DNA from: a virus
Length of the DNA: 64,000 nt
Reading direction: 5' to 3' (one strand)
Virus record (IMG/VR): IMGVR_UViG_3300027896_000024
Span: 1-64,000 of that record
Part shown: positions 1 through 64,000 of the stretch, piece by piece
How the letters are laid out: the number at the start of each line of letters is the position of its first letter
Numbering within the stretch: the first letter of the stretch is position 1
The notes under the pieces: model-generated
Told to the model about the DNA's origin: nothing
The model's database searches: none
What the model saw: only the letters and a program-made list of their open reading frames with translations
Translations under genes and position numbers: made by a program

Positions 1-222
1 CGATCTGGCCATAAGATATGGTTTGGATTTTTCCAAATCAAGGACGCTACTACCGGGGCATGGCGAGGACTTAGTGAGGCTTCGGGTGTAGCGGGTTCGT
101 CAACTATACTGTACGACGGAAGCGCCCAGGCACATACTCTGGATCCGGTAACAGGGGAGCTTTCAATTGATGCCGGAGGTCCAGCCGACTTCGGGGCAGG
201 TGCCGCCGGAGGTCTTGTCATT

Positions 223-960
223 GTGGATATGCGGGCTGGACTATTTGATGACAAGTACTGTGACTGGATTGCGATTGCCGGCAGTAGGGTAGTGGGCAAT
301 AAGATCACAGGGTGTACAAGTTTTATTCCGTTCTTTGATCCCGATGTGGACGGGAAGTATAAGAATCTTCGGTTAATGATCGTGAAGCCGTTTTGGGAAT
401 GGACGGCAGAGGGTTACCAGGGCAATCAGACTGGCATGGGTTCATACGGTGGACAATATTGGCAGAGGGGTGGTGATAAGTCTACACAGACATTTGAGTC
501 GATCGATATGCCATATGATCCTGCGTTGGATATCACAGATATCCAGGGTCGTGTATGGTTCAGGAATGGCTATTCATTCTCGGATGATGATACGGTATCA
601 CCGAATGCGGAAGCGCCTCCGCCAGTAGGGAATGATCCAGGAGTAGTAATTCTTACATGGTCAGCAACAATCACAATCGACTGCAATCTTGGTAGTATAT
701 TCTTTTTGAAGCTACTCGGAGATTGTACGCTGGCGCCACTTGTCAATGCAAAGAATCTTCGCCCGATTATCCTGGTGACGCAACAGGATCCTACAGGGGG
801 TAGGCATTTGTTTCTTGATGCAAAGTACAATACGGGAATAGACATTGACGATATGGTATGCCCTATGGACAGTGACGAAAGGACATACTATGGATTTATG
901 TACTTTGCGGATTCTGATTTGATTGATATCGTGGCGTTCGTAAGAGGGTACAACGGATGA
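223..960 (+). CDS. Tail/tail-fibre-associated protein (probably the C-terminal part of a gene starting upstream of the window)
   Basis: C-terminal 'TITIDCNLGSIFFLKL...TQQDPTGGR' module of the kind seen in phage tail-fibre proteins; lies upstream of the lysis module. Confidence 0.5.
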   Translation: MDMRAGLFDDKYCDWIAIAGSRVVGNKITGCTSFIPFFDPDVDGKYKNLRLMIVKPFWEWTAEGYQGNQTGMGSYGGQYWQRGGDKSTQTFESIDMPYDPALDITDIQGRVWFRNGYSFSDDDTVSPNAEAPPPVGNDPGVVILTWSATITIDCNLGSIFFLKLLGDCTLAPLVNAKNLRPIILVTQQDPTGGRHLFLDAKYNTGIDIDDMVCPMDSDERTYYGFMYFADSDLIDIVAFVRGYNG

Positions 961-1784
961 GCATGTCGGCGTGTTATTCAACATACTATAGGGTGGACTC
1001 TCTTGGTATTGTCACAGATGTGGCTTCAATTATTACCGGATTACGTGCGGCATTAACGGTAAGCCCTCCAGCAGCATCTAGGTGGACGGAACCTGCAGCA
1101 GGAACGTTTAAGTCTCCAGCTCGTGCAGACGGAATGTTTTTTACTGTTACTCCGACTAAGATATCTGCAACTAGAATTGCCTACGTAGTAAGGGACCATT
1201 ACGGACTACTTGTAAACAACGCTACGGACACCCGTCAGGATATTGACACACCGGCCGGAACTACGATTGTGATTTACTCCGGGCCTATGCATTTGGTTGT
1301 TAATTCTGGTAGGACTACACCGGAGGCTTGGTGTTGTGGAATGATGGAGCGATCGCCGGATTTGAATTCTGTACCGCGCGGATTATATTTTGCTAGCTAT
1401 GGTCCGCGAAATACCGCGGGGTCACTATCAGGAAATGAATGGGGATGTTATTGGGTTTGGAGTCCTAATACCGGATTATACGTGGGATCCAATCAAAGAG
1501 CCTACTGTCTTGCTTATCGTCAGCCAGCACAGTCTGGTTTATATAGTTCAGATAGGTTTACGATAGCAGGGGATTTGATAAATTTTACATTGGAATTTAT
1601 TTGTGTTAACTGGTGGATGGGCAGGTTTCCTCAGGCAATAATTACGGATCAGTCAAGAGCTTATGGAGAATCAGTGAGATGTCCGATTGATGATGCTGGA
1701 ACGGTTGGTACATTTCAAGTGGTTGGATTTCCTCCAGATGTTTATCAGTATACAAGAGCCAAATTGGCAATAAGGACAGGATGA
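957..1784 (+). CDS. Putative tail/receptor-binding protein, paralog A1
   Basis: Clearly similar to 2611-3450 (KISATRIAYVVRDHYGLLVNNATDTRQDI vs RISATRLSFIMYDNIGLLVNNQTDTRLDI); overlapping start/stop with neighbours. Confidence 0.5.
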   Translation: MSMSACYSTYYRVDSLGIVTDVASIITGLRAALTVSPPAASRWTEPAAGTFKSPARADGMFFTVTPTKISATRIAYVVRDHYGLLVNNATDTRQDIDTPAGTTIVIYSGPMHLVVNSGRTTPEAWCCGMMERSPDLNSVPRGLYFASYGPRNTAGSLSGNEWGCYWVWSPNTGLYVGSNQRAYCLAYRQPAQSGLYSSDRFTIAGDLINFTLEFICVNWWMGRFPQAIITDQSRAYGESVRCPIDDAGTVGTFQVVGFPPDVYQYTRAKLAIRTG

Positions 1785-2611
1785 GTACGCCTCATTTTTT
1801 GACTTCGAGTCATAGATATTTCAGACGCCAAGGCGTGACTGATGTTCAGACTATTATGGATGACTTCTATGCGGAAACAGTAACGCATGGTGGTTGGTCT
1901 GACCAAGGTGCCGGGAAGCTACGTTCACCAAATACAGATGGACGTTGGATGGATATTACTTTGGCTCGGGCTGCTATAAACAAGTTGAACATGACCCTGG
2001 GGGATCAGACACTTGGTTTTTATACGATATGTGCCAGACAGGCTCAAGGAGTAGCGGCTCACGCTTGGGATGTCAGAATATTTACTGGCCAGTTTCATGC
2101 GTACATAGACATCATTAGCGATCCGTTAAACGCGGAATGTGTCTATGCTGGAATTCTTGATATGTGGCCCGATAGTCCTTTTACTCAAACAGTTGATTAT
2201 CATCCTACGGTGTATGGCAACGGAAGCAGAACAACCGTCGGTGTATATACTGCGGCAGATAACGATGTATCTAAGGCATGGATGCGGGATCAGGTTAGCT
2301 CTTGTCAAATGTGGCCGAGAGTCGGAATTCTTACTGGAGGAAGTAGCACGGACGTTGGTGTCAGAACTCTGGAATTAGTTAGATCTTATCATCCAAGAGA
2401 GTTTTGGGCATCGGGTCCTGGACAAGTATTAACAGGGTCGTATTTTGGTCATTACGCAGGCCGGGCTTATAATACATTGTTTGTTGATGGTTCCCTGACT
2501 CCTGGATCAGAATTATATATTTCAGTCGATGCAGGGTTCCCTGTTAGGTTTGTAACTATTGCAGGTATCCCGGTAAACTGGGGAAGAATGTTAGCGGTGA
2601 GGGCAGACTAA
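1781..2611 (+). CDS. Putative tail/receptor-binding protein, paralog B1
   Basis: Clearly similar to 3447-4259 (RWMDI, RIFTGQFHA, YAGRAY motifs). Confidence 0.5.
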   Translation: MSTPHFLTSSHRYFRRQGVTDVQTIMDDFYAETVTHGGWSDQGAGKLRSPNTDGRWMDITLARAAINKLNMTLGDQTLGFYTICARQAQGVAAHAWDVRIFTGQFHAYIDIISDPLNAECVYAGILDMWPDSPFTQTVDYHPTVYGNGSRTTVGVYTAADNDVSKAWMRDQVSSCQMWPRVGILTGGSSTDVGVRTLELVRSYHPREFWASGPGQVLTGSYFGHYAGRAYNTLFVDGSLTPGSELYISVDAGFPVRFVTIAGIPVNWGRMLAVRAD

Positions 2612-3450
2612 TGGGAGTTCCAGTACATTACAATACGCAATTTACTTATAGAGAACATGTAGCTGTAGTGGATGTTCAAACCATTATAGACGATCTCTAT
2701 ACAGACCTTGTAACAACAGGAGGTTGGACTTGTACAGTAGGTGGAGTTGGGGTTACTCCAACAACGTATAAAACTCCAACAAGATCCGACGGGGCATTTT
2801 TTACAATTACCCTGACAAGGATTTCAGCGACGCGATTATCTTTTATTATGTATGACAACATTGGGCTACTGGTAAACAATCAAACAGATACAAGGTTGGA
2901 CATAGCGGCATCCCCAGGAAACTCGGTTCAGACATATGCAGGACCATTTCATCTTGTTGTGAATTCGGCTAGGGCCACGCCAGAGTGTTTTATGTGCGGT
3001 ATAGCAGATCAGACTCCAGAACCTTTGGCAACGCCGCGTCCTATATTCTTTGCTTCTGCAGGACCTAGGAACAATGCAGGAACATTAACGATGCAGACTT
3101 GGGGCAATCTATTTATGTTGCTACCTGGTACGGCAGCGTATGCGGTTCAGTCGGCAGCGTATTCTTGTTGTATGGCAAGGGCACCGCAGCAAGGAACTCA
3201 GTATATACTGGCTACTCTTTCTGGTACGTATGTGGCATGGCCGGCAGAGTTTTACTTCCCCGGAACAATGTCTGTATCGGGATGGTGGGCAGGTAGGATT
3301 TGTCAGTGTGTTATGGTGGACAGTAGCTTGTTAACTTTCGGATCGGAAATAAATGTTCCCTTAGACGGAACGACTACTGGTGTTTTCAAAGTAGTTGGGT
3401 TGACAGCATATAGCTATATATTGTTGGCTTTCAGGAAGGCTACGTTATGA
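2611..3450 (+). CDS. Putative tail/receptor-binding protein, paralog A2
   Basis: Paralog of 957-1784. Confidence 0.5.
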   Translation: MGVPVHYNTQFTYREHVAVVDVQTIIDDLYTDLVTTGGWTCTVGGVGVTPTTYKTPTRSDGAFFTITLTRISATRLSFIMYDNIGLLVNNQTDTRLDIAASPGNSVQTYAGPFHLVVNSARATPECFMCGIADQTPEPLATPRPIFFASAGPRNNAGTLTMQTWGNLFMLLPGTAAYAVQSAAYSCCMARAPQQGTQYILATLSGTYVAWPAEFYFPGTMSVSGWWAGRICQCVMVDSSLLTFGSEINVPLDGTTTGVFKVVGLTAYSYILLAFRKATL

Positions 3451-4259
3451 GTGCTCCGGAATTCTTGTGCTCAAGTTATCGCTATTTCTCAAGAAGCGGC
3501 GTATCAGATGTCGCGACTATTATTACTGACTTCGAATCAGAAACAGTGACTTACGGAAACTGGACTTTGGTGAGCGCTGGGTTATACAAATCTCCGGCAG
3601 ATAACGTATCCAGGTGGATGGATATCCTATTGACTAGGATCAGTCAGTACAAGTTGGAGATGCGTCTTAGGGATAACTTGGGAGTGACTATTTGTACTCG
3701 TAGAATAAACTTACCGTCGACTAATAACTGGATAGTTAGGATTTATACAGGACAATTTCACGCTATTATAGATGTGGATCCTGGTTCGTTGGTGTACGAG
3801 CATTTAACGGCAGGAATTCTGGATTTATCTCCGGAAGCTCAGAATGCGCATACTCATTTTGTTTATGGAGGTGGAACTAGGAATACTTCTGATGCGCTGG
3901 ATGCATATGGAACTAATCCGTTTCAACTGTATGCGATAGATAACGTAACTCCAACAGGAGTAGTTAGGGTTGGCAGGTTCTCTGGTAACTACGGTAGCTA
4001 TTCTTTGTATGGTGGTCGTACCCTGAACGGTTCGAGAGTGTTCAGAATGCGTGAGGTGTTTATCAAAGCGGCGGGCGCTCTTTATTTGTCATATGCTGGT
4101 CGTTGCTACCAGCAGATATTGGTGGACGCATTTATACAGCCATCGTCGGAGTTGTTAATACCTATTGATACAGGTCTTACGGCAAAGTTTAAGTGTATGG
4201 GTTATCAGGACTCTGTCGGATATGTATTACCCTGGCGTGTTGCGGTGAGGATAGCATAA
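3447..4259 (+). CDS. Putative tail/receptor-binding protein, paralog B2
   Basis: Paralog of 1781-2611. Confidence 0.5.
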   Translation: MSAPEFLCSSYRYFSRSGVSDVATIITDFESETVTYGNWTLVSAGLYKSPADNVSRWMDILLTRISQYKLEMRLRDNLGVTICTRRINLPSTNNWIVRIYTGQFHAIIDVDPGSLVYEHLTAGILDLSPEAQNAHTHFVYGGGTRNTSDALDAYGTNPFQLYAIDNVTPTGVVRVGRFSGNYGSYSLYGGRTLNGSRVFRMREVFIKAAGALYLSYAGRCYQQILVDAFIQPSSELLIPIDTGLTAKFKCMGYQDSVGYVLPWRVAVRIA

Positions 4260-5038
4260 TGCCAAAGCTACCGATAACTAAGTACTCAAATATTTATCAG
4301 GACTTGGTAGATTTTGCTATCAAGTATTTCGGGCGTCTTACTGGTCCGCCCGCTTCTGAGTTTATGGAGTTTTTTACAACAAACAGACTAGTACAGTTGG
4401 CGGAATATTTTGCATTGATAAAGATTGAGCAAGGAAACATTCCTTATCCTTATAGCACGACGTACGATATTGCTGGTGGGTCTTGCCTTGTAAAAAATAA
4501 TCCTTATTGGGACGCTGGACAAGGTCAATTAAATGTGGATGCTGTTCCGGCGAATATGCCACCAACGGGAATAATAAGAGTTAATGGAGAGGCTTGCTAT
4601 TATTACTTTAAAGACGGTACGCATTTTTTCGTTCAGACTAGTGCTGGTATTAGTGGAAGAAACTATCCGTTCGGTGGTGCAGGTTCTAGGCATTATTTGA
4701 ATGAAACAGTTTTGTATGGTGGAGCGATGGGAATGCTGGTGGGAAACCACGAGTTCAAGATATCGCCTCCGGGTTCGAAAAAAGGCGGAGTATTTATGCC
4801 AATTATCCTGAGATATTTGGCAGAAAGGTTTATCAAAAAGACTACAACGAAATCGGGGGATGTTCCGACAGTTGGTGGGGATGATCCGAACCCGGGAATT
4901 CCTACACCGCCAGAGACCCCGTATACACCGCCGGGTGGTGGTCCTGGGCCTGGCGGGCCTGTTGATGATCCTGGATTTGGTGGAGACGGTGACGATCCTG
5001 ATCATAGGAAGGATGATCCTGGACTGTTAATGACTTAG
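4259..5038 (+). CDS. Hypothetical virion-associated protein with Pro/Gly/Asp-rich tail
   Basis: ATG at 4259 overlaps upstream TAA; low-complexity C-terminus. Confidence 0.45.
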   Translation: MPKLPITKYSNIYQDLVDFAIKYFGRLTGPPASEFMEFFTTNRLVQLAEYFALIKIEQGNIPYPYSTTYDIAGGSCLVKNNPYWDAGQGQLNVDAVPANMPPTGIIRVNGEACYYYFKDGTHFFVQTSAGISGRNYPFGGAGSRHYLNETVLYGGAMGMLVGNHEFKISPPGSKKGGVFMPIILRYLAERFIKKTTTKSGDVPTVGGDDPNPGIPTPPETPYTPPGGGPGPGGPVDDPGFGGDGDDPDHRKDDPGLLMT

Positions 5039-5100
5039 TAGGTTGAGATAACCAAAGTAAGAAACAAGACCGCCGGTGAGGACGGCCGGGAGATAAATAG

Positions 5101-5640
5101 ATGAATACATCACAGACTAACATTTCAATGTTGTCCGCGATTTTCGGAGCTAAAGGAAGGGCGGCAACACACGCAAGAGAGTCTATTATGCGTAAGAAGG
5201 AACTAGCAGATTTGCGAGAGATGACACAGGATTTGGAAATCGAACAACGCAAGGTTCGTCAAGACTTGGTTACGTTCGACGGTTTCTTTTCCGGTGTTTC
5301 TCTGGGATTGGCAATGGTTACACTGGAGTACACGTACTACAAAGTGAATATACCTTACGCCCGGTTATTAAACGCAAAGCCGGATGAACTAGTCGGTGTT
5401 CGCGTTGATAGTCGTTGGCCGCCGGCAGAACCAAACATATTGGAACTATTAAAGAGGGCAGAGGCCGAAGGCTTTGTAGATTTAACGTTACTCAATATCA
5501 AACAGGACGTTGCGCCCCGCTATTTAGTGATTAGCGTTAAGCATATTGTAAATGACGGTTATGGCATTGTGCTGGAGGACCAGGGGAGAATTTGCGAAAG
5601 GATGGGTTGTCCGAATCGCATGTTGCCTAATGGAAGGTAG
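5101..5640 (+). CDS. Hypothetical protein
   Basis: 179-aa ORF with GGAG RBS. Confidence 0.55.
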   Translation: MNTSQTNISMLSAIFGAKGRAATHARESIMRKKELADLREMTQDLEIEQRKVRQDLVTFDGFFSGVSLGLAMVTLEYTYYKVNIPYARLLNAKPDELVGVRVDSRWPPAEPNILELLKRAEAEGFVDLTLLNIKQDVAPRYLVISVKHIVNDGYGIVLEDQGRICERMGCPNRMLPNGR

Positions 5641-5644
5641 TATC

Positions 5645-5884
5645 ATGGCACCTGAAAAAATTCCAGAAGAAGCGACCAACGGATGGAGCGTATGGAGTAA
5701 GCGCATTCTGTACCAGTTGGAAATGGGTGATAAGAACTATGAGCGGATCATTGAACAGATTGAACAGATGCGTATTGATATTGCTTTGCTCAAGTTCAAG
5801 TCGATGTTATTCGGTGCGTTAGCTGGTTCGATTTTATCGGCCGCAATGACGCTGTTAATTGAGTACTTAAAAAGGAGGCCGTAA
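5645..5884 (+). CDS. Small membrane protein (coiled coil plus C-terminal TM; holin-like)
   Basis: MAPEKIP... with C-terminal hydrophobic helix, in the lysis region. Confidence 0.45.
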   Translation: MAPEKIPEEATNGWSVWSKRILYQLEMGDKNYERIIEQIEQMRIDIALLKFKSMLFGALAGSILSAAMTLLIEYLKRRP

Positions 5885-6309
5885 TGGAGGACCAGAAGAA
5901 CCTAGAGGGCAACGATAGCGGAGTGGAATTGAAAGCGATTCGTAAGCTGGTAATAGCCCACGCCAGGAAGGTGTACCTTGCTTATGCTGCGATGATCCTT
6001 ATTGTATTAGGTGTAGTGACGTTTGAGGCTATTTCCTGGTACGGGGACGTGCAGACGGCAAAGATGGCGGCCCAGGTTGCAGCGCAGGTTAAAACAAACG
6101 GCGCTATTATTTCTAGCAGTCATGATGCAATCAAGGCACTGGAAAAAGAATTGACATCCATGAAGATGATGAACATTCAGCAGCAGCATTTACTGGTGGC
6201 AACACACCGGGAGTTTCTTACTAGCAAAACCTGTGAGATACATCACAGTGATTCAACAAAGCAGTGGTTAATGGAGTTAATGAAGGACGACAAGCTAGTC
6301 AAAAAATGA
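5884..6309 (+). CDS. Single-TM membrane protein of the lysis region
   Basis: One N-proximal TM helix followed by coiled coil. Confidence 0.45.
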   Translation: MEDQKNLEGNDSGVELKAIRKLVIAHARKVYLAYAAMILIVLGVVTFEAISWYGDVQTAKMAAQVAAQVKTNGAIISSSHDAIKALEKELTSMKMMNIQQQHLLVATHREFLTSKTCEIHHSDSTKQWLMELMKDDKLVKK

Positions 6310-6323
6310 AAGGAATTTAGGCA

Positions 6324-6815
6324 ATGTTAACACCGGAACAGCAAAAGAATCTCAAGCTAATCGCTGAGGCATCCGTGGCGTGTGAGTTCATTACGGGATG
6401 CCCAGCAATGGTGTCTGCCGCGCAGTGCATCCTGGAGTCTGGATGGTTAAAGGCTTGTCCTGGTAATAACTGTTTCGGAATCAAGGATACGGATCGTTAC
6501 CCGGGCAGTCAGTACGTGCTCACAAAGGAGTACATTAACGGAGAATGGGTAACTCAGACTTTATTGTTTGAGGTATACCCGTCGTTGACGGATTGCTTTG
6601 TGGATCACGCTCGGTTGATAACCGGTGGATTCTACGCAAACAAACCGAATTGCTATTCGGTGGCGTTCAAACAGTATTTGGTGGACAAGGATGTGGACAA
6701 GTACATTCGGGGCATTTCCAAATACTACGCAACTGATCCGACGTATGCGGATCAAATTATTTCACTGGCACATAGTCAGTCCGTAACAAATGCTATTCAG
6801 CAGGCCCGGGTATAA
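6324..6815 (+). CDS. Endolysin, GH73 glucosaminidase (FlgJ-like)
   Basis: AQCILESGW, NNCFGIK and YATDPTYA motifs. Confidence 0.88.
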   Translation: MLTPEQQKNLKLIAEASVACEFITGCPAMVSAAQCILESGWLKACPGNNCFGIKDTDRYPGSQYVLTKEYINGEWVTQTLLFEVYPSLTDCFVDHARLITGGFYANKPNCYSVAFKQYLVDKDVDKYIRGISKYYATDPTYADQIISLAHSQSVTNAIQQARV

Positions 6816-6830
6816 GGGCAGAGGTGTTCC

Positions 6831-7211
6831 GTGTTGAAGCATACCGCAACTAGTGCATGGTTGTTCTATTTGCTCGCGGCTTTACTAACACTCGCGTGGA
6901 AGTGGGCGTCCTGGTGTCACACCGGAAAAAAGACTTTGCAAAAGGGTATCTGGATTAGTACTAAGGAATGGTTTGATATTACCCTGTTTGAGGACAAGTT
7001 GTCCTGGATTACTACGATCGGGGTGGTCTGGATATTCGGTGTGATTTATATCGACCGCGTGACTTGGGCTTGGTTCGGATGGATCCAGGAGATTCCTATA
7101 CACGAAGCGGTAGCATTCTTTTTTGGTTCGTTAATGGAATTTGTTGCGCCAGCGGCCGCAAAGTTTGTACTAAGTAAAATTCCTTATGCGGATTCGTCAA
7201 GGTTAAACTAA
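6831..7211 (+). CDS. Putative holin
   Basis: About 3 hydrophobic segments; directly after the endolysin. Confidence 0.55.
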   Translation: MLKHTATSAWLFYLLAALLTLAWKWASWCHTGKKTLQKGIWISTKEWFDITLFEDKLSWITTIGVVWIFGVIYIDRVTWAWFGWIQEIPIHEAVAFFFGSLMEFVAPAAAKFVLSKIPYADSSRLN

Positions 7212-7226
7212 TGGGGAGTAACGATA

Positions 7227-7673
7227 ATGGTAGGAACTCTTTTATTGAAGGTTATGCCGGGAGTGCCGTCCTGGCTGCGTTGGATCATTTTGTGGGGCGT
7301 CGTTTCCGGGGCGATCTTATACGGCCTAAGGCTTTACTCGAATTCCGTTTACGAACAGGGAAAGCAGCAGGGCAAATTGGCCATAGCCAAGGATCTGGAA
7401 ACGGACACACTGAAAAAGCTAACAGAGGAACGAGCCCAAGTAAAAAAACAAAGCGACGATTTAACGGCCGAAAAGGTTTTGGTGGACAAACGTTTACTGG
7501 AAGCGGAGCAAGCGCGCGCTTCTAGTATGAACACTCTATCTGGCATGTTGACACAGGCCAGAACTCGCCAGGAGGTAACAAATGCGCAGGTTGCTACTAT
7601 TCCTGCTACTGAGCTTGATAACGCCATTCGTGCACAGTCAAACAAGCTCGCAGCAGGTACTATCGGAAAGTGA
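7227..7673 (+). CDS. Putative i-spanin (Rz-like)
   Basis: N-terminal TM then long coiled coil; overlaps the next gene. Confidence 0.55.
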   Translation: MVGTLLLKVMPGVPSWLRWIILWGVVSGAILYGLRLYSNSVYEQGKQQGKLAIAKDLETDTLKKLTEERAQVKKQSDDLTAEKVLVDKRLLEAEQARASSMNTLSGMLTQARTRQEVTNAQVATIPATELDNAIRAQSNKLAAGTIGK

Positions 7674-7968
7674 AAAGCGGCTGATCCTGTCCCAGTTAAT
7701 CGAGCTGGAGGCCAAGCGGTCAGCCGTCCTCGCGTACGAGGATTTCATCAAAAGAGAACAAGATCAGGTGGCCCTGGAGAAATCGAATTACTCCAGGGCG
7801 CTTGAGTTAGAGAAACAAGCTACGGCTTTGGCTCAAAAGGAACGAGACATCGAGAAGCAGAGGGCGGACTTATATGAGGGCCTATATAAGGCGCTCACTA
7901 AGAAAAAGACTATTGGGTGCATTCTTAAAAAGATATTCACTTTGGGGATAGCGCGATGCGGAGGCTAA
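7582..7968 (+). CDS. Secreted coiled-coil protein, possible spanin partner
   Basis: Signal peptide, GGAGG RBS, 92-nt overlap with the Rz-like gene; no lipobox Cys. Confidence 0.4.
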   Translation: MRRLLLFLLLSLITPFVHSQTSSQQVLSESEKRLILSQLIELEAKRSAVLAYEDFIKREQDQVALEKSNYSRALELEKQATALAQKERDIEKQRADLYEGLYKALTKKKTIGCILKKIFTLGIARCGG

Positions 7969-8435
7969 CGATATTTGCGTTTTTGCTTTTGTGTTGTGTC
8001 AAGGTATTCGCTGCGGATGTAACCCTGGCGTGGGATGCTAACACGGAAACCGACCTCGCAGGATATAAGGTGTACTACGGAACGGCATCCGGAGTGTACG
8101 GGGCGCCAATATCGTTAGGCACTCAAACCACGTACACTGTAACTGGGTTGGCCCCAGGAACATATTTTTTCGCAGTGACGGCGTATAATACTTCGGGCCT
8201 AGAGAGCGGGTATTCGAACGAGGTATCGACTACGGTAGCAGGTATATCAGTATGTGATGTGAACGGAGACGGAGGTGTTAACATCATGGACCTGCAGGCA
8301 CTGATCAATTCGATACTCGGAATAAACCCGTTACCGCAGGGCCGAGGTGACATAAATAAGGATGGCCGGGTGGACATATTGGATGTCCAGGTCTTAGTGA
8401 ATGTAATCCTTGGGATTACAGAGTGCAGTAAATAA
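7956..8435 (+). CDS. Secreted FN3 + type I dockerin protein
   Basis: Signal peptide; FN3 (LAWD...GYKVYYG...YFFAVTAYN); duplicated dockerin loops DVNGDGGVNIMD and DINKDGRVDILD. Confidence 0.85.
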   Translation: MRRLTIFAFLLLCCVKVFAADVTLAWDANTETDLAGYKVYYGTASGVYGAPISLGTQTTYTVTGLAPGTYFFAVTAYNTSGLESGYSNEVSTTVAGISVCDVNGDGGVNIMDLQALINSILGINPLPQGRGDINKDGRVDILDVQVLVNVILGITECSK

Positions 8436-8459
8436 CCACGTGGTAAACAAAGGAGCAGT

Positions 8460-8741
8460 ATGAAAGTCAATCTGACAGTCAATTGGACACCGAATGCCGC
8501 CGAAGAGGCGGTAACCGGTTATGATGTGCTTGTGGACGGGGCCGTAGTGGGCTCGTCCGCGGTTCCCGGATTCCAGGGTGATGTCGATGTGGAGCCTGGT
8601 CAGTACGCGCTGACTGTGGTTCCGAACAACGCCTTGGGACCTGGTCCTGCCAGTGACCCTGTGCAGTTCGTCATTCCTGCACTGTGCACGAAGCCGGTCG
8701 GGGTAACAGTCTCGATCAAGCTCAGTGTTCAGGTCGGTTAA
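8460..8741 (+). CDS. FN3/Ig-like single-domain protein
   Basis: VNWTPN...VTGYDV...YALTVVPNNALGPGPAS FN3 pattern; AAGGAG RBS. Confidence 0.65.
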   Translation: MKVNLTVNWTPNAAEEAVTGYDVLVDGAVVGSSAVPGFQGDVDVEPGQYALTVVPNNALGPGPASDPVQFVIPALCTKPVGVTVSIKLSVQVG

Positions 8742-9079
8742 TGAAAGCGGTGATACTGATGGTTACCGTTTTTCTATACGTCGATCGGCCTGTATGTACC
8801 CTGCAGTTTGATCTGAATACTAGCGGCCAGGTCACGGTTGCAAGTACAGTTCAGAAGCAGGTGTCCCAGGCTTCGATCGGCGGAGGTAAGACGCGTGTGA
8901 TCATCTTTGGCTTAAACCAGGTCATGTTCAGCGGACACTTCGCTTCGGTTAACGGCGTAGTTTCTGGTACAGTTACCAACGTTGTAGGATCGGACGCCAA
9001 CGGCAATTCGGTTCCCGTCAACGTGAAGTATATAAACCAGCCAAAGAACGTGAAGGTGACGGTCACACCGAAGAAGTAG
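8741..9079 (+). CDS. Cohesin-like beta-sandwich protein
   Basis: LQFDL...RVIIFGLNQ pattern reminiscent of non-cellulosomal cohesin domains; two genes after the dockerin gene. Confidence 0.5.
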   Translation: MKAVILMVTVFLYVDRPVCTLQFDLNTSGQVTVASTVQKQVSQASIGGGKTRVIIFGLNQVMFSGHFASVNGVVSGTVTNVVGSDANGNSVPVNVKYINQPKNVKVTVTPKK

Positions 9080-9084
9080 GAATC

Positions 9085-9140
9085 AGGCGGGTGGTTAGGG
9101 ACCAGCTGTTTTCCTAGCTACCCGCCTTGTTCTGTTTTGT
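9085..9140 (+). terminator. Intrinsic terminator ending the late/lysis operon
   Basis: AGGCGGGTGGTTAGG...CCTAGCTACCCGCCT stem followed by a T-rich tract. Confidence 0.7.
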
Positions 9141-9198
9141 ATAATATGAGATATAAGAAACTTATTCGTAAATCGCAATCATACTTAGACCGTGATAT

Positions 9199-18598: not shown

Positions 18599-19639
18599 GT
18601 GATGCAGAAGCGGAAAGGTTCCAACATATACAACAGATGGCGGCCACGTACTTTTGCTGAGTTTGTCGGCAATGAGCGCGTGGTTATTGGTGTTCGTAGA
18701 TTACTCGAACGTGAGGATCCGCCTCGTTCCTGGATGTTTGTAGGGCCGTCTGGTACTGGGAAAACCACAATGGCACGGGTGATAGCGGCATTCCTGAATT
18801 GTGAGGTAGCTACTAAACCACGGAACAAGCCCTGTGGAAAGTGCAAGGGCTGCCGGTCAGTATATGATGAGTCCAATATGGACTATTACGAAATCAACGC
18901 GGCAGAGAAACGCGGGATAGACTCGATCCGGGATCTGATAACAAATATGCGGTATGCCCCTCACGGCAAAGTAAAGGTGTACTGCATAGATGAAGTCCAC
19001 CAGTTGACTGCCGATGCGGCCAACGCCCTGTTAAAAGTATTCGAGGATGGTATCGGCGGAAACTACGTTATTTTATGTACTACGGAACCGAACAAGGTTC
19101 TGCCTACTCTGCGGACTCGTGCCGTCACGTTTGCGATGAAGGAATGGACTCTAGATGAGGCCACAACCGCCGCAGAGGAGGTGTTTGCTGGTGAGGGATT
19201 CACCAAGATTTCAGAGGGGCAAATCAGTAAGTTTGTTCAACGCATGATGGATATTGAGCAGTTGTCGCCTCGTGCGTTTTTGAATGCAATCGATGAGGTG
19301 ATCTCATCGGGATCGCTGGCAGTTCTATCATCTGTCGGTGGATTTGATGCGGACACGTTAGCGATTTGTCGGGCTGTTGCTTCTGGTGACTGGGACACGA
19401 TCCGGAGGATAGTCGAAGATCGGGAGGATCTGGATTCGGACCGTATGCGGGCGGCTGTTTGTGGATTCCTACGGAAGCGGTTGTTAGCGCAGGACCAGGG
19501 AACATTGGCCGCAGCGTATGCAGAGGCGTTAATCCTACTTGCTTGGCACAGTTCAGAAGTGACGGGTAAGTACAGCATACTGGGAAGGATTTATGAAGCT
19601 ACGGAAGCAATTTCGAAGGCATCGAATGAGTCAGACTAA
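18599..19639 (+). CDS. dnaX: Clamp loader, DNA polymerase III gamma/tau-like
   Basis: RWRPRTFAEFVG, GPSGTGKTT, CGKCKGC, IDEVHQL, NALLK, LCTTEP. Confidence 0.9.
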   Translation: MMQKRKGSNIYNRWRPRTFAEFVGNERVVIGVRRLLEREDPPRSWMFVGPSGTGKTTMARVIAAFLNCEVATKPRNKPCGKCKGCRSVYDESNMDYYEINAAEKRGIDSIRDLITNMRYAPHGKVKVYCIDEVHQLTADAANALLKVFEDGIGGNYVILCTTEPNKVLPTLRTRAVTFAMKEWTLDEATTAAEEVFAGEGFTKISEGQISKFVQRMMDIEQLSPRAFLNAIDEVISSGSLAVLSSVGGFDADTLAICRAVASGDWDTIRRIVEDREDLDSDRMRAAVCGFLRKRLLAQDQGTLAAAYAEALILLAWHSSEVTGKYSILGRIYEATEAISKASNESD

Positions 19640-19841
19640 TCGTTCCGTTCCGCTGAACGAACTCATGCTCGTATCAGATATTGTGACAGCCACGGGCCGT
19701 TCGCGAGTTGCGGTGTATAACATGATTGAGCGAGGCCGTTTGGTGCCGGCATGGGTATTCGATAACGGGATTATGTTGTTCCTGAAAACGGAACTGGAAA
19801 ACTTTGAATGGCCGAAACCGGGGAGACCAAAAAAATCATGA
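19626..19841 (+). CDS. AlpA/excisionase-like HTH protein
   Basis: SDIVTATGRSRVAVYNMIERGRL HTH; C-terminal PKPGRPKK. Confidence 0.65.
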   Translation: MSQTNRSVPLNELMLVSDIVTATGRSRVAVYNMIERGRLVPAWVFDNGIMLFLKTELENFEWPKPGRPKKS

Positions 19842-20548
19842 TAGCGATGGCGCATCCAGGATTAGAAAGGCAGTTAGGAGTTAATGGGGTAGTTTTGTTC
19901 TCTGGTGGCTTGGACTCGGCAGTAGTCCTGGCCTATGCACAAAGAACGGTAAATAAGGTGACTGCACTGTGCGTGAGTTATGGCCAGTCGTCACCGGAAC
20001 TGAACTTCGCAATTCAGTTTTGCAACAGGCTAGGAATCGATTTTCGGATTGCTGAAATCGGTGGCATGTTTCAGGGTAGAGTAGCTCTGACTCAGGACGC
20101 TGAGCTTCCGACTTCGGATCCGAAATCAGAGGAGCAAAAAGTAACGGTTGTTCCGAATCGAAATGGCGTCCTGTTGATGCTGGGAGTTGCGGAAGCAATT
20201 ATGACCGGAGCATCGAGGGTTTATTCGGGAATCCAATCGGGAGGTAGAATGCTGTATCCAGATAATCGACTAGATTATCTGGAGTGCTTGACTAAGGCGG
20301 CGTTTCTGGCAAACGACGAGTATCCAATCGAACTTAGGCATCCGTTCTGCGGTGCGTGCAAATCAGAAATCGTAAGAGTAGGATCAGTGCTGGGAGTTCC
20401 TTTTGAACTGACTTGTTCTTGCTACCGGCGCTCTGTTGACAATCCGTTTGCATCACAACATTGCGGAGTATGCAAAGCGTGCCAAACAAGGAGAGCGGCA
20501 TTTATTGAGGCGGGCGTTGAGGATCCTACGGAGTACGAAAAGCCGTAA
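19838..20548 (+). CDS. queC: 7-cyano-7-deazaguanine synthase
   Basis: LFSGGLDS, VPNRN, YPD, K..IV, SCY, HCGVCKACQTR. Confidence 0.93.
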   Translation: MIAMAHPGLERQLGVNGVVLFSGGLDSAVVLAYAQRTVNKVTALCVSYGQSSPELNFAIQFCNRLGIDFRIAEIGGMFQGRVALTQDAELPTSDPKSEEQKVTVVPNRNGVLLMLGVAEAIMTGASRVYSGIQSGGRMLYPDNRLDYLECLTKAAFLANDEYPIELRHPFCGACKSEIVRVGSVLGVPFELTCSCYRRSVDNPFASQHCGVCKACQTRRAAFIEAGVEDPTEYEKP

Positions 20549-20578
20549 TTTTAGTAGCTCGAAGTTGCGTGAAGGACG

Positions 20579-20622
20579 GGCGAGCCCTATATTTAGTGCG
20601 TCTAAAGGGCTCGCCATTTTTT
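20579..20622 (+). terminator. Intrinsic terminator insulating the early unit
   Basis: GGCGAGCCCT/AGGGCTCGCC stem then ATTTTTT. Confidence 0.8.
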
Positions 20623-20739
20623 ATGCCCGTGATTATCAACGTAGGCAAATCGATCTAGTAGGCCAAAAGGCCCCGAAATTATTTTTAGTCCGGACGGTAA
20701 AGCACTGGATTTGTAGCCGAATCCGGTTCGAAATAATCG

Positions 20740-20768
20740 TTGACAAGTATCTATATTTATTCCATAAT
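20740..20768 (+). promoter_or_regulatory. Sigma70-type early promoter
   Basis: TTGACA-17 nt-CATAAT. Confidence 0.8.
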
Positions 20769-20774
20769 ATAGGC

Positions 20775-21418
20775 GAGGTTAAGGATATGAGAACGAGAAC
20801 AAGCAAAAGGGAAACAAACCAAAGGCCAGAGGGGACAAGAAACCCGTCCTCGACCGGCGCGGCTTTCCCGGAGGTGGGGTTCTCGTCGAGCTTGAGCAGC
20901 CATCGCACCCTAGTTTTCTAGGCGCAGGTGGCACGGCGATCGATGATCCTAATTCGGGCTTTTGAGACTCCAAGCCGGGGCGACACGGTGAACCCGGAAG
21001 GAACAAATCGGAGAAAGCGGCTAGGTCGGCCTTAAGACTTTCACCTAAAGAAATCAGGCGAGTAGGGGAAAAGAGAGACGGGGAGACCCGGAGCATCGCG
21101 AAATCCTTTTCCAGCAAAAAGCCGGGTGAATAAAGGATCCGAGCAAAGCGAATCTGAGAGACGGCCAAATGACCCAGTGAGGGGAGGTCGTAAACCAGAT
21201 GAGTCGAGCGGAGTTCCTGGAAGGGGTAACGTCCCTAATTAGAGCGTGGGTACCTGAAAAATTCTTTCCCGTTTTGGTGGTCCGGTGGAAGGGATAAAAT
21301 CTAAGGTTAGCTAATTAGCAAAAGCGATAGACTCCGACCGCAAGTGCAGAGTTCCCGGCTATGCGGACGCCAAGCGAAAGCTCGGTAGGTTTTCTCTCAA
21401 ATCTCCTGTCGAGTTTTA
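20775..21418 (+). ncRNA. Candidate large structured ncRNA (about 650 nt)
   Basis: No convincing ORF over 650 nt in an otherwise dense genome; many hairpins; long-range pairings; bounded by the promoter and ribozyme 1. Confidence 0.5.
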
Positions 21419-21479
21419 GCAGAGGGCAATCAGGTTGTGAGACCTGGTTGTAATGCACGGTTAGGTCCCAAGTCCTAAC
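21419..21479 (+). ncRNA. Twister ribozyme copy 1 (permuted; predicted cut 21451/21452)
   Basis: GCA GAGGG CAATCAGGT-loop-ACCTGGTTG TAA TGC AC; P4 GTTAGG TCCCAAGT CCTAAC. Confidence 0.85.
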
Positions 21480-21498
21480 ATCAAAAGGAGAGAACAAC

Positions 21499-21672
21499 AT
21501 GAAAAACAAAACATGGCCAAACGAAAAAGACGTTTGCTATGATTGCGGAAGCAACATTCCAGGACATCATACTCCGTCATGCGATTTTGCGGAACCTGAT
21601 GACAAGCGCGATTTACCTGAGCAGCCTGGTACTCAATGGTGGACACGTGAAGTACCTGCGGAGTTGAAATAG
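21499..21672 (+). CDS. 57-aa Cys/His protein (absent from the ORF track)
   Basis: AAGGAGAG RBS; MKNKTWPNEKDVCYDCGSNIPGHHTPSC...; TAG overlaps ribozyme 2. Confidence 0.7.
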   Translation: MKNKTWPNEKDVCYDCGSNIPGHHTPSCDFAEPDDKRDLPEQPGTQWWTREVPAELK

Positions 21673-21736
21673 CAGAGGGCCGGCGTAAGCCGGTAATGCA
21701 CTTGCCGGGGGCACCGGCAATCGGTCCCAAGTCCGA
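21672..21736 (+). ncRNA. Twister ribozyme copy 2, with P3 (cut 21694/21695)
   Basis: P1 CCGGC-GTAA-GCCGG; P3 TTGCCGG/CCGGCAA; P4 TCGG TCCCAAGT CCGA. Confidence 0.85.
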
Positions 21737-21782
21737 ACAAGCACAGGGAACAAAACAACACAAAAAGAAAGAGAGAAATCAA

Positions 21783-22157
21783 ATGACGACTTCGAAAAAT
21801 ACGACCACTGCAACCGCAACTGCAACCGCTCCTGAAACCACGGCCCCGGCAGCAGCTCCAAAGGCTCCGACCCAGGCCAAACCGGTCGCCACCAAGAAAG
21901 CGGCCGTCAAGAAGGTCTTTATCTTCGTCGCGGTGGAACCGGACCTGTACCGGCTCACAATCGGATCGAACGCGGACTCGTCCAAGATTCGTAAGCTGCG
22001 TAATCACAACGCCAAGGAGATCAAGCAGGCTGTTGAGAACGCTTCGAACTTCGCGGGCCGGCCGCCCAAGCCGATCACGTTGAAGAAAGCGGATCTGAGC
22101 AAGTTCGGTCCCAAGGCCGCGCCGTTCACGGGTTTGAAGGCTTTCCGGATTGCGTAG
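21783..22157 (+). CDS. Basic Ala/Thr/Lys-rich protein
   Basis: MTTSKNTTTATATATAP...; A-rich leader after ribozyme 2. Confidence 0.65.
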   Translation: MTTSKNTTTATATATAPETTAPAAAPKAPTQAKPVATKKAAVKKVFIFVAVEPDLYRLTIGSNADSSKIRKLRNHNAKEIKQAVENASNFAGRPPKPITLKKADLSKFGPKAAPFTGLKAFRIA

Positions 22158-22162
22158 TTCCT

Positions 22163-22219
22163 GCAGAGGGGGTCGGCTTCGGCCGACCTAATGCACATGC
22201 TGGGTCCCAAGTCCCAGCA
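22163..22219 (+). ncRNA. Twister ribozyme copy 3 (cut 22189/22190)
   Basis: P1 GGTCGGC-TTCG-GCCGACC; P4 TGCTGGG TCCCAAGT CCCAGCA. Confidence 0.87.
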
Positions 22220-22239
22220 CTTCAAAAAGGAGAGACAAC

Positions 22240-22380
22240 ATGAAGAAGTTCTTTATTTGGTTATTTCTGATGTGGGCCGTACTTCACTTCGGAGCCAAGT
22301 GGGGCAAGGAAAACCAGGCGAAGGTGGAACAGCAGATTCACGAGTCAGGAATATTCCAGGTTGCGAATATCAACAAATAG
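22240..22380 (+). CDS. 46-aa membrane/secreted peptide (absent from the ORF track)
   Basis: AAGGAGAG RBS; MKKFFIWLFLMWAVLHFGAKWGKE...; TAG overlaps ribozyme 4. Confidence 0.7.
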   Translation: MKKFFIWLFLMWAVLHFGAKWGKENQAKVEQQIHESGIFQVANINK

Positions 22381-22437
22381 CAGAGGGCCAGGGTTCACGT
22401 CCCTGGTAATGCGGTAGGTCGGTCCCAAGCCCCGACC
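22380..22437 (+). ncRNA. Twister ribozyme copy 4 (cut 22407/22408)
   Basis: P1 CCAGGG/CCCTGG; P4 GGTCGG TCCCAAGCC CCGACC; T2 GGU/GCC. Confidence 0.82.
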
Positions 22438-22518
22438 ACAACGAATCATTCATTCCACAACACAACAAAACGGCCCAGGGCAAGGTAGGGCTGGAAAACC
22501 ACAAAAGGAGAGACAACA

Positions 22519-22983
22519 ATGACCGAGATCAAAACAAACAAAGGCACGTTTGAACTACCGGCCGGTGTTACCTTATCGGATTTAAAATATCCGTCTTGGA
22601 AAAGTTCCAAGCGGTTTGATTATTCCGAGGTTACCAAGCTGGGCCTGGATCATTCGGATTTGGAGTTAGATTTCTGGTACGTAAATTCAATTGGCTGGTG
22701 CCTTCCGACTTTACTTATTCACAGGGCCGGACGGAGATCAGCACCGGGAACAACGGACAGAACGTATGCGGTTGGTGTAAACGGAAATCATTACCGCATC
22801 GGCCATGGACCACACGTTCAGGCTGAGGTTAAGGTGTACGTCAACAAGGCAAATTTGGATCGCCTTCGAAAGTACATCGACCTTCGGAAGTCGGGTGCGG
22901 TACACGCCAACGAAACCCGGGATCGCATTTCAACACGGCGTATGAACACTATGAATCGTCGGAGCAGCTTATTTGGATTTTAG
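22519..22983 (+). CDS. Hypothetical early protein
   Basis: AAGGAGAG RBS; 154 aa; between ribozymes 4 and 5. Confidence 0.75.
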   Translation: MTEIKTNKGTFELPAGVTLSDLKYPSWKSSKRFDYSEVTKLGLDHSDLELDFWYVNSIGWCLPTLLIHRAGRRSAPGTTDRTYAVGVNGNHYRIGHGPHVQAEVKVYVNKANLDRLRKYIDLRKSGAVHANETRDRISTRRMNTMNRRSSLFGF

Positions 22984-23048
22984 CAGAGGGGGGCCGAAAG
23001 GCCCTAATGCCCACCGGATATAGGATCCGGTCAGGTCCCAAGGCCTGA
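22983..23048 (+). ncRNA. Twister ribozyme copy 5, with P3 (cut 23005/23006)
   Basis: P1 GGGCC-GAAA-GGCCC; P3 ACCGGAT/ATCCGGT; P4 loop TCCCAAGG with compensatory T2 CC/GG. Confidence 0.87.
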
Positions 23049-23086
23049 GGGTATTACCAAAAAAGAGAGATTAAGGAGACAATACA

Positions 23087-23806
23087 ATGAGCAAAAAGCA
23101 GAATAACGGCACTGATGATGAATCATTGGTATTCGCTGGCAAGGAGCTCACGTTGGAAGATGAGATGAACATTCTCAAGGGCGGGACAGTAGGCCTGGAA
23201 CAGTTCCTCGAAAACTTCCAGTTTCTGATTTTCGTCCTGGACGAGTCGGGTTCGATGCAAGACCGGCTGCCGAGTGGAGATACTCCGAAGCGTGAGGTTC
23301 AGAAGCGGATTATCAAACGGTATGTGGACGAGAAGATCGGACGCAAGGCCGGCACGATGAAGATCGGTGTTGTCAGCTTCGATGATGAAGCGTCCGTTTG
23401 GCTCCAGGGTTCGTCGGATCCGGTTGCAATCAAGGCCGCGGCGGACCAGTGCAGGGGCGGTGGCGGTACGCACCTCGGGCGCGGAATTCTCAAGGGTCTT
23501 TCATTACTCCACCGGATGAAAGATTATATTCCCCGTCTCGTTCTTACGTCGGATGGTGAGGCACATGATCCGGCTCAGGCAATCGCCGGAGCGGAAGCGG
23601 CCAAGGCCAAGGGCGTCGTAATCGACACGGTGTACATTGGCCCTGGTGGGGGCGGTGACGTATATGCGGATAATGCGGCTGATCTTATGCGGAGAATCGC
23701 TGAGATCACCGGCGGCGTGTTCGAGCGCGTAAACAATCAGTCGGAATTCGAAACCAAGTTTTTCGATGTGATCAAGCGCCCGTTGCTTGCAACCAGTTTG
23801 AAGTAG
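23087..23806 (+). CDS. von Willebrand factor A (VWA) domain protein
   Basis: MIDAS DESGSM, GGGT, LTSDGE, IAEITGG. Confidence 0.88.
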   Translation: MSKKQNNGTDDESLVFAGKELTLEDEMNILKGGTVGLEQFLENFQFLIFVLDESGSMQDRLPSGDTPKREVQKRIIKRYVDEKIGRKAGTMKIGVVSFDDEASVWLQGSSDPVAIKAAADQCRGGGGTHLGRGILKGLSLLHRMKDYIPRLVLTSDGEAHDPAQAIAGAEAAKAKGVVIDTVYIGPGGGGDVYADNAADLMRRIAEITGGVFERVNNQSEFETKFFDVIKRPLLATSLK

Positions 23807-23811
23807 TCCTC

Positions 23812-23864
23812 GCAGAGGGGGGCCGGTAACGGCCCTAATGCACGGGCCGGTCCCAAGTCCGGTC
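23812..23864 (+). ncRNA. Twister ribozyme copy 6 (cut 23836/23837)
   Basis: P1 GGGCCG-GTAA-CGGCCC; P4 GGCCGG TCCCAAGT CCGGTC. Confidence 0.87.
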
Positions 23865-23897
23865 GTCATTACAAACCACAAAAAGGAGAGAACGATC

Positions 23898-24599
23898 ATG
23901 GTATATGCTGATGATTTTCCAGAGCAACAAAAACAACAGGAAGCGCGGAAAGCGGCTATTAGGGCTCACAGGGCCGAGATGGACGCTAAGATCGAACAGT
24001 GCACGTTGGCCTTAGTCGTCGCGTTGGAAAACTATGGCCACAAGGTAGAACGGCATGGGCACAAGCAGGACGACAAAGTGATCCTCGGCGACATCTATCA
24101 TATTGACGGGGTGTACTTTTGGGATCTGCAGTTCTACGAACAAGGGCTTTACGCTCCTGGTGGATATCTCAGGGGTGCCGGAAATGGTAAACTGGCATTG
24201 CATTATCAGGATCCGAATTCAGTGCTTCAAAGGCGCGTTATCATTCGTGAGAAGAAAAGCGGTTTTGATTACAACACAATCGCCGCTACGTTGATAGCCT
24301 TGGCAGCCCCGTTAATACCGGCTGCTAAGGAACGGTTGGAGCGGGAAGCGAAGCAGGCCGAGGCCAACGCCAAAGCGGAACAGATCCGGGACATGGCGAG
24401 CGCTTTACAGCAACAGTTTCGGAGCAAAACGTTGACGAACTTGAGTATTCAATATCAGAACTGGTGCGGCAAATTTGAGGTTTCGTTCAATACGGAGACC
24501 TTGGAAGAGGCGCAAGCAATTCTGAGCCGGTTGGTTCCGAATAAAACGGAATCGCCCGACGACGCAATCGAAGAAGCGAGGCGTAGAATACACGGTTAG
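23898..24599 (+). CDS. Hypothetical early protein
   Basis: AAGGAGAG RBS before ATG 23898. Confidence 0.7.
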   Translation: MVYADDFPEQQKQQEARKAAIRAHRAEMDAKIEQCTLALVVALENYGHKVERHGHKQDDKVILGDIYHIDGVYFWDLQFYEQGLYAPGGYLRGAGNGKLALHYQDPNSVLQRRVIIREKKSGFDYNTIAATLIALAAPLIPAAKERLEREAKQAEANAKAEQIRDMASALQQQFRSKTLTNLSIQYQNWCGKFEVSFNTETLEEAQAILSRLVPNKTESPDDAIEEARRRIHG

Positions 24600-24673
24600 C
24601 AGAGGGGGGCGAGCTAACACAGTCGCCCTAATGCACTAGTACATTCTTTAAGTACTAATGGTCCCAAGTCCAT
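24599..24673 (+). ncRNA. Twister ribozyme copy 7, with P3 (cut 24629/24630)
   Basis: P1 GGGCGA/TCGCCC; P3 TAGTAC/GTACTA; P4 ATGG TCCCAAGT CCAT. Confidence 0.83.
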
Positions 24674-24701
24674 AAACAAAAAAGAGAGAAGAGGAGATAA
24701 C

Positions 24702-25466
24702 ATGAACCCAAGGAAGCTGTTGGCACAGCTCAGGCGGGTGTATTCACAGTTTACCAAAATGGCTAAGCAGCCGATCGAGGACAGGAACAAGTTGCTCGTA
24801 TCTGCGGTGGCCATAATGGATGCTGTAGTGCGCCTGGCAATTGTTCAATACAAATCGCAACTGCCTCAGAACGCGGCCAAGCTTTTCGATATCGCGGGAA
24901 AGTGCAGAGCTAGGGCGATGAGTACAACATTCAACGAAGAGAAGGATTTATCACTTCGGATAGCACTTCTGAAAATGGAACAAATGATTCCCATGTTAAG
25001 CCCGCCGGCGTTTCAGCTCTATATTGACAAGTTCAATCTTAGGGCGTCGGCACATAAAGAGGGCAAGTCGGCCAAAGGTCCCAAAGCACCACGGGCACCA
25101 AGAACACCGGCGAGCGCCCAGCCTCAAAATCAGTATGGTGTACGGCGGAAGTTTTCTCCGGTGCCTCAAATAGTACCGGTTGGTTCGCCGCTGATTATCA
25201 ACATTCTATTTGCTAATCTAAAGACCCCGTTCAGGGCGTCTTCGGCAAAGGCAAAGGCATTTCGTTTCTGGTTCGAGGACTTCCGTACTAAGGAAGAGGT
25301 CGCTCAATACCTGAACCAGGTTACCAACGGGAAGGGCAAATCGCTAGTCTGGTTACTCTGGAACAAGAGGAACGGCGGCGACGAGTCGATGCACTGGTCG
25401 TTTATTCAAAAGGGCAACAAGAGCAAGCTGGTTGTATGCGATCCGACCAAGCTTCCGAAACCATAG
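24702..25466 (+). CDS. Basic protein with a C-terminal domain shared with 34305-35120
   Basis: TPFRASSAKAKAF...GGDESMHW vs TPFRAGSAKEKAF...GGDKSMSW. Confidence 0.7.
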   Translation: MNPRKLLAQLRRVYSQFTKMAKQPIEDRNKLLVSAVAIMDAVVRLAIVQYKSQLPQNAAKLFDIAGKCRARAMSTTFNEEKDLSLRIALLKMEQMIPMLSPPAFQLYIDKFNLRASAHKEGKSAKGPKAPRAPRTPASAQPQNQYGVRRKFSPVPQIVPVGSPLIINILFANLKTPFRASSAKAKAFRFWFEDFRTKEEVAQYLNQVTNGKGKSLVWLLWNKRNGGDESMHWSFIQKGNKSKLVVCDPTKLPKP

Positions 25467-25529
25467 CAGAGGGGCAGCAGGCCTGAGGAACCTGCTGCTA
25501 ATGCACATTCCGGGTCCCAAGTCCCGGAA
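25466..25529 (+). ncRNA. Twister ribozyme copy 8 (cut 25499/25500)
   Basis: P1 GCAGCAGG/CCTGCTGC; P4 TTCCGGG TCCCAAGT CCCGGAA. Confidence 0.87.
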
Positions 25530-25549
25530 CACAAAAAGGAGAGAGCAAC

Positions 25550-25768
25550 ATGGCAGAGATTTTGAAGTGCGAGAAATGCGGCCAAAAGAATAGGGTCGAT
25601 ATATCGCGTTTAGCTCAGTCTATGTGTGCTAAGTGCGGTTGTCCTTTATTTATTCGGCCAGCACCCGGAAGAGATCTTATTGGAGATCTGGCCAACAAGC
25701 TGGAAGCGGCAGCTAAGAATGAGAGGTTCCGTAGAACGCAGGAATACATTTATAGAAGTCGTAACTAA
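25550..25768 (+). CDS. Zinc-ribbon protein resembling the thioredoxin-2 N-terminal finger
   Basis: CEKCGQKNRV...CAKCG. Confidence 0.65.
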   Translation: MAEILKCEKCGQKNRVDISRLAQSMCAKCGCPLFIRPAPGRDLIGDLANKLEAAAKNERFRRTQEYIYRSRN

Positions 25769-25821
25769 GCAGAGGGGGGCCGAAAGGCCCTAATGCACGG
25801 CTTCGGTCCCAAGTCCGAAGC
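25769..25821 (+). ncRNA. Twister ribozyme copy 9 (cut 25791/25792)
   Basis: P1 GGGCC-GAAA-GGCCC; P4 GCTTCGG TCCCAAGT CCGAAGC. Confidence 0.87.
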
Positions 25822-25844
25822 GTCATTACAAAAAGGGAGACAAC

Positions 25845-26318
25845 ATGGAACCAAGACAGTTCGAGGCACAATGCTACAAAACACTGGAAGAGTACGATCG
25901 TACTTATTTCGGCAGCGTAGGCAGCGTGATCGGGATTCGCCTTACTCGGTTTGCTAGAGATTACGAAGCACTCCAGCAGTTCGAGGCAATAACGCGAAAA
26001 CGATTCGGGTTGGTTATGGTGACGCTGGGTATGTACGATTCGGAGTCTCGCCTGGTGTATCTTAATTACCACGTCAGGCACCTGGTAAATAAAGGCTACT
26101 TTACCACGGAGTTGCGGGCGGTCTTATACCATGAGTTGATTCATGCGGTCTTGTGCAATGCGCATCAGCCTATCAGGTTAGGGCTGTACCGCTGTTATTC
26201 ACAAGGCGGCCACGGACCTGCTTTTCAAAAGCTCTGGAACAGTAATAATGAGCTTCGAGAGGTAAACGTGCAGCCGTTATGTTCCGCGGTTTGGGACAGA
26301 ATGGAGAAGCGGCTATGA
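25845..26318 (+). CDS. SprT-like zinc metalloprotease
   Basis: VLYHELIHA and GHGPAF motifs. Confidence 0.8.
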   Translation: MEPRQFEAQCYKTLEEYDRTYFGSVGSVIGIRLTRFARDYEALQQFEAITRKRFGLVMVTLGMYDSESRLVYLNYHVRHLVNKGYFTTELRAVLYHELIHAVLCNAHQPIRLGLYRCYSQGGHGPAFQKLWNSNNELREVNVQPLCSAVWDRMEKRL

Positions 26319-26896
26319 ACATCCAGGCGTTTTTCGATCAGCTTAAACTCGAACTCTCATTACTTAAACACACGGTGGATGATGAGTTCGAGATGTTTGA
26401 TAATAGGCCGCTTCGGTTAACGGTCGCAGGTTCCTTGGGATCAGATTCCCAGGCAATCGCATTCGGTTTCTACGGAGATCGAAAAGTGCTTCGGGGTGCT
26501 ATGAGCCCCGAGGCTATTGCTTCCGCGATCCATATGTATCTGCAAACCAGGAACGTAGGTACCGGGGCAAAACCACAACCGAACAGAGACATTCTCAATA
26601 CCAAACGGCCGTACGATCAGTACAAACAGTCACAGCAACAAAGACCTCATACAAAACCGATCAAGCCTCAGGAACCTAAACGTCGAGTTTGGGCAATGGG
26701 GCCGTCACAGTTTCAGGGTACACCGCTAGACCAGTTAAGGTTGGCGGACTTCGATGGTAAGGTTCAAACAGTCACAGTCAAGGGTGAGATCAAGACGGCA
26801 TCAGACCTGGTGTTGGCGGACTTGCCCGAAAAACAACAGCTTATGCTCAAGATACTTGAGCGGGCACTCAATAGGTTGAACAAACAGTTATCCTAA
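26315..26896 (+). CDS. Hypothetical protein
   Basis: ATGA overlap with the SprT-like gene. Confidence 0.65.
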   Translation: MNIQAFFDQLKLELSLLKHTVDDEFEMFDNRPLRLTVAGSLGSDSQAIAFGFYGDRKVLRGAMSPEAIASAIHMYLQTRNVGTGAKPQPNRDILNTKRPYDQYKQSQQQRPHTKPIKPQEPKRRVWAMGPSQFQGTPLDQLRLADFDGKVQTVTVKGEIKTASDLVLADLPEKQQLMLKILERALNRLNKQLS

Positions 26897-26911
26897 AAAG
26901 GAGAGAACAAC

Positions 26912-27313
26912 ATGGCTAAGCGAGTTTTGACTTGCGGTAATGAGGATTGCAAGCAAAAGAATAACGTCGATATGGACCGCCTGAAGGCGGCCTACTGCGG
27001 GAAGTGCTCGTTTCCGATGTACATGGCCGTCGAACTCCAAGTTCGTGAGGACGAGGAGGAGGAATCGGTCGATGATCTGATTGACGAAATGGCCGGTGCG
27101 GAAGAGGACGATGAACCGGAAGAGGACGAGGAAGATGATTCGGAAGAGGAAGCCGAGGAAATCTTTCTCTGCCCGCTTTGTGGACAGACTGAGGTACCTG
27201 AGGAAGGGCGGGCCTGCTCCAAGTGCCTAGCCGCTCAGAAAAAAGCGGCCAAGGGCAAGGCAGGGGCGAAAAAACCCGCATCCAAGGGCAAGACCAAACC
27301 GAAAGTAAACTAG
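26912..27313 (+). CDS. Zinc-ribbon protein with acidic linker and basic tail
   Basis: N-terminal finger similar to 25550-25768; second CxxC...CxxC. Confidence 0.7.
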   Translation: MAKRVLTCGNEDCKQKNNVDMDRLKAAYCGKCSFPMYMAVELQVREDEEEESVDDLIDEMAGAEEDDEPEEDEEDDSEEEAEEIFLCPLCGQTEVPEEGRACSKCLAAQKKAAKGKAGAKKPASKGKTKPKVN

Positions 27314-27373
27314 CAGAGGGGACCGGGCCAGCACGGCCGGTCTAATGCGCAGTCCCGGTCCCAAGTCCGGGGC
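27313..27373 (+). ncRNA. Twister ribozyme copy 10 (cut 27343/27344)
   Basis: P1 GACCGG/CCGGTC; P4 GTCCCGG TCCCAAGT CCGGGGC; T2 GC/GU. Confidence 0.85.
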
Positions 27374-27420
27374 GCATTGTTAGTACTAACATTCATTCTC
27401 ACAAAAGGGAGAAAACGAAC

Positions 27421-27609
27421 ATGGCAATCAGTGCTGAAATCAAGGGCAAGAATTTGGTAGTGACGATTCCGGTTAACGATCCGCCTGAGCCTTCCGGTTC
27501 CGGCAAGTCGTTGGTGGTTGCGTCTTCGCACGGCAATCAGGAGACGACCTGCAAGGTGAACGGGAAGAACCTGGTGATCGGCCTGAACGCTTACATCCGC
27601 AACAAGTAG
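27421..27609 (+). CDS. Conserved small protein (SGSGKSLVVASSHGN family)
   Basis: 62 aa; S.SGKS.VVAS..GN...LN.Y pattern. Confidence 0.7.
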   Translation: MAISAEIKGKNLVVTIPVNDPPEPSGSGKSLVVASSHGNQETTCKVNGKNLVIGLNAYIRNK

Positions 27610-27668
27610 GCAGAGGGGGGCGGGCTAGTATAGCCGCCCTAATGCACAAGCCGGTCCCAAGTTCGGCT
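27610..27668 (+). ncRNA. Twister ribozyme copy 11 (cut 27640/27641)
   Basis: P1 GGGCGG..CTA/TAGCCGCCC; P4 AGCCGG TCCCAAGT TCGGCT. Confidence 0.85.
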
Positions 27669-27688
27669 ATTCAAAAAGGAGAGAACCT

Positions 27689-27955
27689 ATGGTACACGTT
27701 CCAAGGCAGTTGACTACGGAAGAGGCTATCATCGAGGCGTACGAGCTTACCTGGGATCAAATAGCCCCAGATATTCTAGGTCGCGATGAGACCGCCAGCG
27801 TCGATCGGGACACCGTCATGGATTGCTGCGCGGATCACGTTCGTATTCACGGCGCTATGTCCAAGGAAGTAGAGGCAGCGTACAAGCTGCTATCCTGGGA
27901 AGAAAAGAAGCGGTTGCTCAGGAAGGCGTTCCCGCACAAGACGTACGGATACTAG
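27689..27955 (+). CDS. Hypothetical early protein
   Basis: AAGGAGAG RBS. Confidence 0.7.
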   Translation: MVHVPRQLTTEEAIIEAYELTWDQIAPDILGRDETASVDRDTVMDCCADHVRIHGAMSKEVEAAYKLLSWEEKKRLLRKAFPHKTYGY

Positions 27956-27965
27956 GGAGGTTTAT

Positions 27966-28166
27966 ATGGCAGAGATCTCCAGATGGGCAAACACTCAAGC
28001 TACCGCAGAGGTTGCTTGTCCCCGTTGTGGTATGCAGGCCGGTGTTGAGTGCAGAACTCCAAAGATGCGTAGGTTATTCACAATTCACACCGAACGAGGG
28101 AATGCCTATTTTGCCAAGATAGGTCGTGACGAATGGCTTCGTAGGTACTCAATATCAAAACACTAG
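27966..28166 (+). CDS. Phage zinc-finger protein
   Basis: CPRCGMQAGVEC...HTER. Confidence 0.7.
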   Translation: MAEISRWANTQATAEVACPRCGMQAGVECRTPKMRRLFTIHTERGNAYFAKIGRDEWLRRYSISKH

Positions 28167-28220
28167 CAGAGGGCGGCCGGCAACGGCCGTAATGCACAGC
28201 TCGGGTCCCAAGTCCTGAGT
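28166..28220 (+). ncRNA. Twister ribozyme copy 12 (cut 28190/28191)
   Basis: P1 CGGCCG-GCAA-CGGCCG; P4 GCTCGGG TCCCAAGT CCTGAGT. Confidence 0.87.
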
Positions 28221-28240
28221 ATAAAAAAGGAGAGAACAAC

Positions 28241-28684
28241 ATGGATACAATCATCGAAGATAAACATTCGTTGGCACATCTTGAACAGGTCGTGCGTAAA
28301 TTGTTCGAGAGGTTGGATGTTTCCGAACTTCGTCGTGGTCCGCATCCGATACCAACAGGGATAGGCGAAATCAAGATTGACGATGAAACGCTGGACGTAT
28401 TCGGCGGCCTGTGGGCGGTTGCGTGCGAGATCACAGTAACCCGAAAGTATTTGGGTGGCCGGGGCCGCAAAGCAAAAGTTCCTGGATTTGTGGTCGGCGT
28501 CGTAGTACATCATCATAATTATCCGCATGAACCGGATGATTACGAACCTGTTGAAACGGGCCAGTTCGAGTCACCTTACAAAGCCGCAGAGGCTCTGGCA
28601 TTGTTGTATTACCAAGACCGTATCAATAGTGCGATGGAGGACATCAGCATGGCAGAGGTTGCGGAGCAGTTCCACGAAGATTAG
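28241..28684 (+). CDS. Hypothetical early protein
   Basis: AAGGAGAG RBS, 147 aa. Confidence 0.7.
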   Translation: MDTIIEDKHSLAHLEQVVRKLFERLDVSELRRGPHPIPTGIGEIKIDDETLDVFGGLWAVACEITVTRKYLGGRGRKAKVPGFVVGVVVHHHNYPHEPDDYEPVETGQFESPYKAAEALALLYYQDRINSAMEDISMAEVAEQFHED

Positions 28685-28734
28685 CAGAGGGGGGCCGCAA
28701 GGCCCTAATGCACGAGCTGGTCCCAAGTCCAGCT
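28684..28734 (+). ncRNA. Twister ribozyme copy 13 (cut 28706/28707)
   Basis: P1 GGGCC-GCAA-GGCCC; P4 AGCTGG TCCCAAGT CCAGCT. Confidence 0.87.
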
Positions 28735-28763
28735 AGGCAGATCACAAAAAGGAGAGAACAACG

Positions 28764-29300
28764 ATGGCTGATAAAGAGGTAGAGGCGACATATACCGAGG
28801 AGCCGTCTAAGTATCCTGTATTCGTGCAGGAGCTTATGGATCGCTTCAAGGCCGTTGAGCGCAAGCTAACGGAAAACAAGTATCAAATGGACGCAGAGTT
28901 AAAGCGTACCCAGGAGCGCCTGGAGGCCAGTTATACCAAGCAGCGGGATTTGGACGGGCAGAAGTTAATCGTTCATTTCCTGGAAGTGTTGGATAATCTG
29001 GATTGGGCATTATCACATGCTACTGAATCGGCCGACAGCTTTCATTCGGGTGTACGTCTAGTGGCGGATCTGTTTCGGAAGAAACTCCAGCAACTAGGCG
29101 TAGTACTCGTACCGTTGAAGGACAAGCCTTACGATCCGGAATTCGCGCAAGCTATCTTTGCACAAGAGGTAGATAAGCCCGAGTTACACGGCATCGTGCT
29201 TCAAGAACACGTCACTTGCTACGCGATTGATGCGACTATCATCCGTCCTGGTCAAGTGGTCGTAGGCAAGAAGCGGGAGGTGTCTAATGGTAGCGGTTAA
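28764..29300 (+). CDS. grpE: GrpE-like nucleotide exchange factor
   Basis: N-terminal coiled coil, LEVLDNLDWAL, GVRLV, YDPEFAQAI, Y...IIRPGQVVV. Confidence 0.8.
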   Translation: MADKEVEATYTEEPSKYPVFVQELMDRFKAVERKLTENKYQMDAELKRTQERLEASYTKQRDLDGQKLIVHFLEVLDNLDWALSHATESADSFHSGVRLVADLFRKKLQQLGVVLVPLKDKPYDPEFAQAIFAQEVDKPELHGIVLQEHVTCYAIDATIIRPGQVVVGKKREVSNGSG

Positions 29301-29538
29301 GTGCTGTAAGTGTTTTCGGAATACCAACAAGTTCCGGTGTTGTTCCTGCGGTCACAGTATTTGTACTTCATGTAAAGAGCAGACTCGAAAATTACCGGTT
29401 CGCAAGTTGGTGAGTGACGAGGACTTGTTATTCCTGTTGGAAGTATTTGAACGGTCTGGCCAGTCATTATCCTATCGGGCCAAGGTGTACCGAGTAGAGG
29501 CTATGCATCGCGGTCTTATCAAGAAGGAGGCCAAGTGA
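29287..29538 (+). CDS. Cys-rich zinc-finger protein
   Basis: CCKC...CCSCGHSICTSC. Confidence 0.6.
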   Translation: MVAVKCCKCFRNTNKFRCCSCGHSICTSCKEQTRKLPVRKLVSDEDLLFLLEVFERSGQSLSYRAKVYRVEAMHRGLIKKEAK

Positions 29539-29738
29539 AAAGGAAGAGGTTGATGGTCGTTGTACAACCGGTAACAAATCTCCCGGGCTTGTATACCTGG
29601 TCAATACAACGGGCTGGCCGGGTGATTGCGATATACCCGGAGACGTACAAAACAAAGGACTCGGCTATTCGTTATGCTGAGCCCTTTGCTCAGGAAATCG
29701 GAGCAACATTCGCTACCGAAAAGGAGGTACAGGGTTAG
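29535..29738 (+). CDS. Small protein, YegP/DUF1508-like pattern
   Basis: YTWSI...GRVIA..PETYKTKDSAIR. Confidence 0.5.
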   Translation: MKRKRLMVVVQPVTNLPGLYTWSIQRAGRVIAIYPETYKTKDSAIRYAEPFAQEIGATFATEKEVQG

Positions 29739-29796
29739 CAGAGGGGACCGGTCTGAGGGCCGGTCTAATGCGCATGGTCGGTCCCAAGTCCGACCA
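29738..29796 (+). ncRNA. Twister ribozyme copy 14 (cut 29766/29767)
   Basis: P1 GACCGGTC-TGAG-GGCCGGTC; P4 TGGTCGG TCCCAAGT CCGACCA. Confidence 0.87.
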
Positions 29797-29808
29797 AGGG
29801 AGGCACCT

Positions 29809-30477
29809 ATGAGGCGTATTTCTCGTGAGGGGTGGCGCCGGCGTAAGATCGCTGAGTACTACCAACGGCGGGACGATGAACGAATACAAAAAAGGGAGGA
29901 CAACATGATTACACCAGAATATGTTGAATGGGAAAAGGCTCAGGAGCGGGCAGCTTTTGAGTCTAAGATGCGCAGGGACGAGGCTTTGGAAAAGCAGTCC
30001 CAAGTGCAGCAGAGGAAGACAATGGCGGATACGAGCAATCAGGATTCAGCCGTGCCGGCACAGCTCAAGGACTTGATGTTGATATTCGCTGGTAATGCAT
30101 ATTTCACAATTCGAAACAACACAACAGGCAATCGCTTCACGTTTCGCGTATCGGTTTCAAAACCGAATCCACAATTTCCGAACCCGGTTCACTTCGTTAG
30201 TGTACTCTGCGGGCCGGATAACCGTACGAACTATGCGTATATCGGGTTCGTCAGCAAAGCACTTCAATATCGGCACGCAGTCAAGTCAATCATCACGGAA
30301 CAAGCGGTATCTGTTCAAGCTTTCAAATGGTTACTGGCTAGGGTAGCTACTAAGCAGCCCTTGCCTCCCGAAGTGCAGATCTGGCACGAGGGTCGGTGTT
30401 GCCGATGTGGCCGAATGCTAACAGTTCCTGAGTCCATTGAGCACGGCCTAGGGCCGGAATGCTACGGGAGGATATGA
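29809..30477 (+). CDS. DUF6011-like protein (alternative start 29905)
   Basis: C-terminal GRCCRCGRMLTVPESIEHGLGPEC. Confidence 0.75.
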   Translation: MRRISREGWRRRKIAEYYQRRDDERIQKREDNMITPEYVEWEKAQERAAFESKMRRDEALEKQSQVQQRKTMADTSNQDSAVPAQLKDLMLIFAGNAYFTIRNNTTGNRFTFRVSVSKPNPQFPNPVHFVSVLCGPDNRTNYAYIGFVSKALQYRHAVKSIITEQAVSVQAFKWLLARVATKQPLPPEVQIWHEGRCCRCGRMLTVPESIEHGLGPECYGRI

Positions 30478-30707
30478 TGCGAGTTACTCAGATGGAACGC
30501 GCTGCGATTCTCCAGATGTTTGTACTCCCGGATGGTGTATCGTATCTCGGGGAGCAACCGGATCCGGCTGGCGGGTCGATATCACTTTATCACGATGTAG
30601 TCACAGGGTCGTCATTCATGGTTCACGAAGGCGAAAACATCGAGCAGGCGGTAAACAGAATCCGAGAATCATTTTTCCCGGAGGAATTCAAGGTTTGGGA
30701 AGCATAG
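30474..30707 (+). CDS. Hypothetical protein
   Basis: GGAGG RBS; ATGA overlap; TAG overlaps ribozyme 15. Confidence 0.6.
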   Translation: MMRVTQMERAAILQMFVLPDGVSYLGEQPDPAGGSISLYHDVVTGSSFMVHEGENIEQAVNRIRESFFPEEFKVWEA

Positions 30708-30803
30708 CAGAGGGGGTGGTTGCCTTTACAAAAGTAGGCATTAAATGGTAGGGCCTGATCCTATCAGCCACCTAATGCGGCAGTCCTGGTCCCAAGTCCC
30801 AGG
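30707..30803 (+). ncRNA. Twister ribozyme copy 15, with branched P1 extension (cut 30773/30774)
   Basis: P1 GGTGGT/GCCACC enclosing two hairpins; P4 CCTGG TCCCAAGTC CCAGG; T2 GGC/GUC. Confidence 0.8.
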
Positions 30804-30828
30804 CGCAGAAAATGGTTGTTGTCTCCTA

Positions 30829-30879
30829 GGCGGGCAACGGGTCTGGTGCGTTGCCAGATCCGACCCGCCCTTTTATTTT
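30829..30879 (+). terminator. Intrinsic terminator closing the ribozyme-punctuated unit
   Basis: GGCGGG..CGGGTCTGG/CCAGATCCG..CCCGCC stem then TTTTATTTT. Confidence 0.8.
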
Positions 30880-30890
30880 AGGAGTTCGCT

Positions 30891-31019
30891 ATGGAAGAAC
30901 CGCTTGAGGATATAGACTTAGAGTGTCCTGTTTGCGGGTGGATATCCTGCGATCACTTATCAACGGATATTGTCATATGTCCAGACGATCGAGTTCAGTT
31001 AGTGCCAGTAAAAGAGTAG
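30891..31019 (+). CDS. 42-aa zinc-ribbon peptide (absent from the ORF track)
   Basis: AGGAG RBS; MEEPLEDIDLECPVCG...CPDD. Confidence 0.5.
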   Translation: MEEPLEDIDLECPVCGWISCDHLSTDIVICPDDRVQLVPVKE

Positions 31020-31099
31020 TTGATTGCCCTCAGCTTGGCGTCCGTGTAGCTGGGAATTCGTGTGTTTACGCGGTTCCTGGCCGAAAGGAGGCATCCTAG

Positions 31100-32686
31100 A
31101 TGGTGTTAGCTTATGCTCCTGGGCTTAGTGTGTACATAGTGTTCTGTACGATCAAGGAAAAGAGTATTCCTGCTCGTGCGGGATTTGTATACAACAAGCT
31201 AGTTCGTAGGCGGTGGGCTACTAAAGATCCGAATGTGGCAAATATCCTTTGGAAGTATGCTGTGCCTGCTTGTAAGGTTCAAATAGGCAAGGATCTTGTT
31301 GCGTCAAAAGTAATCCAGAAAAAATCAAAGGCAGTTAGTTCTGTTACGGAATATCCCTGTCCAGAAGGTATTGATTATCTCCCGTTTCAAAAGGCCGGAA
31401 TAGACTTCATGCTGGAGCGAGATAGTGTATTCTGTGCGGATGATATGGGTGTGGGCAAGACGATAGAGGCATTGGGTGTACTCAATACGGATACGTCGTT
31501 AATATCTATTTTGGTAGTGACAAAGGCAGTACTCAAGATAAACTGGTTAAGGGAGATACAAAAGTGGCGGGCTCGTAAAATGTCGGTGGGTATTGTCTGG
31601 CCAAATCATACGGAATTACCGAAGACAAATATCGTCGTAATTAACTATGACTTGTTAGATAGATTTCACTTGTCCGGATTACGTAATAGAAAATGGGACT
31701 GTATCATCCTGGACGAAGGGCACTATCTAAAGAACCCGAAAAAGAAACGCACTCGTGCTGTATTTGGATATAATGACAGGAAGCGTCACTTCGTTTGTCT
31801 ACCGTTAGAAGCTAGGCGTAAAATGGTGTTAACTGGAACGCCTATGGAGAACCGGCCAAAAGAATTATTTTCATTGCTTCATTGGTTAGATCCCATAGCT
31901 TGGCCCAGCTGGTTTAGATATGCGCAAAGATACTGCGATCCCAAGTTCAATGGCTTCGGAACCACGTATAAAGGGGCGTCAAATGTAGCGGAATTGAGGG
32001 CACGCCTTCGGGGTACACTTATGATACGGCGGGAGTTTACCGAGGTGTTTCCTGAGCTGCCGCCGGTTAGATACCAGATAATCGAAATACCCGTACAGAG
32101 TTCTACAATAAAAAAGCTTGTAACCCGTGAGCTGTATGATTACAATCAATTTTTACAAAAGGGAGTTTCGCGCAAGGTTGCTTTTGCAGAGATGTCGGCG
32201 TTAAGGCACCAGTTAGCCGTCTATAAGCGACCGTTAATCCAGTCATATCTCGAAGGCCTTCGTGAGGAGTCCCCAAGTAGAAAACTGATAGTGTTCGGGC
32301 ATCATCACGATGTACTTGATGGCCTGCATTTATCATTTCCTGATTCAGTTTTAGTCAGGGGTGGACAAGATGCTACCGATCGTCAGAGATCAGTAGACAA
32401 GTTTCAAAACGATATACGGTGCAACATGTTTCTTGGGTCGATTGCAGCTGCGGGGGAGGGCTTGAATTTGTACGCATCCAGTTTAGTTATATTCGGGGAA
32501 TTCGATTGGCGTCCTGGTAAGATACTTCAAGCTATCGGGCGCGCTTTGAGACTGGGACAAAAGGATCGCGTTCTGATTCAATATCTCGTACTGGCAGGTT
32601 CACTTGATTTCAAGCTCATTACAACGTTCGTGAACAAGCACATAGTAAATAAGGAGATTCTCGGTGACAAAAGGGAGATCATTTGA
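31100..32686 (+). CDS. SNF2-family (HARP/SMARCAL1-like) helicase
   Basis: ADDMGVGKT, ILDEGH, LTGTP, GEGLNL, QAIGRALRLGQ. Confidence 0.9.
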   Translation: MVLAYAPGLSVYIVFCTIKEKSIPARAGFVYNKLVRRRWATKDPNVANILWKYAVPACKVQIGKDLVASKVIQKKSKAVSSVTEYPCPEGIDYLPFQKAGIDFMLERDSVFCADDMGVGKTIEALGVLNTDTSLISILVVTKAVLKINWLREIQKWRARKMSVGIVWPNHTELPKTNIVVINYDLLDRFHLSGLRNRKWDCIILDEGHYLKNPKKKRTRAVFGYNDRKRHFVCLPLEARRKMVLTGTPMENRPKELFSLLHWLDPIAWPSWFRYAQRYCDPKFNGFGTTYKGASNVAELRARLRGTLMIRREFTEVFPELPPVRYQIIEIPVQSSTIKKLVTRELYDYNQFLQKGVSRKVAFAEMSALRHQLAVYKRPLIQSYLEGLREESPSRKLIVFGHHHDVLDGLHLSFPDSVLVRGGQDATDRQRSVDKFQNDIRCNMFLGSIAAAGEGLNLYASSLVIFGEFDWRPGKILQAIGRALRLGQKDRVLIQYLVLAGSLDFKLITTFVNKHIVNKEILGDKREII

Positions 32687-33149
32687 TTTGAGCCTGTATA
32701 CTGAGTCCTTGGCACGGAGGGCTTTTTTCAAGAACCTAGATAACAGTTTAGCATTGGAGGACTATAAGCAGATAGCGGCAATGTCAGTACTTAGGGCACG
32801 CAGGAGATTCAGGAAGGCAAAGAAAACCAAGTTCGAAACTTTTGCTATTCATTGTGTCAAGAACAGTCTTGTCACTATGACCCGCCGGCAAAAACCATCT
32901 GGATACGAATTAATGGAGGAAATAGCCACAGACCCCAAGGACGATTTTGTTTTTCGTGTGCAATCATTTATTACTAGTTGTCAGTCGTTGTCGGAGGCAG
33001 CCCAACAAGTCGCCAATGGTTTATTGGGTATTTGGACATTACCAACAGTTTCGTTGACTAGCTTTCGGCGATCACTTCGAATGTCAAAGTTAGACTTCAA
33101 TCGAGCCTGCAAGGAATTACGGACAAGATTTCATGGGGAGGTAGTATAA
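32664..33149 (+). CDS. Phage sigma-factor-like protein
   Basis: EDYKQIA...LRARRRF...TKFETFAIHCVKN resembles sigma70 region 2. Confidence 0.65.
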   Translation: MTKGRSFDLSLYTESLARRAFFKNLDNSLALEDYKQIAAMSVLRARRRFRKAKKTKFETFAIHCVKNSLVTMTRRQKPSGYELMEEIATDPKDDFVFRVQSFITSCQSLSEAAQQVANGLLGIWTLPTVSLTSFRRSLRMSKLDFNRACKELRTRFHGEVV

Positions 33150-33155
33150 CAAGAC

Positions 33156-33614
33156 ATGCAACTGAAAAAGAAGTTCAGGTTTGAGGCGAGTCATATACTA
33201 TCAAAGCACCCGGGCAAGTGTTCTCGGTTACACGGCCATAGCTGGGTGTTACACGTGATGGTGGAAGGCCCTGTAAATCCAGATACCGGGTTTGTCATGG
33301 ACTATGGGGATATTTCCAAGGCAGTGAAGCCTATCGTTGAGGATCTGGATCATAGGCATTTGGGAGTCTGGGATGTGTTCGCGGAGGACAGTAATATAGG
33401 TACTGCGCGTTGCCGGGCACTCCCGCTTGAGTTCTATTCTACGTCAGAGAATTTACTGATGAGGATTGCAGAACTGCTTATGATCTCATTGCCTCAGTGG
33501 TCAGCACTCAGCCTGGAAGAAACGTGTACGTCGGAGGCATTGCTACTTCGGTGTGAATATGACCAGTTCGTAATGGATCAGAAAGAGAGGAGCGATGCAG
33601 CTGCTCGTAAATGA
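33156..33614 (+). CDS. queD: 6-carboxy-5,6,7,8-tetrahydropterin synthase
   Basis: FEASH, CSRLHGHSW, DLDHRHL, TSENL, EET. Confidence 0.93.
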   Translation: MQLKKKFRFEASHILSKHPGKCSRLHGHSWVLHVMVEGPVNPDTGFVMDYGDISKAVKPIVEDLDHRHLGVWDVFAEDSNIGTARCRALPLEFYSTSENLLMRIAELLMISLPQWSALSLEETCTSEALLLRCEYDQFVMDQKERSDAAARK

Positions 33615-34302
33615 GATATTCAGGTCAGTACAAGGGGAAGGCCTACTAATGGGCCAGCCTTCCGTATTTCTCAGGTTGTCGTTGTGTAATGTCAATTGTC
33701 CGATGTGCGATACGGATTATCACCAAGGAGTCAAGGTGAGTCTTTCCGATATTGTAAAGGCTATTACCGGTCCGTATGCACGCGGCGGAATTCGTCATTT
33801 GGTGATTACAGGTGGCGAGCCGTACATACATCCGGCATTGTCGGAGTTTCTGGCTACGATGCGGGAGCTACATCGCGATTGGCACATCACAATCGAAACG
33901 TCAGGTTCTATAGTTCCGGGCACTGTTCTGAATTTGGACTTGTTATCACTATCCCCGAAGTTTATGTCGCTAAAGCCGGCAGAAAATTCTCACATGGGAT
34001 TGAATATTCTGAAGGAGTCATTCCTGCGTATCCTGGAACTGCCTCGTAAAGAGAATAGCTGCCAGGTTAAGCTAGTTTGGACAGGAGATCCTGTGGATGT
34101 TCCAGACTGGTTACCTGATATGATATCGGACTTAGCACAGAACAGTATTCCGGTATTCTTTCAGCCTATGACAGATGGCAGAGAGTTCGAATTAAATTCT
34201 TACTTAAAACTGTTTGCCAAAGTCACGGCAGCCGTTCAAAATACGTTCGGTGCATATCCTCGGACGTTACCGCAGTTGCACAAGTTCTGTAACTGGAGGT
34301 AG
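33595..34302 (+). CDS. queE: 7-carboxy-7-deazaguanine synthase (radical SAM)
   Basis: EIFRSVQGEG, CNVNCPMCDT, ITGGEP, IETSG, LSPK, PQLHK. Confidence 0.93.
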   Translation: MQLLVNEIFRSVQGEGLLMGQPSVFLRLSLCNVNCPMCDTDYHQGVKVSLSDIVKAITGPYARGGIRHLVITGGEPYIHPALSEFLATMRELHRDWHITIETSGSIVPGTVLNLDLLSLSPKFMSLKPAENSHMGLNILKESFLRILELPRKENSCQVKLVWTGDPVDVPDWLPDMISDLAQNSIPVFFQPMTDGREFELNSYLKLFAKVTAAVQNTFGAYPRTLPQLHKFCNWR

Positions 34303-34304
34303 TA

Positions 34305-35120
34305 ATGCCGAGAGTGTCATGCAAGGGACTATGCGGCCGAGAATTCGATGAACGGTCCGCATTAGCATCTGGTGAGTTACTTATCACTGGTGTTTGTAGA
34401 GGTTGCTATAACAAGTACGCAATGAGTCCGGACGAGTGTTTCGGAAAAGGATTGTCGGATAAAACTGATGACACCTGCAAACATTGCGTCGATTATCATA
34501 TCTGCTCAGGCTGGAATGCCGAGCCGGAAGGAAACAAAATGGCCAAGAAAAAGGTAGTAGAGGAAGAGGAAGAAGAACTCGAAGAAACCGAATCCGAAGA
34601 GGAAGGGGAGGAGGAAGAATTCGAGGAGGTCGAGGAAGAGGGTGGCGAGGAGCCCGAGGAGGAGGAAGAAGAGCCCGAAGAGGAAGAAGAGGAGGAAGAG
34701 GAAGAAGAGGAGGAAGAGGAAGAGCCTCCCAAAAAGACCAAAAAGGGTACGAAGCCTGCTCCAAGTGCCAGCCCGAGCAAGAAAACCGCAGGTAGTACCG
34801 GTAAGGGCACCAAAACCGCACCGGAACCGCCTCCAGCGAAGGGCAAAAAGACCGCTCCACCGCCGGCCAAGGGTGCGAACCCGGCAGCTACCAAACCGGC
34901 ACAGACTCCGTTCCGCGCAGGCTCCGCCAAGGAGAAAGCGTTCCTGCTTCTGAAAAAGGGCGCGACTCAGGCCGAGCTGGTGAAGGAACTGAAGGGAATG
35001 ACCGGTGATCCGTGGGCGTTCGTACAGGCCAAGTTGCTGCGCCGGACGACGGGTGGCGACAAGTCCATGTCCTGGACGATCAAAGAGAAGGAAGGCCGCT
35101 ATCGGTTGATCGTGCAGTAG
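34305..35120 (+). CDS. Cys-rich N-terminus, poly-Glu and Lys/Pro linker, C-terminal DNA-binding-like domain
   Basis: Composition; C-terminal domain paralogous to 24702-25466; possible internal start at 34539 (MAKKK). Confidence 0.6.
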   Translation: MPRVSCKGLCGREFDERSALASGELLITGVCRGCYNKYAMSPDECFGKGLSDKTDDTCKHCVDYHICSGWNAEPEGNKMAKKKVVEEEEEELEETESEEEGEEEEFEEVEEEGGEEPEEEEEEPEEEEEEEEEEEEEEEEPPKKTKKGTKPAPSASPSKKTAGSTGKGTKTAPEPPPAKGKKTAPPPAKGANPAATKPAQTPFRAGSAKEKAFLLLKKGATQAELVKELKGMTGDPWAFVQAKLLRRTTGGDKSMSWTIKEKEGRYRLIVQ

Positions 35121-35145
35121 GGCGGCATTCTCGGGGAACCAACAA

Positions 35146-35180
35146 GGCGGCCCTAAGCAGTTCGGGGCCGCCTCTTTTTT
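35146..35180 (+). terminator. Intrinsic terminator
   Basis: AGGCGGCCC/GGGCCGCCT stem then CTTTTTT. Confidence 0.75.
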
Positions 35181-35191
35181 GTGAGGAATTC

Positions 35192-35770
35192 ATGGACAAG
35201 CATATGGACTTTGGAACCAAGCAGTTTTTGCGTAACTTAATACAGCGCGGAGTTGTCCGGAAGGATGATCCAAATATCACAGATACACCAGGAAGAGTCA
35301 GTCGATGGGCGGACTCTTTTTTTATGTCTCAAAAGGACATGGCAAAACATATAGCCGAAATCCTGCAGGCTAGATTCCCCAGTAAAGCGGATGAAATGGT
35401 GGTTGTTACGGGAGTTACGGTCTATACTATTTGTCCGCATCACTTGTTACCTGTGGAAATGAAAGTGTCGATTGGCTATTTACCACAGGGCTATGTTATT
35501 GGACTTTCCAAGTTGGCTAGGATTGCCAAGACTTATGCGAGACGTCCTGTTATTCAAGAGGACTACACGCAACAAGTATCCAGGGCTGTCGAGGCCGGTT
35601 TATCTCCGGATGCAGGAGTGTATGTCATTGGAAAACACTATTGCATGGTGATGCGGGGTGTTGAGGAACCGGAATCTAAAACGGTAACCTGTGCGTTACT
35701 TGGCAAGTTCAAGAATGAAGCTCCGCGGGCTGAGTTCTTATCGCTTATGAATCATTCGCACAACGTATAA
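35192..35770 (+). CDS. folE: GTP cyclohydrolase I
   Basis: DTPGRV, CPHHLLP, IGLSKLAR, QEDYT, HYCMVMRGV. Confidence 0.93.
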   Translation: MDKHMDFGTKQFLRNLIQRGVVRKDDPNITDTPGRVSRWADSFFMSQKDMAKHIAEILQARFPSKADEMVVVTGVTVYTICPHHLLPVEMKVSIGYLPQGYVIGLSKLARIAKTYARRPVIQEDYTQQVSRAVEAGLSPDAGVYVIGKHYCMVMRGVEEPESKTVTCALLGKFKNEAPRAEFLSLMNHSHNV

Positions 35771-35773
35771 CAC

Positions 35774-35962
35774 ATGAAAAAGAAACTCGTCAGAAAGCCT
35801 CCGAGGCAGGAGCTAACAAAGTTCGAGTTTCAGTGTCCCAAGTGCAAGCGGATACAACACAGGAGCGTTTGGTCGATCGCACATTATAATATTGAGCAGT
35901 TGTTTACTTGCGAATGCGGCCACAGGTTTTTATTACCGCCAATGAGGATACGCAGGCGATGA
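35774..35962 (+). CDS. Small zinc-ribbon protein
   Basis: CPKC...CECG. Confidence 0.55.
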   Translation: MKKKLVRKPPRQELTKFEFQCPKCKRIQHRSVWSIAHYNIEQLFTCECGHRFLLPPMRIRRR

Positions 35963-36876
35963 TTATCTATTTTGCAGGATTCTATACTTCGGGATGGGGA
36001 CGCAGAAGGGATTTGATTCCCAAGAAGTTCTCGACCCTGGAGTCGTATTGGTATTTAAAGACCCGTAGGAAAAGGGCAGGCGTAGTCACCGTGAAGGAAG
36101 CCAGATGTGAGGAGATTCAGAATTTCTTTCTGGACTCTGGGGCGTACACGGCACATAGCAAGGGCATCACAATAACTCTGGACGAGTACATCAAGTACGT
36201 ACACGCTAACAAAAAGTATACGACTGTGTACTGCGTACTGGATAGTATCGGGAATGCCAAGGAGACTTGGGATGCTCAGAAAGAGATGGAGAAACAGGGG
36301 CTGAATCCTTTGCCCGTATTTCACTCGGCAGAGGATGTAAAATACCTGAAGCGATATGTGGATAATTACGAGTACGTCGGAATAGGTGGTGCAGCCGGCT
36401 CCGCCAAGTGGTCTCGGGAATATTACTTCGACAGGATCCGCAGCGTATTACTTGGGCCAGGTGGAGTGCCCCGCATTCGTATTCACGGATTTGGTATTAC
36501 CGAGCCACAGTACATGCTCATGTTTCCTTGGTACTCGGTGGATTCCACAAGCTGGGTGTTGCAAGCGGCGTACGGTGCGATATATGTACTATTGGGAAAG
36601 AAGTGGCACGTACTTCCGACTTCGCCTCGATATTCAAATGCCAACAAACCGGGTGCGTTTCATTGGAATCATATCTCAAAAGAGGAAAAGGATGTAATCC
36701 GGCAGAAAATGGTGGAGTATAGCCGGAATACAAACAACGGCAAGTTCACTGAAAAGGACTTATGCAATGATGGGTATGCCCGTCAGAGTTGGAACATGCA
36801 TTGTTTCATGGACCTGGTTGGGAGATACGAGGAGTTAAAAAAGCTGGTACTTACAGCACAGGAGTTCTTTGTATGA
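35959..36876 (+). CDS. dpdA: DpdA-like (TGT-fold) DNA 7-deazaguanine transglycosylase
   Basis: FLDSGAYT, LPVFH, IGG, IHGFG, SVDSTSW; clustered with folE/queD/queE. Confidence 0.8.
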   Translation: MIIYFAGFYTSGWGRRRDLIPKKFSTLESYWYLKTRRKRAGVVTVKEARCEEIQNFFLDSGAYTAHSKGITITLDEYIKYVHANKKYTTVYCVLDSIGNAKETWDAQKEMEKQGLNPLPVFHSAEDVKYLKRYVDNYEYVGIGGAAGSAKWSREYYFDRIRSVLLGPGGVPRIRIHGFGITEPQYMLMFPWYSVDSTSWVLQAAYGAIYVLLGKKWHVLPTSPRYSNANKPGAFHWNHISKEEKDVIRQKMVEYSRNTNNGKFTEKDLCNDGYARQSWNMHCFMDLVGRYEELKKLVLTAQEFFV

Positions 36877-37958
36877 TTGTGAAATTATCGGACTTTTTGG
36901 CAGCTATGAAATATGCCTGGCGGGCAGTGTCGCCAGGCGATTTTGTTTCGAACTTCCGGTTTATAAGTTTTGAGTCATTTGCAGGGTTAAAGATCCTGCG
37001 GCTCCGGGCTTTCAATGGCACGTTGGGTGTAGAGGTGGATGTTCCTACCAGAAACCCGGATGCGTTCAAGCCATTTGTGGTGGATGCGGATAGACTGATG
37101 CGTTATCTGCAGAGCTTCGACGCTGCGGACTCGAGGGCCGTCGAGCTTACACTGGAAAAGTCCCGTTGTGTATTCAGCTTTCAGAAAGCCGGCAAGATAG
37201 CGTTAACACCGGCCCAGTTGAAGACCCCGTTTTGGAAAGCTCCCGACGAGCAGGGTGTTGACTGGTGTTTGACAATGGACAAGAAATTCAGGGAGTCCTG
37301 CAAACTGGTGTTATCTATAGCGGGATTGGACACGGCCCGACTTGTTACGCAGGGTATATTTATGGAAGGATCCAGGTTGCACGTAACATCCGGGGCCGCA
37401 ATCGGGGAATCCACGGCCAAAGCAAAGTTCTCAAAGCCCATGGCAATGGTGTACGATTTCGTTCGTATCCTGGTTGAGATAGGGACGGATATTGAGGTGG
37501 GAACCGGCAAGAATTTTGTAGTAGCTAAAACAGGGACTGTCAAGTTTGTCCAGTCTTTGTTTCGGTGTCCGGCACCTGACTTCGATTCCATGTTGAAGAA
37601 CTATCGGAAACCGCAAGCAGCGGTTACAGTGAACCTGAAGGAGTTCGTCGAGAAGTTCCGTCGTATTGGTAATATGACCGATCAACAAAACCGGGGAGTA
37701 AAGCTGGTATTCAAGGCCGGTATGTTGCGCTTCGGATTTGAGGATAGTGAAGTGCATGTACGTGAAGCAATTACGTACAAAGGAAACTACGATGGCGAGA
37801 TTCTGTTAAATTTCGCGTATATCAAAGGGTATCTCGATGAGCTTGTGGCCCGTCCTTTAAAGCAGTTACAGTTAGGATTTATCGGGGCCGGCAAAGGTCT
37901 TGTATTCAGGATAGCTGAGCCGTTTGTACTTGTCCTGCTTCCGATGGTGAAATTATGA
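36873..37958 (+). CDS. DNA sliding clamp (DnaN/beta-like)
   Basis: About 361 aa; C-terminal 'ILLNFAYI...VLLPMV' like beta clamps; next to the polymerase; DnaX-like gene present. Confidence 0.7.
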   Translation: MIVKLSDFLAAMKYAWRAVSPGDFVSNFRFISFESFAGLKILRLRAFNGTLGVEVDVPTRNPDAFKPFVVDADRLMRYLQSFDAADSRAVELTLEKSRCVFSFQKAGKIALTPAQLKTPFWKAPDEQGVDWCLTMDKKFRESCKLVLSIAGLDTARLVTQGIFMEGSRLHVTSGAAIGESTAKAKFSKPMAMVYDFVRILVEIGTDIEVGTGKNFVVAKTGTVKFVQSLFRCPAPDFDSMLKNYRKPQAAVTVNLKEFVEKFRRIGNMTDQQNRGVKLVFKAGMLRFGFEDSEVHVREAITYKGNYDGEILLNFAYIKGYLDELVARPLKQLQLGFIGAGKGLVFRIAEPFVLVLLPMVKL

Positions 37959-40441
37959 AACCGGATCCACAGCAGTTGGAATTTATAGAGAACCCGACGG
38001 TCAGGAAGGTACCACGATCGTCGGGGAAAACCAAAAAACCAAAGCCATTGTTGGGATGTGACGATTGCCCTCTGAACTACCGGTTGGAGTATCGAGTGCC
38101 GGGTGATGGGGATGTCAATTCGGATATATGGTTTGTAGGGGAAGGTCCCGGATTAAAAGAGGCACAAAGTCATCATCCGTTTGTGGGCGATTCCGGGGAT
38201 CTGCTATGGGAGGAAGCAAGAAAGTTTGGTATTACCAGGGACATGGTAGCTGTGCGAAATGCGGTACAGTGTTGGCCGCCAGGAAACAGGACGCCAACGT
38301 CATTGGAAGTGAAGCATTGCATCGGATACCTGGAAGAGGAACTGCGTAAGTATAGACCCAAAGTAGTTATCACTCTGGGAGCTACAGCCTTACAGGCATT
38401 GATGGGTAAGAAGTACAAGATCACGGAATGTCATGGTCAGGAATTAATACGGGAAGATGGTATCAAAGTAGTACCTATATTTCATCCGTCATTTTTACTA
38501 TGTAATGGAAAAGATCCTGATTTGATGAAGGTATGGCGAATCGGGATGCTACGTGGAATCAACGCTGCAAAGTCTGCGGGCCGTACGTCAATACTGGAGT
38601 CTGCCGGATTCAAGTGGACGATATTAAAGGCAAGTCGTTTTGCGGAATATCTCCGGTTTGTTATGCCTCGCTGGGCGGCTTGGGATATTGAAACACACGG
38701 CAAGGACGGGGAGCCGTTTCTTATTTCAAGTGCATGGGGAAAGAACAGAGGAATCGTTTCCGACTGGGATGAAGTGAAGCATCTGTTAGTCGAGTACATG
38801 GAGAGTAGCGCCAAGAAAGTGTGGCAGAACGGATGCGGATTTGATATACCACGAATCGAGAGGGATTTAGGTGGAATCCGAATGGGTGGTTACGACTGGG
38901 ACACGTTTGTGGCCGGCGTAACTATCGACTCTCGTAGGGGTAGAAATAATCTGACTCGTTTAACTGAATGGGCAGCTCCTGAAATAGCAGGGTATGACGG
39001 CGAACTAGAGCGATACGTAAAAAAGAACAAAGTACAGGATTATGCGGATATTCCCCGGGAAATCATTCTGCCGTACTCTGCGGGTGATGCGATATCAACA
39101 GGAATTGTCAAGATCAAGCAGGAGCCTTTGGCTAGCCGTCCTCTGGTAGAGTTCTATATGGAACTGGTGCGGGATGTTTTGTATCCTATGGAGAAGCGGG
39201 GTATTCGCACCGATGTAAAGTTTTTGGATACCATGATCGCGCACTATACAAAGGAGAATGAGAAGATAATCGGACGATTAAAGGCAATGTCAGGGGAGCC
39301 CGACTTCAATCCTGGTTCGAACGAGCAGATGTCTTGGTTTCTGTTCGATCACTTGGAATTGCCCCAAACTGGTGTTAAGCTATCACCTAAAACGAACTTG
39401 CCATCGGTGGACAAGAATACGATGGCATTACTCAAGGGCAAGCATCCTGCGGTAGCGTTGACAACACAGTTGCGGTCGAACGATAAATCACTCAAGACCT
39501 ACGGAATTCGTATTCGTAAAAATCTTGTGAATACGGATCGTTTCCGCGTGAAGTATTGGATAGGTGGTGCGGACAAGGAGGACAAGGACAGAGGGGCGGA
39601 GACGGGTCGTCTATCATCGCCTTTGCAGAATATTCCCCGTGTGAACAAGGACAATCCTAGGGCCTATGAGCCGGCAGATATATTCATTCCGGATCCGGGG
39701 TATGTATTCTTGGTGCCGGATTACTCTCAGGCTGAGTTACGCGTAGCGGCATTGTTATCTCAAGACGAACAAATGATTGAGGACTTCCAAAATAATATTG
39801 ATGCGCATACCGCTGTATGCTGGAACTATTTGGGAGTGCCGAGAGGAACAAAGCCGAACAAGGAAACCAGGGTCCGGGCGAAGGTGATTAACTTTTCCAA
39901 GATATTTGGAGCTTCTGCTAACGGGCTTGCTAGGAACCTGGGATGTTCGGTGGAAGAGGCACTTAAGCTGTTGTATAACGACATGAAAAAGTACCCGGGT
40001 TATTGGGCATGGCGGAAAGCACAGATCATCCGGGTATGGAAGAAACGTTATGCGATGACGTTGTTCGGATTCAAACGGCCTATCGAAATTCCGGACGAGC
40101 GATTTTATTACGATCCGTTGTCATTACAACACTGGCAGCGGCAAGCCTTGAATACACCGGTCCAGGGTACAGCTAGTCAGTTCCTGTTACTCGGAATGGT
40201 TATCATCAAAAGGTTGAATCTAAAGTCTGGTGAGATGCTGATGAACATTCACGACTCGGCACCTATGCAAGTGAAGATAGGTAAAGAACAGAAAATCGGT
40301 AAAATAGTCAAGTGGGCATTGGAAGTTGCGATTGTGGACGAGGTTCGCAAACGGTTTAATAAGGACATATCACAGGTGCCCTGGACGGTGGAAATATCAA
40401 CAGGGCCTAGGTTGTCCAAGCTACAAGAAATCGCCGTATAA
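37955..40441 (+). CDS. Family A DNA polymerase with N-terminal family-4 uracil-DNA-glycosylase domain and 3'-5' exonuclease
   Basis: UDG: CDDC, VGEGPG, PFVG, CWPPGNRTP, HPSF. Exonuclease: DIET. Polymerase: TGRLSS, DYSQAELR, RVRAKVINF, NTPVQG, IHDS. Confidence 0.93.
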   Translation: MKPDPQQLEFIENPTVRKVPRSSGKTKKPKPLLGCDDCPLNYRLEYRVPGDGDVNSDIWFVGEGPGLKEAQSHHPFVGDSGDLLWEEARKFGITRDMVAVRNAVQCWPPGNRTPTSLEVKHCIGYLEEELRKYRPKVVITLGATALQALMGKKYKITECHGQELIREDGIKVVPIFHPSFLLCNGKDPDLMKVWRIGMLRGINAAKSAGRTSILESAGFKWTILKASRFAEYLRFVMPRWAAWDIETHGKDGEPFLISSAWGKNRGIVSDWDEVKHLLVEYMESSAKKVWQNGCGFDIPRIERDLGGIRMGGYDWDTFVAGVTIDSRRGRNNLTRLTEWAAPEIAGYDGELERYVKKNKVQDYADIPREIILPYSAGDAISTGIVKIKQEPLASRPLVEFYMELVRDVLYPMEKRGIRTDVKFLDTMIAHYTKENEKIIGRLKAMSGEPDFNPGSNEQMSWFLFDHLELPQTGVKLSPKTNLPSVDKNTMALLKGKHPAVALTTQLRSNDKSLKTYGIRIRKNLVNTDRFRVKYWIGGADKEDKDRGAETGRLSSPLQNIPRVNKDNPRAYEPADIFIPDPGYVFLVPDYSQAELRVAALLSQDEQMIEDFQNNIDAHTAVCWNYLGVPRGTKPNKETRVRAKVINFSKIFGASANGLARNLGCSVEEALKLLYNDMKKYPGYWAWRKAQIIRVWKKRYAMTLFGFKRPIEIPDERFYYDPLSLQHWQRQALNTPVQGTASQFLLLGMVIIKRLNLKSGEMLMNIHDSAPMQVKIGKEQKIGKIVKWALEVAIVDEVRKRFNKDISQVPWTVEISTGPRLSKLQEIAV

Positions 40442-40486
40442 TATTCAGAAGTCGTATTACTTATTCCACTGAAAAGAGAGGGGTAT

Positions 40487-40972
40487 ATGGCACAGAAGTT
40501 GGACAAGGCGACGTTTATGCAACAGGTCAAGATAAACCTTGCGGACTTGACAGTAGACATGTCGGAGCAAGCGGCCCTGTTCGCCAATTATGCAACGATG
40601 AAAGTTATCGCAGAGGACGAGGAGGCCCGTAGGAAGCTGGAGCGGGAAGCAATGGAGTACCAGCTCGACGAGAAGTTACGTAAAACACTATCGGACCCGA
40701 CCGAAAAGAAAATTACGGCGGCTATCAAACGTAATCCGGCATATGTCAAGGCCGACATTGCGTACCTGGACGCGAAGCATGTAACGTCCATGCTTTCGGT
40801 GGCTGTCGAGGCATTTGAAATGCGCGCCAGGATGTTGTCGTCGATTGGCGCATTGACAAGATCGGAAATGGAACAGCAGTACATGGGAACACCGGCGGGA
40901 AACCGGATGGCGTCCCAAGCTGAGAAGTTAGCCGATCGAGTGAAACGGAAATTACATGGTAACCAGCCGTGA
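40487..40972 (+). CDS. UvsY-like recombination mediator
   Basis: Helical, 'TEKKITAAI...Y...AVEAFEMRARML' pattern; upstream of SSB and RecA. Confidence 0.6.
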   Translation: MAQKLDKATFMQQVKINLADLTVDMSEQAALFANYATMKVIAEDEEARRKLEREAMEYQLDEKLRKTLSDPTEKKITAAIKRNPAYVKADIAYLDAKHVTSMLSVAVEAFEMRARMLSSIGALTRSEMEQQYMGTPAGNRMASQAEKLADRVKRKLHGNQP

Positions 40973-41100
40973 GTTATTTCAGGTGTTAGTACTTATCGTA
41001 GTCGTGCAAGCGGTCTTGCTCACTTTGCAATCATGGTGGTTGTCAAAGCGGATAGCAGAAGGCGTGGCACGATTCTTTATGAATCTAGCGAAAGGAGAGT

Positions 41101-42327
41101 ATGACGGAGAGCTTGAAGGACAAAATCAAGAAGGCCAAGGAAAAGGCCGCCGCCGATCAGAAGAGTAAAGGTGGTGGCGACCTGAATCGTTGGAAGCCAG
41201 GTGCCGGGGAGGATCATTTGTTCCGGATCCTACCACGATTGGACGCCCCGGAGCCCTGGGTGATGGGGGATGTGCATTACATCGACACTGGTGACGGCAC
41301 GGCGATGCTGGGATGCGGTAGCGAGGAGTGCTATTCCTGCAACGAAAAGATCAAGCCACTTTCGGAGTCTGGTTCTAAAGAGGATCAGAAGCGGGCTCGG
41401 CGTTCCCGTAAGCAAACCAAGATCATGTTGGGCGTCGTCGATTGGCGGGATCGCAAGAAAGGTCCGCTGGTGTGGGAACCGAAGAACACTCAGTCCTGTT
41501 CGCAGTGGCTGAACATTCTCGGACTTATCGACAACGCCGACTTCGGGCCGGATATTTATAAGGCCAAAGAGGGTCGGTTGATTACGATGTCGATGACGTC
41601 GGCGAAAAAGAAAATCGAGGGGAAGCCGCAGGATGTGTTGTCGCTCCGGACGATGCAGTGCGGTACAAAACCCTGTCCCGTAGTAATCGGAAAAACCAAG
41701 TCTGGCTTTGCCATCCAGTTAACGCTGAAGGACGGCGCGAAGAAGGTGTTTCCGCTTATGGATCTGTCGGCTTTACTCCCGGACTACGACGAGAACGCGC
41801 ACCGTGCAGCCTGGGGCGAGGAAGTGATCGAAGAGGAAGTCGAGGAAGTGGAAGATGAAGAAGCTTCCGACGACGACTTCGAAGATCTGACTGCTGATGA
41901 AAAACCGGCCAAGAAAAAGAAGAAGGCCAAACCGGTCGAGGAGGAAGAAGAGGAGGAGACCGAAGAGGAAGAGGAGGAGGAACCGGCCCCGCCCAAGAAA
42001 AAGAAGAAGCGTCCTGCTCCCGTTGAGGAAGAGGAGGAAGAAGAGCAGGAAGAATTCGAGGAGGAAGAAGAAGAGGAACCGGCGCCTCCGAAGAAGAAGA
42101 AAAAGAAACCTGCTCCTGTCGAGGAGGAAGAGGAAGAAGAAGAACTCGAAGAGGAGGAGGAAGAGGAGGAAGAGCCGGAGCCTCCAAAGAAGAAAAAGAA
42201 GAAACCGGTACCGCCTCCGGAAGAGGAAGAGGAGGAAGAGCTGGAGGAGGATTTCGAGTTCACCGAAGAGGACGAGGAAGAGCCTCCGAAAAAGGTCAAG
42301 AAACCTATCAAGAAAGGAACCAAGTAA
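41101..42327 (+). CDS. Single-stranded DNA-binding protein (gp32-like) with long charged tail
   Basis: FRILP, HY, C..EC..C zinc-site pattern; position between UvsY-like and RecA genes. Confidence 0.7.
   Translation: MTESLKDKIKKAKEKAAADQKSKGGGDLNRWKPGAGEDHLFRILPRLDAPEPWVMGDVHYIDTGDGTAMLGCGSEECYSCNEKIKPLSESGSKEDQKRARRSRKQTKIMLGVVDWRDRKKGPLVWEPKNTQSCSQWLNILGLIDNADFGPDIYKAKEGRLITMSMTSAKKKIEGKPQDVLSLRTMQCGTKPCPVVIGKTKSGFAIQLTLKDGAKKVFPLMDLSALLPDYDENAHRAAWGEEVIEEEVEEVEDEEASDDDFEDLTADEKPAKKKKKAKPVEEEEEEETEEEEEEEPAPPKKKKKRPAPVEEEEEEEQEEFEEEEEEEPAPPKKKKKKPAPVEEEEEEEELEEEEEEEEEPEPPKKKKKKPVPPPEEEEEEELEEDFEFTEEDEEEPPKKVKKPIKKGTK
41818..42320 (+). repeat. Coding tandem repeat of alternating poly-Glu and poly-Lys blocks
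   Basis: About 4 units of EEEE...PAPPKKKKKKPAPV. Confidence 0.85.
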
Positions 42328-43212
42328 ATGAAGCCCACGGGATCGCCCAAGAAGTTGTATCCGGATATCAGTCGCCTGGTAGGTGAAGTCCAGAAAGTAT
42401 TTGGTGGGGACGTCGCTACATCTGGGGCGGAAGGATTCATGATTTCCAACGTAGCGAACTGGATCGATGCCGGTCCGTTACTGAATCCTATCTTGGGCGA
42501 TCCTTTGCGGGGTTTGCCATGCGGATTTTTTACTGAAGTAGCCGGCCCCGAAAGTTCGGGCAAGACTACACTGGGTTATTATCTGTTAGGACAAGCACAA
42601 AAAGCCGGTTGCATTTCTATTCTGGCGGATGTCGAAGTATCTTATGATGCGAAGTGGGCAAGACTACAGGGCGTAAACTCAAAGCAGCTTATCAGGATCG
42701 CATCATCCTATGTGAATGCAAAGGGGAAGTTCAAAGTGGACGACCTCGACGAGGAGTTTTCAAAGTGGGAGTTTATCGCTAAGAAATCGTGGCGTATGTT
42801 TCATCGGCCCCAGTTATTGCTGGTGGATTCAATGGCTGCGCTTATTCCCCATGAGGAATTGGTAGGAGACTTTGGGGACCGCAATGTGGCTCCGGTGGCT
42901 CGGGCACTATCCAAGAATTTCCGGAAGTTTCACAAGGTATTGCTGGAGACTAAGACGCATTGCATATTTATCAATCAGATGCGTTCTAAGATAGGCGTTA
43001 TGTTTGGGGCAAAGGAACAAACGTCAGGAGGTCGGGCTAAGAATTTCTACTTTTTTGTGAGGGTGGAAGTATCCAAGAAAAAAACACTCAAGAACAAGAA
43101 GATTGGGCCGTTCGCTATTTTGTCAAAGGTGCGGAATACCAAGAACAAGTTGGCGCCTCCGTTTCGTACGGCGGATTTCCGGATATCATTTACTAAGGGA
43201 ATTCAGGTATGA
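42328..43212 (+). CDS. recA: RecA/UvsX recombinase
   Basis: EVAGPESSGKTT, VDSMAALIP, IFINQMR, KNKLAPPFR. Confidence 0.92.
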   Translation: MKPTGSPKKLYPDISRLVGEVQKVFGGDVATSGAEGFMISNVANWIDAGPLLNPILGDPLRGLPCGFFTEVAGPESSGKTTLGYYLLGQAQKAGCISILADVEVSYDAKWARLQGVNSKQLIRIASSYVNAKGKFKVDDLDEEFSKWEFIAKKSWRMFHRPQLLLVDSMAALIPHEELVGDFGDRNVAPVARALSKNFRKFHKVLLETKTHCIFINQMRSKIGVMFGAKEQTSGGRAKNFYFFVRVEVSKKKTLKNKKIGPFAILSKVRNTKNKLAPPFRTADFRISFTKGIQV

Positions 43213-44276
43213 TATTTTTAACGAGTGATTGGCATGTTCATAACTATCCTCAGTTCAGTAAGCCTTGGTCGCCCGGACTAAACACCCGGGCGCGCGACAT
43301 TTATGAGATAGTCGGAAAAAAGATACCTGAGTTGTTACTGCAAAAGTATCAGCCCAAGGTGTTAGCATATCTCGGCGACTTCAATTTCTTCGCTTCCAAT
43401 GACTACCGTTTAGAGAACCTGACTCGGCGGGCAATCAACAAGTGCGCATCCACAGTCAAATGTACCGTCGTATGTTCTGGTAATCACGACACAGTAGGAA
43501 CGGACTCTGCGGATCATAACGGCCGATTGTATCTGCCTCATGCAAACTGGGCACCGTTTGTTTATAGGGAGTTCCAGTCGCAGACTAGCTGTTTGTTCTA
43601 TCCTATTGGATACAATCATCCGATGCCAACGGCGAAGGATCTGCTCCTGGTCGGGGCAGCCAAAGTGGATCATGTAATCGTGCTCATGCACAAGAACATC
43701 GAGCATGGGATAGCATCGTCGGGATTCATTTACAGCAGCGCGAAGGAAGTGAAGATACGGAATCTGTTAGAGATCAAGAAGGAGATCCCGTCTATTATGT
43801 ACTTCGGTGGGCATTACCACGATCACCAGATAATCCGTAAGTTGGTATGTATCGTGGGAGCACCCGTTCAACACCGGCGTAGTGACGAGAACTTGAATCG
43901 AGGTGTTGTGCTATTCAATCCTGAGGACAAGTCAATCAGGAAAATAACTCTGAAAACTGGCCCGCAGTTTATCTCGACCGATGTGGATCATTTGGAAGCC
44001 TATAGTAAGTCGCCGCAGAATCATTACATCACAGTCAAAGTGGTGGACGAGGTACAGAAGCGGACTGCTTTCGAATGGATTCGGGATACCAAGGTAAACG
44101 CCAAAGTAAAAGAACTGGACCACGACGAGTTGGTCGCCGGCGGATTTGAAGAAGAGGAGGAAGAGGTCAAAGAAGTATCGGATGCAGAATTACTCGATAC
44201 CTGGTTGCAGATGAAGGCACCGGATCTGACTTTGAGGCAGCGGGGCGAACTCGTGAAAGTGGCGGAGGCATTATGA
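43209..44276 (+). CDS. Mre11/SbcD-like nuclease
   Basis: SDWH, LGDF, GNHD, GGHYH metallophosphoesterase motifs. Confidence 0.85.
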   Translation: MIFLTSDWHVHNYPQFSKPWSPGLNTRARDIYEIVGKKIPELLLQKYQPKVLAYLGDFNFFASNDYRLENLTRRAINKCASTVKCTVVCSGNHDTVGTDSADHNGRLYLPHANWAPFVYREFQSQTSCLFYPIGYNHPMPTAKDLLLVGAAKVDHVIVLMHKNIEHGIASSGFIYSSAKEVKIRNLLEIKKEIPSIMYFGGHYHDHQIIRKLVCIVGAPVQHRRSDENLNRGVVLFNPEDKSIRKITLKTGPQFISTDVDHLEAYSKSPQNHYITVKVVDEVQKRTAFEWIRDTKVNAKVKELDHDELVAGGFEEEEEEVKEVSDAELLDTWLQMKAPDLTLRQRGELVKVAEAL

Positions 44277-46045
44277 TTGAGTTTACGGAACTGTACATTG
44301 CGAGGTTTCTATCTTTCGGCGGAGAGTACACGATAAAGCTAAATAAACGCGGCCTAGTCCTCGTACAGGGCATAAACGAAGACGACCCGAATCTAGACTC
44401 CAATGATGCAGGGAAGTCAAATCTGCTTTCGGCTATCACCTGGGTGTTATTCGAGAGGTTGTCTAAGACTCTCATGAAAAACCACGGGGACGATGTTGTA
44501 AACAAAGGCCAGATAGATTGTATGGTGTCTATCAAATGGAGAAACGGTGCCAAGGAGTATTCCGTACAACGCTTTCGGAAACATAGTACGCAAGGGAATT
44601 CCTGTCAGCTATCTGGTAAGAGCGGAACAAAATCGGCCACAAATGAGGACATAGTCAAGGCGTTGGGGATGACTTATGAGATGTTTCTGCGCTCAGTATT
44701 CTGGCCACAAAATACGTCAGTCCGTCGATTAACAGAGTTGCGGGATTCGGACTACAAGGAACTGTTCGATGAGCTGGTGAATACGCAGCACTATGAGGAC
44801 AAGCGGCTCAAAGTAAATATGCGTTTGAAAGATATTCAAGATCAGCTTGTATCCCTGGGTACTGATGTATCGGTGAAAGAGGGATTGGTTATTGCTTGCG
44901 ATGAAGACATTGCGTTTATCCAAAAGGAGTTTGATACTCTTAAGGGAGTCAATGTCAAAAAGATCGAGCGCCTGATATCCCAGTTAACTATGGCGGAAAA
45001 GAAACTGGCTGATGACCGGGATATGTTTGCGAATGCGTCGTCAGAATATCTTAGGAAAACCTATCAGTTCAAAACGAAGATGGCGGATTACAAGGGATTG
45101 CTGGCGCATTTCCGTCACTTGCAACAAGGTCTGCGAGTTAAAAAGTGCAATGAATGCGGCCAAGTGCTTGCATCGAAGTTGTCTGTCGATATGCTTACAC
45201 GAAAACGGAAGGATGCCAAGGCTGCTGCGTTGTTTGCCATGAACGAAGTGAAGGACCTAAAATCGGATCTGTTAAGCGCGCACAAAACCGTCATGGACAA
45301 GAACCAGGCAATCGAGGCCCAAGAGCGGGCAATCCAAACCATACAAGGAGCCATCGAGCCTATCATGCCCGAGGGCTTTATATGCGATTCTGCGGGTTTC
45401 CAACAGCTTACCGCCGCTTTTCGCCTCAAAGAAGCCGCCCAAGGGCGTCTGAGGGCAAAGGAAGGGCAAAAAACCGCCCTTTTAAGCGATCTCAATACCC
45501 TGAAATCACGGGAATCTAAGCTGCTCCTGCGCCAGTCCCGCTTTTCCTTGCTCGACCAAGCTTATGGCCCGGGTGGCCTGAGGACGCTCCGACTGATGCG
45601 ACTCACGCCCCAGTTGAATCGTTACGCGGATGAATACTCTGCTAAACTTGTCGAAGGGTTGTTGAAAGTGCAGTTCTCCACGACGACGAAATTAAAAGGC
45701 GGGGACATCAGGGAGAAGTATGAGATCTTGGTGTACCGAAATCCTGAGATCGATTTCTCGTTGTCGGGTGGCGGGATGAAACGTAGGGCGGATATCATTG
45801 CTGCATTTGCCCTGGACAAGCTAAGGAAGAAGTTAACTGGCAAGGATATTAACATCCGGGCGTACGATGAAGCAACGGACGGCGTAGACGGACTTGGAGA
45901 GTTATCCATATTGGAATTGCTCAGGGAGGAATGTCCGGGAACGACATTGTTTGTTTCTCACAAGGCATATGTTGACGCAACGATGTTCGATGACACGATA
46001 ACCGTCCGCCGGCGCGATAACGCCTCGACAATAGAGGAATCATGA
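44273..46045 (+). CDS. Rad50/SbcC-like ATPase
   Basis: NDAGKS, zinc hook CNECGQ, LSGGG signature, YDEATDG, VSH. Confidence 0.88.
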   Translation: MIEFTELYIARFLSFGGEYTIKLNKRGLVLVQGINEDDPNLDSNDAGKSNLLSAITWVLFERLSKTLMKNHGDDVVNKGQIDCMVSIKWRNGAKEYSVQRFRKHSTQGNSCQLSGKSGTKSATNEDIVKALGMTYEMFLRSVFWPQNTSVRRLTELRDSDYKELFDELVNTQHYEDKRLKVNMRLKDIQDQLVSLGTDVSVKEGLVIACDEDIAFIQKEFDTLKGVNVKKIERLISQLTMAEKKLADDRDMFANASSEYLRKTYQFKTKMADYKGLLAHFRHLQQGLRVKKCNECGQVLASKLSVDMLTRKRKDAKAAALFAMNEVKDLKSDLLSAHKTVMDKNQAIEAQERAIQTIQGAIEPIMPEGFICDSAGFQQLTAAFRLKEAAQGRLRAKEGQKTALLSDLNTLKSRESKLLLRQSRFSLLDQAYGPGGLRTLRLMRLTPQLNRYADEYSAKLVEGLLKVQFSTTTKLKGGDIREKYEILVYRNPEIDFSLSGGGMKRRADIIAAFALDKLRKKLTGKDINIRAYDEATDGVDGLGELSILELLREECPGTTLFVSHKAYVDATMFDDTITVRRRDNASTIEES

Positions 46046-46213
46046 AAGGGAGTCGAGTAAATCAGTTTCCTATTCCGAACCATTGCAACTGGTGTTGTAT
46101 ATTTGTTACCCAGCTTATCCGGAAGTTCATAGAGGGTAACAGTAAGTCAGTCATACTTTCGTTATGTAATACCTGTCACGAAAAGAAGGTATGGCAAGGC
46201 AGACTGGACATAT

Positions 46214-46651
46214 ATGGTGGATCAGTTTAGAGGTAGATACTTTTTTCTATCGAACTTCTATCCCGCAACTGTCAAGTTTGAGGGATTAGTGTATCCGACA
46301 GCGGAACATGCCTACCAAGCAGCCAAAACGGATTTCGCTGACGACCGCAGGAAAATAAGGGAGCTTCCGACTCCTGGTCAAGCGAAGCGTGCTGGTGGCC
46401 GGCATGGTTTCATTTCAATATCGCCGGATTGGGATTCCCGAAAAACAATAGTTATGGAAGAGATTGTATATCTCAAGTTTTCTAGGCATCCGTCACTAGC
46501 CAAGTGGTTATTGGATACAGGAGAGGAAAAGCTAGTTGAGGGTAATTACTGGGGCGATACGTATTGGGGCGTTTGCAATGGTAAGGGCCAAAATCATTTG
46601 GGCCGCATCCTGATGAAGGTCAGAGCCAGGTTGAAGGAGCAAAATGAGTAA
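46214..46651 (+). CDS. NADAR (YbiA) family protein
   Basis: FLSNFY, TAEHAYQAAK, KFSRH, LVEGN, DTYWG, GQNHLGRILMKVR. Confidence 0.92.
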   Translation: MVDQFRGRYFFLSNFYPATVKFEGLVYPTAEHAYQAAKTDFADDRRKIRELPTPGQAKRAGGRHGFISISPDWDSRKTIVMEEIVYLKFSRHPSLAKWLLDTGEEKLVEGNYWGDTYWGVCNGKGQNHLGRILMKVRARLKEQNE

Positions 46652-47051
46652 ATCAAATTGGAAAGGCAGTGAACGCAAGGCAGCCAAGTTGTTTCCCGGA
46701 GGTAGTCGTCGTCTTCGCATGGGTGCGTTCTCGTCCATGGTTTCGGCGGACGATATTCGGTTTGAATGGTGCAAGGAGATAAAGCTGGGTAACCGAATTG
46801 TGAAGGTTCCCCGGGTTAGTGCCAAGCCAGGAGTGTATGTGGATGTCAAGAAAAAGGCGACCACGTCCCTGGTTACGGAGTTCGACGCGATGGAAGAAAA
46901 GTACTGTACTTCCAAATATGGTGGCCGGATGATATTGATTACGCACAAGAAAGGGGACAGCCGACAGCTTGTTACCATGTCCGACGAGTTCTTTAAAGAA
47001 ATGTTCGATGCGTGGTATACCCGGCACATATCGGAACACAGGAGGGTGTAA
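46644..47051 (+). CDS. PD-(D/E)XK nuclease / Holliday junction resolvase-like
   Basis: WKGSERKAAK...DD...VDVKK pattern. Confidence 0.55.
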   Translation: MSKSNWKGSERKAAKLFPGGSRRLRMGAFSSMVSADDIRFEWCKEIKLGNRIVKVPRVSAKPGVYVDVKKKATTSLVTEFDAMEEKYCTSKYGGRMILITHKKGDSRQLVTMSDEFFKEMFDAWYTRHISEHRRV

Positions 47052-47237
47052 CATGGAGGAGATACTCCAGGAAATTCGGAAGTTATCATTCGTTTTGGAA
47101 GACTTAGCTGACGTTCACGAGCAAGTCAGTGAGGGCGAATCGAAAGTATTGTTTCATGGTGTTGTCCGATATGCTGAAAGCATCCGGAACGAGGCGTATT
47201 TAACAGAGTTAGCATTATCGCGGATAAGGAGGGAATA

Positions 47238-47819
47238 ATGGCGGGAGTTCTGAAGCACAGGTTTCGTGAGGCGTTTTGTCTTATGGAGTACCGGTGCGAA
47301 AAGGGCTGTTGCATCGAGAAGATCTGGAACAGCCGGGACGGTGTAACACCGTTCATGGTTATGAACCGAAAAACACAACACATGATGAAGCATGTCAACA
47401 TGCACAAGGATTTGTACGCGCCAGGGTACACAGTTAAGCCGAGTTGCCGGATGTTTGTCAATGCGACTCCCGAACTGGTGTTGCCAACGGCAACGGACTA
47501 CGTCAATCGGAATTGGAACAGGGAAGGGCCGATGCCGATGAAGGAGGCATTCAAGACTATGAAAGATGCGGTTGATTTCTATGTCAAGGAATGGTCCAAG
47601 AATGGCACTGAACCCTGGATAGTGACAATAGCGGACAAGGACGAGCCGAAGGGCTATTATCTCAAGGCCGGCGACATTTGTCCGTTTATCTGTCCTAAAT
47701 GTCAGGCCGCGATTCAGTACGATGAGAACATCGTGCGGTTAAAGTGTTCCTGTGGATACGAAGGCACCGCAGAGGAATTCTCGGAAACAGTACTTGAGCT
47801 CCAATCGCGAGTACAATAG
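47238..47819 (+). CDS. Hypothetical phage protein with C-terminal zinc ribbon
   Basis: EAFCLMEYRC...WNSRDGVTPF; CPKC...CSCG. Confidence 0.6.
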   Translation: MAGVLKHRFREAFCLMEYRCEKGCCIEKIWNSRDGVTPFMVMNRKTQHMMKHVNMHKDLYAPGYTVKPSCRMFVNATPELVLPTATDYVNRNWNREGPMPMKEAFKTMKDAVDFYVKEWSKNGTEPWIVTIADKDEPKGYYLKAGDICPFICPKCQAAIQYDENIVRLKCSCGYEGTAEEFSETVLELQSRVQ

Positions 47820-47840
47820 AGAATAAAAAGGAGCTGGAAT

Positions 47841-48212
47841 ATGATTACGATGCCGACTTGGGCTTGGATATTAATTGCGGTAATCTGGATCATTGGGATC
47901 CGGGCATTACTGCCTCGGCGTAAGATGGACAAACAAACGTCGGAGATATATTACCTGATCTCCACTGGAACACCGGTTTCGCCGGAGCTAATGAACCTGT
48001 TAAAAGACGAGGATGATGGCCTAGCCCCAAAGTTTAGGAAGCCATTTATAAGGCGTATTGGCGAATGCCCTCGTTGTGGTACCAGGTCAAAAGAAATCCT
48101 AGTGTGTCCCATGTGCGGAGATCCTGGTTGCGTTGAGCAGTGTATTCCTGGTGGCAAGGACACGACTTGTACTCGGTGCGATTCCGAAAAAGCGGACTTT
48201 GAATCTATGTGA
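47841..48212 (+). CDS. Membrane-anchored Cys-rich protein
   Basis: N-terminal TM and four CxxC pairs. Confidence 0.6.
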   Translation: MITMPTWAWILIAVIWIIGIRALLPRRKMDKQTSEIYYLISTGTPVSPELMNLLKDEDDGLAPKFRKPFIRRIGECPRCGTRSKEILVCPMCGDPGCVEQCIPGGKDTTCTRCDSEKADFESM

Positions 48213-48371
48213 GCGTAGTTCCATATTACAAACCAGTTGTATTAGACTAAGAAAGGCAGGAGACGGATGCGGGGAATCTAGGATGATCTCCGGAAAAAAT
48301 GAAAGTGTTTTGACCTAACGACAAGGGAGGGCTAGGTAATACTAGCCCTTCCGAATTTATGGAGGAACACA

Positions 48372-48587
48372 ATGAGTTTCGCAACGTTGGAGAGGGCAGT
48401 ACTTCATGGAGCCAGAAAGTTATTCATGAATCCGACACTTCGCAAGAAGGATATCTCGGCTTGGGCAACACAGTCAGAAAATCTGGACAAGGACGACGGA
48501 GAAGTCATGGCCTACGTCCCGGACCCTGGTGTATACGTCGTACTCAAAACAAAGTGGGATAAGCGGCCAGCCAAAAAGAAAGGGTAG
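48372..48587 (+). CDS. Hypothetical protein
   Basis: GGAGG RBS. Confidence 0.55.
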   Translation: MSFATLERAVLHGARKLFMNPTLRKKDISAWATQSENLDKDDGEVMAYVPDPGVYVVLKTKWDKRPAKKKG

Positions 48588-48589
48588 TC

Positions 48590-48805
48590 ATGGCTGAGAA
48601 TCCTGGTGGGCAACGGAAAGTAACAAGGTTGGAGTTCATTAATTCCACACCGTTCGAACAGGGGTATATCAGTTATATGCAAGCGGCATGGAATTCAGAT
48701 GTCCCCGAAAGGTCCCCATATGTCGAAGGATCGCCGGCCTACAAGGCCTGGTGTGAGGGGCAGCAGCGTGCGTGCATGAACGTACAGGACGGAGATGACG
48801 AGTGA
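48590..48805 (+). CDS. Small protein with an Rmf/CrpP-like pattern
   Basis: FEQGY...SPY.....AWCEGQ. Confidence 0.4.
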   Translation: MAENPGGQRKVTRLEFINSTPFEQGYISYMQAAWNSDVPERSPYVEGSPAYKAWCEGQQRACMNVQDGDDE

Positions 48806-49104
48806 AAACAATCGAGCAATTCGTAGTGGCGCACAGTGCCTGGGCAGTCCGTAAGTTCCCGGATCAAACCACGGAAGGCATTTGTAAACACATCGAGAAG
48901 GAACTAATCGAGGTCAGGGCCTGTAACGGCAAGGACTTAGTGGAATGGATTGACGTAATCATGTTAGCCCTCGACGGGTATGGACGGAATGGTGGAACAC
49001 CGGAGGCCCTGCTGCCGTTACTGGACTTCAAGTTAAACAAGAACATCGACAGAGTTTGGGCGGTACAAACGGATCCGAACCAGCCTGTCGAACATATCGA
49101 GTAA
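48802..49104 (+). CDS. dATP/dGTP pyrophosphohydrolase (DUF550, MazG-like)
   Basis: GICKHIEKELIEV...EWIDVIMLALDG...KLNKNIDRVW. Confidence 0.8.
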   Translation: MKTIEQFVVAHSAWAVRKFPDQTTEGICKHIEKELIEVRACNGKDLVEWIDVIMLALDGYGRNGGTPEALLPLLDFKLNKNIDRVWAVQTDPNQPVEHIE

Positions 49105-49113
49105 GGAGGCACA

Positions 49114-49365
49114 ATGCCGCGTGTCGGAGCAACTGGGAAATTCCCGGAAGGCAAGCTAAACGATTCAGACGAAGGCGAATTGAGTATTGCCATCACCGTC
49201 GAGAAGGGCACTATCCTTGTTGTGTTCGGAACGGCGACTACCTGGATTGGAATGAATCCGGATCTGGCCGACGAAATCGGACACAAGTTGATCGAACGCG
49301 CCAAGGAAGCGCGGGAGCAGTTAAACAAAGGAGTATCACTATCCAATAGGAGATTTGTCCCATGA
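49114..49365 (+). CDS. Conserved small phage protein
   Basis: GATGKFPEGKLNDSDEGEL...FG...WIGM. Confidence 0.65.
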   Translation: MPRVGATGKFPEGKLNDSDEGELSIAITVEKGTILVVFGTATTWIGMNPDLADEIGHKLIERAKEAREQLNKGVSLSNRRFVP

Positions 49366-49514
49366 AACAGAGAACAGTTTTGATTGAAATCGAGATATAC
49401 ACTTCGGCCAAAGTGAAGGACCTGAAAACCAGGGCGCAGGAGTTCGGCATCCCGTCGGAAGGCGACAAGGTGGAGCAGGTCCAGGTCAACGTCATCCAGC
49501 AAACCAAGAAGTAA
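49362..49514 (+). CDS. 50-aa protein (absent from the ORF track)
   Basis: AGGAG RBS, ATGA overlap, MKQRTVLIEIEIY... Confidence 0.55.
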   Translation: MKQRTVLIEIEIYTSAKVKDLKTRAQEFGIPSEGDKVEQVQVNVIQQTKK

Positions 49515-49527
49515 ACCGAAGATGGGG

Positions 49528-49566
49528 AAGGCCGGCAAGTAATTCAATCCTACCGGCCTTTTCTAT
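49528..49566. terminator. Terminator between convergent genes
   Basis: AAGGCCGG/CCGGCCTT stem then TTCT. Confidence 0.65.
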
Positions 49567-49569
49567 GTC

Positions 49570-49857
49570 TTAGTTCGTGAGGGATTCAATAGCGGATTGG
49601 GCTTTGGCAACATTGGGGAAGTTCATCATGTTTCCCCAAGTCCCAAGGGACCCGTCTGCGAGGATCTGTTTGTTCCCAACAAAAGCGAAAACCGTAAGGC
49701 CAGTGCGGTATCGGTTAGTCTGAATCATTCCGATTTGCCTGGACTCGCGGAGTACCTGAATCCGCTGGACGTAACAGCTACCATCCAAGTAGCGGAATTT
49801 TTTCTTGTTTCTCCAAACCAATCTGACTTTATTTGGACTCTCTTTTCCTATCATCAT
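49570..49857 (-). CDS. Hypothetical protein, the only credible minus-strand gene
   Basis: AAGGA RBS before MMIGKESP; converges on the terminator. Confidence 0.5.
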   Translation of the reverse strand: MMIGKESPNKVRLVWRNKKKFRYLDGSCYVQRIQVLRESRQIGMIQTNRYRTGLTVFAFVGNKQILADGSLGTWGNMMNFPNVAKAQSAIESLTN

Positions 49858-50214
49858 ATCGTGTGTCCTTTCTTGTCTCCATACTGACAGTCTACCATAA
49901 ATCGGTAGGCCGAGGTCAATGGAATAGTTCATCCAACAGGACAGACGAGGACAAAAGATAATGCTAGTAAGGCATTATGGGATAGGCTAAACTCGGCTTT
50001 GTCCCTGGTTAGTAGCTAGTAGAGATGTGGGAGTATAATTGGTATAGTTATCAACAGGTTAGGAAAGAAAATTTCTAGTAACTAAAAAGGGGTGGAGGCC
50101 AGATAACAGTCAAGAATAAGACTGAGGACCAGATAACCAAGACTAGTAATTACCAGTAAACAAAGATAGTGCAATAAGACAGCAAAAGTGTAGAAAAGAC
50201 GGCGGAGGGCACGT

Positions 50215-50892
50215 ATGCGGCGTAATGGCAAGTTGGGGATGAAAGCAGCGAGTAACAAGAAAACGTTTCGAAACCCGAACGCACGAACACCGATCCAGAT
50301 CGAACATGACGATGCAATCATCGCGCAGGAATACCTAAAAGGAACCACGTTATACAAGATCGGAAAGGCATTGGGCATCGGAACCACAGCCGTACAACGG
50401 GCGCTGAACCGTATCCGGGCAATGTGGCAAGCGAAGATGATGCGGGCAATCACGGAACACAAAGCCGAGCAGCTGGAAAAGCTGGACCTGCTAGAGCACG
50501 AAGCTCACTTGGCCTGGAAGCGCAGTCAAGAGGACGCGATGGAAATACAAACCACAGACCGCGTTGTCAATGCGCTCAAGGGCAAGAACCCGTTGAAGGG
50601 GCCGCCCAGTAATCAAAAGCAAAGTGCGAATCAGCCTTCCGGAACAAAAGCCAAACAAATAGATAAGACGGTCAAGGTACACGGGCAGTACGGCGACCCG
50701 AGATTCCTTAGTATCATTAAGGACTGCGTAGCCCAGCGTTGCCAGATCCTTGGACTCAATACACCGATTGCCGAGGACCCGAAGGACGCATTTGCTACAC
50801 AGGATGATGTACGCAATCAAATATTGGACCGGTTCGCGAAACTGGGACAGCCAGCACCCGATCCAAATGCACCGAAAGTAACTATCCAGTAA
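50215..50892 (+). CDS. Terminase small subunit (HTH)
   Basis: HTH TLYKIGKALGIGTTAV, GDPRFL...RCQILGL; upstream of terL. Confidence 0.7.
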   Translation: MRRNGKLGMKAASNKKTFRNPNARTPIQIEHDDAIIAQEYLKGTTLYKIGKALGIGTTAVQRALNRIRAMWQAKMMRAITEHKAEQLEKLDLLEHEAHLAWKRSQEDAMEIQTTDRVVNALKGKNPLKGPPSNQKQSANQPSGTKAKQIDKTVKVHGQYGDPRFLSIIKDCVAQRCQILGLNTPIAEDPKDAFATQDDVRNQILDRFAKLGQPAPDPNAPKVTIQ

Positions 50893-51000
50893 AGGAGAAC
50901 TTTATGTGGTTCGTATTTGGTTTACTCGTCGGACTAGGCCTTGGGTTGTACGGGATGTACATGCTCGTGAAAAAGGGCATAGTCAAAACCTAGGAGGCCT

Positions 51001-51138
51001 ATGGCGTACATGGGTTTCAAGAAGCTAGCGAAAAAGGTGGGCAGCAAGAAGCTAGCTGCCTGGATTGGGCGAAAGAAGTACGGAAAGAAGCGGTTCGCGG
51101 CCATGAGTAAAGCGGGCCGGCGCCGTAAACGGAGGTAG
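51001..51138 (+). CDS. 45-aa highly basic peptide (absent from the ORF track)
   Basis: AGGAGG RBS; MAYMGFKKLAKKVGSKKLAAWIGRKKYG... Confidence 0.65.
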   Translation: MAYMGFKKLAKKVGSKKLAAWIGRKKYGKKRFAAMSKAGRRRKRR

Positions 51139-51139
51139 C

Positions 51140-51670
51140 ATGGATTTCGGGGCGTTATGCCAGCAGTGCGGTACGGACAAGGGCAAGTACTCGTCAGCGT
51201 ACTCGGGCTGGCTGCGTCCCGACCGTGTTTCCCGTATATTGGAAATGGGCATAGGGGGCGGATTCTCAATTCGCCTGTGGTTGAAGTATCTGCCTAAGGC
51301 CGAAGTGGTAGTGTTCGATAATCAGGCATCAGCCTACAGGGACGTAATCACTCTAGGAAACATGCAGCGCGTAACGGCGTACACGGGCAATCAAACGGAC
51401 CTGTTATTCCTGGAATACCTAGTAAGGAAGCACGGGCCGTTTGACGTGATAGTGGATGATGCGGGCCATGTACCTGCGGAACAGCTTGAAGCATTCACGT
51501 TTCTGTTTGAACGTATGAATCCTCGGGTGATGGGCGTACCGCGAGGGATGTACATTATCGAGGACATACCAGACCCGGTGGAAAAGCATTGGGTTAGTTT
51601 AGTCACGCATACAAAGGACATCGAGCATTCGCTAAACACGAATGAGGTTATTGTCCGCATCAGGAGGTAG
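51140..51670 (+). CDS. Class I SAM-dependent methyltransferase (sugar O-methyltransferase-like)
   Basis: ILEMGIGGG, GNQTD, FDVIVDDAGH, YIIED. Confidence 0.8.
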   Translation: MDFGALCQQCGTDKGKYSSAYSGWLRPDRVSRILEMGIGGGFSIRLWLKYLPKAEVVVFDNQASAYRDVITLGNMQRVTAYTGNQTDLLFLEYLVRKHGPFDVIVDDAGHVPAEQLEAFTFLFERMNPRVMGVPRGMYIIEDIPDPVEKHWVSLVTHTKDIEHSLNTNEVIVRIRR

Positions 51671-52076
51671 TATGGCAGTACCCGAACATGTCAAAGAAAT
51701 CATGGAAGGATTCGCCAAGGTGGATCGCTTTCTGGATAAGAGCATTCCGGCCAGTGACCAGTCCGCAGGACTACACGTGGCACAACGGAAGCACGATCTC
51801 GAGGGTCGTCAGATAAACCCGGACGCGCCACTGCATCCGATCATGATGAACACACGGGTTGTCAATCAAGAACCGAATCACGCGCCTCCGTCCGCGCCTT
51901 CGTTTGTTAAGGAAGGTACGGTCGATGATGCCAGTGACAAAACCTGAAACAATAGTCACCGTCGTCTGTCCAGAGTGCGGTAAACGTACACAGAGGGCAT
52001 TCCGTGAGACCTGGTCGTACTGGTGCAGTTGCGGTACAGAAGGCGCACAGGAAGTCATCGAGAATAGGGAGATCCT

Positions 52077-52292
52077 ATGAGGGCGAACGATTTAAAAAAG
52101 AAGTATCCTGAGTTATGGGATGCGATCGAGCTGAGTGTCTTGAACGACTGTGCGTTCAAGAAAATCGAGGACAGCAAAGCCCGAGTAATTGCCAGTAATG
52201 CGGCATTTGTCACTTGCTCAGCTTTTGACTGTTATCGGAAAGCTATCGAGAGGGTAGTCACTCGTTATCACGGAACGAAAGGGAAGCGATGA
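52077..52292 (+). CDS. Hypothetical protein
   Basis: GGGGAG RBS; coupled start. Confidence 0.45.
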   Translation: MRANDLKKKYPELWDAIELSVLNDCAFKKIEDSKARVIASNAAFVTCSAFDCYRKAIERVVTRYHGTKGKR

Positions 52293-52837
52293 TAGTCAGC
52301 ATTCTGATATTATTGGTAGTGGTAATATTGGCTGTCTATGCCATCGAACAGTTCGTGTCGAATCCCAGGATCAAAAAGCTGTTGGAGTTCTTGGTGATCC
52401 TGCTCGTTATCATCTGGGCGATCAACATGTTCGTCGGGTTCGATCACGTCTGGTTCTGGCGCAGATAGGGGAGGACTTACCATGAGGAGCGGGCCGGGGA
52501 ACAAACCAACATGCAAACGCCCCAGCCCGCGTGCGTTAAGGGCACCAAGGGCCGGTAAAGGGGCGCAGTCCACCGATAAACCCGCAGCACAAGCCACAGT
52601 TTCAGAGGTTCCTGCTCTATTCGTTCCAGATCCTTGCCAGACCCGCTGCGTCCCTTGCCTAGTTTGTCATATCGGGAGGTGTATATGGGGTGTCACAAGC
52701 TAGGGCATAAGATCATCAAATCGAAACACGGGAAGTTCCGGATACGACACATGAAAGGGAAGCCTGGAACGAAAGCCGCGATGCGAAGACGATTAGCGGC
52801 ATATCACATCGCCAAGAAACGTAGTGGGAGGTAGGGC

Positions 52838-54172
52838 GTGCAGTTAAACACAAGCCAGTCAGTAGCGCAGCAAATAGGAGCCCTGCCAGAGGACGAGCGC
52901 AAGGCCATATTACAGGGCATGGATAAGAACCAGCTATTGGCTATGCAATACGACTGGAAGATGTGGGGCCGTCCAAAGCAGTTCGCACCTGTGACGGACT
53001 GGAGTACTTGGTTAATACTCGCCGGAAGAGGATGGGGCAAAACAAGAACGGGCGCCGAATGTATCCGTCACATGATAGAGAAGGAAGGGTACAAGCGTCT
53101 GGCCCTGGTAGGTGCAACGGCAGCGGACGCGAGGGACATATTAGTAGAGGGCGAATCAGGGATACTCGCGATCAGCCCGCCATGGTTCAGGCCTCAGTAC
53201 AAGCCGAGTAAGCGCCGACTCATATGGCCCAACGGAGCCGTAGCCACAGTATTCAGTGCGGACAAGCCGGACAGGTTACGTGGGCCGAACCACGATGCAG
53301 CATGGGCAGACGAGTTAGCGGCATGGAGAAACCCGGAAGCTTGGGACATGCTCATGTTGACATTGCGCGTAGGTAAAAAGATGACGCGCGTAGTGGTCAC
53401 GACCACACCGAAACCATTGCCCCATATAAAGGACCTGATAGTAAAGCCAGGCGTACATGTCACGAGAGGGACGACGTACGAGAACCTGGATAATCTGAGC
53501 CCCCGATTCAAGGAAGAGGTACTCGCAGCATATCAGGGTACACGTTTAGGCAGGCAGGAGATCGACGCCGAAATACTAGATGACGCGCCGGGTGCTTTGT
53601 GGAAGAGGTCCGAAATAGACAAGCACCGAGTGACACGGGTGCCTAAGATGGCGGATTTCCTAGCGCAGATGAAGAAGATTGTGGTGGGCGTAGATCCTGA
53701 GGCATCCAGCACGGAACAGTCAGCCGAGACGGGTATAGTCGTATGCGGAGAAGGGCTCGACGGAGAAGGTTACGTCCTGGGCGACTTCACATTACGAGGG
53801 ACGCCTGGTGTATGGGGCAAGCAAGCGGTGTCCGCGTACTACCGAATGCAAGCGAATGCACTCGTAGGGGAAGCCAATAACGGCGGAGAAATGGTGGGCT
53901 TTGTCTTGCAGCAGTCAGACAAGAACTTGCCATTCAAGCTGGTGTACGCGTCAAGGGGCAAGCAGACAAGGGCCGAACCTGTAGCGACGATGGCGGAACA
54001 AGGGCGTATACATCATGTCGGATACTTCCCGGAATTGGAAGACCAGCTATGTCAATGGACACCGGGCGCAGAGAAGTCCCCGGACAGACTCGATGCTATG
54101 GTATGGGCATTCTCAGAACTATTTGTTACGGGCGTCCAGGGCGGCGCGCGCAAAGTAAAAGGGCATCATTAA
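52838..54172 (+). CDS. terL: Terminase large subunit
   Basis: AGRGWGKT, WADELAAW, VTTTP, VGVDP, EANNGG, SPDRLDA. Confidence 0.95.
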   Translation: MQLNTSQSVAQQIGALPEDERKAILQGMDKNQLLAMQYDWKMWGRPKQFAPVTDWSTWLILAGRGWGKTRTGAECIRHMIEKEGYKRLALVGATAADARDILVEGESGILAISPPWFRPQYKPSKRRLIWPNGAVATVFSADKPDRLRGPNHDAAWADELAAWRNPEAWDMLMLTLRVGKKMTRVVVTTTPKPLPHIKDLIVKPGVHVTRGTTYENLDNLSPRFKEEVLAAYQGTRLGRQEIDAEILDDAPGALWKRSEIDKHRVTRVPKMADFLAQMKKIVVGVDPEASSTEQSAETGIVVCGEGLDGEGYVLGDFTLRGTPGVWGKQAVSAYYRMQANALVGEANNGGEMVGFVLQQSDKNLPFKLVYASRGKQTRAEPVATMAEQGRIHHVGYFPELEDQLCQWTPGAEKSPDRLDAMVWAFSELFVTGVQGGARKVKGHH

Positions 54173-54212
54173 TAGTATGGAGTTAAATCTAAAGCGGAAA
54201 GGAGGTGACGTT

Positions 54213-54449
54213 ATGAGAGCTAAGATCACGGTGCTGAAAGTGGCACACGTACCGCACAGCAAGCCGGGACTGACCAAGGTGACGTTGGAAGGGATCTTCG
54301 CGACGGATCCACGGGAAGTGGAAAACGCCGAGGCTTTGAAGGCCGACCCGAACGTCAAGCTGGAATTCGTGCTGGGCGATCCGGAGGCCTTGGCCGAACT
54401 CAAGAAGGGGCAGTCGTACTTTCTTGATTTCACGGAAGTAAAACCGTAG
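54213..54449 (+). CDS. Small phage protein
   Basis: AAGGAGGTG RBS; MRAKITV...YFLDFT. Confidence 0.6.
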   Translation: MRAKITVLKVAHVPHSKPGLTKVTLEGIFATDPREVENAEALKADPNVKLEFVLGDPEALAELKKGQSYFLDFTEVKP

Positions 54450-54724
54450 GACTCGTACAATGGGGGCTTACGGGCACATGTTCGTAAGCCCTCAGGGCAT
54501 TATATAAGGACATCATTAATATGGACGGGCGCGATCGAGTCCTGGAAGACGACGAAGAGGATGCCTTTAGGATATTCCATGTATTCCCAGTAAGTCAGGA
54601 AGAGGAGCATTGTTTCATCAGCCGGCTATGCAATTGTGATCCTCGGGTAGATGTATTCGAGGAATGTATCGTGATTGTACATAACCGTTTTATCTAAGTG
54701 GCGACAAGCCGCGAAAGGAGCAGT

Positions 54725-56323
54725 ATGGAGGGAGATACGATTCAAGTGGGGGATGCAACAGTAGAGTCTACTGCGGCCCCGATCGAGATGTCGGTCGCCA
54801 CGCATCATCCGGAATACGACGAGATGTTGGATGAATGGAAAAAGATCAGGGATGTCCTCGAAGGTCAGTCCGCCGTAAAGGAAGCGGGCGAGGACTACTT
54901 GCCCATGCCCGATGGGCAGGATAAGGACGATTACAAGGCGTACAAAGAAAGGGCATTATTCTACGGTGCTGTAAAGCGTACGCTGAACGGCATGACGGGG
55001 ATGGTGTTCATGACTCCGCCTGAAATCGAGAACCAGCCCGAGGAGGATATAGTCCAGCTGATCCTGGACGACATCACGTTCACGGGCGTACCGATGTACG
55101 GGTTCGCAAAGTCAGCGTTCAAGGAAGTGATGGGCATGGGGCGTGTGGGTATCTGGGTGGACATGCCACAGGCAGGCAGTCCCGAGATGCGGCCTTATAT
55201 GGTCATGTACGAAACGGAGAACATCATCAACTGGCGCCGTAAACGAATCAACGGCAAGATGGTCACGACTCTTGTAGTGCTCACGGAAACGTACGAAGAG
55301 CCGTACGAAGAGGACCCGTTTCTCATGAACACCGATTTCCAGTTCCGCGTTCTGTCCCTGGATCAGCCACAGGATGCGGAGGGCAATCCGATCCTGAACG
55401 TGCCGCTGCAGTATACCGTGCGGGTGTATCGTCCGCTGGTGGATGAAAGCACCAAGAAGTCATCGGGCTATCAGTTGTGGGAAGGGCCGATAGTCCCGAC
55501 ACGAAACGGGACGCCTTTGGAGTTCATCCCGTTCGTAATGGTGGGCCCGGATTCGATTACGTTCGATATTCAGTCCAGCCCCATGTTGGACATGGTGGAC
55601 GTAGTCCTGAGTCACTATCAAAACAGTGCAGACCTTGAGAACGCGAGACACTGGTGCGGCCTGCCACAGCCGTACGCGGTGGGCTTTCCCGACCGAGCAG
55701 AGTACAAGATCGGCGGGAACGAGATCTGGGTGTCCACGGATGCCAGCGCGAAGGCAGGGTTCATGGAGTTGACGGGCCAGTCGATGGCTGAACTGCGCTT
55801 AGCCCTGGAAGAGAAGGAAGCGAAGTTAGCCGTGCTGGGTATGCGGTTACTTGAATCCCAAAAGAAAGCGGCCGAACAGCCCGAAGCGTTGCGCCTGAGA
55901 ATGTTGGGTGATTCGAGTGTCCTGCAATCGGTCGCCAGAACGGTGGGCCAGGGAATCACACTAGCTTTGCAATGGGCGTTGCAGTGGGCGATACCGGCAT
56001 CGGCAGCAGATACCATGGTGACATTGAATCAGGATTACGGCGATGAGTCGATGAATGCTCAAGACTTTACGGCCCTGGTCACTATGTGGCAGTCGAACGG
56101 GATCAGCTACCGAACGCTGTATTCGAACTTGACCGCTGCAGGCATTGCGCGTGAGGGTGTTGACGCCGACGAGGAATTGGAAGAGATCCAGATCGAGCAG
56201 GAACAAGCACTTGCCAACGCACCTGTTGCTCCGGAAGAACAGCAGCCGCAGGGGACGGGCGAACTGGGACCTGTTGACACGAATATCGAAATGGATACTG
56301 CAGCAGGTAGCGAGGAGATCTAA
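54725..56323 (+). CDS. Portal protein (DUF4055-type)
   Basis: HPEYDEM...W...YLP...Y..RA.FY, IPFV, HYQNSAD; follows terL. Confidence 0.85.
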   Translation: MEGDTIQVGDATVESTAAPIEMSVATHHPEYDEMLDEWKKIRDVLEGQSAVKEAGEDYLPMPDGQDKDDYKAYKERALFYGAVKRTLNGMTGMVFMTPPEIENQPEEDIVQLILDDITFTGVPMYGFAKSAFKEVMGMGRVGIWVDMPQAGSPEMRPYMVMYETENIINWRRKRINGKMVTTLVVLTETYEEPYEEDPFLMNTDFQFRVLSLDQPQDAEGNPILNVPLQYTVRVYRPLVDESTKKSSGYQLWEGPIVPTRNGTPLEFIPFVMVGPDSITFDIQSSPMLDMVDVVLSHYQNSADLENARHWCGLPQPYAVGFPDRAEYKIGGNEIWVSTDASAKAGFMELTGQSMAELRLALEEKEAKLAVLGMRLLESQKKAAEQPEALRLRMLGDSSVLQSVARTVGQGITLALQWALQWAIPASAADTMVTLNQDYGDESMNAQDFTALVTMWQSNGISYRTLYSNLTAAGIAREGVDADEELEEIQIEQEQALANAPVAPEEQQPQGTGELGPVDTNIEMDTAAGSEEI

Positions 56324-56325
56324 TC

Positions 56326-59300
56326 GTGCCGAAAGAACCTATGTGGAAAACCCTGCAGCGGATTGCTGACAGGGCAGCACCGAAAATGCAGCAAGCGTTT
56401 CTCAAAGCAGCAGCGTCTGCCCAGACCAAAACCAAAATGACTGCGTTAACGGACGCGATCCGTAAAGGGGATTTCGCAAAGGCATGGCAGGCACTGGACT
56501 GGGAGCGTACTGTAAATGCGGAACTAACACCCGAACTGCAACAGGCGCTCCTGGGTATTGTCAAGACTGCGGGCATCGAGACTATGACGGACTTGATACA
56601 AGGGACACCGTCATTTGAATTGATGGAAGCCCCGCAGTCAGTTTACGACTATGTAAACAAGCGGACAGGCGAGTTGATAACGAACATCAATCGGGATACG
56701 TTGATGGGTGTTCGAGACGCCGTGCGGGAGGCATTCTTGATGGGTAAGGGTCTGCCCGCACGGCAAATATTCACAACACTGGAAAACGCTGCGAATATCA
56801 AGGAGTCCCTGGGCCTGAACGCGAAGCAGATGAAAGCGCTCAATAAATACAGGGCTACTCTAAAACAACAGGGCGTCAGTCAACAGGCGTACCAGAAAAT
56901 GACGGATCGTTACAAGACGACCCTGTTGAAGCAGCGTGCTAACACAATTGCCCGGACAGAAACCATACAGGCAGCGTGCGAAGGACAGCGCCAGATCTGG
57001 GAACAAGCAGCGGACGATGGTTCGATTGATGCGAAGCGCTGGGAGGTGGAATGGCTTGTTACTCCCGATGACATCACATGCAAACATTGTATGACCATGC
57101 GGAACAAGCGCCGGCCTATCAAGGGCGTGTACACAGCCGGATTTTTTGCGGGTAAGAAAGGACCTGCTGCGCATCCGAACTGCCGTTGCAGTGAGCGTCT
57201 GGTGGCAAAAAAGGGAATCAAGTTCCCGATGCAGGGCGCACCTGTCATGAACCAAGCTGCGGCCGAAGAGGCGTATGCTGCAGCGAGTGCAGGTGGAACG
57301 GAAATGACCACGCCAATGTACAACGAAGAGGAAATGGCAATCCGGTCCGCCTACGAATACGAAACCGCTTCCGAACTAGGGCTCGCAACACCCGAAGGTG
57401 GATGGCAGTCCCTGGATGTTTCCACGTTTGCGCAGACTCCCGATAGTGTTAATTTGGCATTTACGCAGACCAAGCTCCAGTTATCGAAAACCCGCAGGGA
57501 TCTTCGCAAGATCGATAAAGCGATGAAGGCCGATCCTACGAACTACACGCTCAAGGGACAATGGGCGGACCTGTCAGTCAAGAAAGTCCAGCTGCTCAAG
57601 GAATTCAATCAATACAAGCAGAAGTATCCGGGCGTGAAGCTACTGAGTTCACAGGAAGCCAAGGCCGTAGCGAACAAGTTAATCTCGCCGGAAGCGGAAG
57701 CCAAGTTAGCTGCGATGGCGCCTCCGGGTTATGGCATCAAGGGGCAGCCTGTTATCGCACCAGCCGCACCAACGCCGGCCGCTGTCACGCAAGTGCCCGA
57801 TAAGCCCACGATGCTACCGAACACACCGAAGGAGGGCATGTTTGAGGCGAACAAGTCAGTGACCTGGGCGAAAGGGGATTCACAGGGCGCGGGTTATGTG
57901 CTCAATGGAACGAACCTGCAAGAAGAGCAGTATGGTTTCTGGAAACAGGAATCTGATGTTGATTTAATAGGAGAACCGAAAGTTCCGCCGGTTACGAAAC
58001 AGGGTCAGAAAGTATCCACAGGGGCAGTTGTAGTGGAGCCTGATGGACGTATTTGGGTAGTGGAACCAACAGGGCATTATGGTGGATATGAAAACACGTT
58101 CCCGAAAGGTGGGTGGACTGATAAGAACTTGTCCTTGCAGCAGAACGCGATGAAGGAAGTATTCGAGGAGTTGGGAATTAAGATCAAGATCACTGGTTAT
58201 TTGGGTGATTTCGAGGGTCAGACATCGAACACCCGTTATTACCTTGCGCAACGTACAGGAGGGGCGCCATGGGTACCAGGCAAGGAAAGTCAAGCCGTTA
58301 AACTCATGACTGTAGACGATGCTCAGGGTGCCTTGAACGTAAAGCGCGATCAGGACATACTGGCCAAGGTAAAAACAATCATGGGCAAGGGTGAAGTGTA
58401 CACGATTCCACCGAAACCACAGTCCATGACTCCGGAGGATTATCTGTACACGAAGAACCAGGTGGAAATGCTGAACAGGGATTTAGCTAATCGTGAGTTG
58501 ACCCTGGAAGCGAAAGCTACGGCACTTCACGATTTGGAACACTATCAAAAAGAAATAGCGGGTTACGCTGCGAAGGATGCTGAGGCTGCTGCAAAAACAA
58601 TCGCCGAAGCTCAGGTCCAGACACAGGAAGCGATTGCCAAAACGTTAGCGCAACAGGCAGCGGTTGCAGTCCCGACCCCGTCAATTATTCCTGCGAAGAT
58701 AGGGCCGCCAGTACAGGGCACAGTAAACCTGCCTTCGTACATCGAGGGCTCGGGCAAGATCAGTCCGGGGCAGATACTCAAGGCAAAGAAAGCACTCGCG
58801 GGAAAGACCGTGACGTTGAAGCCGTTTGTACAGGACGTCATCAAGCCAGGGATGTCTATTGCGCAGGCAGAAAAAACGGCATCATTATCCCGCAGAGGAA
58901 TCAGGAAATTCAATAAGGAGCTGTCTATTCTGGAACACGCTGGGATGGACGTGACCGAAGGCAAGATCGTCCTGAAAGAGATGAAGATATTCCACCAGGA
59001 ATTGTTGAAGCAACTGAAAACCTATTCCGCGACGAACGGCAACGTAGTGGGCATGTTGAAGCCTCCAGGACTTCCGTCTATAGTTAAGATATCAGGTATC
59101 CCGAAATCAGTGCCGACCCAAGTATACAGTGCGCCTGTCGCGAAGACTCCGTTGTATGCGACCAAAGTATCGGTAGCACCGGGCGAACAGCTACAAGCCG
59201 AGAAGATGGTGAAAATCGGAGGGCAGAAAGGCAGTAACCCTGGTGGATCATATCGAGATAACCAGGGTCAGGAATGGTACATCAAGCAACCGAAGTCCGA

Positions 59301-62300
59301 GAGCCATGCGAAGAACGAAGTGTTAGCCGGCAAGCTATACGAACTCGCGGGCGTCGACGTTCCACAAATGGAACTAGCCCAGATAAACGGAGTAACGGGT
59401 GTAGCGTCCCGTATGGTGGCGGGTGTCAGCCAAGTGGGCGCTGCTGAAATCGGCAAGCTAGTCGGAACCTATGAGGGATTTGCCACAGATGCCTGGTTAG
59501 CGAACTGGGATGTAGTGGGCTTAGGTTACGATAACCTATTAGCCAAAGCGGGCCAAGCAATTCGCGTTGATACAGGCGGGTCGTTACTATACCGGGCGCA
59601 GGGTACTCTCAAGGGCAGCGCGTTTACGAGTGACGTAAAGGAATTGGAATCGTTGCGGAATTCCTACAAGAACGCGCAATCAGCCAAGGTATTTGAGAAC
59701 ATGACCAAGGAGAAGCTGGTTGCGTCCATGGAGAAGGTCGCAAACATAGTCCGAACTGACATCGAAAAAATGGTCATGCTGTATGGTCCTGGGACGGCTG
59801 CTGAACGCGGGGAGTTAGCGAACAAGCTGTTGAGCCGGCAAACCGACATCAGGAAAAAGATGGACGTCCTGAAGCAGGAAATAGCGGACGAACAGAGGAT
59901 GGCAGCAATCCCGAAAACTCCAATGATGCCGAACCCGCTAAAGACCAAGATGTATTCGAGCCGGCAGCAGTTCTTGAATACCTTGCCCCGTAATGAGGCC
60001 GACTCTCTGGTTAGCTTTATTAAGGACTTCACGGGATCGGGATATACCACGATCAGAGAGTTTCAGAAGTATCGCGATAAGGTCATGCAGCAGTGGGAAA
60101 AGTACTACGACCGAAGTCACGCGACTCGTATGGCGGCTGAGTACGACAAGAACATTTCGAACTATACGAAGATGATTAACTCGACCAAGACTCACGAGGG
60201 CCAAGTATGGCGCGGTCTGCGTAGTGTTCAGAAGTCTGCGGCGAAAGCGAACTACCGTGAGGGCCAGACTATTGAATGGACCCAGTTGACATCGTCCTCG
60301 ACATCGGAATCAAAAGCGCAAGGATTCGGCGATCACGTCCTGTTCCGCATCCAGACCAAGAACAACGGCCAGTTCATCGGGGACATATCATACTATGGGC
60401 GTGAGCAGGAAGTGATGCTGCGGAATAACACGAAGTATCGAGTTATGAAAGTCACGGATGGATACCAGGGCAAATGGTTGTTGATTGACTTACAGGAAGC
60501 AAACGATCTTGAACAAGCCTCGTACAGGTACCTGGTGTCGAAGACGGGTAAACAGGCACTGTCTGAGTTAGCGCAGACCGAATTGCTATTAAAACAGGAT
60601 TTGCAGGATGCAATGTACGCGGGTCAGTTTTCCAAGGCAGCTTCTATACGTAACCAGTTGGGCTCGATCAAGATTCAACGGCGTCAGATTGCGAATATGG
60701 AAAGTACCCGGACTATTGTTGACGAGGCACCTAAGTTAATCAAAACGGAGGTCAGTCTTAAGGGTGTCCCGAAGAGGGTAATAAAGGACTACGATGAGAA
60801 CGTACAACGCTTCAAGACAGCGGAAAAGGATTATCTCAAGTTGAAGGCCAAGTACGACCAGTTCAAGGGATGGGATGTAAAAGAGGACATGCAAATGGCG
60901 CGGGAGCGCATGCAGTATACTCGCAGGGATATTCAAACCGCAGAGGCGGATTATCCTGAACTTAGGAGTTACGGTGCTGCTAGACTCGCGGCAAAGAAAC
61001 CAGTAGTCGGGCCTAAAATAGTCAGCACCGCGCCTGCGGTTCCTGTACCTATAAACAAACCAGTACCAGGTGTAGTGGACTTTATGAACAAGATGCCGTC
61101 CGATCACGCAACCAGCTTCAAGAAATTCATGCAGGAGTATACGGCACAGTCATTTAAACAGTACAGGGAATTCCAGGTAAACCCTGGGCCACAGTTGAAA
61201 GCCTGGACTAAGGTATTCGGGGCGGAGAAGGCCCAGCAACTGGAACTTGAGATGCGTCGTAATTTCGAGTATCTCGATCAAGCCTTCCAAAAGGTGAAGC
61301 TAACACCTGGTGAGTTGTGGCGGGGAATATCAACACCGTTTAGCAAGGTCAAGGATGTCTATACCGAGGGCAACGTAGTTCGGTGGGACCAGATAACGTC
61401 AACGTCCGCCAAGGAAGGTGAGGCGTCCGTATTTATTGAGAATTCCCAGGGCAATGATACCGGATTTCTGTTCAAGATAAAAACTCACACCGGTGGCCTG
61501 GATGTAAACAAGGTCAGCCTCAGCAAAGGGCAGCAGGAGTTTTTATTGCCTCAGGGATTGAGCTTCCGTGTAACCAGGGTGACCCGAGAAGAGGGCATTA
61601 CTACTGTAGAGCTGGAGGAGACTTCGGCGTCTGTATCCGCCAGCGTAGTCAAACAACTAAAACCGACCACGCATCCTGGAGTTAAGGTAGTACCTGCTAA
61701 GAAGGTTCCGAAGGAATATAAGGAACTTGCGGGTTACGCCAAGAATGAGGTGTCCGGCCGCGAGGTTTCCGTCGGTGTCCAGAAACCAACAGAACTAGCC
61801 AAGCTACCAAAGGCAGAGGGTCCCAGTACAGTGAGGCCGGCAGTATTGAAGTCGGACTGGAAGGACACAGCTACACTGGCAAAGGCAAAAGAACAGACTG
61901 CCTCGATGTTCCCGAAAATGGAGTTAAATATTGAGGGCATGGAAACACACGTAGCCAACAAGGTTATGAAACAGATGTCGTCGATCAGTAACGATATTCC
62001 CGAACTCAAGCAATTCGTTAAAGGGATGTCGAATGGTTGGCCGCCACCGGCGGGAGTAAAGCAAACGGCAATGTGCGCCGCAGGCCCTGGTGGGGAGATT
62101 TGGGTGAATCCCCGGGTATTCAATTCGATACAGGGAGAAAAGGAAATCAAAGTAGCGGCCCAGAATAATTGGTCTGTTGCTAGGAACCAACAAGAAGCAA
62201 TCACGCATGAGGTAGGGCACCTAGTAGCGGATATGCTATCGAGGGACCCGTCGATGCGTGCAGCACTTGAGGAATTCATGAACACAGCTCCTGGACGATC

Positions 62301-62442
62301 GAAGTTATCGATGTACGCGGTTTGGGACAAGAAAGAGGCATTCGCAGAGGGCTTTGTACGGATGTACCAAGGCGGAAACGGACCGTATGAAAAAGCGCTG
62401 AAGCGGTTTCTATCAAAAGCGACAGGGAGAAAGTTTATATGA
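56326..62442 (+). CDS. MuF minor head polyvalent protein (MuF + NUDIX + kinase-like + two ADP-ribosyltransferases + zincin)
   Basis: MuF IARTE...C..C...HPNCRC; NUDIX PKGG...KEVFEELG; kinase-like GSNPGG...YIK...NE...NWD...N...RVD; ART WRG...TSSS...EQE and WRG...TSTS...QQE; HEVGH...EAFAE. Confidence 0.85.
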   Translation: MPKEPMWKTLQRIADRAAPKMQQAFLKAAASAQTKTKMTALTDAIRKGDFAKAWQALDWERTVNAELTPELQQALLGIVKTAGIETMTDLIQGTPSFELMEAPQSVYDYVNKRTGELITNINRDTLMGVRDAVREAFLMGKGLPARQIFTTLENAANIKESLGLNAKQMKALNKYRATLKQQGVSQQAYQKMTDRYKTTLLKQRANTIARTETIQAACEGQRQIWEQAADDGSIDAKRWEVEWLVTPDDITCKHCMTMRNKRRPIKGVYTAGFFAGKKGPAAHPNCRCSERLVAKKGIKFPMQGAPVMNQAAAEEAYAAASAGGTEMTTPMYNEEEMAIRSAYEYETASELGLATPEGGWQSLDVSTFAQTPDSVNLAFTQTKLQLSKTRRDLRKIDKAMKADPTNYTLKGQWADLSVKKVQLLKEFNQYKQKYPGVKLLSSQEAKAVANKLISPEAEAKLAAMAPPGYGIKGQPVIAPAAPTPAAVTQVPDKPTMLPNTPKEGMFEANKSVTWAKGDSQGAGYVLNGTNLQEEQYGFWKQESDVDLIGEPKVPPVTKQGQKVSTGAVVVEPDGRIWVVEPTGHYGGYENTFPKGGWTDKNLSLQQNAMKEVFEELGIKIKITGYLGDFEGQTSNTRYYLAQRTGGAPWVPGKESQAVKLMTVDDAQGALNVKRDQDILAKVKTIMGKGEVYTIPPKPQSMTPEDYLYTKNQVEMLNRDLANRELTLEAKATALHDLEHYQKEIAGYAAKDAEAAAKTIAEAQVQTQEAIAKTLAQQAAVAVPTPSIIPAKIGPPVQGTVNLPSYIEGSGKISPGQILKAKKALAGKTVTLKPFVQDVIKPGMSIAQAEKTASLSRRGIRKFNKELSILEHAGMDVTEGKIVLKEMKIFHQELLKQLKTYSATNGNVVGMLKPPGLPSIVKISGIPKSVPTQVYSAPVAKTPLYATKVSVAPGEQLQAEKMVKIGGQKGSNPGGSYRDNQGQEWYIKQPKSESHAKNEVLAGKLYELAGVDVPQMELAQINGVTGVASRMVAGVSQVGAAEIGKLVGTYEGFATDAWLANWDVVGLGYDNLLAKAGQAIRVDTGGSLLYRAQGTLKGSAFTSDVKELESLRNSYKNAQSAKVFENMTKEKLVASMEKVANIVRTDIEKMVMLYGPGTAAERGELANKLLSRQTDIRKKMDVLKQEIADEQRMAAIPKTPMMPNPLKTKMYSSRQQFLNTLPRNEADSLVSFIKDFTGSGYTTIREFQKYRDKVMQQWEKYYDRSHATRMAAEYDKNISNYTKMINSTKTHEGQVWRGLRSVQKSAAKANYREGQTIEWTQLTSSSTSESKAQGFGDHVLFRIQTKNNGQFIGDISYYGREQEVMLRNNTKYRVMKVTDGYQGKWLLIDLQEANDLEQASYRYLVSKTGKQALSELAQTELLLKQDLQDAMYAGQFSKAASIRNQLGSIKIQRRQIANMESTRTIVDEAPKLIKTEVSLKGVPKRVIKDYDENVQRFKTAEKDYLKLKAKYDQFKGWDVKEDMQMARERMQYTRRDIQTAEADYPELRSYGAARLAAKKPVVGPKIVSTAPAVPVPINKPVPGVVDFMNKMPSDHATSFKKFMQEYTAQSFKQYREFQVNPGPQLKAWTKVFGAEKAQQLELEMRRNFEYLDQAFQKVKLTPGELWRGISTPFSKVKDVYTEGNVVRWDQITSTSAKEGEASVFIENSQGNDTGFLFKIKTHTGGLDVNKVSLSKGQQEFLLPQGLSFRVTRVTREEGITTVELEETSASVSASVVKQLKPTTHPGVKVVPAKKVPKEYKELAGYAKNEVSGREVSVGVQKPTELAKLPKAEGPSTVRPAVLKSDWKDTATLAKAKEQTASMFPKMELNIEGMETHVANKVMKQMSSISNDIPELKQFVKGMSNGWPPPAGVKQTAMCAAGPGGEIWVNPRVFNSIQGEKEIKVAAQNNWSVARNQQEAITHEVGHLVADMLSRDPSMRAALEEFMNTAPGRSKLSMYAVWDKKEAFAEGFVRMYQGGNGPYEKALKRFLSKATGRKFI

Positions 62443-62657
62443 CGCAGATGGTTATGCCGATGTGTGCGGTTTGTCAACACGTGAACGCAGCTGGCGAGCA
62501 GTTGACTTGCAAGGCGTTTCCTGAGGGAATTCCGTACGATATATTGTCGAGTGAATTCGATCACAGAAAACCTTATGCCAACGATCATGGCGTACGCTTT
62601 ACTATGAAGCCGGGAAGGACTTATAATTTCCCTATATACCCGACTCCGGTTGAGTAG
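62439..62657 (+). CDS. Small Cys/His protein of a type often found after MuF genes
   Basis: CAVCQH...CKAFPEGIP..I...DH...DHGVRF. Confidence 0.7.
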   Translation: MTQMVMPMCAVCQHVNAAGEQLTCKAFPEGIPYDILSSEFDHRKPYANDHGVRFTMKPGRTYNFPIYPTPVE

Positions 62658-62868
62658 AGAGGATTATATGTCAGCGATAACTCGGAAGGACATCGCAGCT
62701 GCCTTTGATAAAGGTCATTTGAGGGCGACCGAACTTAGCTATCCTTTGGACTGGTACCAGCTCCAAGATGGCATCATAGTTGTGGTGCCCAAGAATCCGC
62801 CTGATTTCAAGTTTTGCGACGACCCGGTTGCCGAGCGAGCCTGGTGGGACCGCTGGACTAAGGAATAA
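62650..62868 (+). CDS. Hypothetical protein
   Basis: ORF coupled to the previous gene. Confidence 0.45.
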   Translation: MSREDYMSAITRKDIAAAFDKGHLRATELSYPLDWYQLQDGIIVVVPKNPPDFKFCDDPVAERAWWDRWTKE

Positions 62869-63003
62869 CCGGGGAGGGACCTGCAGTAAAACCACGAAAA
62901 TCTGCGGTTAGGGCCTGGAGGCAGGGTTTTTCGCCACCGGGACCGTACAATATACCTGTTAGCCATCATAATTCGGCCTAGGGCTCATTATCAGAGGGGT
63001 ATT

Positions 63004-63633
63004 ATGGCAGTCCAGTTTGAAGGAGTAGTAGCAATTCCGACCAGAGGAGCCGTATTGACGGATGTCATGCAAGGGGTAGTCCAGAACATGGTAAATCGCA
63101 TGGTATGTAGCGGCAAGTTTTGGACTATGCGGACGACTACGAAGGACCCGATTCCGGACGCACAGAACAATGTCACCCGGGAATCACTTTTAGTAAATCC
63201 AGATATGATTTGGTACGTCGAGGAGGACACAGTACCGGCACCGGGAGTGCTTGGGAACATGATTCGAATGTGTACCGATGTGGTTGTAGCGGATTATAAC
63301 TTGGAGAAAGGAGAAAAGGCAGTTCATTATCGGGACGGGAAGTTACTATTCGGCGGGCTGGGTTGTATGTTAATCCGGCGTCGAGTTCTTGAACTAATCG
63401 GAGATCCCTGGTTCAGTGTCAAGGCGTATACGATCGTTCCCGATGGTACGTTTGCGAAACAGGGATTCACACCGAAGTATGGTGGACAAGATATATCACT
63501 TTTTGCCAAGCTACAGAAACTGGGTATCAAGGCTCAGTGCGTGACAGAGAGTTATAGGTGCAAGCACCTGCGGATTGACAAGCTGGGAGAACGCGGGACT
63601 AACAACGGACTTCATACGATCCGGGAGTTATAA
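63004..63633 (+). CDS. Glycosyltransferase family 2-like protein
   Basis: VAIPT, VEED, GLGCMLIRRRVLE, GQDISL, KHL. Confidence 0.65.
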   Translation: MAVQFEGVVAIPTRGAVLTDVMQGVVQNMVNRMVCSGKFWTMRTTTKDPIPDAQNNVTRESLLVNPDMIWYVEEDTVPAPGVLGNMIRMCTDVVVADYNLEKGEKAVHYRDGKLLFGGLGCMLIRRRVLELIGDPWFSVKAYTIVPDGTFAKQGFTPKYGGQDISLFAKLQKLGIKAQCVTESYRCKHLRIDKLGERGTNNGLHTIREL

Positions 63634-63905
63634 TGGGTAAGCTAATCGTTCTACAGACCGTCGAGAAGAAGCCAACAGTTGACGAAACGGAACCAGTGAA
63701 GGAGGTGATAGAGGTACTCGAAGAACTCATGGTCATGGCGCAGAAGGGTGAGCTACGCGGAATCGTAGGATTGGCATTGAACACTCGACAAACAGTAGGG
63801 CATATCATCGTGGGCGATATGGACGACAGGGTGTATACGATGGTGGGCGGGCTTGACATACTCAAGGACGAGATCAAGCTTATGTACCTGGAAGCGGAGG
63901 AGTAG
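63633..63905 (+). CDS. Hypothetical protein
   Basis: TAATG coupling; 90 aa. Confidence 0.55.
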   Translation: MGKLIVLQTVEKKPTVDETEPVKEVIEVLEELMVMAQKGELRGIVGLALNTRQTVGHIIVGDMDDRVYTMVGGLDILKDEIKLMYLEAEE

Positions 63906-64000
63906 TGGTGCGGTTGTCTGTAATTATCCCGACTAGGTTACCAGCGTTGCCTATTGACAATGTAACGCTGAGGACTTTGGATAAACAGTACTGGAGGGAA

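Follow-up and report, generated by a model that had tools for sequence, protein, structure and literature searches.

An uncultured phage carries, at the head of an operon of small genes punctuated by self-cleaving twister ribozymes, a long gene-free stretch that is best explained as a modular, untranslated 5′ leader, one that would be severed from the message by the first ribozyme and would bear a regulatory hairpin at its 3′ end, an explanation that we hold with a little more conviction than doubt. In the mechanism that we infer for this locus, from the start site and the cleavage to the discrete RNA and every functional role, host polymerase would start near position 20775 at the best sigma70-type promoter of the window (the whole 64-kb stretch of DNA that was analysed), and the RNA would run for 643 nt without a gene before the first twister cuts it between U21451 and A21452. 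The cut would free an RNA of about 677 nt with a 5′ triphosphate and a 2′,3′-cyclic phosphate, and would leave the first cistron with a short leader ending in a 5′-OH. The leader itself would be built of three modules: a conserved promoter-proximal core that extends to about +70 and is purine-rich and predicted to be unstructured; a middle that is at least partly different in a relative from peat; and a conserved 3′ block in which a 13-bp hairpin would present a CU-rich loop just before the ribozyme. The two conserved ends most likely carry the regulation. The hairpin may mask, or compete for, the uniform ribosome-binding site (RBS) of the operon (GGAGAGAA), or it may act as a weak pause site or terminator, and the ribozyme would then uncouple the leader from the coding RNA.

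The IMG/VR virus record is 82.9 kb long; the window covers its first 64 kb and carries all of its plausible genes on the + strand. Matches to PHROG families include a clamp loader, a QueC-like enzyme, a helicase, and a DNA polymerase, the last of which is at most 27% identical to any GenBank or cultured-phage counterpart and thus points to an uncultured, deeply branching phage. An Rfam scan detected 12 twister ribozymes of type P5, all between 21418 and 29793; a search with a regular expression for the ribozyme core detected 14. These ribozymes separate small genes without PHROG family matches, and the one that borders the leader, hereafter twister 1, is the first of the 12 to 14. The RBSs of the operon are unusually uniform, close to AAAAAGGAGAGAACAAC-ATG, and the operon is probably an early one that host polymerase transcribes. 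The protein of the first cistron, P0001, is an orphan by homologue search, although its 57-aa sequence is present in a collection of 15 billion proteins. On the upstream side, a terminator-like hairpin followed by a T-run, recognized as an inverted repeat, appears to close the QueC-like gene and to isolate the transcription unit of the leader (Table 1).

Table 1. Features of the leader region and its surroundings, in order of position
Feature	Position	Strand	Description
QueC-like gene	19808-20548	+	PHROG match
Terminator-like hairpin and T-run	20579-20624	+	Inverted repeat; arms 20579-20591 and 20603-20615
Conserved 5′ core	20739-20846	+	Promoter and first ~70 nt of leader; A/G-rich
Sigma70-type promoter	20740-20768	+	TTGACA-17-CATAAT; 11/12 consensus match
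Untranslated leader body	20775-21417	+	643 nt; non-coding, no Rfam match
Candidate 44-aa ORF	20787-20921	+	ATG; GAGG 8 nt upstream, right at the predicted transcript start
Local branched hairpin	20883-20940	+	MFE -24.0 kcal/mol, z -2.7; includes the CCTAG-TTTT-CTAGG and GCCATC/GGTGGC stems
Conserved 3′ block of leader	21334-21417	+	Contigs X3, X4, and X5
Predicted 13-bp hairpin	21377-21417	+	Arms 21377-21389 and 21405-21417; local MFE
CU-rich 15-nt loop, UUUUCUCUCAAAUCU	21390-21404	+	Between the arms of the 13-bp hairpin
Twister ribozyme 1, type P5	21418-21477	+	RF02684; 45.3 bits against a gathering score of 37.6
RBS of P0001, GGAGAGAA	21487-21494	+	
First cistron, P0001	21499-21672	+	57 aa, Cys-rich, orphan

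The promoter is the best match of the sigma70 type on the + strand of the window, where all other candidates reach a score of 10 or less, and transcription is predicted to start at about 20775. A palindrome, CTATAT/ATATAG (20751-20756 and 20767-20772), overlaps the promoter spacer and the -10 box. Downstream lies the longest + strand gap of the window without an ORF of at least 40 aa, spanning 577 nt (20922-21498) as against 253 nt for the runner-up. The preliminary description of this DNA had singled the region out as the largest ORF-poor stretch, placed directly behind the best sigma70 promoter, and the measured gap and promoter score bear this out. The leader body is purine-rich (A 0.29, G 0.31, C 0.22, T 0.18). 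Several familiar explanations for a long stretch of this kind were considered and rejected: tandem promoters as in T7, because only a single promoter is detectable; iterons or another repeat-based origin, because the leader contains only short two-copy repeats; a boxA/nut-type antitermination site, because no boxA-like word is found in the leader; and a CsrA/RsmA sponge, because its 17 GGA words compare with 17.3 ± 3.1 in shuffled sequences and 18.5 ± 4.8 window-wide.

At the other end, twister 1 covers the full length of the RF02684 model and lies above its gathering threshold in the Rfam scan. The core of the ribozyme (GCAGAGGG ... TAATGC ... TCCCAAG) is present, with a match to the core expression at 21419-21472 and the TAATGC at 21451-21456. 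We take the cleavage site within this element from the family consensus, and the end coordinate of 21451 given in the preliminary description therefore coincides with the expected site. The claim made there that ribozyme 1 sets the 3′ end is supported by inference from this family match, and together with a start at about 20775 the cut would yield the 5′ fragment whose length is given above.

The leader is non-coding, as had been proposed. With a codon-usage log-likelihood for which 33 long genes of the window served as the training set, every one of the six frames of the leader scores below zero (-0.10 to -0.33), as compared with +0.08 to +0.24 for the neighbouring genes in frame; not one of 9 candidate leader ORFs occurs in the collection of 15 billion proteins; and stops are dense in all three forward frames, with a longest open stretch of 60 codons. 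A pseudogene reading was rejected for want of a long open frame, as was an antisense ORF of 129 aa (20779-21168), which has no Shine-Dalgarno sequence and a score of 0.076 that falls inside the range of 52 other spurious antisense ORFs. It seems very unlikely that a part of the leader is translated all the same, into either an Arg-rich peptide of 44 aa (Table 1) or a peptide of 32 aa (21199-21297). In both ORFs the start codon does follow a Shine-Dalgarno-like sequence at a spacing that could work, GGAGG 11 nt upstream in the case of the shorter; the longer sits in the conserved 5′ core, and near the 5′ end of the leader no other ORF has a usable Shine-Dalgarno sequence. However, their scores (-0.108 for the 44-aa ORF, set against +0.13 ± 0.08 for 44-codon pieces of real genes, and about -0.155 for the 32-aa ORF) lie some 3 SD under those of real genes, and neither peptide is found in the protein collection. 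The sole difference that a relative shows within the first 20 codons of the 44-aa ORF is non-synonymous, and the nucleotide conservation of the 5′ core, far above that of the neighbouring coding gene, is not a pattern of coding constraint. The 44-aa ORF is probably not a gene.

A non-coding RNA of this size from a phage invites comparison with the large structured RNAs GOLLD (RF01998) and ROOL (RF03087), with which the leader shares a size class of about 600-800 nt, a phage origin, and the lack of an ORF. The preliminary description had suggested a GOLLD- or ROOL-like RNA, or a new large RNA. A cmscan of 20500-21600 against 4227 Rfam families at E ≤ 10 returned only the twister-P5 family and a chance match to STnc380; the covariance models of GOLLD and ROOL gave no match in this interval at that cutoff, and a scan of the whole window at gathering thresholds returned only twisters. 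The suggested kinship thus finds no family match at E ≤ 10. The leader also differs from both RNAs in that it has neither excess folding energy nor a conserved multi-helix architecture, and in the peat relative its sequence is not kept immediately upstream of 21334.

The folding analyses were carried out against dinucleotide shuffles. The minimum free energy of the 646-nt leader, -212.5 kcal/mol, is indistinguishable from that of the shuffled sequences (-212.7 ± 7.3 kcal/mol, z 0.03), the opposite strand has a z of -0.32, and most 80-nt windows of the leader have z-scores of 0 or above, with values below -2 confined to the windows at 20880, at 21120, and overlapping the 3′ hairpin or the twister. 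Complementary 6-mer pairs number 61 (58 ± 10 in shuffles) and 7-mer pairs 14 (15 ± 5), and Watson-Crick complementary 5- to 8-mers as a whole occur at the level of the shuffles. The hairpins and complementary hexamers that had been named in the preliminary description are therefore all present in the sequence, but at a level expected by chance for its length and composition. Its AGC-GAAA-GCT hairpin and its long-range pairing of GTCGAG are likewise present, but they compete with the hairpin at 21377-21417, the one with comparative support, which uses the same bases, and are therefore not favoured. The idea of one large conserved fold is not supported: it receives no thermodynamic signal, and in the relatives that were found it is only the two ends of the leader that are kept, with divergence upstream of 21334.

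Viewed as a whole, the leader looks mostly unfolded and patchily conserved, with one conserved hairpin, and not like a large RNA of the GOLLD/ROOL type. Accordingly, we find it decidedly unlikely that the stretch encodes a new large structured non-coding RNA with a function of its own, matured by the ribozyme, as was originally supposed. Its size, strong promoter, and defined 3′ end would fit such an RNA, and some local hairpins do beat the shuffles, among them the branched hairpin of Table 1 and the windows at 21120; against it stand the lack of an Rfam match, z-scores of 0 or above for the whole molecule and for most local windows, a pairing potential at chance level, the loss in the peat relative of the part just upstream of 21334, and the lack of a homologue in IMG/VR, JGI metagenome contigs, GTDB genomes, or GenBank phages. 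The missing thermodynamic signal is nonetheless compatible with a large tertiary fold.

Relatives of the leader are scarce. Searches by blastn of GenBank phages, by blastn and nhmmer of twister-bearing IMG/VR loci, across the whole records of ten twister-array phages, and by exact-pattern scans of viral, metagenome (JGI), and genome (GTDB) contigs returned no homologue. With proteins as anchors, the QueC-like protein led only to relatives at 31-38% identity and a second operon protein to none. The leader relatives that were found are short Logan contigs from four sequencing runs of three studies, outside the source sample, and the comparison accordingly draws on few contigs, each 150-300 nt long and at a depth of 2-5, with 20876-21125 uncovered in all four runs. 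One sediment run holds a near-identical strain, with a single difference over 21126-21406. At the 5′ end, a peat contig has one difference (at 20829) across the 108 nt of the conserved core, as compared with an identity of 84-88% for the 3′ end of the QueC-like gene in peat contigs; the 5′ part of the leader (20775-20920) has a fold z of +0.68, and the core is predicted to be unstructured. At the 3′ end, two contigs from peat, X3 and X4, carry 3 differences over 21334 to 21447 or 21449 and are unlike the leader upstream of 21334, and X5, a contig from freshwater sediment, is about 94% identical over 21268-21565. By these contigs, the leader is more strongly conserved at its two ends than is the neighbouring gene, and at least a part of its middle is not kept. 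In this very thin sample, the pattern points to a modular leader, or to phage mosaicism, and not to one co-evolving fold.

The modular reading has weaknesses of its own. Recombination is common in phages, and the kept ends could stem from a recent event of this kind rather than from selection; the contigs compared are few and shallow, and they furnish one compensatory event. Recombination is also at the heart of another account, one that we consider unlikely, in which the leader beyond its promoter is evolutionary filler, the remnants of lost gene-plus-ribozyme cassettes at the head of an array whose cassettes come and go by recombination between twisters. In its favour, one peat contig has position 21449 joined to 21693, with the first gene and one twister lost exactly between two ribozymes. 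The replaced middle of the leader in relatives fits as well, as does the TAG that precedes twister 1 in the same way as it precedes the gene-following twister copies, and there is mild support in the 7 RBS-like GAGA[AC] words of the leader, a number reached by 0.5% of windows (p ~0.05 against shuffles). Yet a profile built from 14 units detects no decayed twister or RBS unit in the leader, no frame contains a long stop-free remnant, and a compensatory change in the 3′ hairpin implies selection on at least that part.

This hairpin is, in the contigs compared, the one predicted structure of the leader with comparative support, in the form of a single compensatory pair. Its folding energy of -13.7 kcal/mol is well below that of shuffled sequences (z -3.9), and UUUU forms the end of its 3′ arm, one base before twister 1. 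The pair A21387-U21407 is replaced by G-C in X3, X4, and X5, which represent three runs and two studies, through the changes 21387 A>G and 21407 T>C, and 2 of the 3 differences in the 3′ block are in fact the two sides of this one predicted pair. The G-C version of the relatives folds identically at -14.2 kcal/mol, whereas the G-U intermediate with a single change reaches -11.3 kcal/mol. A scan for terminator consensus features did not call the hairpin, which combines 13 bp and the UUUU with a 15-nt loop and a short U-run; a loop of this length is too long for a standard terminator.

The loop drew attention for its sequence. It contains the only + strand copy of TTCTCTC in the 64 kb. Of the 9 copies in the window of the complement, GAGAGAA, 8 are at operon RBSs. 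Paired with 14 RBS regions, the loop gives a mean duplex energy of -9.55 kcal/mol, as against -3.55 ± 1.72 kcal/mol for random + strand 15-mers, a value that only 0.5% of such 15-mers attain, and those 15-mers of the leader that complement the RBSs best overlap the 5′ part of the loop; among composition-matched shuffles of the loop, 3.8% equal its duplex energy. The contiguous match is 7 nt long and was noticed post hoc, after the loop had been seen. Other purine-rich segments of the leader are also complementary to the loop, namely 21152-21161 and, in the minimum free energy fold, the 5′ end, which makes them candidate partners too.

From this complementarity, the hairpin may mask the first RBS until the twister has cut, or may act on RBSs in trans. 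A full-fledged version of the latter idea casts the freed RNA of about 677 nt as a trans-acting riboregulator, whose CU-rich loop would pair with the near-identical RBSs of the ribozyme-separated cistrons and so tune or time their translation, or would mask the first RBS until the cut. We judge this version to be unlikely, though not strikingly so. It draws on the complementarity between the loop and the operon RBSs, on the single occurrence of TTCTCTC, on the retention of the hairpin through a compensatory change, and on an unrelated leader family in at least 11 other twister-array phages, described below, that has an invariant 19-nt anti-RBS motif. It is weakened by the presence of just 7 contiguous pairs in the phage itself, recognized after the fact, by a CU composition that alone accounts for part of the duplex score, and by stoichiometry, since, barring termination of transcription at the hairpin as well, each operon transcript would furnish a single leader for about 14 targets.

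The leader family just mentioned emerged from other twister-array phages. Twister arrays are present in many IMG/VR contigs, and three of them (G001, G002, and G004) have a strong promoter with a gene-free stretch of about 470-670 nt behind it. The three leaders have in common an invariant 19-nt motif, ACTCTCTTTCTTTTCTCCT, which a scan located at 19 loci, and at least 11 distinct contigs form a family around it, with a promoter 430-530 nt upstream and the conserved blocks GTTCTTTGACATAGC and GAGCG..AAAAACGATNAGATCAGCG. The hairpin of this family shows compensatory changes at 5 of its 6 pairs. Each member also has a terminator-like hairpin of its own sequence, which explains why RNAalifold found no consensus for the 3′ module of the family in a MAFFT alignment. 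Within the sequence analysed, twisters lie about 0.3-3.4 kb downstream in 9 of the 11 contigs, and the family has no Rfam match. The reverse complement of the motif, AGGAG-AAAA-GAAAGAGAGT, corresponds, with a small bulge, to the RBS-plus-spacer consensus of those operons, and the motif is the top antisense-to-RBS site in the 90-kb genome of G002 and tied for the top in G001.

The present leader was rejected as a member of this family, as the blocks GTTCTTTGACATAGC and GAGCG..AAAAACGATNAGATCAGCG and the motif ACTCTCTTTCTTTTCTCCT are absent from it. An nhmmer search with a 12-row alignment of the family gave no match in the leader, the sole match in the window being 26826-26873 at E 8.1, and pairwise scores between the leader and the family members are at the level of shuffles, except for 15 identical promoter bases with G004. 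The two leader types are alike in their strong TTGACA promoter, in the 450-650 nt without genes at the head of an operon, and in a CU-rich element that lies exposed toward the 3′ end and complements the uniform RBS of the operon; they differ in that the family leaders end in terminator-like hairpins, with at least one gene between them and the first twister, whereas the present leader runs straight into a twister. The family is an analogue and not a relative. It renders the anti-RBS idea more credible in general and provides no evidence for the present locus; indeed, the anti-RBS motif is far better supported in the leaders of the other phages than is the CU-loop hairpin described here. It is enticing to speculate that one ribozyme-released RNA, made first, sets the translation of the whole operon and that unrelated phages have converged on this solution by way of a different leader family, although we rate this scenario, too, as rather improbable.

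The modular leader that we favour has parallels in both nature and the laboratory. Its closest working analogue is the early region of phages T7 and T3, whose early transcripts, as Dunn and Studier are said to have described in 1983, start at the host-polymerase promoters A1-A3 and are cut at an RNase III site, R0.3, before the first gene. As at the present locus, a strong host-type promoter is followed by several hundred untranslated nucleotides and a site-specific cut that removes the leader, and further cuts between cistrons split the polycistronic early RNA into single-gene pieces. The cuts considered here, however, would be made by self-cleaving twisters and not by host RNase III, the two regions have no sequence relation, and with one detectable promoter at the present locus, tandem promoters cannot explain the length of the leader. 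Synthetic biology offers a second parallel: RiboJ and the hammerhead- and twister-based expression platforms serve as engineered ribozyme insulators and RBS-release devices. The present arrangement resembles these constructs in that a ribozyme would strip promoter-derived RNA from the 5′ end, leaving the downstream RBS independent of its upstream context, with a nearby hairpin that would control the accessibility of the RBS; it differs in that they are engineered, whereas the present arrangement is natural and the role of its hairpin putative. Both the hammerhead and twister expression platforms and the RBS-release devices have been reviewed (PMC6765202). The same review relates the proposal that hammerhead and twister ribozymes of bacteria and phages process polycistronic transcripts (PMC6765202). 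The 3′ end of the leader is the first ribozyme of just such an array of type-P5 phage twisters (RF02684), but the published idea envisions cuts between genes, and here the first cut would split a long non-coding RNA from the first gene.

In this array of self-cleaving ribozymes, the first cut would detach a long non-coding RNA from the message and not one gene from another. Should neither the CU-rich loop nor the anti-RBS motif of the other phages pair with RBSs, the stretch would represent an ordinary long leader, comparable to the one that RNase III removes in T7, and no new class of large RNA would be needed to account for it. If, on the other hand, either element does pair with the uniform RBSs of its operon, processing by ribozymes and the control of translation would be linked in a way that can be tested.

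In some other phages, most of them with twisters downstream, the operon opens with a leader RNA family that shares no sequence homology with the window leader and is uncatalogued; when the family loci were compared with Rfam, the twisters were the sole matches. The family spans at least 11 phage contigs, with leaders of about 450-650 nt, and in at least 9 of the 11 twisters follow 0.3-3.4 kb downstream. Members have in common a TTGACA promoter, the block GTTCTTTGACATAGC, which we take to resemble boxA, and a covarying hairpin followed by AAAAACGATNAGATCAGCG. The motif ACUCUCUUUCUUUUCUCCU is invariant across the family, with terminator-like hairpins 3' of it, and is antisense to the RBS-plus-spacer consensus shared across the members' operons.

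Leader family members and operon features
Feature	Position	Strand	Remark
Leader family member	L113:1832-2521	+	
Leader family member	L159:341-1030	-	
Leader family member	L170:8747-9436	+	
Leader family member	L061:1404-2093	+	
Leader family member	L048:6612-7301	+	
Leader family member	L163:2081-2770	-	
Leader family member	L164:1241-1930	-	
Leader family member	L165:571-1260	+	
Leader family member	L118:3291-3980	+	
Leader family member	L168:9550-10239	+	
Leader family member	L169:1336-2025	+	
RBS regions of cistrons behind twisters	window 21480-29810		
P0001	21499-21672		first cistron, 57 aa

A run of 15 bases in the window promoter (20740-20772), TTGACAAGTATCTAT, recurs unchanged in the leader promoter of phage G004 (L127:1774-1802), whose leader is otherwise unrelated. 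Across the spacer and -10 box of the window promoter lies a 6-bp palindrome, CTATAT/ATATAG, which looks like an operator. Conservation with the peat relative, known from metagenome contigs, peaks sharply at 20739-20846, the promoter plus the first ~70 transcribed bases, where a single position differs and on either side of which the flanks diverge by 7-15%. The RNA of this segment is A/G-rich and unstructured, with a tandem GAGAAC GAGAAC.

On one peat-metagenome contig, 21449 is fused directly to 21693 at a joint with 9 shared letters, so that P0001, the first gene, is missing from this relative along with one twister. The joint represents a cassette lost through recombination between two ribozymes, and this relative can dispense with P0001. 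The protein carries four cysteines (C-x2-C-x12-C...) and has no relatives among 5.8 billion protein clusters.

Behind the twisters of the window operon, the RBS region approximates AAAAAGGAGAGAACAAC-ATG and is almost the same from cistron to cistron, spacer included; the word GGAGAGA occurs 12 times in the window, and 9 of these copies fall at these sites. Spacer uniformity of this degree across the RBSs of an operon is unusual, and suggests that a joint of ribozyme and RBS has been copied repeatedly, or that the sites share one partner acting in trans.

What the first reader, a model, noticed from the sequence alone, without database searches (positions are those of the whole stretch)
21419..30803. 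Early operon punctuated by 15 twister ribozymes: a self-processing polycistron
Seen: 15 intergenic copies of GCA-GAGGG-[hairpin]-TAA-TGC-[optional hairpin]-[stem-TCCCAAG(T/G/C)-stem], starting at 21419, 21672, 22163, 22380, 22983, 23812, 24599, 25466, 25769, 27313, 27610, 28166, 28684, 29738 and 30707. All lie between one sigma70 promoter (20740) and one terminator (about 30830). Stem sequences differ between copies but keep pairing, while core nucleotides are nearly invariant. Knowledge: this matches the twister ribozyme core (UAA cleavage loop, P2, P4 loop UCCCAAG, GAGGG), permuted so the ends open where P5 would be; twisters cut U^A and leave 5'-OH and 2',3'-cyclic phosphate. Inference: the roughly 10-kb transcript is cut without protein into 14 RNAs of about 218-1550 nt carrying 20 genes (10 monocistronic), each with an A-rich leader and RBS. 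5'-OH ends would avoid 5'-monophosphate-stimulated decay. I do not know of a described operon with a ribozyme at nearly every gene boundary.
Basis: partly seen in the sequence, partly recalled or inferred. Interest (0 to 1): 0.97.

Follow-up and report, generated by a model that had tools for sequence, protein, structure and literature searches.

The report
Fifteen twister ribozymes punctuating phage operon
Fifteen intact copies of a known self-cutting RNA (the type-P5 twister ribozyme) sit in every sizeable gap between the 20 small genes of one operon of an uncultivated freshwater phage and most likely chop its 10-kb message into 14 hairpin-capped mRNAs: an unusually large and regular example of an arrangement proposed for phages since 2011, not a new kind of element.

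Summary
Rfam finds 15 Twister-P5 matches on the + strand at the stated positions: 12 above the gathering score and 3 within 1 bit of it. There are none elsewhere in the 82.9-kb virus record. All core nucleotides are kept. P1, P4 and both pseudoknots covary: 96% of cells are paired against 66% in shuffles. Every intergenic gap over 15 nt in the operon holds a ribozyme (13 of 13), and the six tight junctions hold none. Two further copies trim a 640-nt leader and the terminator. In 10 of 14 copies the G of the upstream TAG stop is the ribozyme's first base. All upstream products would end in a flush GC-rich hairpin.

The block has the window's only near-consensus sigma-70 promoter and a strong terminator. 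The predicted fragments (218-1552 nt, 20 genes, 10 monocistronic) reproduce. Cleavage itself is untested, because no RNA data exist.

The novelty claim is overstated. Clustered ribozymes flanking phage genes were described and tested in vitro in 2011 (hammerheads). This scan has already noted similar twister arrays in at least 51 other genomes, and I confirmed arrays of 4-20 copies in eight other viral records. I found no paper describing arrays this large or the stop-codon fusion. A relative, G009, shares four genes and the ribozyme punctuation.

The parts
20740..20768 (+). Sigma-70-type promoter (TTGACA, 17-nt spacer, CATAAT)
   Evidence: Matches 11 of 12 positions; it is the only match of 11 or more in the 64-kb window.
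20775..21418 (+). About 640-nt purine-rich leader without an ORF; ribozyme 1 would cut it off
   Evidence: No + strand ORF of 30 aa or more with a start codon. MFE z = -0.34. No DNA homolog in six other array-bearing phages.
21419..21479 (+). Twister-P5 ribozyme 1 (cut after 21451); no gene upstream
   Evidence: 45.3 bits; 10-bp P1 and 6-bp P4.
21672..21736 (+). Twister-P5 ribozyme 2 with P3 hairpin (cut after 21694)
   Evidence: 44.7 bits; stop-codon TAG's G is its first base.
22163..22219 (+). Twister-P5 ribozyme 3 (cut after 22189)
   Evidence: 50.8 bits.
22380..22437 (+). Twister-P5 ribozyme 4 (cut after 22407); T2 variant GGU/GCC
   Evidence: 46.2 bits; T2 change seen.
22983..23048 (+). 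Twister-P5 ribozyme 5 with P3 hairpin (cut after 23005); T2 variant CC/GG
   Evidence: 37.1 bits against a gathering score of 37.6; parsed core is intact.
23812..23864 (+). Twister-P5 ribozyme 6 (cut after 23836)
   Evidence: 54.3 bits.
24599..24673 (+). Twister-P5 ribozyme 7 with P3 hairpin (cut after 24629)
   Evidence: 37.5 bits; core is intact.
25466..25529 (+). Twister-P5 ribozyme 8 (cut after 25499)
   Evidence: 50.5 bits.
25769..25821 (+). Twister-P5 ribozyme 9 (cut after 25791)
   Evidence: 48.0 bits.
27313..27373 (+). Twister-P5 ribozyme 10 (cut after 27343)
   Evidence: 53.6 bits.
27610..27668 (+). Twister-P5 ribozyme 11 (cut after 27640)
   Evidence: 43.5 bits.
28166..28220 (+). Twister-P5 ribozyme 12 (cut after 28190)
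   Evidence: 49.7 bits.
28684..28734 (+). Twister-P5 ribozyme 13 (cut after 28706)
   Evidence: 48.0 bits.
29738..29796 (+). Twister-P5 ribozyme 14 (cut after 29766)
   Evidence: 56.2 bits.
30707..30803 (+). Twister-P5 ribozyme 15 with a 58-nt branched P1 (cut after 30773); no gene downstream before the terminator
   Evidence: 36.7 bits; core, 8-bp P1 base and 5-bp P4 are intact.
21499..30707 (+). Twenty small genes in 14 ribozyme-bounded units: g01 to g08 singly, g09-g11 together, g12, g13-g14, g15, g16-g18, g19-g20
   Evidence: ORFs and junction table. Gaps holding a ribozyme are 70-138 nt; gaps without one are -19 to +15 nt.
23087..23806 (+). g05, von Willebrand factor type A (vWA) domain protein
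   Evidence: Pfam VWA_2 at 1e-11; ortholog in G009 at 46% identity, also flanked by twisters.
25845..26318 (+). g09, SprT-like zinc metalloprotease domain (weak match)
   Evidence: Pfam SprT-like, 24.5 bits against a cut-off of 25.6.
28764..29300 (+). g16, GrpE-like protein
   Evidence: Pfam GrpE at 6e-22.
29809..30477 (+). g19, DUF6011 protein (phrog_20259)
   Evidence: It is the only block gene with homologs in other arrays (L026, L072); in L026 the homolog is followed directly by a twister.
30774..30878 (+). About 105-nt tail RNA released by ribozyme 15: P4 hairpin, a single-stranded segment (30809-30828) antisense to the block's RBS leaders, then the terminator
   Evidence: The architecture is not conserved in G009.
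30823..30878 (+). Intrinsic terminator
   Evidence: Folds at -35.8 kcal/mol, z = -3.2, followed by a U tract.

Best explanation
The 15 elements are functional type-P5 twister self-cleaving ribozymes built into one host-RNA-polymerase transcription unit of a tailed dsDNA phage.

As the roughly 10-kb RNA is made, each ribozyme folds and cuts itself after the U of UAAUGC. This releases a roughly 680-nt leader, 14 mRNAs of 218-1552 nt (10 with one gene, 4 with two or three tightly coupled genes) and a roughly 105-nt tail.

In the P5 permutation the cut lies in the middle of the motif. Each upstream product therefore ends, right after its stop codon, in the flush GC-rich P1 hairpin with a 2',3'-cyclic phosphate. 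Each downstream product starts with 5'-OH-AAUGC, then the P4 hairpin, then a standard A-rich leader with AAGGAGAGA and the start codon.

The first and last copies separate no genes, so the purpose appears to be uniform ribozyme-made ends on every message rather than just separating cistrons. The likely pay-off is twofold. The ends resist exonucleases and are poor substrates for 5'-monophosphate-dependent decay. Each gene unit also has a context-independent translation start, making it a plug-in cassette.

Shown here: ribozyme identity, intactness, covariation, placement rules, the single promoter and terminator, and recurrence in other phages. Inferred: cleavage in vivo, end chemistry (from the known chemistry of the class), stabilisation and insulation.
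For: Identity: 12 matches above and 3 matches within 1 bit of the Rfam gathering score, all full length.

Intact core: all copies keep GCAGAGGG, UAAUGC and the UCCCAAG loop.

Structure under selection: on 74 twisters from this and nine other loci, 96.3% of 1448 cells are paired, against 66.5% in shuffles and 28-40% when partners are slid. 19 of 21 pairs show compensatory changes. These include all T1 and T2 pseudoknot pairs, which were not part of the aligning model. Stems are copy-specific in this window.

Placement: 13 of 13 internal gaps over 15 nt hold a ribozyme and 0 of 6 tight junctions do. All are in the sense orientation. The stop codon is fused to or within 6 nt of the ribozyme's 5' end in 14 of 14 copies that follow a gene. 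The same flush placement holds for 69% of 149 twisters in other viral contigs.

Product ends: all 15 upstream products end in a flush hairpin of -12 to -23 kcal/mol.

Leader: the motif AAAGGAGAGA has 10 of its 11 exact matches in the block.

Transcription unit: one promoter and one terminator.

Conservation: relative G009 (portal 55% identical) has 6 twisters flanking orthologs of g05, g07, g08 and g20 in the same order, although the proteins are only 36-46% identical.

Precedent: clustered hammerheads in prophages cleave 2-kb polycistronic fragments in vitro (PMC3088659).
Against: There are no RNA data. The only run holding the sequence is the source DNA metagenome.

Three copies score just under the Rfam threshold.

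Cleavage does not change predicted RBS accessibility (0.67 cleaved against 0.61 uncleaved), so unmasking of the RBS is not the point.

A ribosome terminating on the fused stop codon would unfold the ribozyme's 5' strand, so timing relative to translation matters and is unknown.

In some hosts a 5'-OH end attracts rather than avoids decay. The example I recall is RNase J1 acting on the glmS product in Bacillus; this is from my own knowledge and was not checked here.

The host is unknown.
Confidence: 0.8

Rival explanations
1. The ribozymes serve mainly as joints of mobile gene cassettes. Their conserved cores would act as short homology patches at which phages swap, gain or lose gene units, and RNA cleavage would be secondary.
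For: G000 and its relative G009 share g05, g07, g08 and g20 in order but differ by whole ribozyme-bounded units: g06 and g09-g19 are present only here. Gene content of arrays in other phages is unrelated; only g19 recurs. Arrays occur in phages with unrelated portal proteins.
Against: The identical stretches are only 6-12 nt long. Strong compensatory covariation in stems and pseudoknots shows selection on the RNA fold, not on DNA identity. At 36-46% protein identity the breakpoints cannot be placed precisely. Modularity may be a consequence of insulated expression units rather than their cause.
Confidence: 0.12
2. Each excised fragment closes into a circular mRNA. Every fragment carries a 3' half-ribozyme at its 5' end and a 5' half-ribozyme at its 3' end. 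These can pair through the invariant P2, T1 and T2 and bring the 5'-OH and the cyclic phosphate together, either for reverse ligation or for host RtcB.
For: The ends are chemically compatible, given the known chemistry of the class. P1 and P4 each lie wholly within one half, and the inter-half contacts are invariant among copies. The first and last ribozymes give every fragment both halves.
Against: The phage encodes no RtcB or RNA ligase. There are no RNA reads to show back-splice junctions. Perreault et al. looked for circular or spliced products of hammerhead arrays and found none. Earlier follow-ups of this scan on other arrays found no support.
Confidence: 0.06
3. Cleavage is conditional, and the stop-codon fusion makes each ribozyme a sensor of upstream translation. 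A ribosome sitting on the UAG prevents folding, so the junction is cut only when the upstream gene is not being translated, or only after ribosome release.
For: In 10 of 14 copies the G of the stop TAG is the first base of the ribozyme, and the other four lie within 6 nt. The fusion is enriched fourfold over chance in other phage twisters (24% against 6%).
Against: Twisters are among the fastest self-cleavers (from the literature as I recall it) and would normally cut before the first ribosome arrives. Flush placement is equally explained by leaving no unprotected 3' tail after the stop codon. No ligand or switch element is visible.
Confidence: 0.08
4. The copies are selfish or decaying repeats with no role for the phage.
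For: Self-cleaving ribozymes are associated with mobile elements in other systems (PMC7761336, listed).
Against: No copy is degenerate. Stems differ between copies yet keep pairing. Positions are kept in a relative whose proteins are only 36-46% identical. Placement follows a strict rule.
Confidence: 0.02

Closest known systems
Type-P5 twister self-cleaving ribozyme (Rfam RF02684, clan CL00120; class of Roth et al. 2014 as reviewed in PMC5408937)
   Same: Same order of elements (P2 3' strand, GAGGG, closed P1, UAA cut site, P2 5' strand, optional P3, P4 with UCCCAAG loop), same conserved nucleotides, and both the T1 and T2 pseudoknots.
   Different: Nothing at the level of the motif. The differences lie in copy number and context. 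Here 15 copies sit in 9.4 kb, each fused to the upstream stop codon and followed by a standard RBS leader. No P5 pairing is evident.
Clustered hammerhead ribozymes flanking genes in prophage operons (Perreault et al. 2011, PMC3088659)
   Same: Several self-cleaving ribozymes, in the sense orientation, flank single genes or short gene blocks of phage origin. Processing of long phage transcripts into single-gene mRNAs was proposed, and cleavage was shown in vitro for triple arrangements.
   Different: That work concerns a different ribozyme class, with two or three copies against 15 here. It did not report occupancy of every gap, terminal copies that trim leader and terminator, or stop-codon fusion.
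Synthetic ribozyme insulators and RNA-processing parts for operons (RiboJ, Lou et al. 2012; Csy4 processing, Qi et al. 2012; cited from memory, not checked here)
   Same: A cut between cistrons plus a hairpin and a standard RBS gives each gene a context-independent 5' end.
   Different: Those are engineered parts, whereas this is a natural phage operon. In my folds cleavage did not change RBS accessibility, so insulation is unproven here.
Twister-flanked circular RNA expression (Tornado system, Litke and Jaffrey 2019; cited from memory, not checked here) and ribozyme-bearing circular RNAs (PMC7761336)
   Same: Fragments bounded by twisters carry 5'-OH and 2',3'-cyclic phosphate ends, which RtcB can join.
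   Different: No ligase is encoded by the phage, no circle evidence exists, and the fragments are ordinary mRNAs with stop codons and RBS.

Membership tests
Twister ribozyme, type P5 (RF02684) | Covariance-model score at or above the curated gathering score (37.6 bits), full-length match | tested here: met
   12 copies score 43.5-56.2 bits. 3 copies score 36.7-37.5 bits, just under the cut-off; all three carry large optional inserts. All matches span model positions 1-58.
Twister ribozyme, type P5 (RF02684) | Essential stems P1, P2 and P4, supported by compensatory changes | tested here: met
   P1 has 5-10 bp and P4 4-7 bp in every copy, with copy-specific sequences. On 74 sequences all P1 and P4 pairs show changes on both sides; P2 is nearly invariant.
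Twister ribozyme, type P5 (RF02684) | Two pseudoknots (T1, T2) linking the P4 loop to the P1-P2 internal loop and to the bases after P2 | tested here: met
   T1 is 100% paired, with GC-to-AU changes at all 3 pairs. T2 is 98.4% paired, with AU, GC and GU variants. Within this window T2 shows AC/GU, CC/GG, GC/GU, GGU/GCC and GGC/GUC. All six G009 copies have GUG:CAC in T1.
Twister ribozyme, type P5 (RF02684) | Conserved core nucleotides, including the N^A cleavage dinucleotide in UAA | tested here: met
   GCAGAGGG, TAATGC and GGTCCCAAG are invariant in the aligned copies.
Twister ribozyme, type P5 (RF02684) | Circular permutation with P1 closed by a loop and the termini at the P5 position | tested here: met
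   Order of elements in all 15 copies, and the alignments to the P5 model.
Twister ribozyme, type P5 (RF02684) | Site-specific self-cleavage giving 2',3'-cyclic phosphate and 5'-OH ends | not testable with these tools
   No RNA run holds the sequence. This needs in vitro transcription or end mapping.
Ribozyme-processed phage polycistron (arrangement of Perreault et al. 2011) | Several self-cleaving ribozymes, sense to the genes, flanking single genes or short gene blocks of a phage | tested here: met
   Junction table. Phage identity: terminase, portal, DNA polymerase and helicase, in an IMG/VR record that CheckV rates 100% complete.
Ribozyme-processed phage polycistron (arrangement of Perreault et al. 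2011) | All ribozymes lie within one transcript | tested here: inconclusive
   One near-consensus promoter and one strong terminator bracket the block, and internal promoter-like sites are at the chance level. No transcript data exist.
Ribozyme-processed phage polycistron (arrangement of Perreault et al. 2011) | Observed cleavage products of the polycistronic RNA | not testable with these tools
   no RNA holder is listed.
3'UTR-derived trans-acting sRNA (considered for the 105-nt tail) | Single-stranded seed between a 5' structure and an intrinsic terminator with a U tail | tested here: met
   Fold of 30774-30878: positions 30809-30828 are unpaired between P4 and the terminator.
3'UTR-derived trans-acting sRNA (considered for the 105-nt tail) | Seed complementarity to its targets beyond chance | tested here: inconclusive
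   It is the best of about 1600 + strand 30-mers against the 20 block start regions (-16.9 kcal/mol against -9.3 +/- 1.4 for shuffles), but the next natural segment reaches -15.6. The motif occurs once on the + strand and its complement five times in the leaders.
3'UTR-derived trans-acting sRNA (considered for the 105-nt tail) | Conservation of the seed and architecture in relatives | tested here: not met
   The G009 tail has only a 6-8-nt anti-SD stretch (rank 7 of 795) and no terminator-type architecture. Other arrays show nothing comparable.

The most novel reading that the evidence does not exclude
The array is a complete self-timed expression programme. After the whole operon has been transcribed, the last ribozyme frees a roughly 105-nt sRNA-like tail (5' hairpin, single-stranded GGUUGUUGUCUCCU, terminator). 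This tail pairs with the standard AGGAGAGAACAAC leaders that the other ribozymes have placed at the 5' ends of the 14 mRNAs, and so shuts off translation of the early genes. That would be a ribozyme-released anti-leader RNA acting on ribozyme-made messages.
Probability: 0.1. Interest if true: 0.8.

Novelty: new member of a known kind. Interest (0 to 1): 0.5.

Why it matters
What twister and hammerhead ribozymes do in bacteria and phages is still an open question. The group that discovered them wrote in 2023 that the reason for their clustering near phage genes "is still unknown" (PMC10085705).

This operon is a very clean test bed. It has 15 intact ribozymes, a simple placement rule (every gap over 15 nt), stop codons fused to the ribozyme, uniform leaders, and terminal copies that have no cistron to separate. 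The terminal copies point to ribozyme-made ends as the selected trait.

The whole 10-kb block could be synthesised and expressed with and without core-dead mutations. That would measure whether ribozyme-made ends change mRNA life-time, translation and gene-to-gene independence. It is also a natural counterpart of the ribozyme insulators used in synthetic biology.

It is not a new class of element, and it is one of many such arrays in uncultivated phages.

Tried and rejected
RNA evidence: the look-up of sequencing runs listed no RNA holder, only the source freshwater DNA metagenome.

Leader 20775-21418:
- The fold is not more stable than shuffles (z = -0.34).
- There is no DNA similarity in five array-bearing phages or in the G009 leader.
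- GGA and ANGGA motifs are not enriched, so the CsrA-sponge idea is rejected.

'Cleavage unmasks the RBS': predicted unpaired probability of the start regions is 0.67 cleaved against 0.61 uncleaved, so this is rejected.

Phage-encoded end-repair enzymes: no RtcB (PF01139) or RNA ligase (PF09414) in the record.

Homologs of block genes in 120 fetched loci: only g19 recurs. The search for related loci with g07 found nothing. Helicase relatives at 35% identity carry no twisters.

Anti-leader tail in other arrays: weak in G009 and absent elsewhere.

Literature: eight searches found no paper describing large twister arrays in phages (plus reading). Roth et al. 2014 and Weinberg et al. 2015 are not held in the library. 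What their supplements say about arrays could therefore not be checked.

Alignment: the MAFFT alignment of the copies put the variable stems in inconsistent register, so I used anchor-based counts and a covariance-model alignment instead. In that alignment, copies with P3 are mis-registered at P4, because the model takes P3 for P4.

Cultured relatives: the best GenBank portal match is only 34% identical, so no isolate is at hand.

Full report
**1. Observation**

An Rfam 15 scan of the whole window at gathering thresholds returns only one family, Twister-P5 (RF02684). It returns it 12 times, all on the + strand between 21418 and 29793, at 43.5-56.2 bits against a gathering score of 37.6. These are also full-length matches.

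The window is bases 1-64000 of an 82,928-nt IMG/VR virus record that CheckV rates 100% complete. The whole record has exactly these 15 matches, and 14 control genomes have none.

Parsing each copy gives GCAGAGGG, a P1 hairpin, TAATGC, an optional P3, then P4 closed by a TCCCAAG loop. The three sub-threshold copies have intact cores. They differ by a P3 hairpin (22983, 24599; 21672 also has one) or by a 58-nt branched P1 (30707).

**2. Are they intact and under selection?**

Within the window, each P1 pairs with its own partner arm over 5-10 consecutive pairs (mean 6.6). When arms are swapped between copies the mean is 1.5. P4 gives 4-7 pairs against 2.8. The five outermost P1 positions each show 2-4 pair types, and all 75 cells are paired.

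I built a covariance model from 11 copies. I used it to align 74 twisters from the window and nine other viral loci. On that alignment I counted pairs for P2, P1 and P4 plus the two pseudoknots:
- 96.3% of 1448 cells are paired, against 66.5 +/- 0.9% in shuffles and 28-40% when partners are slid by 1-3 columns.
- 19 of 21 pairs show changes on both sides.
- The covariation score is 0.668 against 0.145 in shuffles.
- T1 is 100% paired with GC-to-AU changes at all three pairs, and T2 is 98.4% paired. The pseudoknots were not part of the aligning model, so their counts are not biased by the fit.

One caveat: rows with a P3 insert are mis-registered at P4.

Within this window, T2 (the two bases after UAAUGC with the 3' end of the P4 loop) shows AC/GU, CC/GG, GC/GU, GGU/GCC and GGC/GUC. 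A first-reader note said this, and I verified it.

**3. Placement rules**

I defined 20 genes from 21499 to 30707.
- All 13 internal junctions with a gap of 70-138 nt hold a ribozyme.
- All six junctions with gaps of -19 to +15 nt hold none.
- One further copy precedes gene 1 and one follows gene 20.
- In 10 of the 14 copies that follow a gene, the G of the TAG stop is the first base of GCAGAGGG. Two abut it and two lie 6 nt downstream of the stop. 13 of the 14 stops are TAG.

After P4 comes an A-rich leader of 12-86 nt. Its motif AAAGGAGAGA is almost private to the block, with 10 of its 11 exact matches in the window there.

The flush position is general. Among 149 distinct twister-like matches in other viral contigs, 69% have an ORF of 35 codons or more ending within 9 nt upstream. 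In 24% the G of TAG is the first base of the ribozyme, against about 6% expected by chance.

**4. Transcription unit**

The promoter at 20740 (TTGACA, 17-nt spacer, CATAAT) matches 11 of 12 positions and is the only match of 11 or more in the 64 kb. Internal promoter-like sites are at the chance level.

The terminator at 30823-30878 folds at -35.8 kcal/mol (z = -3.2) and is followed by a U tract. The simple scan missed it because of a bulged stem.

Read-through from the QueC-like gene upstream cannot be excluded. 'Early' is an inference from the host-type promoter and the small accessory-type genes.

**5. Gene content and the phage**

Flanking and distal genes identify a tailed dsDNA phage. 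It has a clamp loader, a QueC-like gene, a helicase, a family A DNA polymerase, an SbcC-like protein, a large terminase and a portal.

Block genes are mostly unannotated. Recognisable ones are a vWA protein (g05), a weak SprT-like match (g09), zinc ribbons, a phage zinc-finger protein (g14), a GrpE-like protein (g16) and a DUF6011 protein (g19).

The best portal match among GenBank phages is 34% identical, so the lineage is uncultivated and the host is unknown.

**6. Predicted products**

All 15 upstream products end in a flush P1 hairpin of -12 to -23 kcal/mol with no single-stranded tail. Four downstream products can also bury their 5' AAUG in an extended hairpin.

RBS accessibility is about the same before and after cleavage (0.61 and 0.67). 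Unmasking of the RBS is therefore not the function.

The first and last copies separate no cistrons. They remove the roughly 640-nt leader and the terminator, so all 14 mRNAs receive the same two ribozyme-made ends. The P5 permutation is the one that leaves a hairpin on both products. I take this as the best clue to function: defined, capped ends plus a standard leader for each unit. Stabilisation and insulation remain inferences from general knowledge of bacterial RNA decay.

**7. Elsewhere**

Rfam or whole-record searches confirm arrays of 13 (G001, 89 kb), 20 (G004, 90.6 kb), 11-12 (G002), 7 (G012), 6 (G009), 5 (G011, G005) and 4 (G010).

The portals of G001, G004, G010 and G011 are unrelated to this phage's portal. 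The architecture therefore occurs in different phage lineages.

G009 is the closest relative I found, with a portal 55% identical. Its six twisters flank orthologs of g05, g07, g08 and g20 in the same order, followed by the helicase. It lacks g06 and g09-g19. All six of its ribozymes carry a P3 and a compensated T1 (GUG:CAC).

So the punctuation has been kept while the proteins diverged to 36-46% identity. The two phages differ by ribozyme-bounded units. That is compatible with cassette-like turnover but does not prove it.

**8. Prior knowledge**

Perreault et al. 2011 reported multiple hammerheads flanking single genes or short blocks in prophages. [quoted passage not shown]

Reviews repeat the idea for twisters and call the biology speculative (PMC6765202; PMC5408937). 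In 2023 the reason for the clustering was 'still unknown' (PMC10085705).

I found no paper describing arrays of this size, full gap occupancy or stop-codon fusion. However, the two primary twister papers are not held in the library, so I could not check them.

This scan has already noted the same arrangement in at least 51 other genomes. I re-verified two of those, G001 and G004.

**9. Side lead: the tail RNA**

The roughly 105-nt tail cut off by the last ribozyme has a 5' hairpin, a single-stranded stretch and the terminator. The stretch contains GGUUGUUGUCUCCU. This is complementary to the block's AGGAGAGAACAAC leaders as 6 + 6 bp around one mismatch, or as 10 contiguous bp for some leaders.

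It is the best of about 1600 sampled + strand 30-mers for pairing with the 20 start regions: -16.9 kcal/mol against -9.3 +/- 1.4 for shuffles, with a natural runner-up at -15.6. The motif is unique on the + strand.

The architecture is not conserved in G009 or in other arrays. Part of the stretch could simply mask the RBS of the next gene in read-through RNA. I rate a trans-acting role at about 10%.

**10. Verdict**

The element belongs to a known ribozyme family in a known, though untested, type of arrangement. It is an exceptionally regular and large example that makes the open question of ribozyme function in phages experimentally approachable.

Noticed in passing
window 20775-21418: A roughly 640-nt purine-rich stretch without a usable ORF lies between the promoter and ribozyme 1, which would release it with a P1-hairpin 3' end. 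It is not unusually stable (z = -0.34), GGA motifs are not enriched, and it cannot be aligned to G009. G009 nevertheless also has an ORF-poor, purine-rich stretch of a few hundred nt before its first twister. Its role is unknown.
   Followed up: partly
window 30774-30878: The tail RNA released by the last ribozyme has an sRNA-like layout and a single-stranded segment (30809-30828) antisense to the block's standard RBS leaders. It ranks first of about 1600 segments for pairing with the 20 start regions. The feature is not conserved in other arrays.
   Followed up: partly
window 23005-23060, 23836-23872, 25791-25828, 27343-27380: In four units the sequence just after P4 is complementary to the 5'-terminal AAUGC(A/G)C of the downstream product. 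The cut 5' end would therefore be buried in one long hairpin. The other ten units lack this.
   Followed up: partly
window 30723-30764: Ribozyme 15 has a 42-nt insert in the P1 loop that folds into two extra hairpins. It is the only copy with such an insert, and it is the copy that precedes the terminator.
   Followed up: no
window 17434-17503: A second sigma-70-like promoter (10 of 12 positions) is followed by the only exact copy of the AAAGGAGAGA leader motif outside the ribozyme block. No ribozyme is present there.
   Followed up: no
window 957-4259: Four consecutive genes of 270-279 aa are paralogs of one another (27-41% identity, alternating in two subtypes) and have no Pfam match.
   Followed up: partly
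window 56326-62442: A 2038-aa protein directly after the portal gene combines a Mu-F-like head domain, a NUDIX domain and an ADP-ribosyltransferase domain. It looks like a head-packaged, possibly injected, host-modifying enzyme.
   Followed up: partly
window 19808-20548: A QueC-like gene lies just upstream of the ribozyme operon. It suggests 7-deazaguanine modification of the phage DNA.
   Followed up: no
L122 (G009:32000-51887, minus strand), twisters at record positions 38848-42408: All six twisters of the relative carry a P3 hairpin and a variant core (GAGUGG with loop UCACAAG), which is a compensated T1 pseudoknot. Their stop codons are also fused to the ribozyme's 5' end.
   Followed up: yes
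window, junctions 26315, 26896-26912, 27955-27966, 29287, 29535, 30459: The six junctions without a ribozyme are overlaps or gaps of at most 15 nt. The multi-gene units (g09-g11, g13-g14, g16-g18, g19-g20) therefore look translationally coupled and may encode partners. One example is the GrpE-like g16 with two small cysteine-rich proteins.
   Followed up: no

Follow-up and report, generated by a model that had tools for sequence, protein, structure and literature searches.

In an uncultured freshwater phage, 15 type-P5 twister ribozyme matches (Rfam RF02684; positions 21418-30802) are interspersed among 20 small genes, with all 15 ribozymes and all 20 genes on the + strand, and the stop codons of most ribozyme-followed genes are fitted into or against the 5' strand of ribozyme helix P2. 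This fit between stop codon and ribozyme is not chance and, given that it is comparably tight in many unrelated phages and prophages, can be regarded as a general packing rule. Judging from the sequences, the junctions probably represent a maximally compact stop-ribozyme-RBS cassette on one ribozyme-punctuated transcript. The genome is a viral record of 82.9 kb (100% complete according to CheckV), of which the 64-kb stretch analysed here is referred to as the window.

All 15 copies cover the RF02684 model (positions 1-58) over its full length. The gathering score (37.6 bits) is reached by 12 copies, at 43.5-56.2 bits; copies 5, 7 and 15 fall just below the cut-off (37.1, 37.5 and 36.7 bits, respectively), their scores lowered by hairpin insertions or by P1 enlargement. 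The core segments GCAGAGGG, UAAUGC and GGUCCCAAG form invariant columns in an 11-copy alignment, and the core pattern is matched by 15/15 copies. P2 is GCA/UGC in every copy, whereas the sequence of P1 is different in each copy but still forms a hairpin (-11.5 to -22.5 kcal/mol), and the P4 stems differ between copies with complementarity kept. The full-length model match, the invariant core, the compensatory changes in P1 and P4 and the termini at the P5 position are all shared with RF02684, the type-P5 class described by Roth et al. 2014 (as cited in PMC5408937 and PMC6765202). GGG and CCC, the two sides of T1, do not vary between copies and hence carry no information on T1 pairing. We infer that the ribozymes would cleave themselves at U^A in vivo. 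The RF02684 family description does not mention reading frames; compared with the model, the stop codon here adjoins or overlaps model positions 1-2, as in many other phage copies, which puts an A at position 1 and costs the fourth P2 pair.

Same-strand ribozymes flank individual genes behind one strong promoter-like site, as in a ribozyme-punctuated phage operon. In the array interior, no promoter match rivals this site, the rest scoring 9/12, the level of shuffled sequence; the long single transcript likely starts at this promoter. The sequence is absent from the runs on record as RNA. Each array gene has an SD site and a start codon, and the ribozyme-followed ORFs (46-254 codons) have their own SD and ATG right behind the preceding ribozyme and end exactly at the TAG. 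From the stop codon to model position 1 (the P2 G being position 2), the 5' side varies between an overlap of 2 nt and a gap of 4 nt; the 3' gap, from ribozyme to next gene, is mostly 21-35 nt and consists of the RBS leader only. The promoter and the individual junctions are as follows.

20740..20768, + strand: best sigma-70-like promoter match (TTGACA, 17 nt, CATAAT; 11/12), preceding both leader and array
21417..21477, + strand: copy 1, in the leader, with TAGCAGAGGG present; its TAG closes no credible gene; predicted cut after U21451
21670..21736, + strand: copy 2; TAG 21670-21672 of gene 21499-21672 (57 aa), G common to P2; an added hairpin lies between P2 and P4; predicted cut after U21694, 22 nt beyond the stop
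22155..22216, + strand: copy 3; TAG 22155-22157 of gene 21783-22157 (124 aa), then TTCCT and P2 G 22163; predicted cut after U22189
22378..22435, + strand: copy 4; TAG 22378-22380 of gene 22240-22380 (46 aa), G common to P2; predicted cut after U22407
22981..23047, + strand: copy 5; TAG 22981-22983 of gene 22519-22983 (154 aa), G common to P2; extra hairpin; predicted cut after U23005
23804..23862, + strand: copy 6; TAG 23804-23806 closes the VWA-domain gene 23087-23806 (239 aa) and is followed by TCCTC and P2 G 23812; predicted cut after U23836
24597..24673, + strand: copy 7; TAG 24597-24599 of gene 23898-24599 (233 aa), G common to P2; extra hairpin; predicted cut after U24629
25464..25526, + strand: copy 8; TAG 25464-25466 of gene 24702-25466 (254 aa), G common to P2; predicted cut after U25499
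25766..25818, + strand: copy 9; TAA 25766-25768 of gene 25550-25768 (72 aa) abuts P2 G 25769, its last A being model position 1; predicted cut after U25791
27311..27370, + strand: copy 10; TAG 27311-27313 of gene 26912-27313 (133 aa), G common to P2; predicted cut after U27343
27607..27666, + strand: copy 11; TAG 27607-27609 of gene 27421-27609 (62 aa) abuts P2 G 27610, its G being model position 1; predicted cut after U27640
28164..28217, + strand: copy 12; TAG 28164-28166 of gene 27966-28166 (66 aa, Cys-rich), G common to P2; predicted cut after U28190
28682..28732, + strand: copy 13; TAG 28682-28684 of gene 28241-28684 (147 aa), G common to P2; predicted cut after U28706
29736..29793, + strand: copy 14; TAG 29736-29738 of gene 29535-29738 (67 aa), whose GTG start overlaps the preceding TGA (GTGA, 29535-29538), G common to P2; predicted cut after U29766
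30705..30802, + strand: copy 15; TAG 30705-30707 of gene 30459-30707 (82 aa), G common to P2; P1 is an enlarged, branched 60-nt stem; predicted cut after U30773, 66 nt beyond the stop

Copy 1 has no credible gene upstream: the 35 codons of open frame in front of it contain no ATG, the only start considered. In front of copy 12, the 66-aa ORF (27966-28166) is chosen over a TTG ORF in another frame, on the strength of a GGGAGG 7 nt ahead of its ATG. The earlier note had assigned the G of the TAG to P2 in copies 2, 4, 5, 7, 8, 10, 12, 13, 14 and 15, and the SD-supported gene models agree. Its reading of the remaining junctions also holds, with the stop abutting P2 in copies 9 and 11 (TAA 25766-25768 and TAG 27607-27609) and 5 nt separating stop and P2 G in copies 3 (TTCCT) and 6 (TCCTC).

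TA precedes GCAGAGGG in 12 of the 15 copies; given the TA frequency of 0.053 in the window, the probability of at least 12/15 is 1.9e-13. A search of the 64-kb window for TAGCAGAGGG gives 12 exact matches, 12/12 of them at a ribozyme 5' end. TAG terminates 13/14 ribozyme-followed genes, compared with 1/6 of the other array genes (Fisher p = 0.002) and 27/98 genes in the rest of the genome (~28%, by crude gene calling; p = 4e-6). Among the tight junctions of this phage (offsets -2 to -4, where the offset is the position of the stop relative to the P2 G), 10/12 belong to the shared-G class.

The earlier note had proposed that the spacing be compared in related phages. No close relatives of the phage and no orthologous junctions for comparison were found; the check was run on unrelated twister-P5 copies, where tight stop offsets recur. 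For the 105 other viral copies with an upstream ORF, the offsets peak at -2 (23 copies, all TAG) and -4 (18), followed by -5 (8) and -3 (6). Offsets of -2 to -5 account for 52% of these copies, compared with 3.2% of random positions in the same loci, and the G is shared in 22%, compared with 0.7% of random positions, which strongly supports the claim that the ribozymes are placed precisely relative to genes and not randomly. In the other Rfam-defined arrays (56 unique copies, 51 with an upstream ORF, in 11 viral-contig loci, G001-G005 among them), the counts are 13-14 at -2, depending on whether the nearest or the longest ORF is taken, 12 at -4, 7 at -5 and 3 at -3; in bacterial MAG contigs from many phyla, they are 11 at -4, 6 at -2 and 4 at -3. 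In other phages and prophages (n=83), the gaps have medians of 0 nt on the 5' side, from stop to model position 1, and 22 nt on the 3' side. Among the other copies, TA before the ribozyme goes with ORF ends and is mostly missing where no ORF precedes. When other viruses and MAGs are pooled, 29/68 junctions at offsets of -2 to -4 (43%) are of the shared-G class, against a TAG background of 21% (p = 6e-5), and the -2 class outnumbers the -3 class 29 to 10 (p = 0.003), both p-values being optimistic because copies within one array are not independent. In L119, P2 is GGU/ACC, the core is GGUGAGGG and an internal TGA closes a 149-aa ORF, so that another stop codon follows the same principle. The L117 array combines near-identical P4 stems with differing junctions (TAA -5, TAA -7, TGA -5, TAG -2, TGA -4), and junctions thus evolve independently of the ribozyme.

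If the compact cassette is the correct reading, the array would be covered by one transcript, starting probably near 20.77 kb, with ~20 small early genes upstream of a helicase gene, and each cassette would consist of a stop codon, the ribozyme, an A-rich spacer of ~20-35 nt with AGGAG, and a start codon. The first indispensable ribozyme nucleotide is the G of the P2 strand GCA and position 1 is free, so that the ORF can reach the ribozyme and TAG can share the G; GCA forbids deeper overlap, and compaction can go no further than -2. The 3'-UTR would thereby be reduced to the 5' half of the ribozyme. Cleavage at U^AAUGC would, in the P5 permutation, take place behind the closed P1 hairpin, so that the upstream mRNA would keep its stop plus 22-33 nt. 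Its end would comprise 6-7 single-stranded nt and a blunt GC-rich hairpin with a 2',3'-cyclic phosphate, in line with the predicted fold of the isolated 5' products (7 unpaired nt and a blunt hairpin, -11.5 to -22.5 kcal/mol). Termination would be normal and the new 3' end structured, and we infer that the hairpin would protect this end. A ribosome on the stop would keep the 5' strand of P2 and at least part of GAGGG single-stranded, so that ribozyme folding and termination would alternate; after cleavage, the ribosome would strip the downstream fragment.

A simpler cause of the stop placement exists, namely, that the whole array is packed to the limit even where ribozymes are absent. The ribozyme-free junctions of the array are equally tight, with gene overlaps of 4-40 nt; TAA 26894-26896 runs directly into the next RBS, and TAG 27953-27955 shares its G with the GGGAGG of the next gene (TAGGGAGG, 27953-27960).

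Some features of the junctions run against pure compaction. The shared-G class is over-represented although the 1-2 nt that it saves can be under very weak selection only; the dip at -3 relative to -2 is unpredicted; and copy 1 retains TA without a gene.

Selection for translational control, whereby the stop is set in or against P2 so that the ribosome melts P2 and T1 and postpones cleavage, is a possible but rather doubtful alternative to the compact cassette; in variants of it, the ribosome would eject the downstream fragment or open the clasp of the two ribozyme halves on the excised mRNA. With a stop codon in the A site occupying +4 to +6, mRNA is single-stranded to ~+11 and protected to ~+16. 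When this stop is UAG, the P2 strand (+6 to +8) and GAGGG (+9 to +13) would lie within this zone, and it follows from the known geometry of the ribosome that a terminating ribosome must melt P2, which excludes the active fold. The stop is at most 12 nt from the P2 G, within reach of the terminating ribosome, in ~63% of the other viral copies, and the shared-G class is commoner than background TAG usage predicts. Moreover, the cleaved halves would be held only by the P2 pairs and T1, both invariant across copies, and a ribosome could therefore separate them. Of an attenuator-like switch, in which ribosome occupancy decides the RNA fold, the array shows the geometry, with each stop in P2 or no more than 5 nt from it. 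However, the ribosome stays on the stop briefly and cleavage is irreversible, giving a short delay at most, so that the effect on cleavage timing is probably small. Plain compaction predicts the same offsets, as seen at the equally tight ribozyme-free junctions of the array, and in other genomes offsets of -4 and -5 occur about as often as -2. In a large-phage subfamily, the stops lie 14-69 nt upstream of the ribozyme, and proximity is therefore not required for this ribozyme class. Any regulatory effect of the stop-ribozyme fusion is probably modest.

It is unlikely that TA instead travels in a portable unit of TAG, ribozyme and RBS leader, within or between phage genomes, such that the stop comes along with duplication or recombination instead of being selected at each junction, and may help to cap any ORF met. 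Such a unit would account for TAGCAGAGGG in copy 1 without a gene upstream and for the TAG stops of copies 3, 6 and 11 that do not share the G; the RBS leader behind many copies is also a repeat family (7 copies, 73-88% identity), and the -2 class accounts for 10/14 junctions here versus ~22-25% in others. In contrast, P1 and P4 of the 15 copies are completely diverged by compensatory change, so that an unselected TA would have decayed; the near-identical P4 copies of L117 have different junctions, and ribozymes lacking an upstream ORF are mostly without TA.

TAG is read by RF1 only, and 13/14 ribozyme-followed genes end in TAG, three of them not sharing the G, which would be expected if phage or host tuned the termination of the early genes, for example through amber suppression or changes in RF1 later in infection. 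This explanation is highly improbable: the 82.9-kb genome has zero tRNA genes of any kind, long genes are clean under the standard code, adjacent non-sharing stops in other phages are at the TAG background (8/43 versus 21%), and read-through would meet an in-frame TAA at the cut site in 4/10 copies, approximately the chance level. Least credible of all, to the point of being negligible, is coincidence or an ORF-calling artefact, with TA as the lineage's ribozyme sequence closing any open frame, as the gene-less TA of copy 1 might suggest; this reading already fails on SD and ATG (the 46-254-codon upstream ORFs have their own and end exactly at the TAG), on TA frequency (P ~2e-13 for 12/15), on pairing (other phages have C, T or A at position 1, and the A pairs in 0/23, so that TA has no structural role) and on random positions (0.7% at -2).

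The compact cassette has counterparts among known systems. In phage T7, RNase III cuts the early transcript between genes into mono- and oligocistronic mRNAs with a protective 3' hairpin. Here, as in T7, a long early transcript is predicted to be cut intergenically into upstream products ending in hairpins; in T7 the cutting is done by a host enzyme at a double-stranded RNA site, whereas the transcript here is predicted to cut itself, yielding a 2',3'-cyclic phosphate and a 5'-OH, at a site that starts within the stop codon.

In prophages, single genes are flanked by clustered hammerheads that cut ~2-kb transcripts in vitro (Perreault et al. 2011, PMC3088659); the role proposed for such clusters is the division of long transcripts into gene-length mRNAs (PMC3088659). 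Both systems consist of same-strand self-cleaving ribozymes of phage origin around individual genes or short blocks, but the ribozyme class differs, and there are 2-3 ribozymes per cluster there and 15 here. Stop codons have 0 mentions in the text of PMC3088659, which thus describes no relation to them. Processing of polycistronic mRNAs and 3'-UTRs by twister and hammerhead ribozymes has also been proposed (PMC6765202). Felletti, Bieber and Hartig 2017 (RNA Biol 14:1522; as cited in PMC6765202) dealt with twisters in bacterial 3'-UTRs using reporter work in E. coli and proposed that polycistronic transcripts are processed into RNAs of different stability; the two cases share a twister downstream of the coding region, which here, too, is predicted to act on the mRNA 3' end.

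The junctions also resemble the overlaps of compact phages (ATGA or GTGA, and stops within the next SD), in that an ORF end and the element behind it have 1-2 nt in common, but here the sharing element is a helix of a catalytic RNA and not a translation signal. Both of these overlap kinds are present in the array itself (GTGA, 29535-29538; TAGGGAGG, 27953-27960).

The source record, from a freshwater metagenome, is 82,928 bp long and 100% complete by CheckV, and the window covers its first 64 kb. A look-up of sequencing runs containing it listed one DNA metagenome, its probable source, and no RNA run. The ribozyme array and its surroundings comprise the following features:

20740-20768, strong promoter-like site (sequence scan), upstream of a gene-free leader and the array
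21418-30802, plus strand, 15 full-length matches to the type-P5 twister ribozyme (Rfam), numbered 5' to 3' as copies 1 to 15
31100-32686, gene for a 528-aa DNA helicase, immediately after the array

No further Rfam twister-P5 match was detected in the rest of the genome. The gathering score is exceeded by 12 of the 15 copies, and copies 5, 7 and 15 fall 0.1-0.9 bits below it, a shortfall explained by an enlarged P1 or an additional hairpin. The ribozyme core (GCAGAGGG, UAAUGC and GGUCCCAAG) is invariant across the array, and each copy has its own P1 and P4 sequences, with pairing retained. The array spans 20 small genes, almost all without a known family, the exceptions being a VWA domain and a weak SprT-like match. 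The gene that follows is about 33-37% identical to helicases of Thermus, Caulobacter and Microcystis phages (tblastn), so that its identification as a terminase was rejected and the array can be placed ahead of the replication module. Gene content and setting fit an early region. No Rfam ribozyme was found near the relatives of the helicase gene (~35% identity), and those loci are uninformative on the array.

Gene models were rebuilt, and each gene has a properly spaced Shine-Dalgarno (SD)-like site and start codon, which in most cases come right after the ribozyme before it. Under these SD-supported models, the junctions listed in the earlier note proved exact. In 10 copies, the upstream gene ends in a TAG whose G is the first paired base of helix P2 (model position 2), as it pairs with the C of UAAUGC; in copies 9 (TAA) and 11 (TAG), the stop abuts the P2 G; and in copies 3 and 6, five nucleotides (TTCCT and TCCTC, respectively) separate the TAG from it. 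Copy 1 also carries TAGCAGAGGG, with no gene ahead of it.

This arrangement is far from random. TAGCAGAGGG occurs 12 times in the window, at ribozyme starts only, and with a TA frequency of 0.053, the presence of TA in 12 of 15 copies has a probability of ~2e-13. A TAG stop closes 13 of the 14 genes that are followed by a ribozyme, compared to one of the six array genes without a ribozyme after them (p = 0.002) and 27 of 98 crudely called genes elsewhere (p = 4e-6). By comparison with other phages, the TA is without a role in the RNA: model position 1 is C, T or A there, and is paired with its Rfam partner in 0 of 23 cases where it is the A of a TAG, but in 45 of 67 copies with a stop outside offsets -2 to -5 or with no ORF called upstream (offsets give the first base of the stop relative to the P2 G).

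The array had no match among cultured phages (megablast), and two of its proteins had no relatives among viral contigs. A 254-aa array protein had a single homologue, 56% identical, on a 957-bp contig, and a metagenome scan with the alignment of these two sequences found nothing. With no close relative found, twister-P5 copies of other phages were sampled in place of orthologous junctions, using the core pattern with no constraint on the upstream bases; viral contigs yielded 122 unique contexts, of which 105 had an ORF of at least 40 codons upstream and were counted. Because MAFFT aligned the variable P1 poorly, Rfam hits and the core pattern were used in place of a covariance model of our own. 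The positions of the upstream stop were as follows:

Stop offsets in sampled viral contexts (n = 105), in Rfam-defined arrays of other viral records with up to 11 copies per record (n = 56 unique copies), and in bacterial metagenome-assembled genome (MAG) contigs of many phyla (n = 34)
Offset -2: 23 viral contexts, all TAG, on about 20 contigs of about 20 metagenomes; 13-14 in Rfam-defined arrays; 6 in bacterial contigs
Offset -3: 6; 3; 4
Offset -4: 18; 12; 11
Offset -5: 8; 7; 2

Offsets -2 to -5 account for 52% of the viral cases compared to 3.2% of random positions in the same loci, and offset -2 for 22% compared to 0.7%, bearing out the earlier proposal that the ribozymes are placed precisely relative to genes. 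Random positions served as the control, and a control of random GCAG sites was set aside because it picked up other twisters of those loci. Given that at offset -4 the stop exactly abuts model position 1, the general rule is a zero gap or an overlap. The enrichment of TAG is limited to junctions with a shared G; where the stop is adjacent without sharing it, TAG is used in 8 of 43 cases, compared to a 21% background.

One array, on the reverse strand of IMGVR_UViG_3300037524_001274 (locus L119, locus offsets 2073, 2458, 5377 and 6130), contains four twisters with a compensated P2 variant, in which GGU...ACC replaces GCA...UGC and the core reads GGUGAGGG. In one of these copies, the internal TGA of GGUGAGGG closes a 149-codon ORF, which is an independent route to a stop built into the ribozyme. 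Among bacterial contigs, arrays within 8 kb, from distant phyla, show the same stop-adjacent placement as in phages:

L146 (OY762226.1, Vicinamibacterales chromosome), 7 copies
L126 (Eubacteriales MAG), 5 copies
L142 (Methyloceanibacter MAG), 3 copies

These arrays are presumably prophages.

A separate twister-P5 subfamily was observed in large phages (contigs of 78-150 kb, metagenome 3300045988; loci L004, L010, L021, L036, L056, L060, L061, L076, L078-L080 and others), in which P1 is long (72-86 nt) and AAGTATTC is conserved immediately ahead of the ribozyme. There, 14-69 nt separate the ribozyme from the closest ORF stop, an architecture unlike the stop-fused one.

The simplest reading of the stop-fused architecture is a maximally compact cassette of stop, ribozyme and ribosome-binding site (RBS), in which the upstream ORF would extend until the first indispensable base of the ribozyme blocks further advance. 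On the 5' side in the window, the stop and model position 1 overlap by as much as 2 nt or lie up to 4 nt apart, and on the 3' side there are mostly 21-35 nt, made up of an A-rich spacer and AGGAG; in other phages, the median 5' and 3' gaps are 0 nt and 22 nt, respectively. Ribozyme-free junctions of the array are equally tight, with gene overlaps of 4-40 nt and one TAA that runs into the next RBS. At 27953-27960, where there is no ribozyme, the last base of gene 27689-27955, the G of its TAG, also belongs to the Shine-Dalgarno sequence GGGAGG of the next gene (start 27966). The P5 permutation would make fusion to the stop harmless: the predicted cut falls beyond the closed P1 hairpin and would leave the upstream product with its stop codon and a further 22-33 nt (66 nt in copy 15). 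In isolation, these tails are predicted to leave 7 nucleotides unpaired ahead of a blunt hairpin of -11.5 to -22.5 kcal/mol. A tail of such length would fill the mRNA channel of the ribosome, avoiding non-stop rescue, and its structured end would be a poor substrate for 3' exonucleases.

Two patterns are left unexplained by packing alone, with the caveat for both that copies within arrays are non-independent: shared-G junctions make up 29 of the 68 tight junctions in other viruses and MAGs (10 of 12 in this phage), about twice the number predicted from the 21% TAG use (p = 6e-5), and offset -2 outnumbers offset -3 by 29 to 10. A more novel reading is a selected coupling device, in which the terminating ribosome would act as a helicase that times twister cleavage and then parts the two halves, thereby setting either the timing of early mRNA release or the ability of the two halves on an excised mRNA to re-clasp and religate into a circle. 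At a terminating ribosome, the mRNA is single-stranded to about +11 and protected to about +16. With the UAG in the A site (+4 to +6), GCA occupies +6 to +8, GAGGG occupies +9 to +13 and P1 begins at about +13, so the earlier argument that a ribosome at the stop covers P2 and GAGGG is geometrically sound. The active fold needs P2 and the pseudoknot T1, and hence could not coexist with the terminating ribosome, although a folded P1 can be accommodated at the entrance of the channel; because P2 and T1 are the sole links after cleavage, the ribosome would also separate the products. However, occupancy of the stop is short, cleavage is irreversible, and the large-phage ribozymes have their stops 14-69 nt away, so we consider such coupling improbable. 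If true, it would mechanically link translation and self-processing of phage early mRNAs. Two further ideas were rejected: read-through into a TAA that lies in frame at the cut site, which 4 of 10 copies have, about as many as expected by chance, and suppression or recoding of TAG, as neither the window nor the whole genome showed a tRNA gene.

Compaction is the most economical explanation of the design rule, which is real and general and apparently undocumented. The ribozyme class is already known, and its role in bacteria and phages has been described as still unresolved (PMC6765202, PMC5408937). For hammerheads, it was noted in 2011 that ribozyme clusters flank single phage genes, and the cutting of long transcripts into gene-length mRNAs was proposed (PMC3088659), an idea repeated for twisters in reviews (PMC6765202). 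A full-text search on phage twisters and hammerheads, type P5, 3'-UTRs and stop codons found no paper describing the stop-codon fusion; an earlier mention in Roth 2014 or Felletti 2017 is possible. The placement rule is reproducible: more than half of phage twister-P5 copies start within 1-2 nt of the upstream stop, and about one-fifth share the G of its TAG; the array of this phage is large and very regular. Being placed right at the upstream stop, these ribozymes act as the whole 3'-UTR of the gene before them and as the 5' leader of the gene after, and the P5 permutation suits this intergenic slot because a cut behind the P1 hairpin preserves the stop codon together with a structured 3' end. 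The rule offers annotators a simple check on gene ends in ribozyme arrays and experimenters a clean variable in the stop-to-ribozyme distance; for synthetic biology, it provides a minimal intercistronic insulator of natural design.

Several other elements of the array were observed. Seven of its genes share a near-identical leader of 19-26 nt, AAAAGGAGAGAACAACATG (repeat family D3, 21476-29907), which makes the portion of the cassette that carries the RBS no less stereotyped than the core of the ribozyme. Past the last ribozyme, at 30830-30879, a long, imperfect hairpin rich in GC precedes CTTTTATTTT, and the whole looks like an intrinsic terminator of the operon, though it is absent from the list of a simple scan. 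By eye, the array copies showed no consistent complementarity for a P5 stem between the last codons of the ORF and the 3' flank. The five-base spacers that separate stop and P2 G in copies 3 and 6 (22158-22162 and 23807-23811) are CU-rich (UUCCU and UCCUC) and resemble an anti-Shine-Dalgarno sequence; together with the AGGAG downstream of the same ribozyme, they could form a short P5-like closing stem that would mask the next RBS until cleavage.

Follow-up and report, generated by a model that had tools for sequence, protein, structure and literature searches.

Two short intergenic elements flank a small gene between positions 22,240 and 23,048 of the window, by which we mean the whole stretch of 64,000 nucleotides analysed here (positions 1 to 64,000 of the viral record IMGVR_UViG_3300027896_000024). 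A preliminary description, made from the letters alone, had proposed that these elements belong to a series of repeated RNA folds of the twister type, and that the nucleotides following a TAATGC motif covary with the 3′ end of a hairpin loop further downstream, as the two strands of the T2 pseudoknot would. The locus therefore raises two questions: what are these elements, and is the covariation the mark of selection on an RNA tertiary structure? Twister ribozymes occur as permutations named after the stem that bears the termini, P1, P3 or P5 (PMC5408937). In the solved structures, T2 is made by the dinucleotide located just after P2 (the 'conserved GC') and by two bases of the loop L4 that are bulged out, flanked by a U-A Hoogsteen pair and an extra G-C pair; it is stacked with P2 on one side and P3 on the other, and is regarded as the most critical long-range contact for the building of the active site (PMC5408937). 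The first position of its 5′ half is variable, since a published descriptor writes this half as 'NC' (PMC11662667).

An Rfam cmscan search of the whole window produced 15 matches to the Twister-P5 family (RF02684), all on the + strand:

21418–30803, + strand: whole array of 15 twister-P5 copies (Rfam and our own parse)
21418, 21671, 22162, 22379, 22982, 23811, 24598, 25465, 25768, 27312, 27609, 28165, 28683, 29737 and 30706, + strand: starts of copies 1 to 15

Twelve copies scored between 43.5 and 56.2 bits, above the curated gathering cut-off of 37.6 bits. A permissive scan added three copies falling 0.1 to 0.9 bits short of it (copy 7, 37.5; copy 5, 37.1; copy 15, 36.7 bits), and these three are the bearers of large insertions in P3 or P1. 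The score of copy 15 falls just under the cut-off mainly because of a 58-nt insertion in P1 (30715–30772), whose two extra hairpins produce a three-way junction atop this stem. The order of the matches along the genome is that of the copy numbering used in the preliminary description, copies 4 and 5 being the two that span the stretch under study. No further Twister-P5 copy was found outside the array in the entire IMG/VR record (82,928 bases, rated 100% complete by CheckV). All 15 copies harbour GCAGAGGG, TAATGC, GGTCCCAAG and a closing C without variation, together with the core nucleotides named by the Rfam consensus and the U-A dinucleotide of the cut site. P1 is a loop-closed hairpin in every copy; the P1 and P4 sequences are almost wholly different from one copy to another, yet their pairing is preserved. 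Judged by these sequence features, the 15 intergenic elements are type-P5 twister ribozymes, a catalogued family.

We divided each copy into the 5′ strand of P2 followed by GAGGG, the P1 hairpin, UAA with the 3′ strand of P2, the bases that follow P2, and P4 with its loop L4. The resulting fold comprises P2 (three pairs), the closed P1 hairpin and the P4 hairpin, with L4 contacting the rest of the molecule twice. In T1, the CCC of L4 is matched to the GGG within the internal loop GAGGG (GGG/CCC in 15 of 15 window copies), and in T2 the last two or three bases of L4 pair with the two or three bases immediately 3′ of UAAUGC. Seven P1 loops are tetraloops of the GNRA or UUCG type, as had been pointed out for many copies: GAAA, GCAA or GUAA in copies 2, 5, 6, 9, 12 and 13, and UUCG in copy 3. 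The additional hairpin reported at the optional P3 position of copies 2, 5 and 7 was also recovered; 22 to 24 nt separate T2 from P4 in these copies, against 6 to 8 nt in the others, and this segment folds as a hairpin. In copies 4 and 5 the elements of the fold are placed as follows, the cut sites being predicted:

22379–22437, + strand: twister copy 4 (type P5), RF02684 score 46.2 bits
22380–22382 with 22410–22412, + strand: P2 of copy 4
22385–22387 with 22424–22426, + strand: T1 of copy 4
22388–22406, + strand: P1 hairpin of copy 4
between 22407 and 22408, + strand: predicted cut of copy 4
22423–22431, + strand: P4 loop L4 of copy 4, 9 nt
22413–22415, + strand: T2 5′ strand of copy 4, GGU, forming three pairs with GCC
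22429–22431, + strand: T2 3′ strand of copy 4, GCC, at the 3′ end of L4
22982–23048, + strand: twister copy 5 (type P5, with optional P3), RF02684 score 37.1 bits, 0.5 under the cut-off
22983–22985 with 23008–23010, + strand: P2 of copy 5
22988–22990 with 23037–23039, + strand: T1 of copy 5
22991–23004, + strand: P1 of copy 5, with a GAAA loop
between 23005 and 23006, + strand: predicted cut of copy 5
23013–23031, + strand: optional P3 hairpin of copy 5
23011–23012, + strand: T2 5′ strand of copy 5, CC, pairing with GG
23042–23043, + strand: T2 3′ strand of copy 5, GG, in L4

The 19-nt P3 hairpin of copy 5 is counted as an insertion in the RF02684 alignment; our own covariance model (R1) gave this copy 33.7 bits. 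The minimum free energy (MFE) fold of copy 4 consists of P2, P1 and P4 (z = −2.35), and that of copy 5 of P2, P1, P3 and P4 (z = −3.29).

It had also been suggested that the copies lack a P5 helix and represent an open permutation. Our flank analysis agrees with this view. For the 15 copies, the duplex between the 5′ and 3′ flanks of one copy had a mean energy of −2.81 kcal/mol, against −2.51 kcal/mol for flanks taken from different copies, and the mean number of adjacent contiguous flank pairs in the window was 1.6 within and 1.9 between copies. No P5 signal appeared either in 179 copies from other phages (−2.80 within versus −2.70 between copies). The structure line of the Rfam Twister-P5 model is itself devoid of P5 pairs.

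The 15 copies delimit 14 segments of one to three small genes each. Almost every spacer longer than 15 nt within the array holds one ribozyme, and the junctions free of ribozymes are those where open reading frames overlap or are separated by no more than 15 nt (26279/26318, 26896/26912, 27955/27966, 29287/29300, 29535/29538 and 30459/30477). Few of the encoded proteins resemble known families. No PHROGs match was obtained for 18 of the 20 operon proteins, and the gene located between copies 4 and 5 had neither a PHROG nor a Pfam hit. Pfam matches among the operon proteins were limited to three:

22519–22983, + strand: gene of unknown function (154 aa) separating copies 4 and 5, with a TAG stop whose G serves as the first P2 base of copy 5
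23087–23806: von Willebrand factor A (VWA) domain protein (Pfam)
25845–26318: SprT-like metalloprotease, a weak match just under the cut-off (Pfam)
29809–30477: DUF6011, C-terminal (Pfam)

The operon is flanked by a QueC-like gene and a replication module, and the rest of the window codes for a primase, helicases, a clamp loader, a DNA polymerase, a terminase and a portal protein. No close cultured relative was found, the portal protein being at most 34% identical to those of Dinoroseobacter phages and reaching no higher value with any other cultured phage. Among the sequencing runs listed, one DNA run, from a freshwater metagenome that is probably the source, carries this sequence, and no RNA run does. 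The best sigma-70-like promoter site of the region lies at 20740 (TTGACA, 17 nt, CATAAT; 11 of 12 matches), and no promoter-like site of comparable strength was detected inside the array. About 650 nt without a convincing open reading frame separate this site from ribozyme 1, and the interval 20740–21418 matched no Rfam family at E ≤ 1. After copy 15, at about 30829–30880, a long imperfect GC-rich hairpin is followed by TTTTATTTT, a U-tract. From its sequence, this arrangement resembles a terminator at the end of the ribozyme operon; a simple terminator scan did not pick it up. Taken together, we consider it very probable that copies 4 and 5 belong to a set of 15 functional-looking type-P5 twisters, which would cleave the transcript in the spacers of a single operon (about 20 small genes, all on the same strand and mostly unknown) within the complete 83-kb genome of an uncultured freshwater tailed phage.

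The same gene content could nevertheless be read in another way. The ribozymes are separated by unrelated ORFan genes, a composition consistent with cassettes, and P2 is one pair below the published consensus. The twister fold might then have been kept mainly for a role other than mRNA cutting, as an insulator or stabiliser, a protein-binding site or a recombination joint for cassette exchange, with weak or incidental cleavage. This is improbable in our opinion. The Rfam core nucleotides and the U-A cut site are invariant throughout the array; T1 and T2 covary as well (see below); they are of importance solely to the catalytic fold and would be superfluous in a simple hairpin insulator. As for P2, a structural paper quoted in PMC5408937 suggests that changing the length of this stem might disturb the active site, whereas imperfections in P2 were well tolerated in a large assay (PMC11662667). 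Hence a short P2 is probably compatible with activity, and we retain cleaving ribozymes as the preferred reading.

We then turned to T2 itself. The pair sets given in the preliminary description were all found again: AC/GU in copies 1, 2, 3, 6, 7, 8, 9, 11, 12 and 13, CC/GG in copy 5, GC/GU in copies 10 and 14, GGU/GCC in copy 4 and GGC/GUC in copy 15. The loop longer by one nucleotide is likewise restricted to copies 4 and 15, where L4 has 9 nt against 8 nt in the other 13. T2 is thus fully paired in 15 of 15 copies by means of five pair sets. When the 3′ partners were shuffled among the copies, complete pairing was reached in 144 of 200,000 trials. In copy 5, the A-U pair of the majority form is replaced by C-G, with both sides altered. 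Copies 10 and 14 have most of P1 in common, and their GC/GU set probably reflects a single event. The number of independent T2 changes in the window is therefore about three, two of them (copies 4 and 5) being two-sided.

A covariation test including homologous phages had been proposed at the outset. A pattern in which only GCAGAGGG, TAATGC and GGTCCCAAG were fixed matched more than 115 IMG/VR stretches. Five of the phage genomes so recovered contain 9, 13, 14, 8 and 20 Twister-P5 copies, in same-strand clusters. With a covariance model built from nine regular copies of the window, we aligned 79 copies from six phage genomes; the alignment of copies 2 and 7 stopped at P3, leaving gaps at their T2 and T1 pairs in the 79-copy count, and these two copies were parsed separately. 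In this alignment, 97.8% of the cells formed standard pairs, against 72.3% after shuffling (0 of 500 shuffles as high) and 31–40% when the partners were slid by one to three columns. The variable T2 pair was A-U in 56 copies of the alignment, G-C in 12, G-U in 5, C-G in 1 and something else in 2. The second pair was C-G in 71 copies. The five exceptions, copy 4 and copies in which the canonical extra G persists, seem to reflect the register. Two-sided changes affected six of six P1 pairs, four of four P4 pairs and two of three P2 pairs, with 95.7%, 99.0% and 100% of the cells paired, respectively. P2 is either GCA/UGC or GUG/CAC across the 79 copies; as an example, both of its strands are changed from GCA/UGC to GUG/CAC at three places in L119 (genome G003), 9265–9319, 10632–10685 and 13319–13372. 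T1 cells are 100% paired in the 79 copies, with the pair types G-C/A-U/C-G and G-C/A-U/U-A, and related phages display matched partner swaps (GAGAG with UCUCAA, GAAGG with UCCUAA, GACGG with UCCGAA, GAGUG with UCACAA). In other copies from G003 and in copies from G005, T1 is changed from GGG/CCC to GAG/CUC or AGG/CCU. The earlier view that these elements are a maintained RNA tertiary structure, and not a DNA repeat or a terminator, is borne out by the matches to the Twister-P5 model and by the covariation of the helices and of both pseudoknots over the 79 copies.

A descriptor search of IMG/VR in which T2 was free to be unpaired returned 194 unique hits, of which 184 remained after a filter on the P2 sequence; L031, and L047 on the + strand, were false positives of this descriptor. 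T2 was paired in one of three registers in 183 of the 184 copies. GG/CC, CC/GG and CU/GG forms occur in lineages with unrelated P1 and P4. CC/GG arises independently again at L014 and L047, and a three-pair T2 with an enlarged L4 arises independently at L105, L026, L027 and L071, and once, at L092, in a C-G version. We conclude that the T2 covariation is genuine and far above chance. Since T2 has to be paired for the active site to be built, selection retains the pairing while the sequence drifts, and this is the covariation that we see.

Could chance and the shared ancestry of recent duplicates produce the same picture, without any selection on pairing? The handful of independent T2 changes in the window, the resemblance of copies 10 and 14 to a duplication, and the fact that shuffle tests ignore relatedness would all speak for it. 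However, P1 and P4 are nearly all different and still paired, so that the copies must be old. Independent lineages elsewhere show GC/GC, CC/GG, GG/CC and a C-G third pair, and slid registers, which preserve relatedness, nonetheless fall to the low pairing given above. We therefore regard this explanation as very unlikely, and selection on T2 pairing as the cause of the pattern.

Copy 5 deserves a separate comment. Its CC/GG T2 makes L4 self-complementary (23036–23043), and the MFE fold lengthens P4 at the cost of T1 and T2; in terms of predicted folding, copy 5 might tend to misfold, or it might rely on its own P3 hairpin. It is hardly credible that the covarying bases generally form another local helix, either an extension of P4 or a competing hairpin, as the pairing of the T2 GG with CC inside L4 in this MFE fold would have it, because this pairing is seen in copy 5 alone, nested folds leave the T2 bases unpaired in the other copies, the partners lie 13 to 30 nt apart across P4 and sometimes P3, and their geometry is exactly that of T2 in solved twister structures (PMC5408937).

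The window copies depart from the published fold in P2, which has three pairs instead of four (PMC5408937), position 1 of the model (A, T, C or G) being left without a partner. In three Rfam alignments of window hits its counterpart, position 36, is missing, and our parse gives the same result for 13 of the 15 copies. In copies 4 and 15 position 36 is kept as a G and pairs with the C added to L4, giving the three-pair T2. A register with a four-pair P2 was considered for the majority copies and rejected, since T2 would then oppose CA, CG or CU to GU and be unpaired. Position 1 has another assignment: in 10 of the 14 copies that are preceded by a gene, it supplies the A of that gene's TAG stop codon. 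In the remaining four, the stop ends right at P2 (two copies) or 5 nt upstream (two copies), so that a stop codon overlaps or abuts 12 of 14. With position 1 usually serving as the A of a stop codon, the canonical fourth P2 pair is lost.

The 184 IMG/VR copies could be sorted in the same manner: 139 combine a short P2 with a two-pair T2, 7 combine a short P2 with a three-pair T2 and an L4 longer by one nucleotide, 37 are canonical and 1 fits none of these registers. A short P2 is therefore present in 146 of 184 copies, which makes it a common natural subtype. The canonical copies almost all have a C at position 1 paired with G36, and GC/GC as T2. The insertion in L4 is found only where position 36 is present without a position-1 partner (all 7 copies of this kind have it, and none of the 37 canonical ones), and the third T2 pair is G-C in six cases and C-G in one (L092). 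From these sequences, it looks as if position 36 switches partner, from P2 to T2, thereby holding the stack of P2 and T2 at six pairs. A three-pair T2 is otherwise uncommon, the equivalent pseudoknot being always of 2 nt in the assayed type-P1 twisters (PMC11662667). Within the IMG/VR set, 79% of the short-P2 copies lie at most 5 nt from a stop codon, compared with 27% of the canonical ones. Canonical and short-P2 copies are combined in a single genome in the array of G004, in which three four-pair-P2 copies (L120, 1486–1544, 3547–3605 and 5481–5539) have a C in place of the U before the cleaved A (CAAUGC).

One might go further and see the twisters of phage arrays as a distinct subtype embedded in stop codons, with a short P2 and with position 36 either deleted or reused in T2, where it restores the six-pair stack, and with cleavage placed under the control of upstream-gene translation. 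Our data support the structural part of this proposal. The gating is pure speculation: a ribosome terminating at the stop codon would mask P2, T1 and the beginning of P1, and cleavage would for this reason depend on translation. As a whole, we put the proposal forward only tentatively and consider it doubtful.

Coming back to cleaving ribozymes, a plausible course of events can be outlined. T2 stacks on P2 and helps to form the active site in solved twister structures (PMC5408937). By analogy with these structures, T1 and T2 would dock L4 onto the junction, and the RNA would be cut at the U-A step of UAAUGC, after P1. Transcription would start at the promoter-like site at 20740 and run through to the hairpin and U-tract at 30829–30880, and co-transcriptional cutting at the 15 sites would yield mRNAs of one or a few genes. 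The upstream fragments would retain their stop codons and have as their 3′ ends the GC-rich P1 hairpin bearing a 2′,3′-cyclic phosphate; each downstream product would begin with a 5′-OH, AAUGC and the P4 hairpin, 10 to 80 nt ahead of a GGAG-type ribosome-binding site. Hairpins ending in a cyclic phosphate are poor substrates for 3′ exonucleases, as are 5′-OH ends for RNases that depend on a 5′ monophosphate. Both types of ends should be expected to slow host exonucleases and to insulate the expression of each gene.

T2 and the permutation open at P5 are already published features of twisters, and the T2 covariation re-derives what has been known since 2014. What our analysis provides is evidence that these elements are real, selected ribozymes, which gives a base to the picture of a self-processing phage polycistron. 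A single genome moreover offers a natural series of T2 variants (A-U, G-U, C-G and G-C, with two or three pairs) for compensatory mutagenesis. We would add, more modestly, the prevalence of a three-pair P2 in phage arrays, the partner switch of position 36, and the tie between this architecture and overlap with stop codons. The purpose of bacterial and phage twisters was called open in a 2019 review (PMC6765202), and arrays like the present one are suited to tests of their biological role.

How do these ribozymes compare with known systems? The closest is the type-P5 twister of RF02684, a class due to Roth et al. (2014) as presented in PMC5408937. The array copies share with it the 5′ strand of P2, GAGGG, a closed P1, UAAUGC, the T2 dinucleotide, an optional P3 and a P4 with the loop UCCCAAGNC; the invariant core is common to both, and in both the ends are open at the P5 position. 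The array copies differ from it in that their T2 is mostly A-U plus C-G and not the 'conserved GC', in that two of them have a three-pair T2 with a 9-nt L4, and in their P2 of three pairs, not four. With the crystallised twisters (O. sativa and env22; PMC5408937) and the 2,600 type-P1 twisters assayed by CHiTA (PMC11662667), they share the double pseudoknot T1 and T2, the formation of T2 from two L4 bases between the U-A Hoogsteen and closing G-C pairs, a variable first T2 base and the tolerance of G-U wobbles. Those ribozymes are however of type P1 or P1/P3, and T2 (called PK1 there) has two nucleotides in all that were tested, whereas P1 is closed in the phage array, the ends are located at P5 and a three-pair T2 occurs.

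At the level of genome organization, the nearest parallel is provided by the hammerhead clusters of prophages, which flank single genes or short blocks and have been proposed to process long phage transcripts into gene-length mRNAs; three of these clusters were cleaved in vitro and one in vivo (Perreault et al. 2011, PMC3088659). In both cases, multiple self-cleaving ribozymes lie near one another around genes of phage origin. The hammerhead clusters belong to another ribozyme class and count about three ribozymes each, as compared with 15 here, most of which start at a stop codon. Work from the Breaker laboratory, as cited in PMC4604425, associates twister and hammerhead genes with phage genes and with each other. 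Our literature searches for large twister arrays in phage operons yielded general statements only. Synthetic insulators of the RiboJ type follow a related principle, a self-cleaving ribozyme placed before the ribosome-binding site creating a defined hairpin 5′ end that is independent of the upstream sequence. These insulators are engineered, derived from hammerheads and used singly, whereas the phage array is natural, made of twisters and repeated along an operon.

Follow-up and report, generated by a model that had tools for sequence, protein, structure and literature searches.

The last self-cleaving ribozyme in an early-gene array of a freshwater phage is followed by a short, terminator-ended segment that is complementary to the leaders of the array genes. 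This match exceeds chance. The segment ranks first for predicted pairing to 13 array leaders within the window, by which we mean the whole stretch of DNA analysed here (the initial 64 kb of an IMG/VR phage record that is 82.9 kb long and comes from a freshwater metagenome). We tentatively propose that this tail may be an antisense RNA that occludes the ribosome-binding sites of the array, a reading that we hold to be quite possible, if somewhat short of an even prospect.

The twister array and its predicted last cleavage product

The + strand carries every gene of the window. In the interval 21418-30802, Rfam identified 15 twister ribozymes of type P5 (12 above the gathering score and 3 within 1 bit), with no second RNA family in the array region. 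The ribozymes alternate with small genes to which no function was assigned. A near-consensus promoter (20740-20768) lies upstream of these array genes, and replication genes, including an SNF2 helicase (31100) and a UDG-PolA gene (37955), lie downstream. The UDG-PolA gene (37955-40441) encodes an 828-aa protein with a uracil-DNA glycosylase-superfamily domain (residues 49-188) and a family A DNA polymerase. The penultimate array protein (29809-30477; P0022 and P0120 are named with it) has a C-terminal DUF6011 domain (E = 1.8e-12). In some distant relatives, the SNF2 helicase itself carries a fused DUF6011 domain (PF19474), a hint that this array gene and the neighbouring helicase are functionally connected.

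Ribozyme 15 scored 36.7 bits, compared with a gathering score of 37.6, and had an E-value of 2e-6 on the local stretch (RF02684). The shortfall was due to an insertion of about 40 nt in the P1 loop. In the alignment, the core blocks GCAGAGGG, UAAUGC and GGUCCCAAG were all intact, and P1, P2 and P4 paired. On the basis of twister biochemistry, we take the predicted cut to lie between U30773 and A30774. Ribozyme 15 should then free a 106-nt 3' product that would extend from 30774 to about 30879.

The predicted fold of this tail (-39.6 kcal/mol for the whole RNA) consisted of a 5' hairpin, an unpaired linker and a terminator (Table 1). The P4 hairpin is lengthened by UGCG/CGCA pairing, so that the new 5'-OH end would be closed by a stem. 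The anti-leader motif GTTGTTGTCTCCT was located at exactly 30815-30827, and it was accessible in silico, with an opening cost of 1.0 kcal/mol and an unpaired probability mostly between 0.5 and 0.9. Downstream, a 16-bp GC-rich hairpin (30829-30869; stem pairing probability about 1.0) is followed by CTTTTATTTT (30870-30879). The arrangement is that of an intrinsic terminator, a stable GC-rich hairpin directly 5' of a U-tract. A simple terminator scanner missed this hairpin because the stem is long and bulged.

A sequence-only reading of this DNA had described a hairpin-protected small RNA here, and the position that it gave for the motif was confirmed. The predicted 5' hairpin, unpaired seed and intrinsic terminator together give the tail the anatomy of a base-pairing small RNA. 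Its remark that the motif is not followed by a start codon on the minus strand was also correct, as CATTTTC comes next. It further held that no gene follows ribozyme 15. We found no RBS-preceded ORF from 30802 to the terminator; the statement therefore stands for transcripts that stop at the terminator, but not for read-through transcripts, because a Shine-Dalgarno (SD) sequence lies 1 base past the U-tract and is followed by an ATG at 30891.

Several other annotations of this segment were considered and rejected. The ORF at 30745-30915 lacks an SD and crosses both the ribozyme core and the terminator, and a 5-codon ORF at 30812 also lacks an SD. A minus-strand gene or a bidirectional terminator was discarded given the missing start codon past the motif, the lack of a minus-strand T-run and the + orientation of all genes. 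A promoter-like match at 30851-30879, within the terminator, had only 9 of 12 matches and would imply a 5-nt leader without an SD.

Table 1. Positions of the tail, its predicted targets and related features. Coordinates refer to the window unless a locus is named; total energies are pairing energy minus the opening energies of both partners.
Feature	Position	Strand	Basis or energy
Twister-P5 ribozyme 15, last of the array	30706..30802	+	Rfam match, core intact
5' end of the predicted 3' cleavage product	30774..30807	+	Minimum-free-energy fold, pairing probabilities
Unpaired linker holding the anti-leader seed GUUGUUGUCUCCU (30815-30827)	30808..30828	+	Exact position, fold
Intrinsic terminator, stem GGCGGG..CGGGUCUGGU/GCCAGAUCCG..CCCGCC, then CUUUUAUUUU	30829..30879	+	Fold
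Gene 1 leader/RBS (AAGGAGAGAACAACA), predicted target	21485..21499	+	Total -17.8 kcal/mol
Leader/RBS past ribozyme 6, predicted target	23883..23900	+	Total -16.4 kcal/mol
Leader/RBS past ribozyme 8, predicted target	25536..25550	+	Total -17.5 kcal/mol
Leader/RBS past ribozyme 9 (GGGAGACAACAU; 11 contiguous pairs), predicted target	25834..25846	+	Total -16.5 kcal/mol
Leader/RBS past ribozyme 12, predicted target	28227..28241	+	Total -16.7 kcal/mol
Leader/RBS past ribozyme 13, predicted target	28749..28766	+	Total -14.1 kcal/mol
Canonical leader AGGAGAGAACAAC of gene 26912, not directly ribozyme-preceded, predicted target	26898..26912	+	Duplex -19.1 kcal/mol
Second, weaker anti-leader-like pyrimidine tract (GGUUUUCUCUCAAAUCUCCUGU; GGTTTTCTCTCAAATCTCCTGT)	21385..21406	+	Duplex scan
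SD UAGGAG (30879-30884) and 42-codon ORF (ATG 30891), possible cis partner	30879..31019	+	Fold
Block ACTCTCTTTCTTTTCTCCT of the low-GC phages	L129:513-531, L131:250-268, L134:576-594, L107:2353-2371, L111:3812-3830		

Predicted pairing with the array leaders

Most ribozyme-preceded genes share the leader consensus CAAAAAGGAGAGAACAAC-AUG. Exact copies of AGGAGAGAACAAC were found four times (21486, 26899, 28228 and 28750), and close variants precede most of the ribozyme-preceded genes. Perfect complements that the sequence-only reading had picked out in the array were all present where it placed them: GGAGACAACA (25836-25845), GAGACAACAA (22510-22519), GAGACAACA (22232-22240) and AGGAGACAA (23074-23082).

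When pairing was corrected for accessibility, 9 of the 14 ribozyme-preceded start regions gave values between -14 and -18 kcal/mol. Array start regions were the better predicted partners of the tail, with a median of -16.7, while the 82 start regions elsewhere in the window had a median of -10.3 (Mann-Whitney p = 1.4e-5). The complement is not confined to the anti-SD; it runs on into the spacer (ACAAC/GUUGU).

The in-array genes at 26315, 27966, 29287, 29535 and 30477 are not directly preceded by a ribozyme and do not have the canonical leader. Gene 29809, located past ribozyme 14, also lacks it.

Genes without the canonical leader were poor predicted targets (-8.6 to -12.9), with the exception of 26315 at -16.7. 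Any regulation by the tail would therefore be selective within the operon.

How often such a match would arise by chance

Every second sense-strand 22-mer of the window (32,000 positions) was paired in silico with each of the 13 leader start regions, and its RNAduplex energies were averaged. The tail linker ranked 1 of 32,000, with a mean of -18.2 kcal/mol; the background was -6.0 ± 1.9, and the next-best locus reached -16.0. The fourth-best locus (21385-21406; mean -14.6 kcal/mol) forms the 3' end of a non-coding 5' leader of about 680 nt, directly before ribozyme 1. The array transcript has a non-coding piece at each end, and these pieces contain two of the five best anti-leader loci.

These values bear on a reading in which the tail is an inert by-product and the 13-mer either matches by chance or is a decaying leader fragment in inverted orientation. 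Ribozyme 15 would then only give the last early mRNA the standard 3' end (P1 hairpin plus cyclic phosphate), or it would be left over from a lost cassette. Inverted matches are indeed frequent: the 10 kb of the array contain 92 inverted pairs that are 12 nt or longer, including a perfect 13-mer, so that a lone 13-nt inverted match means little. The case for the tail stands instead on its match to a multi-copy leader and on its position, both of which were spotted post hoc. By post hoc extrapolation of the scan tail, loci this strong would occur roughly 0.1 times per 64 kb, which is not negligible. By position, the best anti-leader of the window lies in the 21-nt linker of a terminator-ended fragment, and the chance of one landing in the 105-nt fragment is roughly 1e-4 to 1e-3, again as a post hoc extrapolation. 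The flanks of the 13-mer have no further likeness to a leader cassette and so give no sign of descent from an inverted copy. Taking these points together with the comparison of array phages below, we regard an inert tail as rather unlikely, though still to be reckoned with.

Anti-leaders in other twister-array phages

Close relatives of the phage were sought in several collections. A distant blastn search of the phage GenBank collection with 28000-34000 gave no match. Relatives of the adjacent SNF2 helicase in IMG/VR had at most 35% identity, and none had a twister; those in the JGI metagenomes had at most 44% identity, likewise with no twister. Scanning IMG/VR for a twister together with the leader of the window returned only an unrelated phage, and the GTDB genomes gave two chance matches only, without a twister. 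A protein search detected one helicase at 66% identity (P0002), on a 78.5-kb Logan contig. Of the sequencing runs, a single DNA run, which is probably from the source sample, and no RNA run was listed as containing this DNA; the contigs of the DNA run included one identical contig and no variants.

Type-P5 twister arrays themselves are common in IMG/VR, where at least 115 stretches carried the twister pattern. Five phages among the matches listed, G001-G005 (loci L128-L134; IMG/VR contigs 3300014204_000010, 3300034993_000085, 3300029286_000074, 3300005077_000022 and 3300038673_000493), had 13, 9, 14, 8 and 20 type-P5 copies, respectively, with a near-identical leader behind nearly every copy. 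Further arrays were present in partial loci. In all five phages, the last detected ribozyme was followed by an ordinary leader and a gene, and no orphan tail was found.

On the sense strand of G001, G003, G005, L107 and L111, the top anti-leader reached z-scores of -5.3 to -6.3. In these five low-GC phages, the anti-leader sits in non-coding, ORF-poor sequence ahead of the array and of the first early gene. On its 3' side come one or two hairpins, an SD and an ATG, in this order. The anti-leader consists of an invariant 19-nt polypyrimidine block, ACTCTCTTTCTTTTCTCCT, that is complementary to the purine leaders of the arrays. This block was the sole long invariant one in the five aligned regions, which were otherwise 53% identical, and a short TTAAAAAC(G) box was conserved about 250 nt upstream of it. 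Rfam gave no match around the low-GC anti-leaders, and the ACTCTCTTTCTTTTCTCCT region may represent an undescribed leader RNA family.

The leaders of the low-GC phages, AGGAG[G/A]AAAGAGAGUAUG, differ from those of the window, and the anti-leaders differ likewise. The window anti-leader paired with its own start regions at -17.5 kcal/mol and with the low-GC start regions at -9 to -10.6 kcal/mol. Conversely, the low-GC anti-leader gave -17 to -24 kcal/mol with its own start regions and about -13 kcal/mol with those of the window. Whichever anti-leader was taken, its own-lineage pairing was stronger than its cross-lineage pairing by 6-8 kcal/mol. In both lineages, the complement runs up to the start codon and no further, and no minus-strand gene is present. 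As the five low-GC phages share one anti-leader sequence, they count as one lineage, and the covariation has n = 2. The matched anti-leader of the second lineage, which has stayed invariant while the sequence around it diverged, argues against an inert tail.

Other arrays had no anti-leader, which counts in favour of an inert by-product. The complete array phages G002 and G004 showed none within 3 mismatches, and none was found in several GC-rich arrays with very short leaders. Twister arrays therefore do not generally include an anti-leader. An ungapped search of the 115 twister loci among the matches listed (at most 2 mismatches per 15) gave 3 hits, compared with 17 in the reversed control. 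The low-GC anti-leader carries an insertion, which made this search too insensitive.

Some twister-array phages might encode a dedicated anti-leader RNA that serves as an RNA-only regulon switch, a generalization that we consider doubtful at present. Such an RNA would be set free at one end of the operon, by a ribozyme or by a terminator, and would pair with the shared array leader. If so, it would be an RNA counterpart of T4 RegA/RegB, would account for the alike SD-to-AUG spacers of a dozen unrelated genes and would provide the first natural example of a self-cleaving ribozyme that sets free a trans-acting regulatory RNA.

Predicted pairing with the next gene and the proposed mechanism

Another explanation places the target next door. 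The tail could be a cis leader-attenuator for the following gene block, in which CUCCUA (30823-30828) closes the SD on read-through. Ribozyme 15 would then be the 5' processing site for the mRNA of 30891 and the replication genes, the hairpin would be a regulated terminator, and the likeness to the array leaders would be a side effect of the anti-SD. The spacing fits this explanation, since ATG 30891 is only 89 nt past the ribozyme and other copies reach 84 nt. Predicted folds of the read-through transcript formed a 6-bp CUCCUA/UAGGAG helix around the terminator. Opening the SD-to-AUG region was predicted to cost 9.1 kcal/mol when the tail was present. Leaving out the tail lowered this cost to 6.7 kcal/mol, and altering the anti-SD in silico lowered it to 4.2 kcal/mol. 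Moreover, the layout of anti-leader, hairpins, SD and ATG recurs before the first early gene of G001, G003, G005 and L107, and in these four the minimum-free-energy folds paired the anti-leader with the start region of that gene.

However, pairing with the next SD uses only 6 nt of the 13-mer and leaves GUUGUUGU unaccounted for. The start region of the next gene gave a duplex of -10.6, compared with an array-leader average of -17.5. In four of the five low-GC phages, the anti-leader likewise fitted the array leaders (-17 to -22) better than the adjacent start region (-9 to -14). Among these phages the 19-nt block does not vary, in contrast to the start regions of the adjacent first genes. Because the complement extends past CUCCU into GUUGUUGU, because the neighbouring start region is a poor partner here and the poorer partner in the four low-GC phages, and because the block is invariant next to variable start regions, trans or long-range pairing is favoured over purely local pairing, and we think that a purely cis-acting tail is improbable. 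The same CUCCUA may also clamp the SD of the next gene on read-through, as the two roles are compatible.

Under the antisense proposal, the cut by the last twister would yield the tail with its hairpin-closed 5'-OH end. The exposed, pyrimidine-rich seed of 13-21 nt would pair with the leader of most of the liberated mRNAs, from the Shine-Dalgarno sequence to the start codon, and would block 30S binding. As the tail RNA accumulated, translation of the early genes would be turned down. Cleavage, termination, accumulation, in-cell pairing and repression are all steps that we infer. With one tail made per 13 leaders, the half-life of the tail must far exceed that of the mRNAs for this to work.

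The sequence-only reading had cast the RNA as a feedback timer that is made last. This idea does not generalize, since the low-GC anti-leader lies at the operon's 5' end, so that its transcription would come first. It is further weakened by the ratio of one tail to 13 leaders, by G002 and G004, which have no anti-leader, and by the predicted cis role.

Comparison with known systems

The system closest in its workings is the c4 RNA of phages P1 and P7, an antisense RNA that is processed from its own immI operon and blocks a ribosome-binding region (Citron & Schuster 1992, PMC312442; PMC8546580). In both cases, a small antisense RNA cut from the transcript that carries the target would act in trans on a ribosome-binding region. 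c4 is freed by host RNase P from the 5' end of its operon and has one target region, whereas the tail would be released by a twister from the 3' end and would face about a dozen near-identical leaders. Since Rfam gave only twister in the region, the tail is to be seen as an analogue of c4 and not as a member of its family.

CpxQ and SroC are small RNAs derived from 3' ends; they are released by RNase E and are usually Hfq-dependent. Like them, the tail would come from the 3' end of a coding transcript, share its intrinsic terminator and carry its seed upstream of the hairpin, but a ribozyme would generate its 5' end (5'-OH, closed by a hairpin). In Listeria, the terminated riboswitch RNAs SreA and SreB act in trans. 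They resemble the tail in that a short terminator-ended leader RNA doubles as a base-pairing regulator; unlike them, the tail has no evident ligand-sensing domain, and it would begin at a ribozyme cut instead of a transcription start.

Phage T4 uses the endoribonuclease RegB and the repressor RegA to shut off many early mRNAs at their SD or initiation regions, and RegB cleaves within GGAG (PMC1702504, PMC3014915). The logic is the same, but RegA and RegB are proteins and the tail would be a base-pairing RNA, so the analogy is functional only.

Clusters of ribozymes that flank phage genes have been described for hammerhead (Perreault et al. 2011, PMC3088659) and twister (PMC6765202, PMC10085705) ribozymes. 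As in the window, these are self-cleaving and lie between operon genes, and since 2011 they have been proposed to cut operons into gene-length mRNAs (PMC3088659, PMC6765202). Their purpose is still called unknown (PMC6765202, PMC10085705). In this ribozyme-cluster literature (PMC3088659, PMC6765202, PMC10085705), no non-coding end product with an anti-leader seed is described.

If the antisense proposal is true, such arrays would gain a regulatory logic that combines processing with feedback or shut-off and needs no protein, and ribozyme cleavage would join the known routes of small-RNA biogenesis. The system is compact, with one seed and about twelve near-identical targets, and the lineage-matched anti-leaders of other array phages open the idea to comparative genomics.

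Other twister contexts

We surveyed 242 twisters in other contigs for gene-less tails and found none like that of the window. About 51 of the 242 had no obvious RBS and ORF after them, and most of these belonged to one unrelated single-twister family.

Sample 3300045988 contained about 40 loci (e.g. L013, L016, L040 and L066) on homologous phage contigs of 70-150 kb, each with a single twister-P5. This twister is followed by at least 140 nt of conserved non-coding sequence (…CAGAAGGGCGCTCCACCGC…GATTTGATTTTGAT…), with no leader and gene.

A different arrangement was seen at L134:4312-4400 (about 89811-89900 of G005), where a canonical leader and then a mini-ORF of 6 codons come after an array ribozyme. 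Behind the mini-ORF lies an ATACTCC...GGAGTAT hairpin, which would sequester the SD of the next gene.
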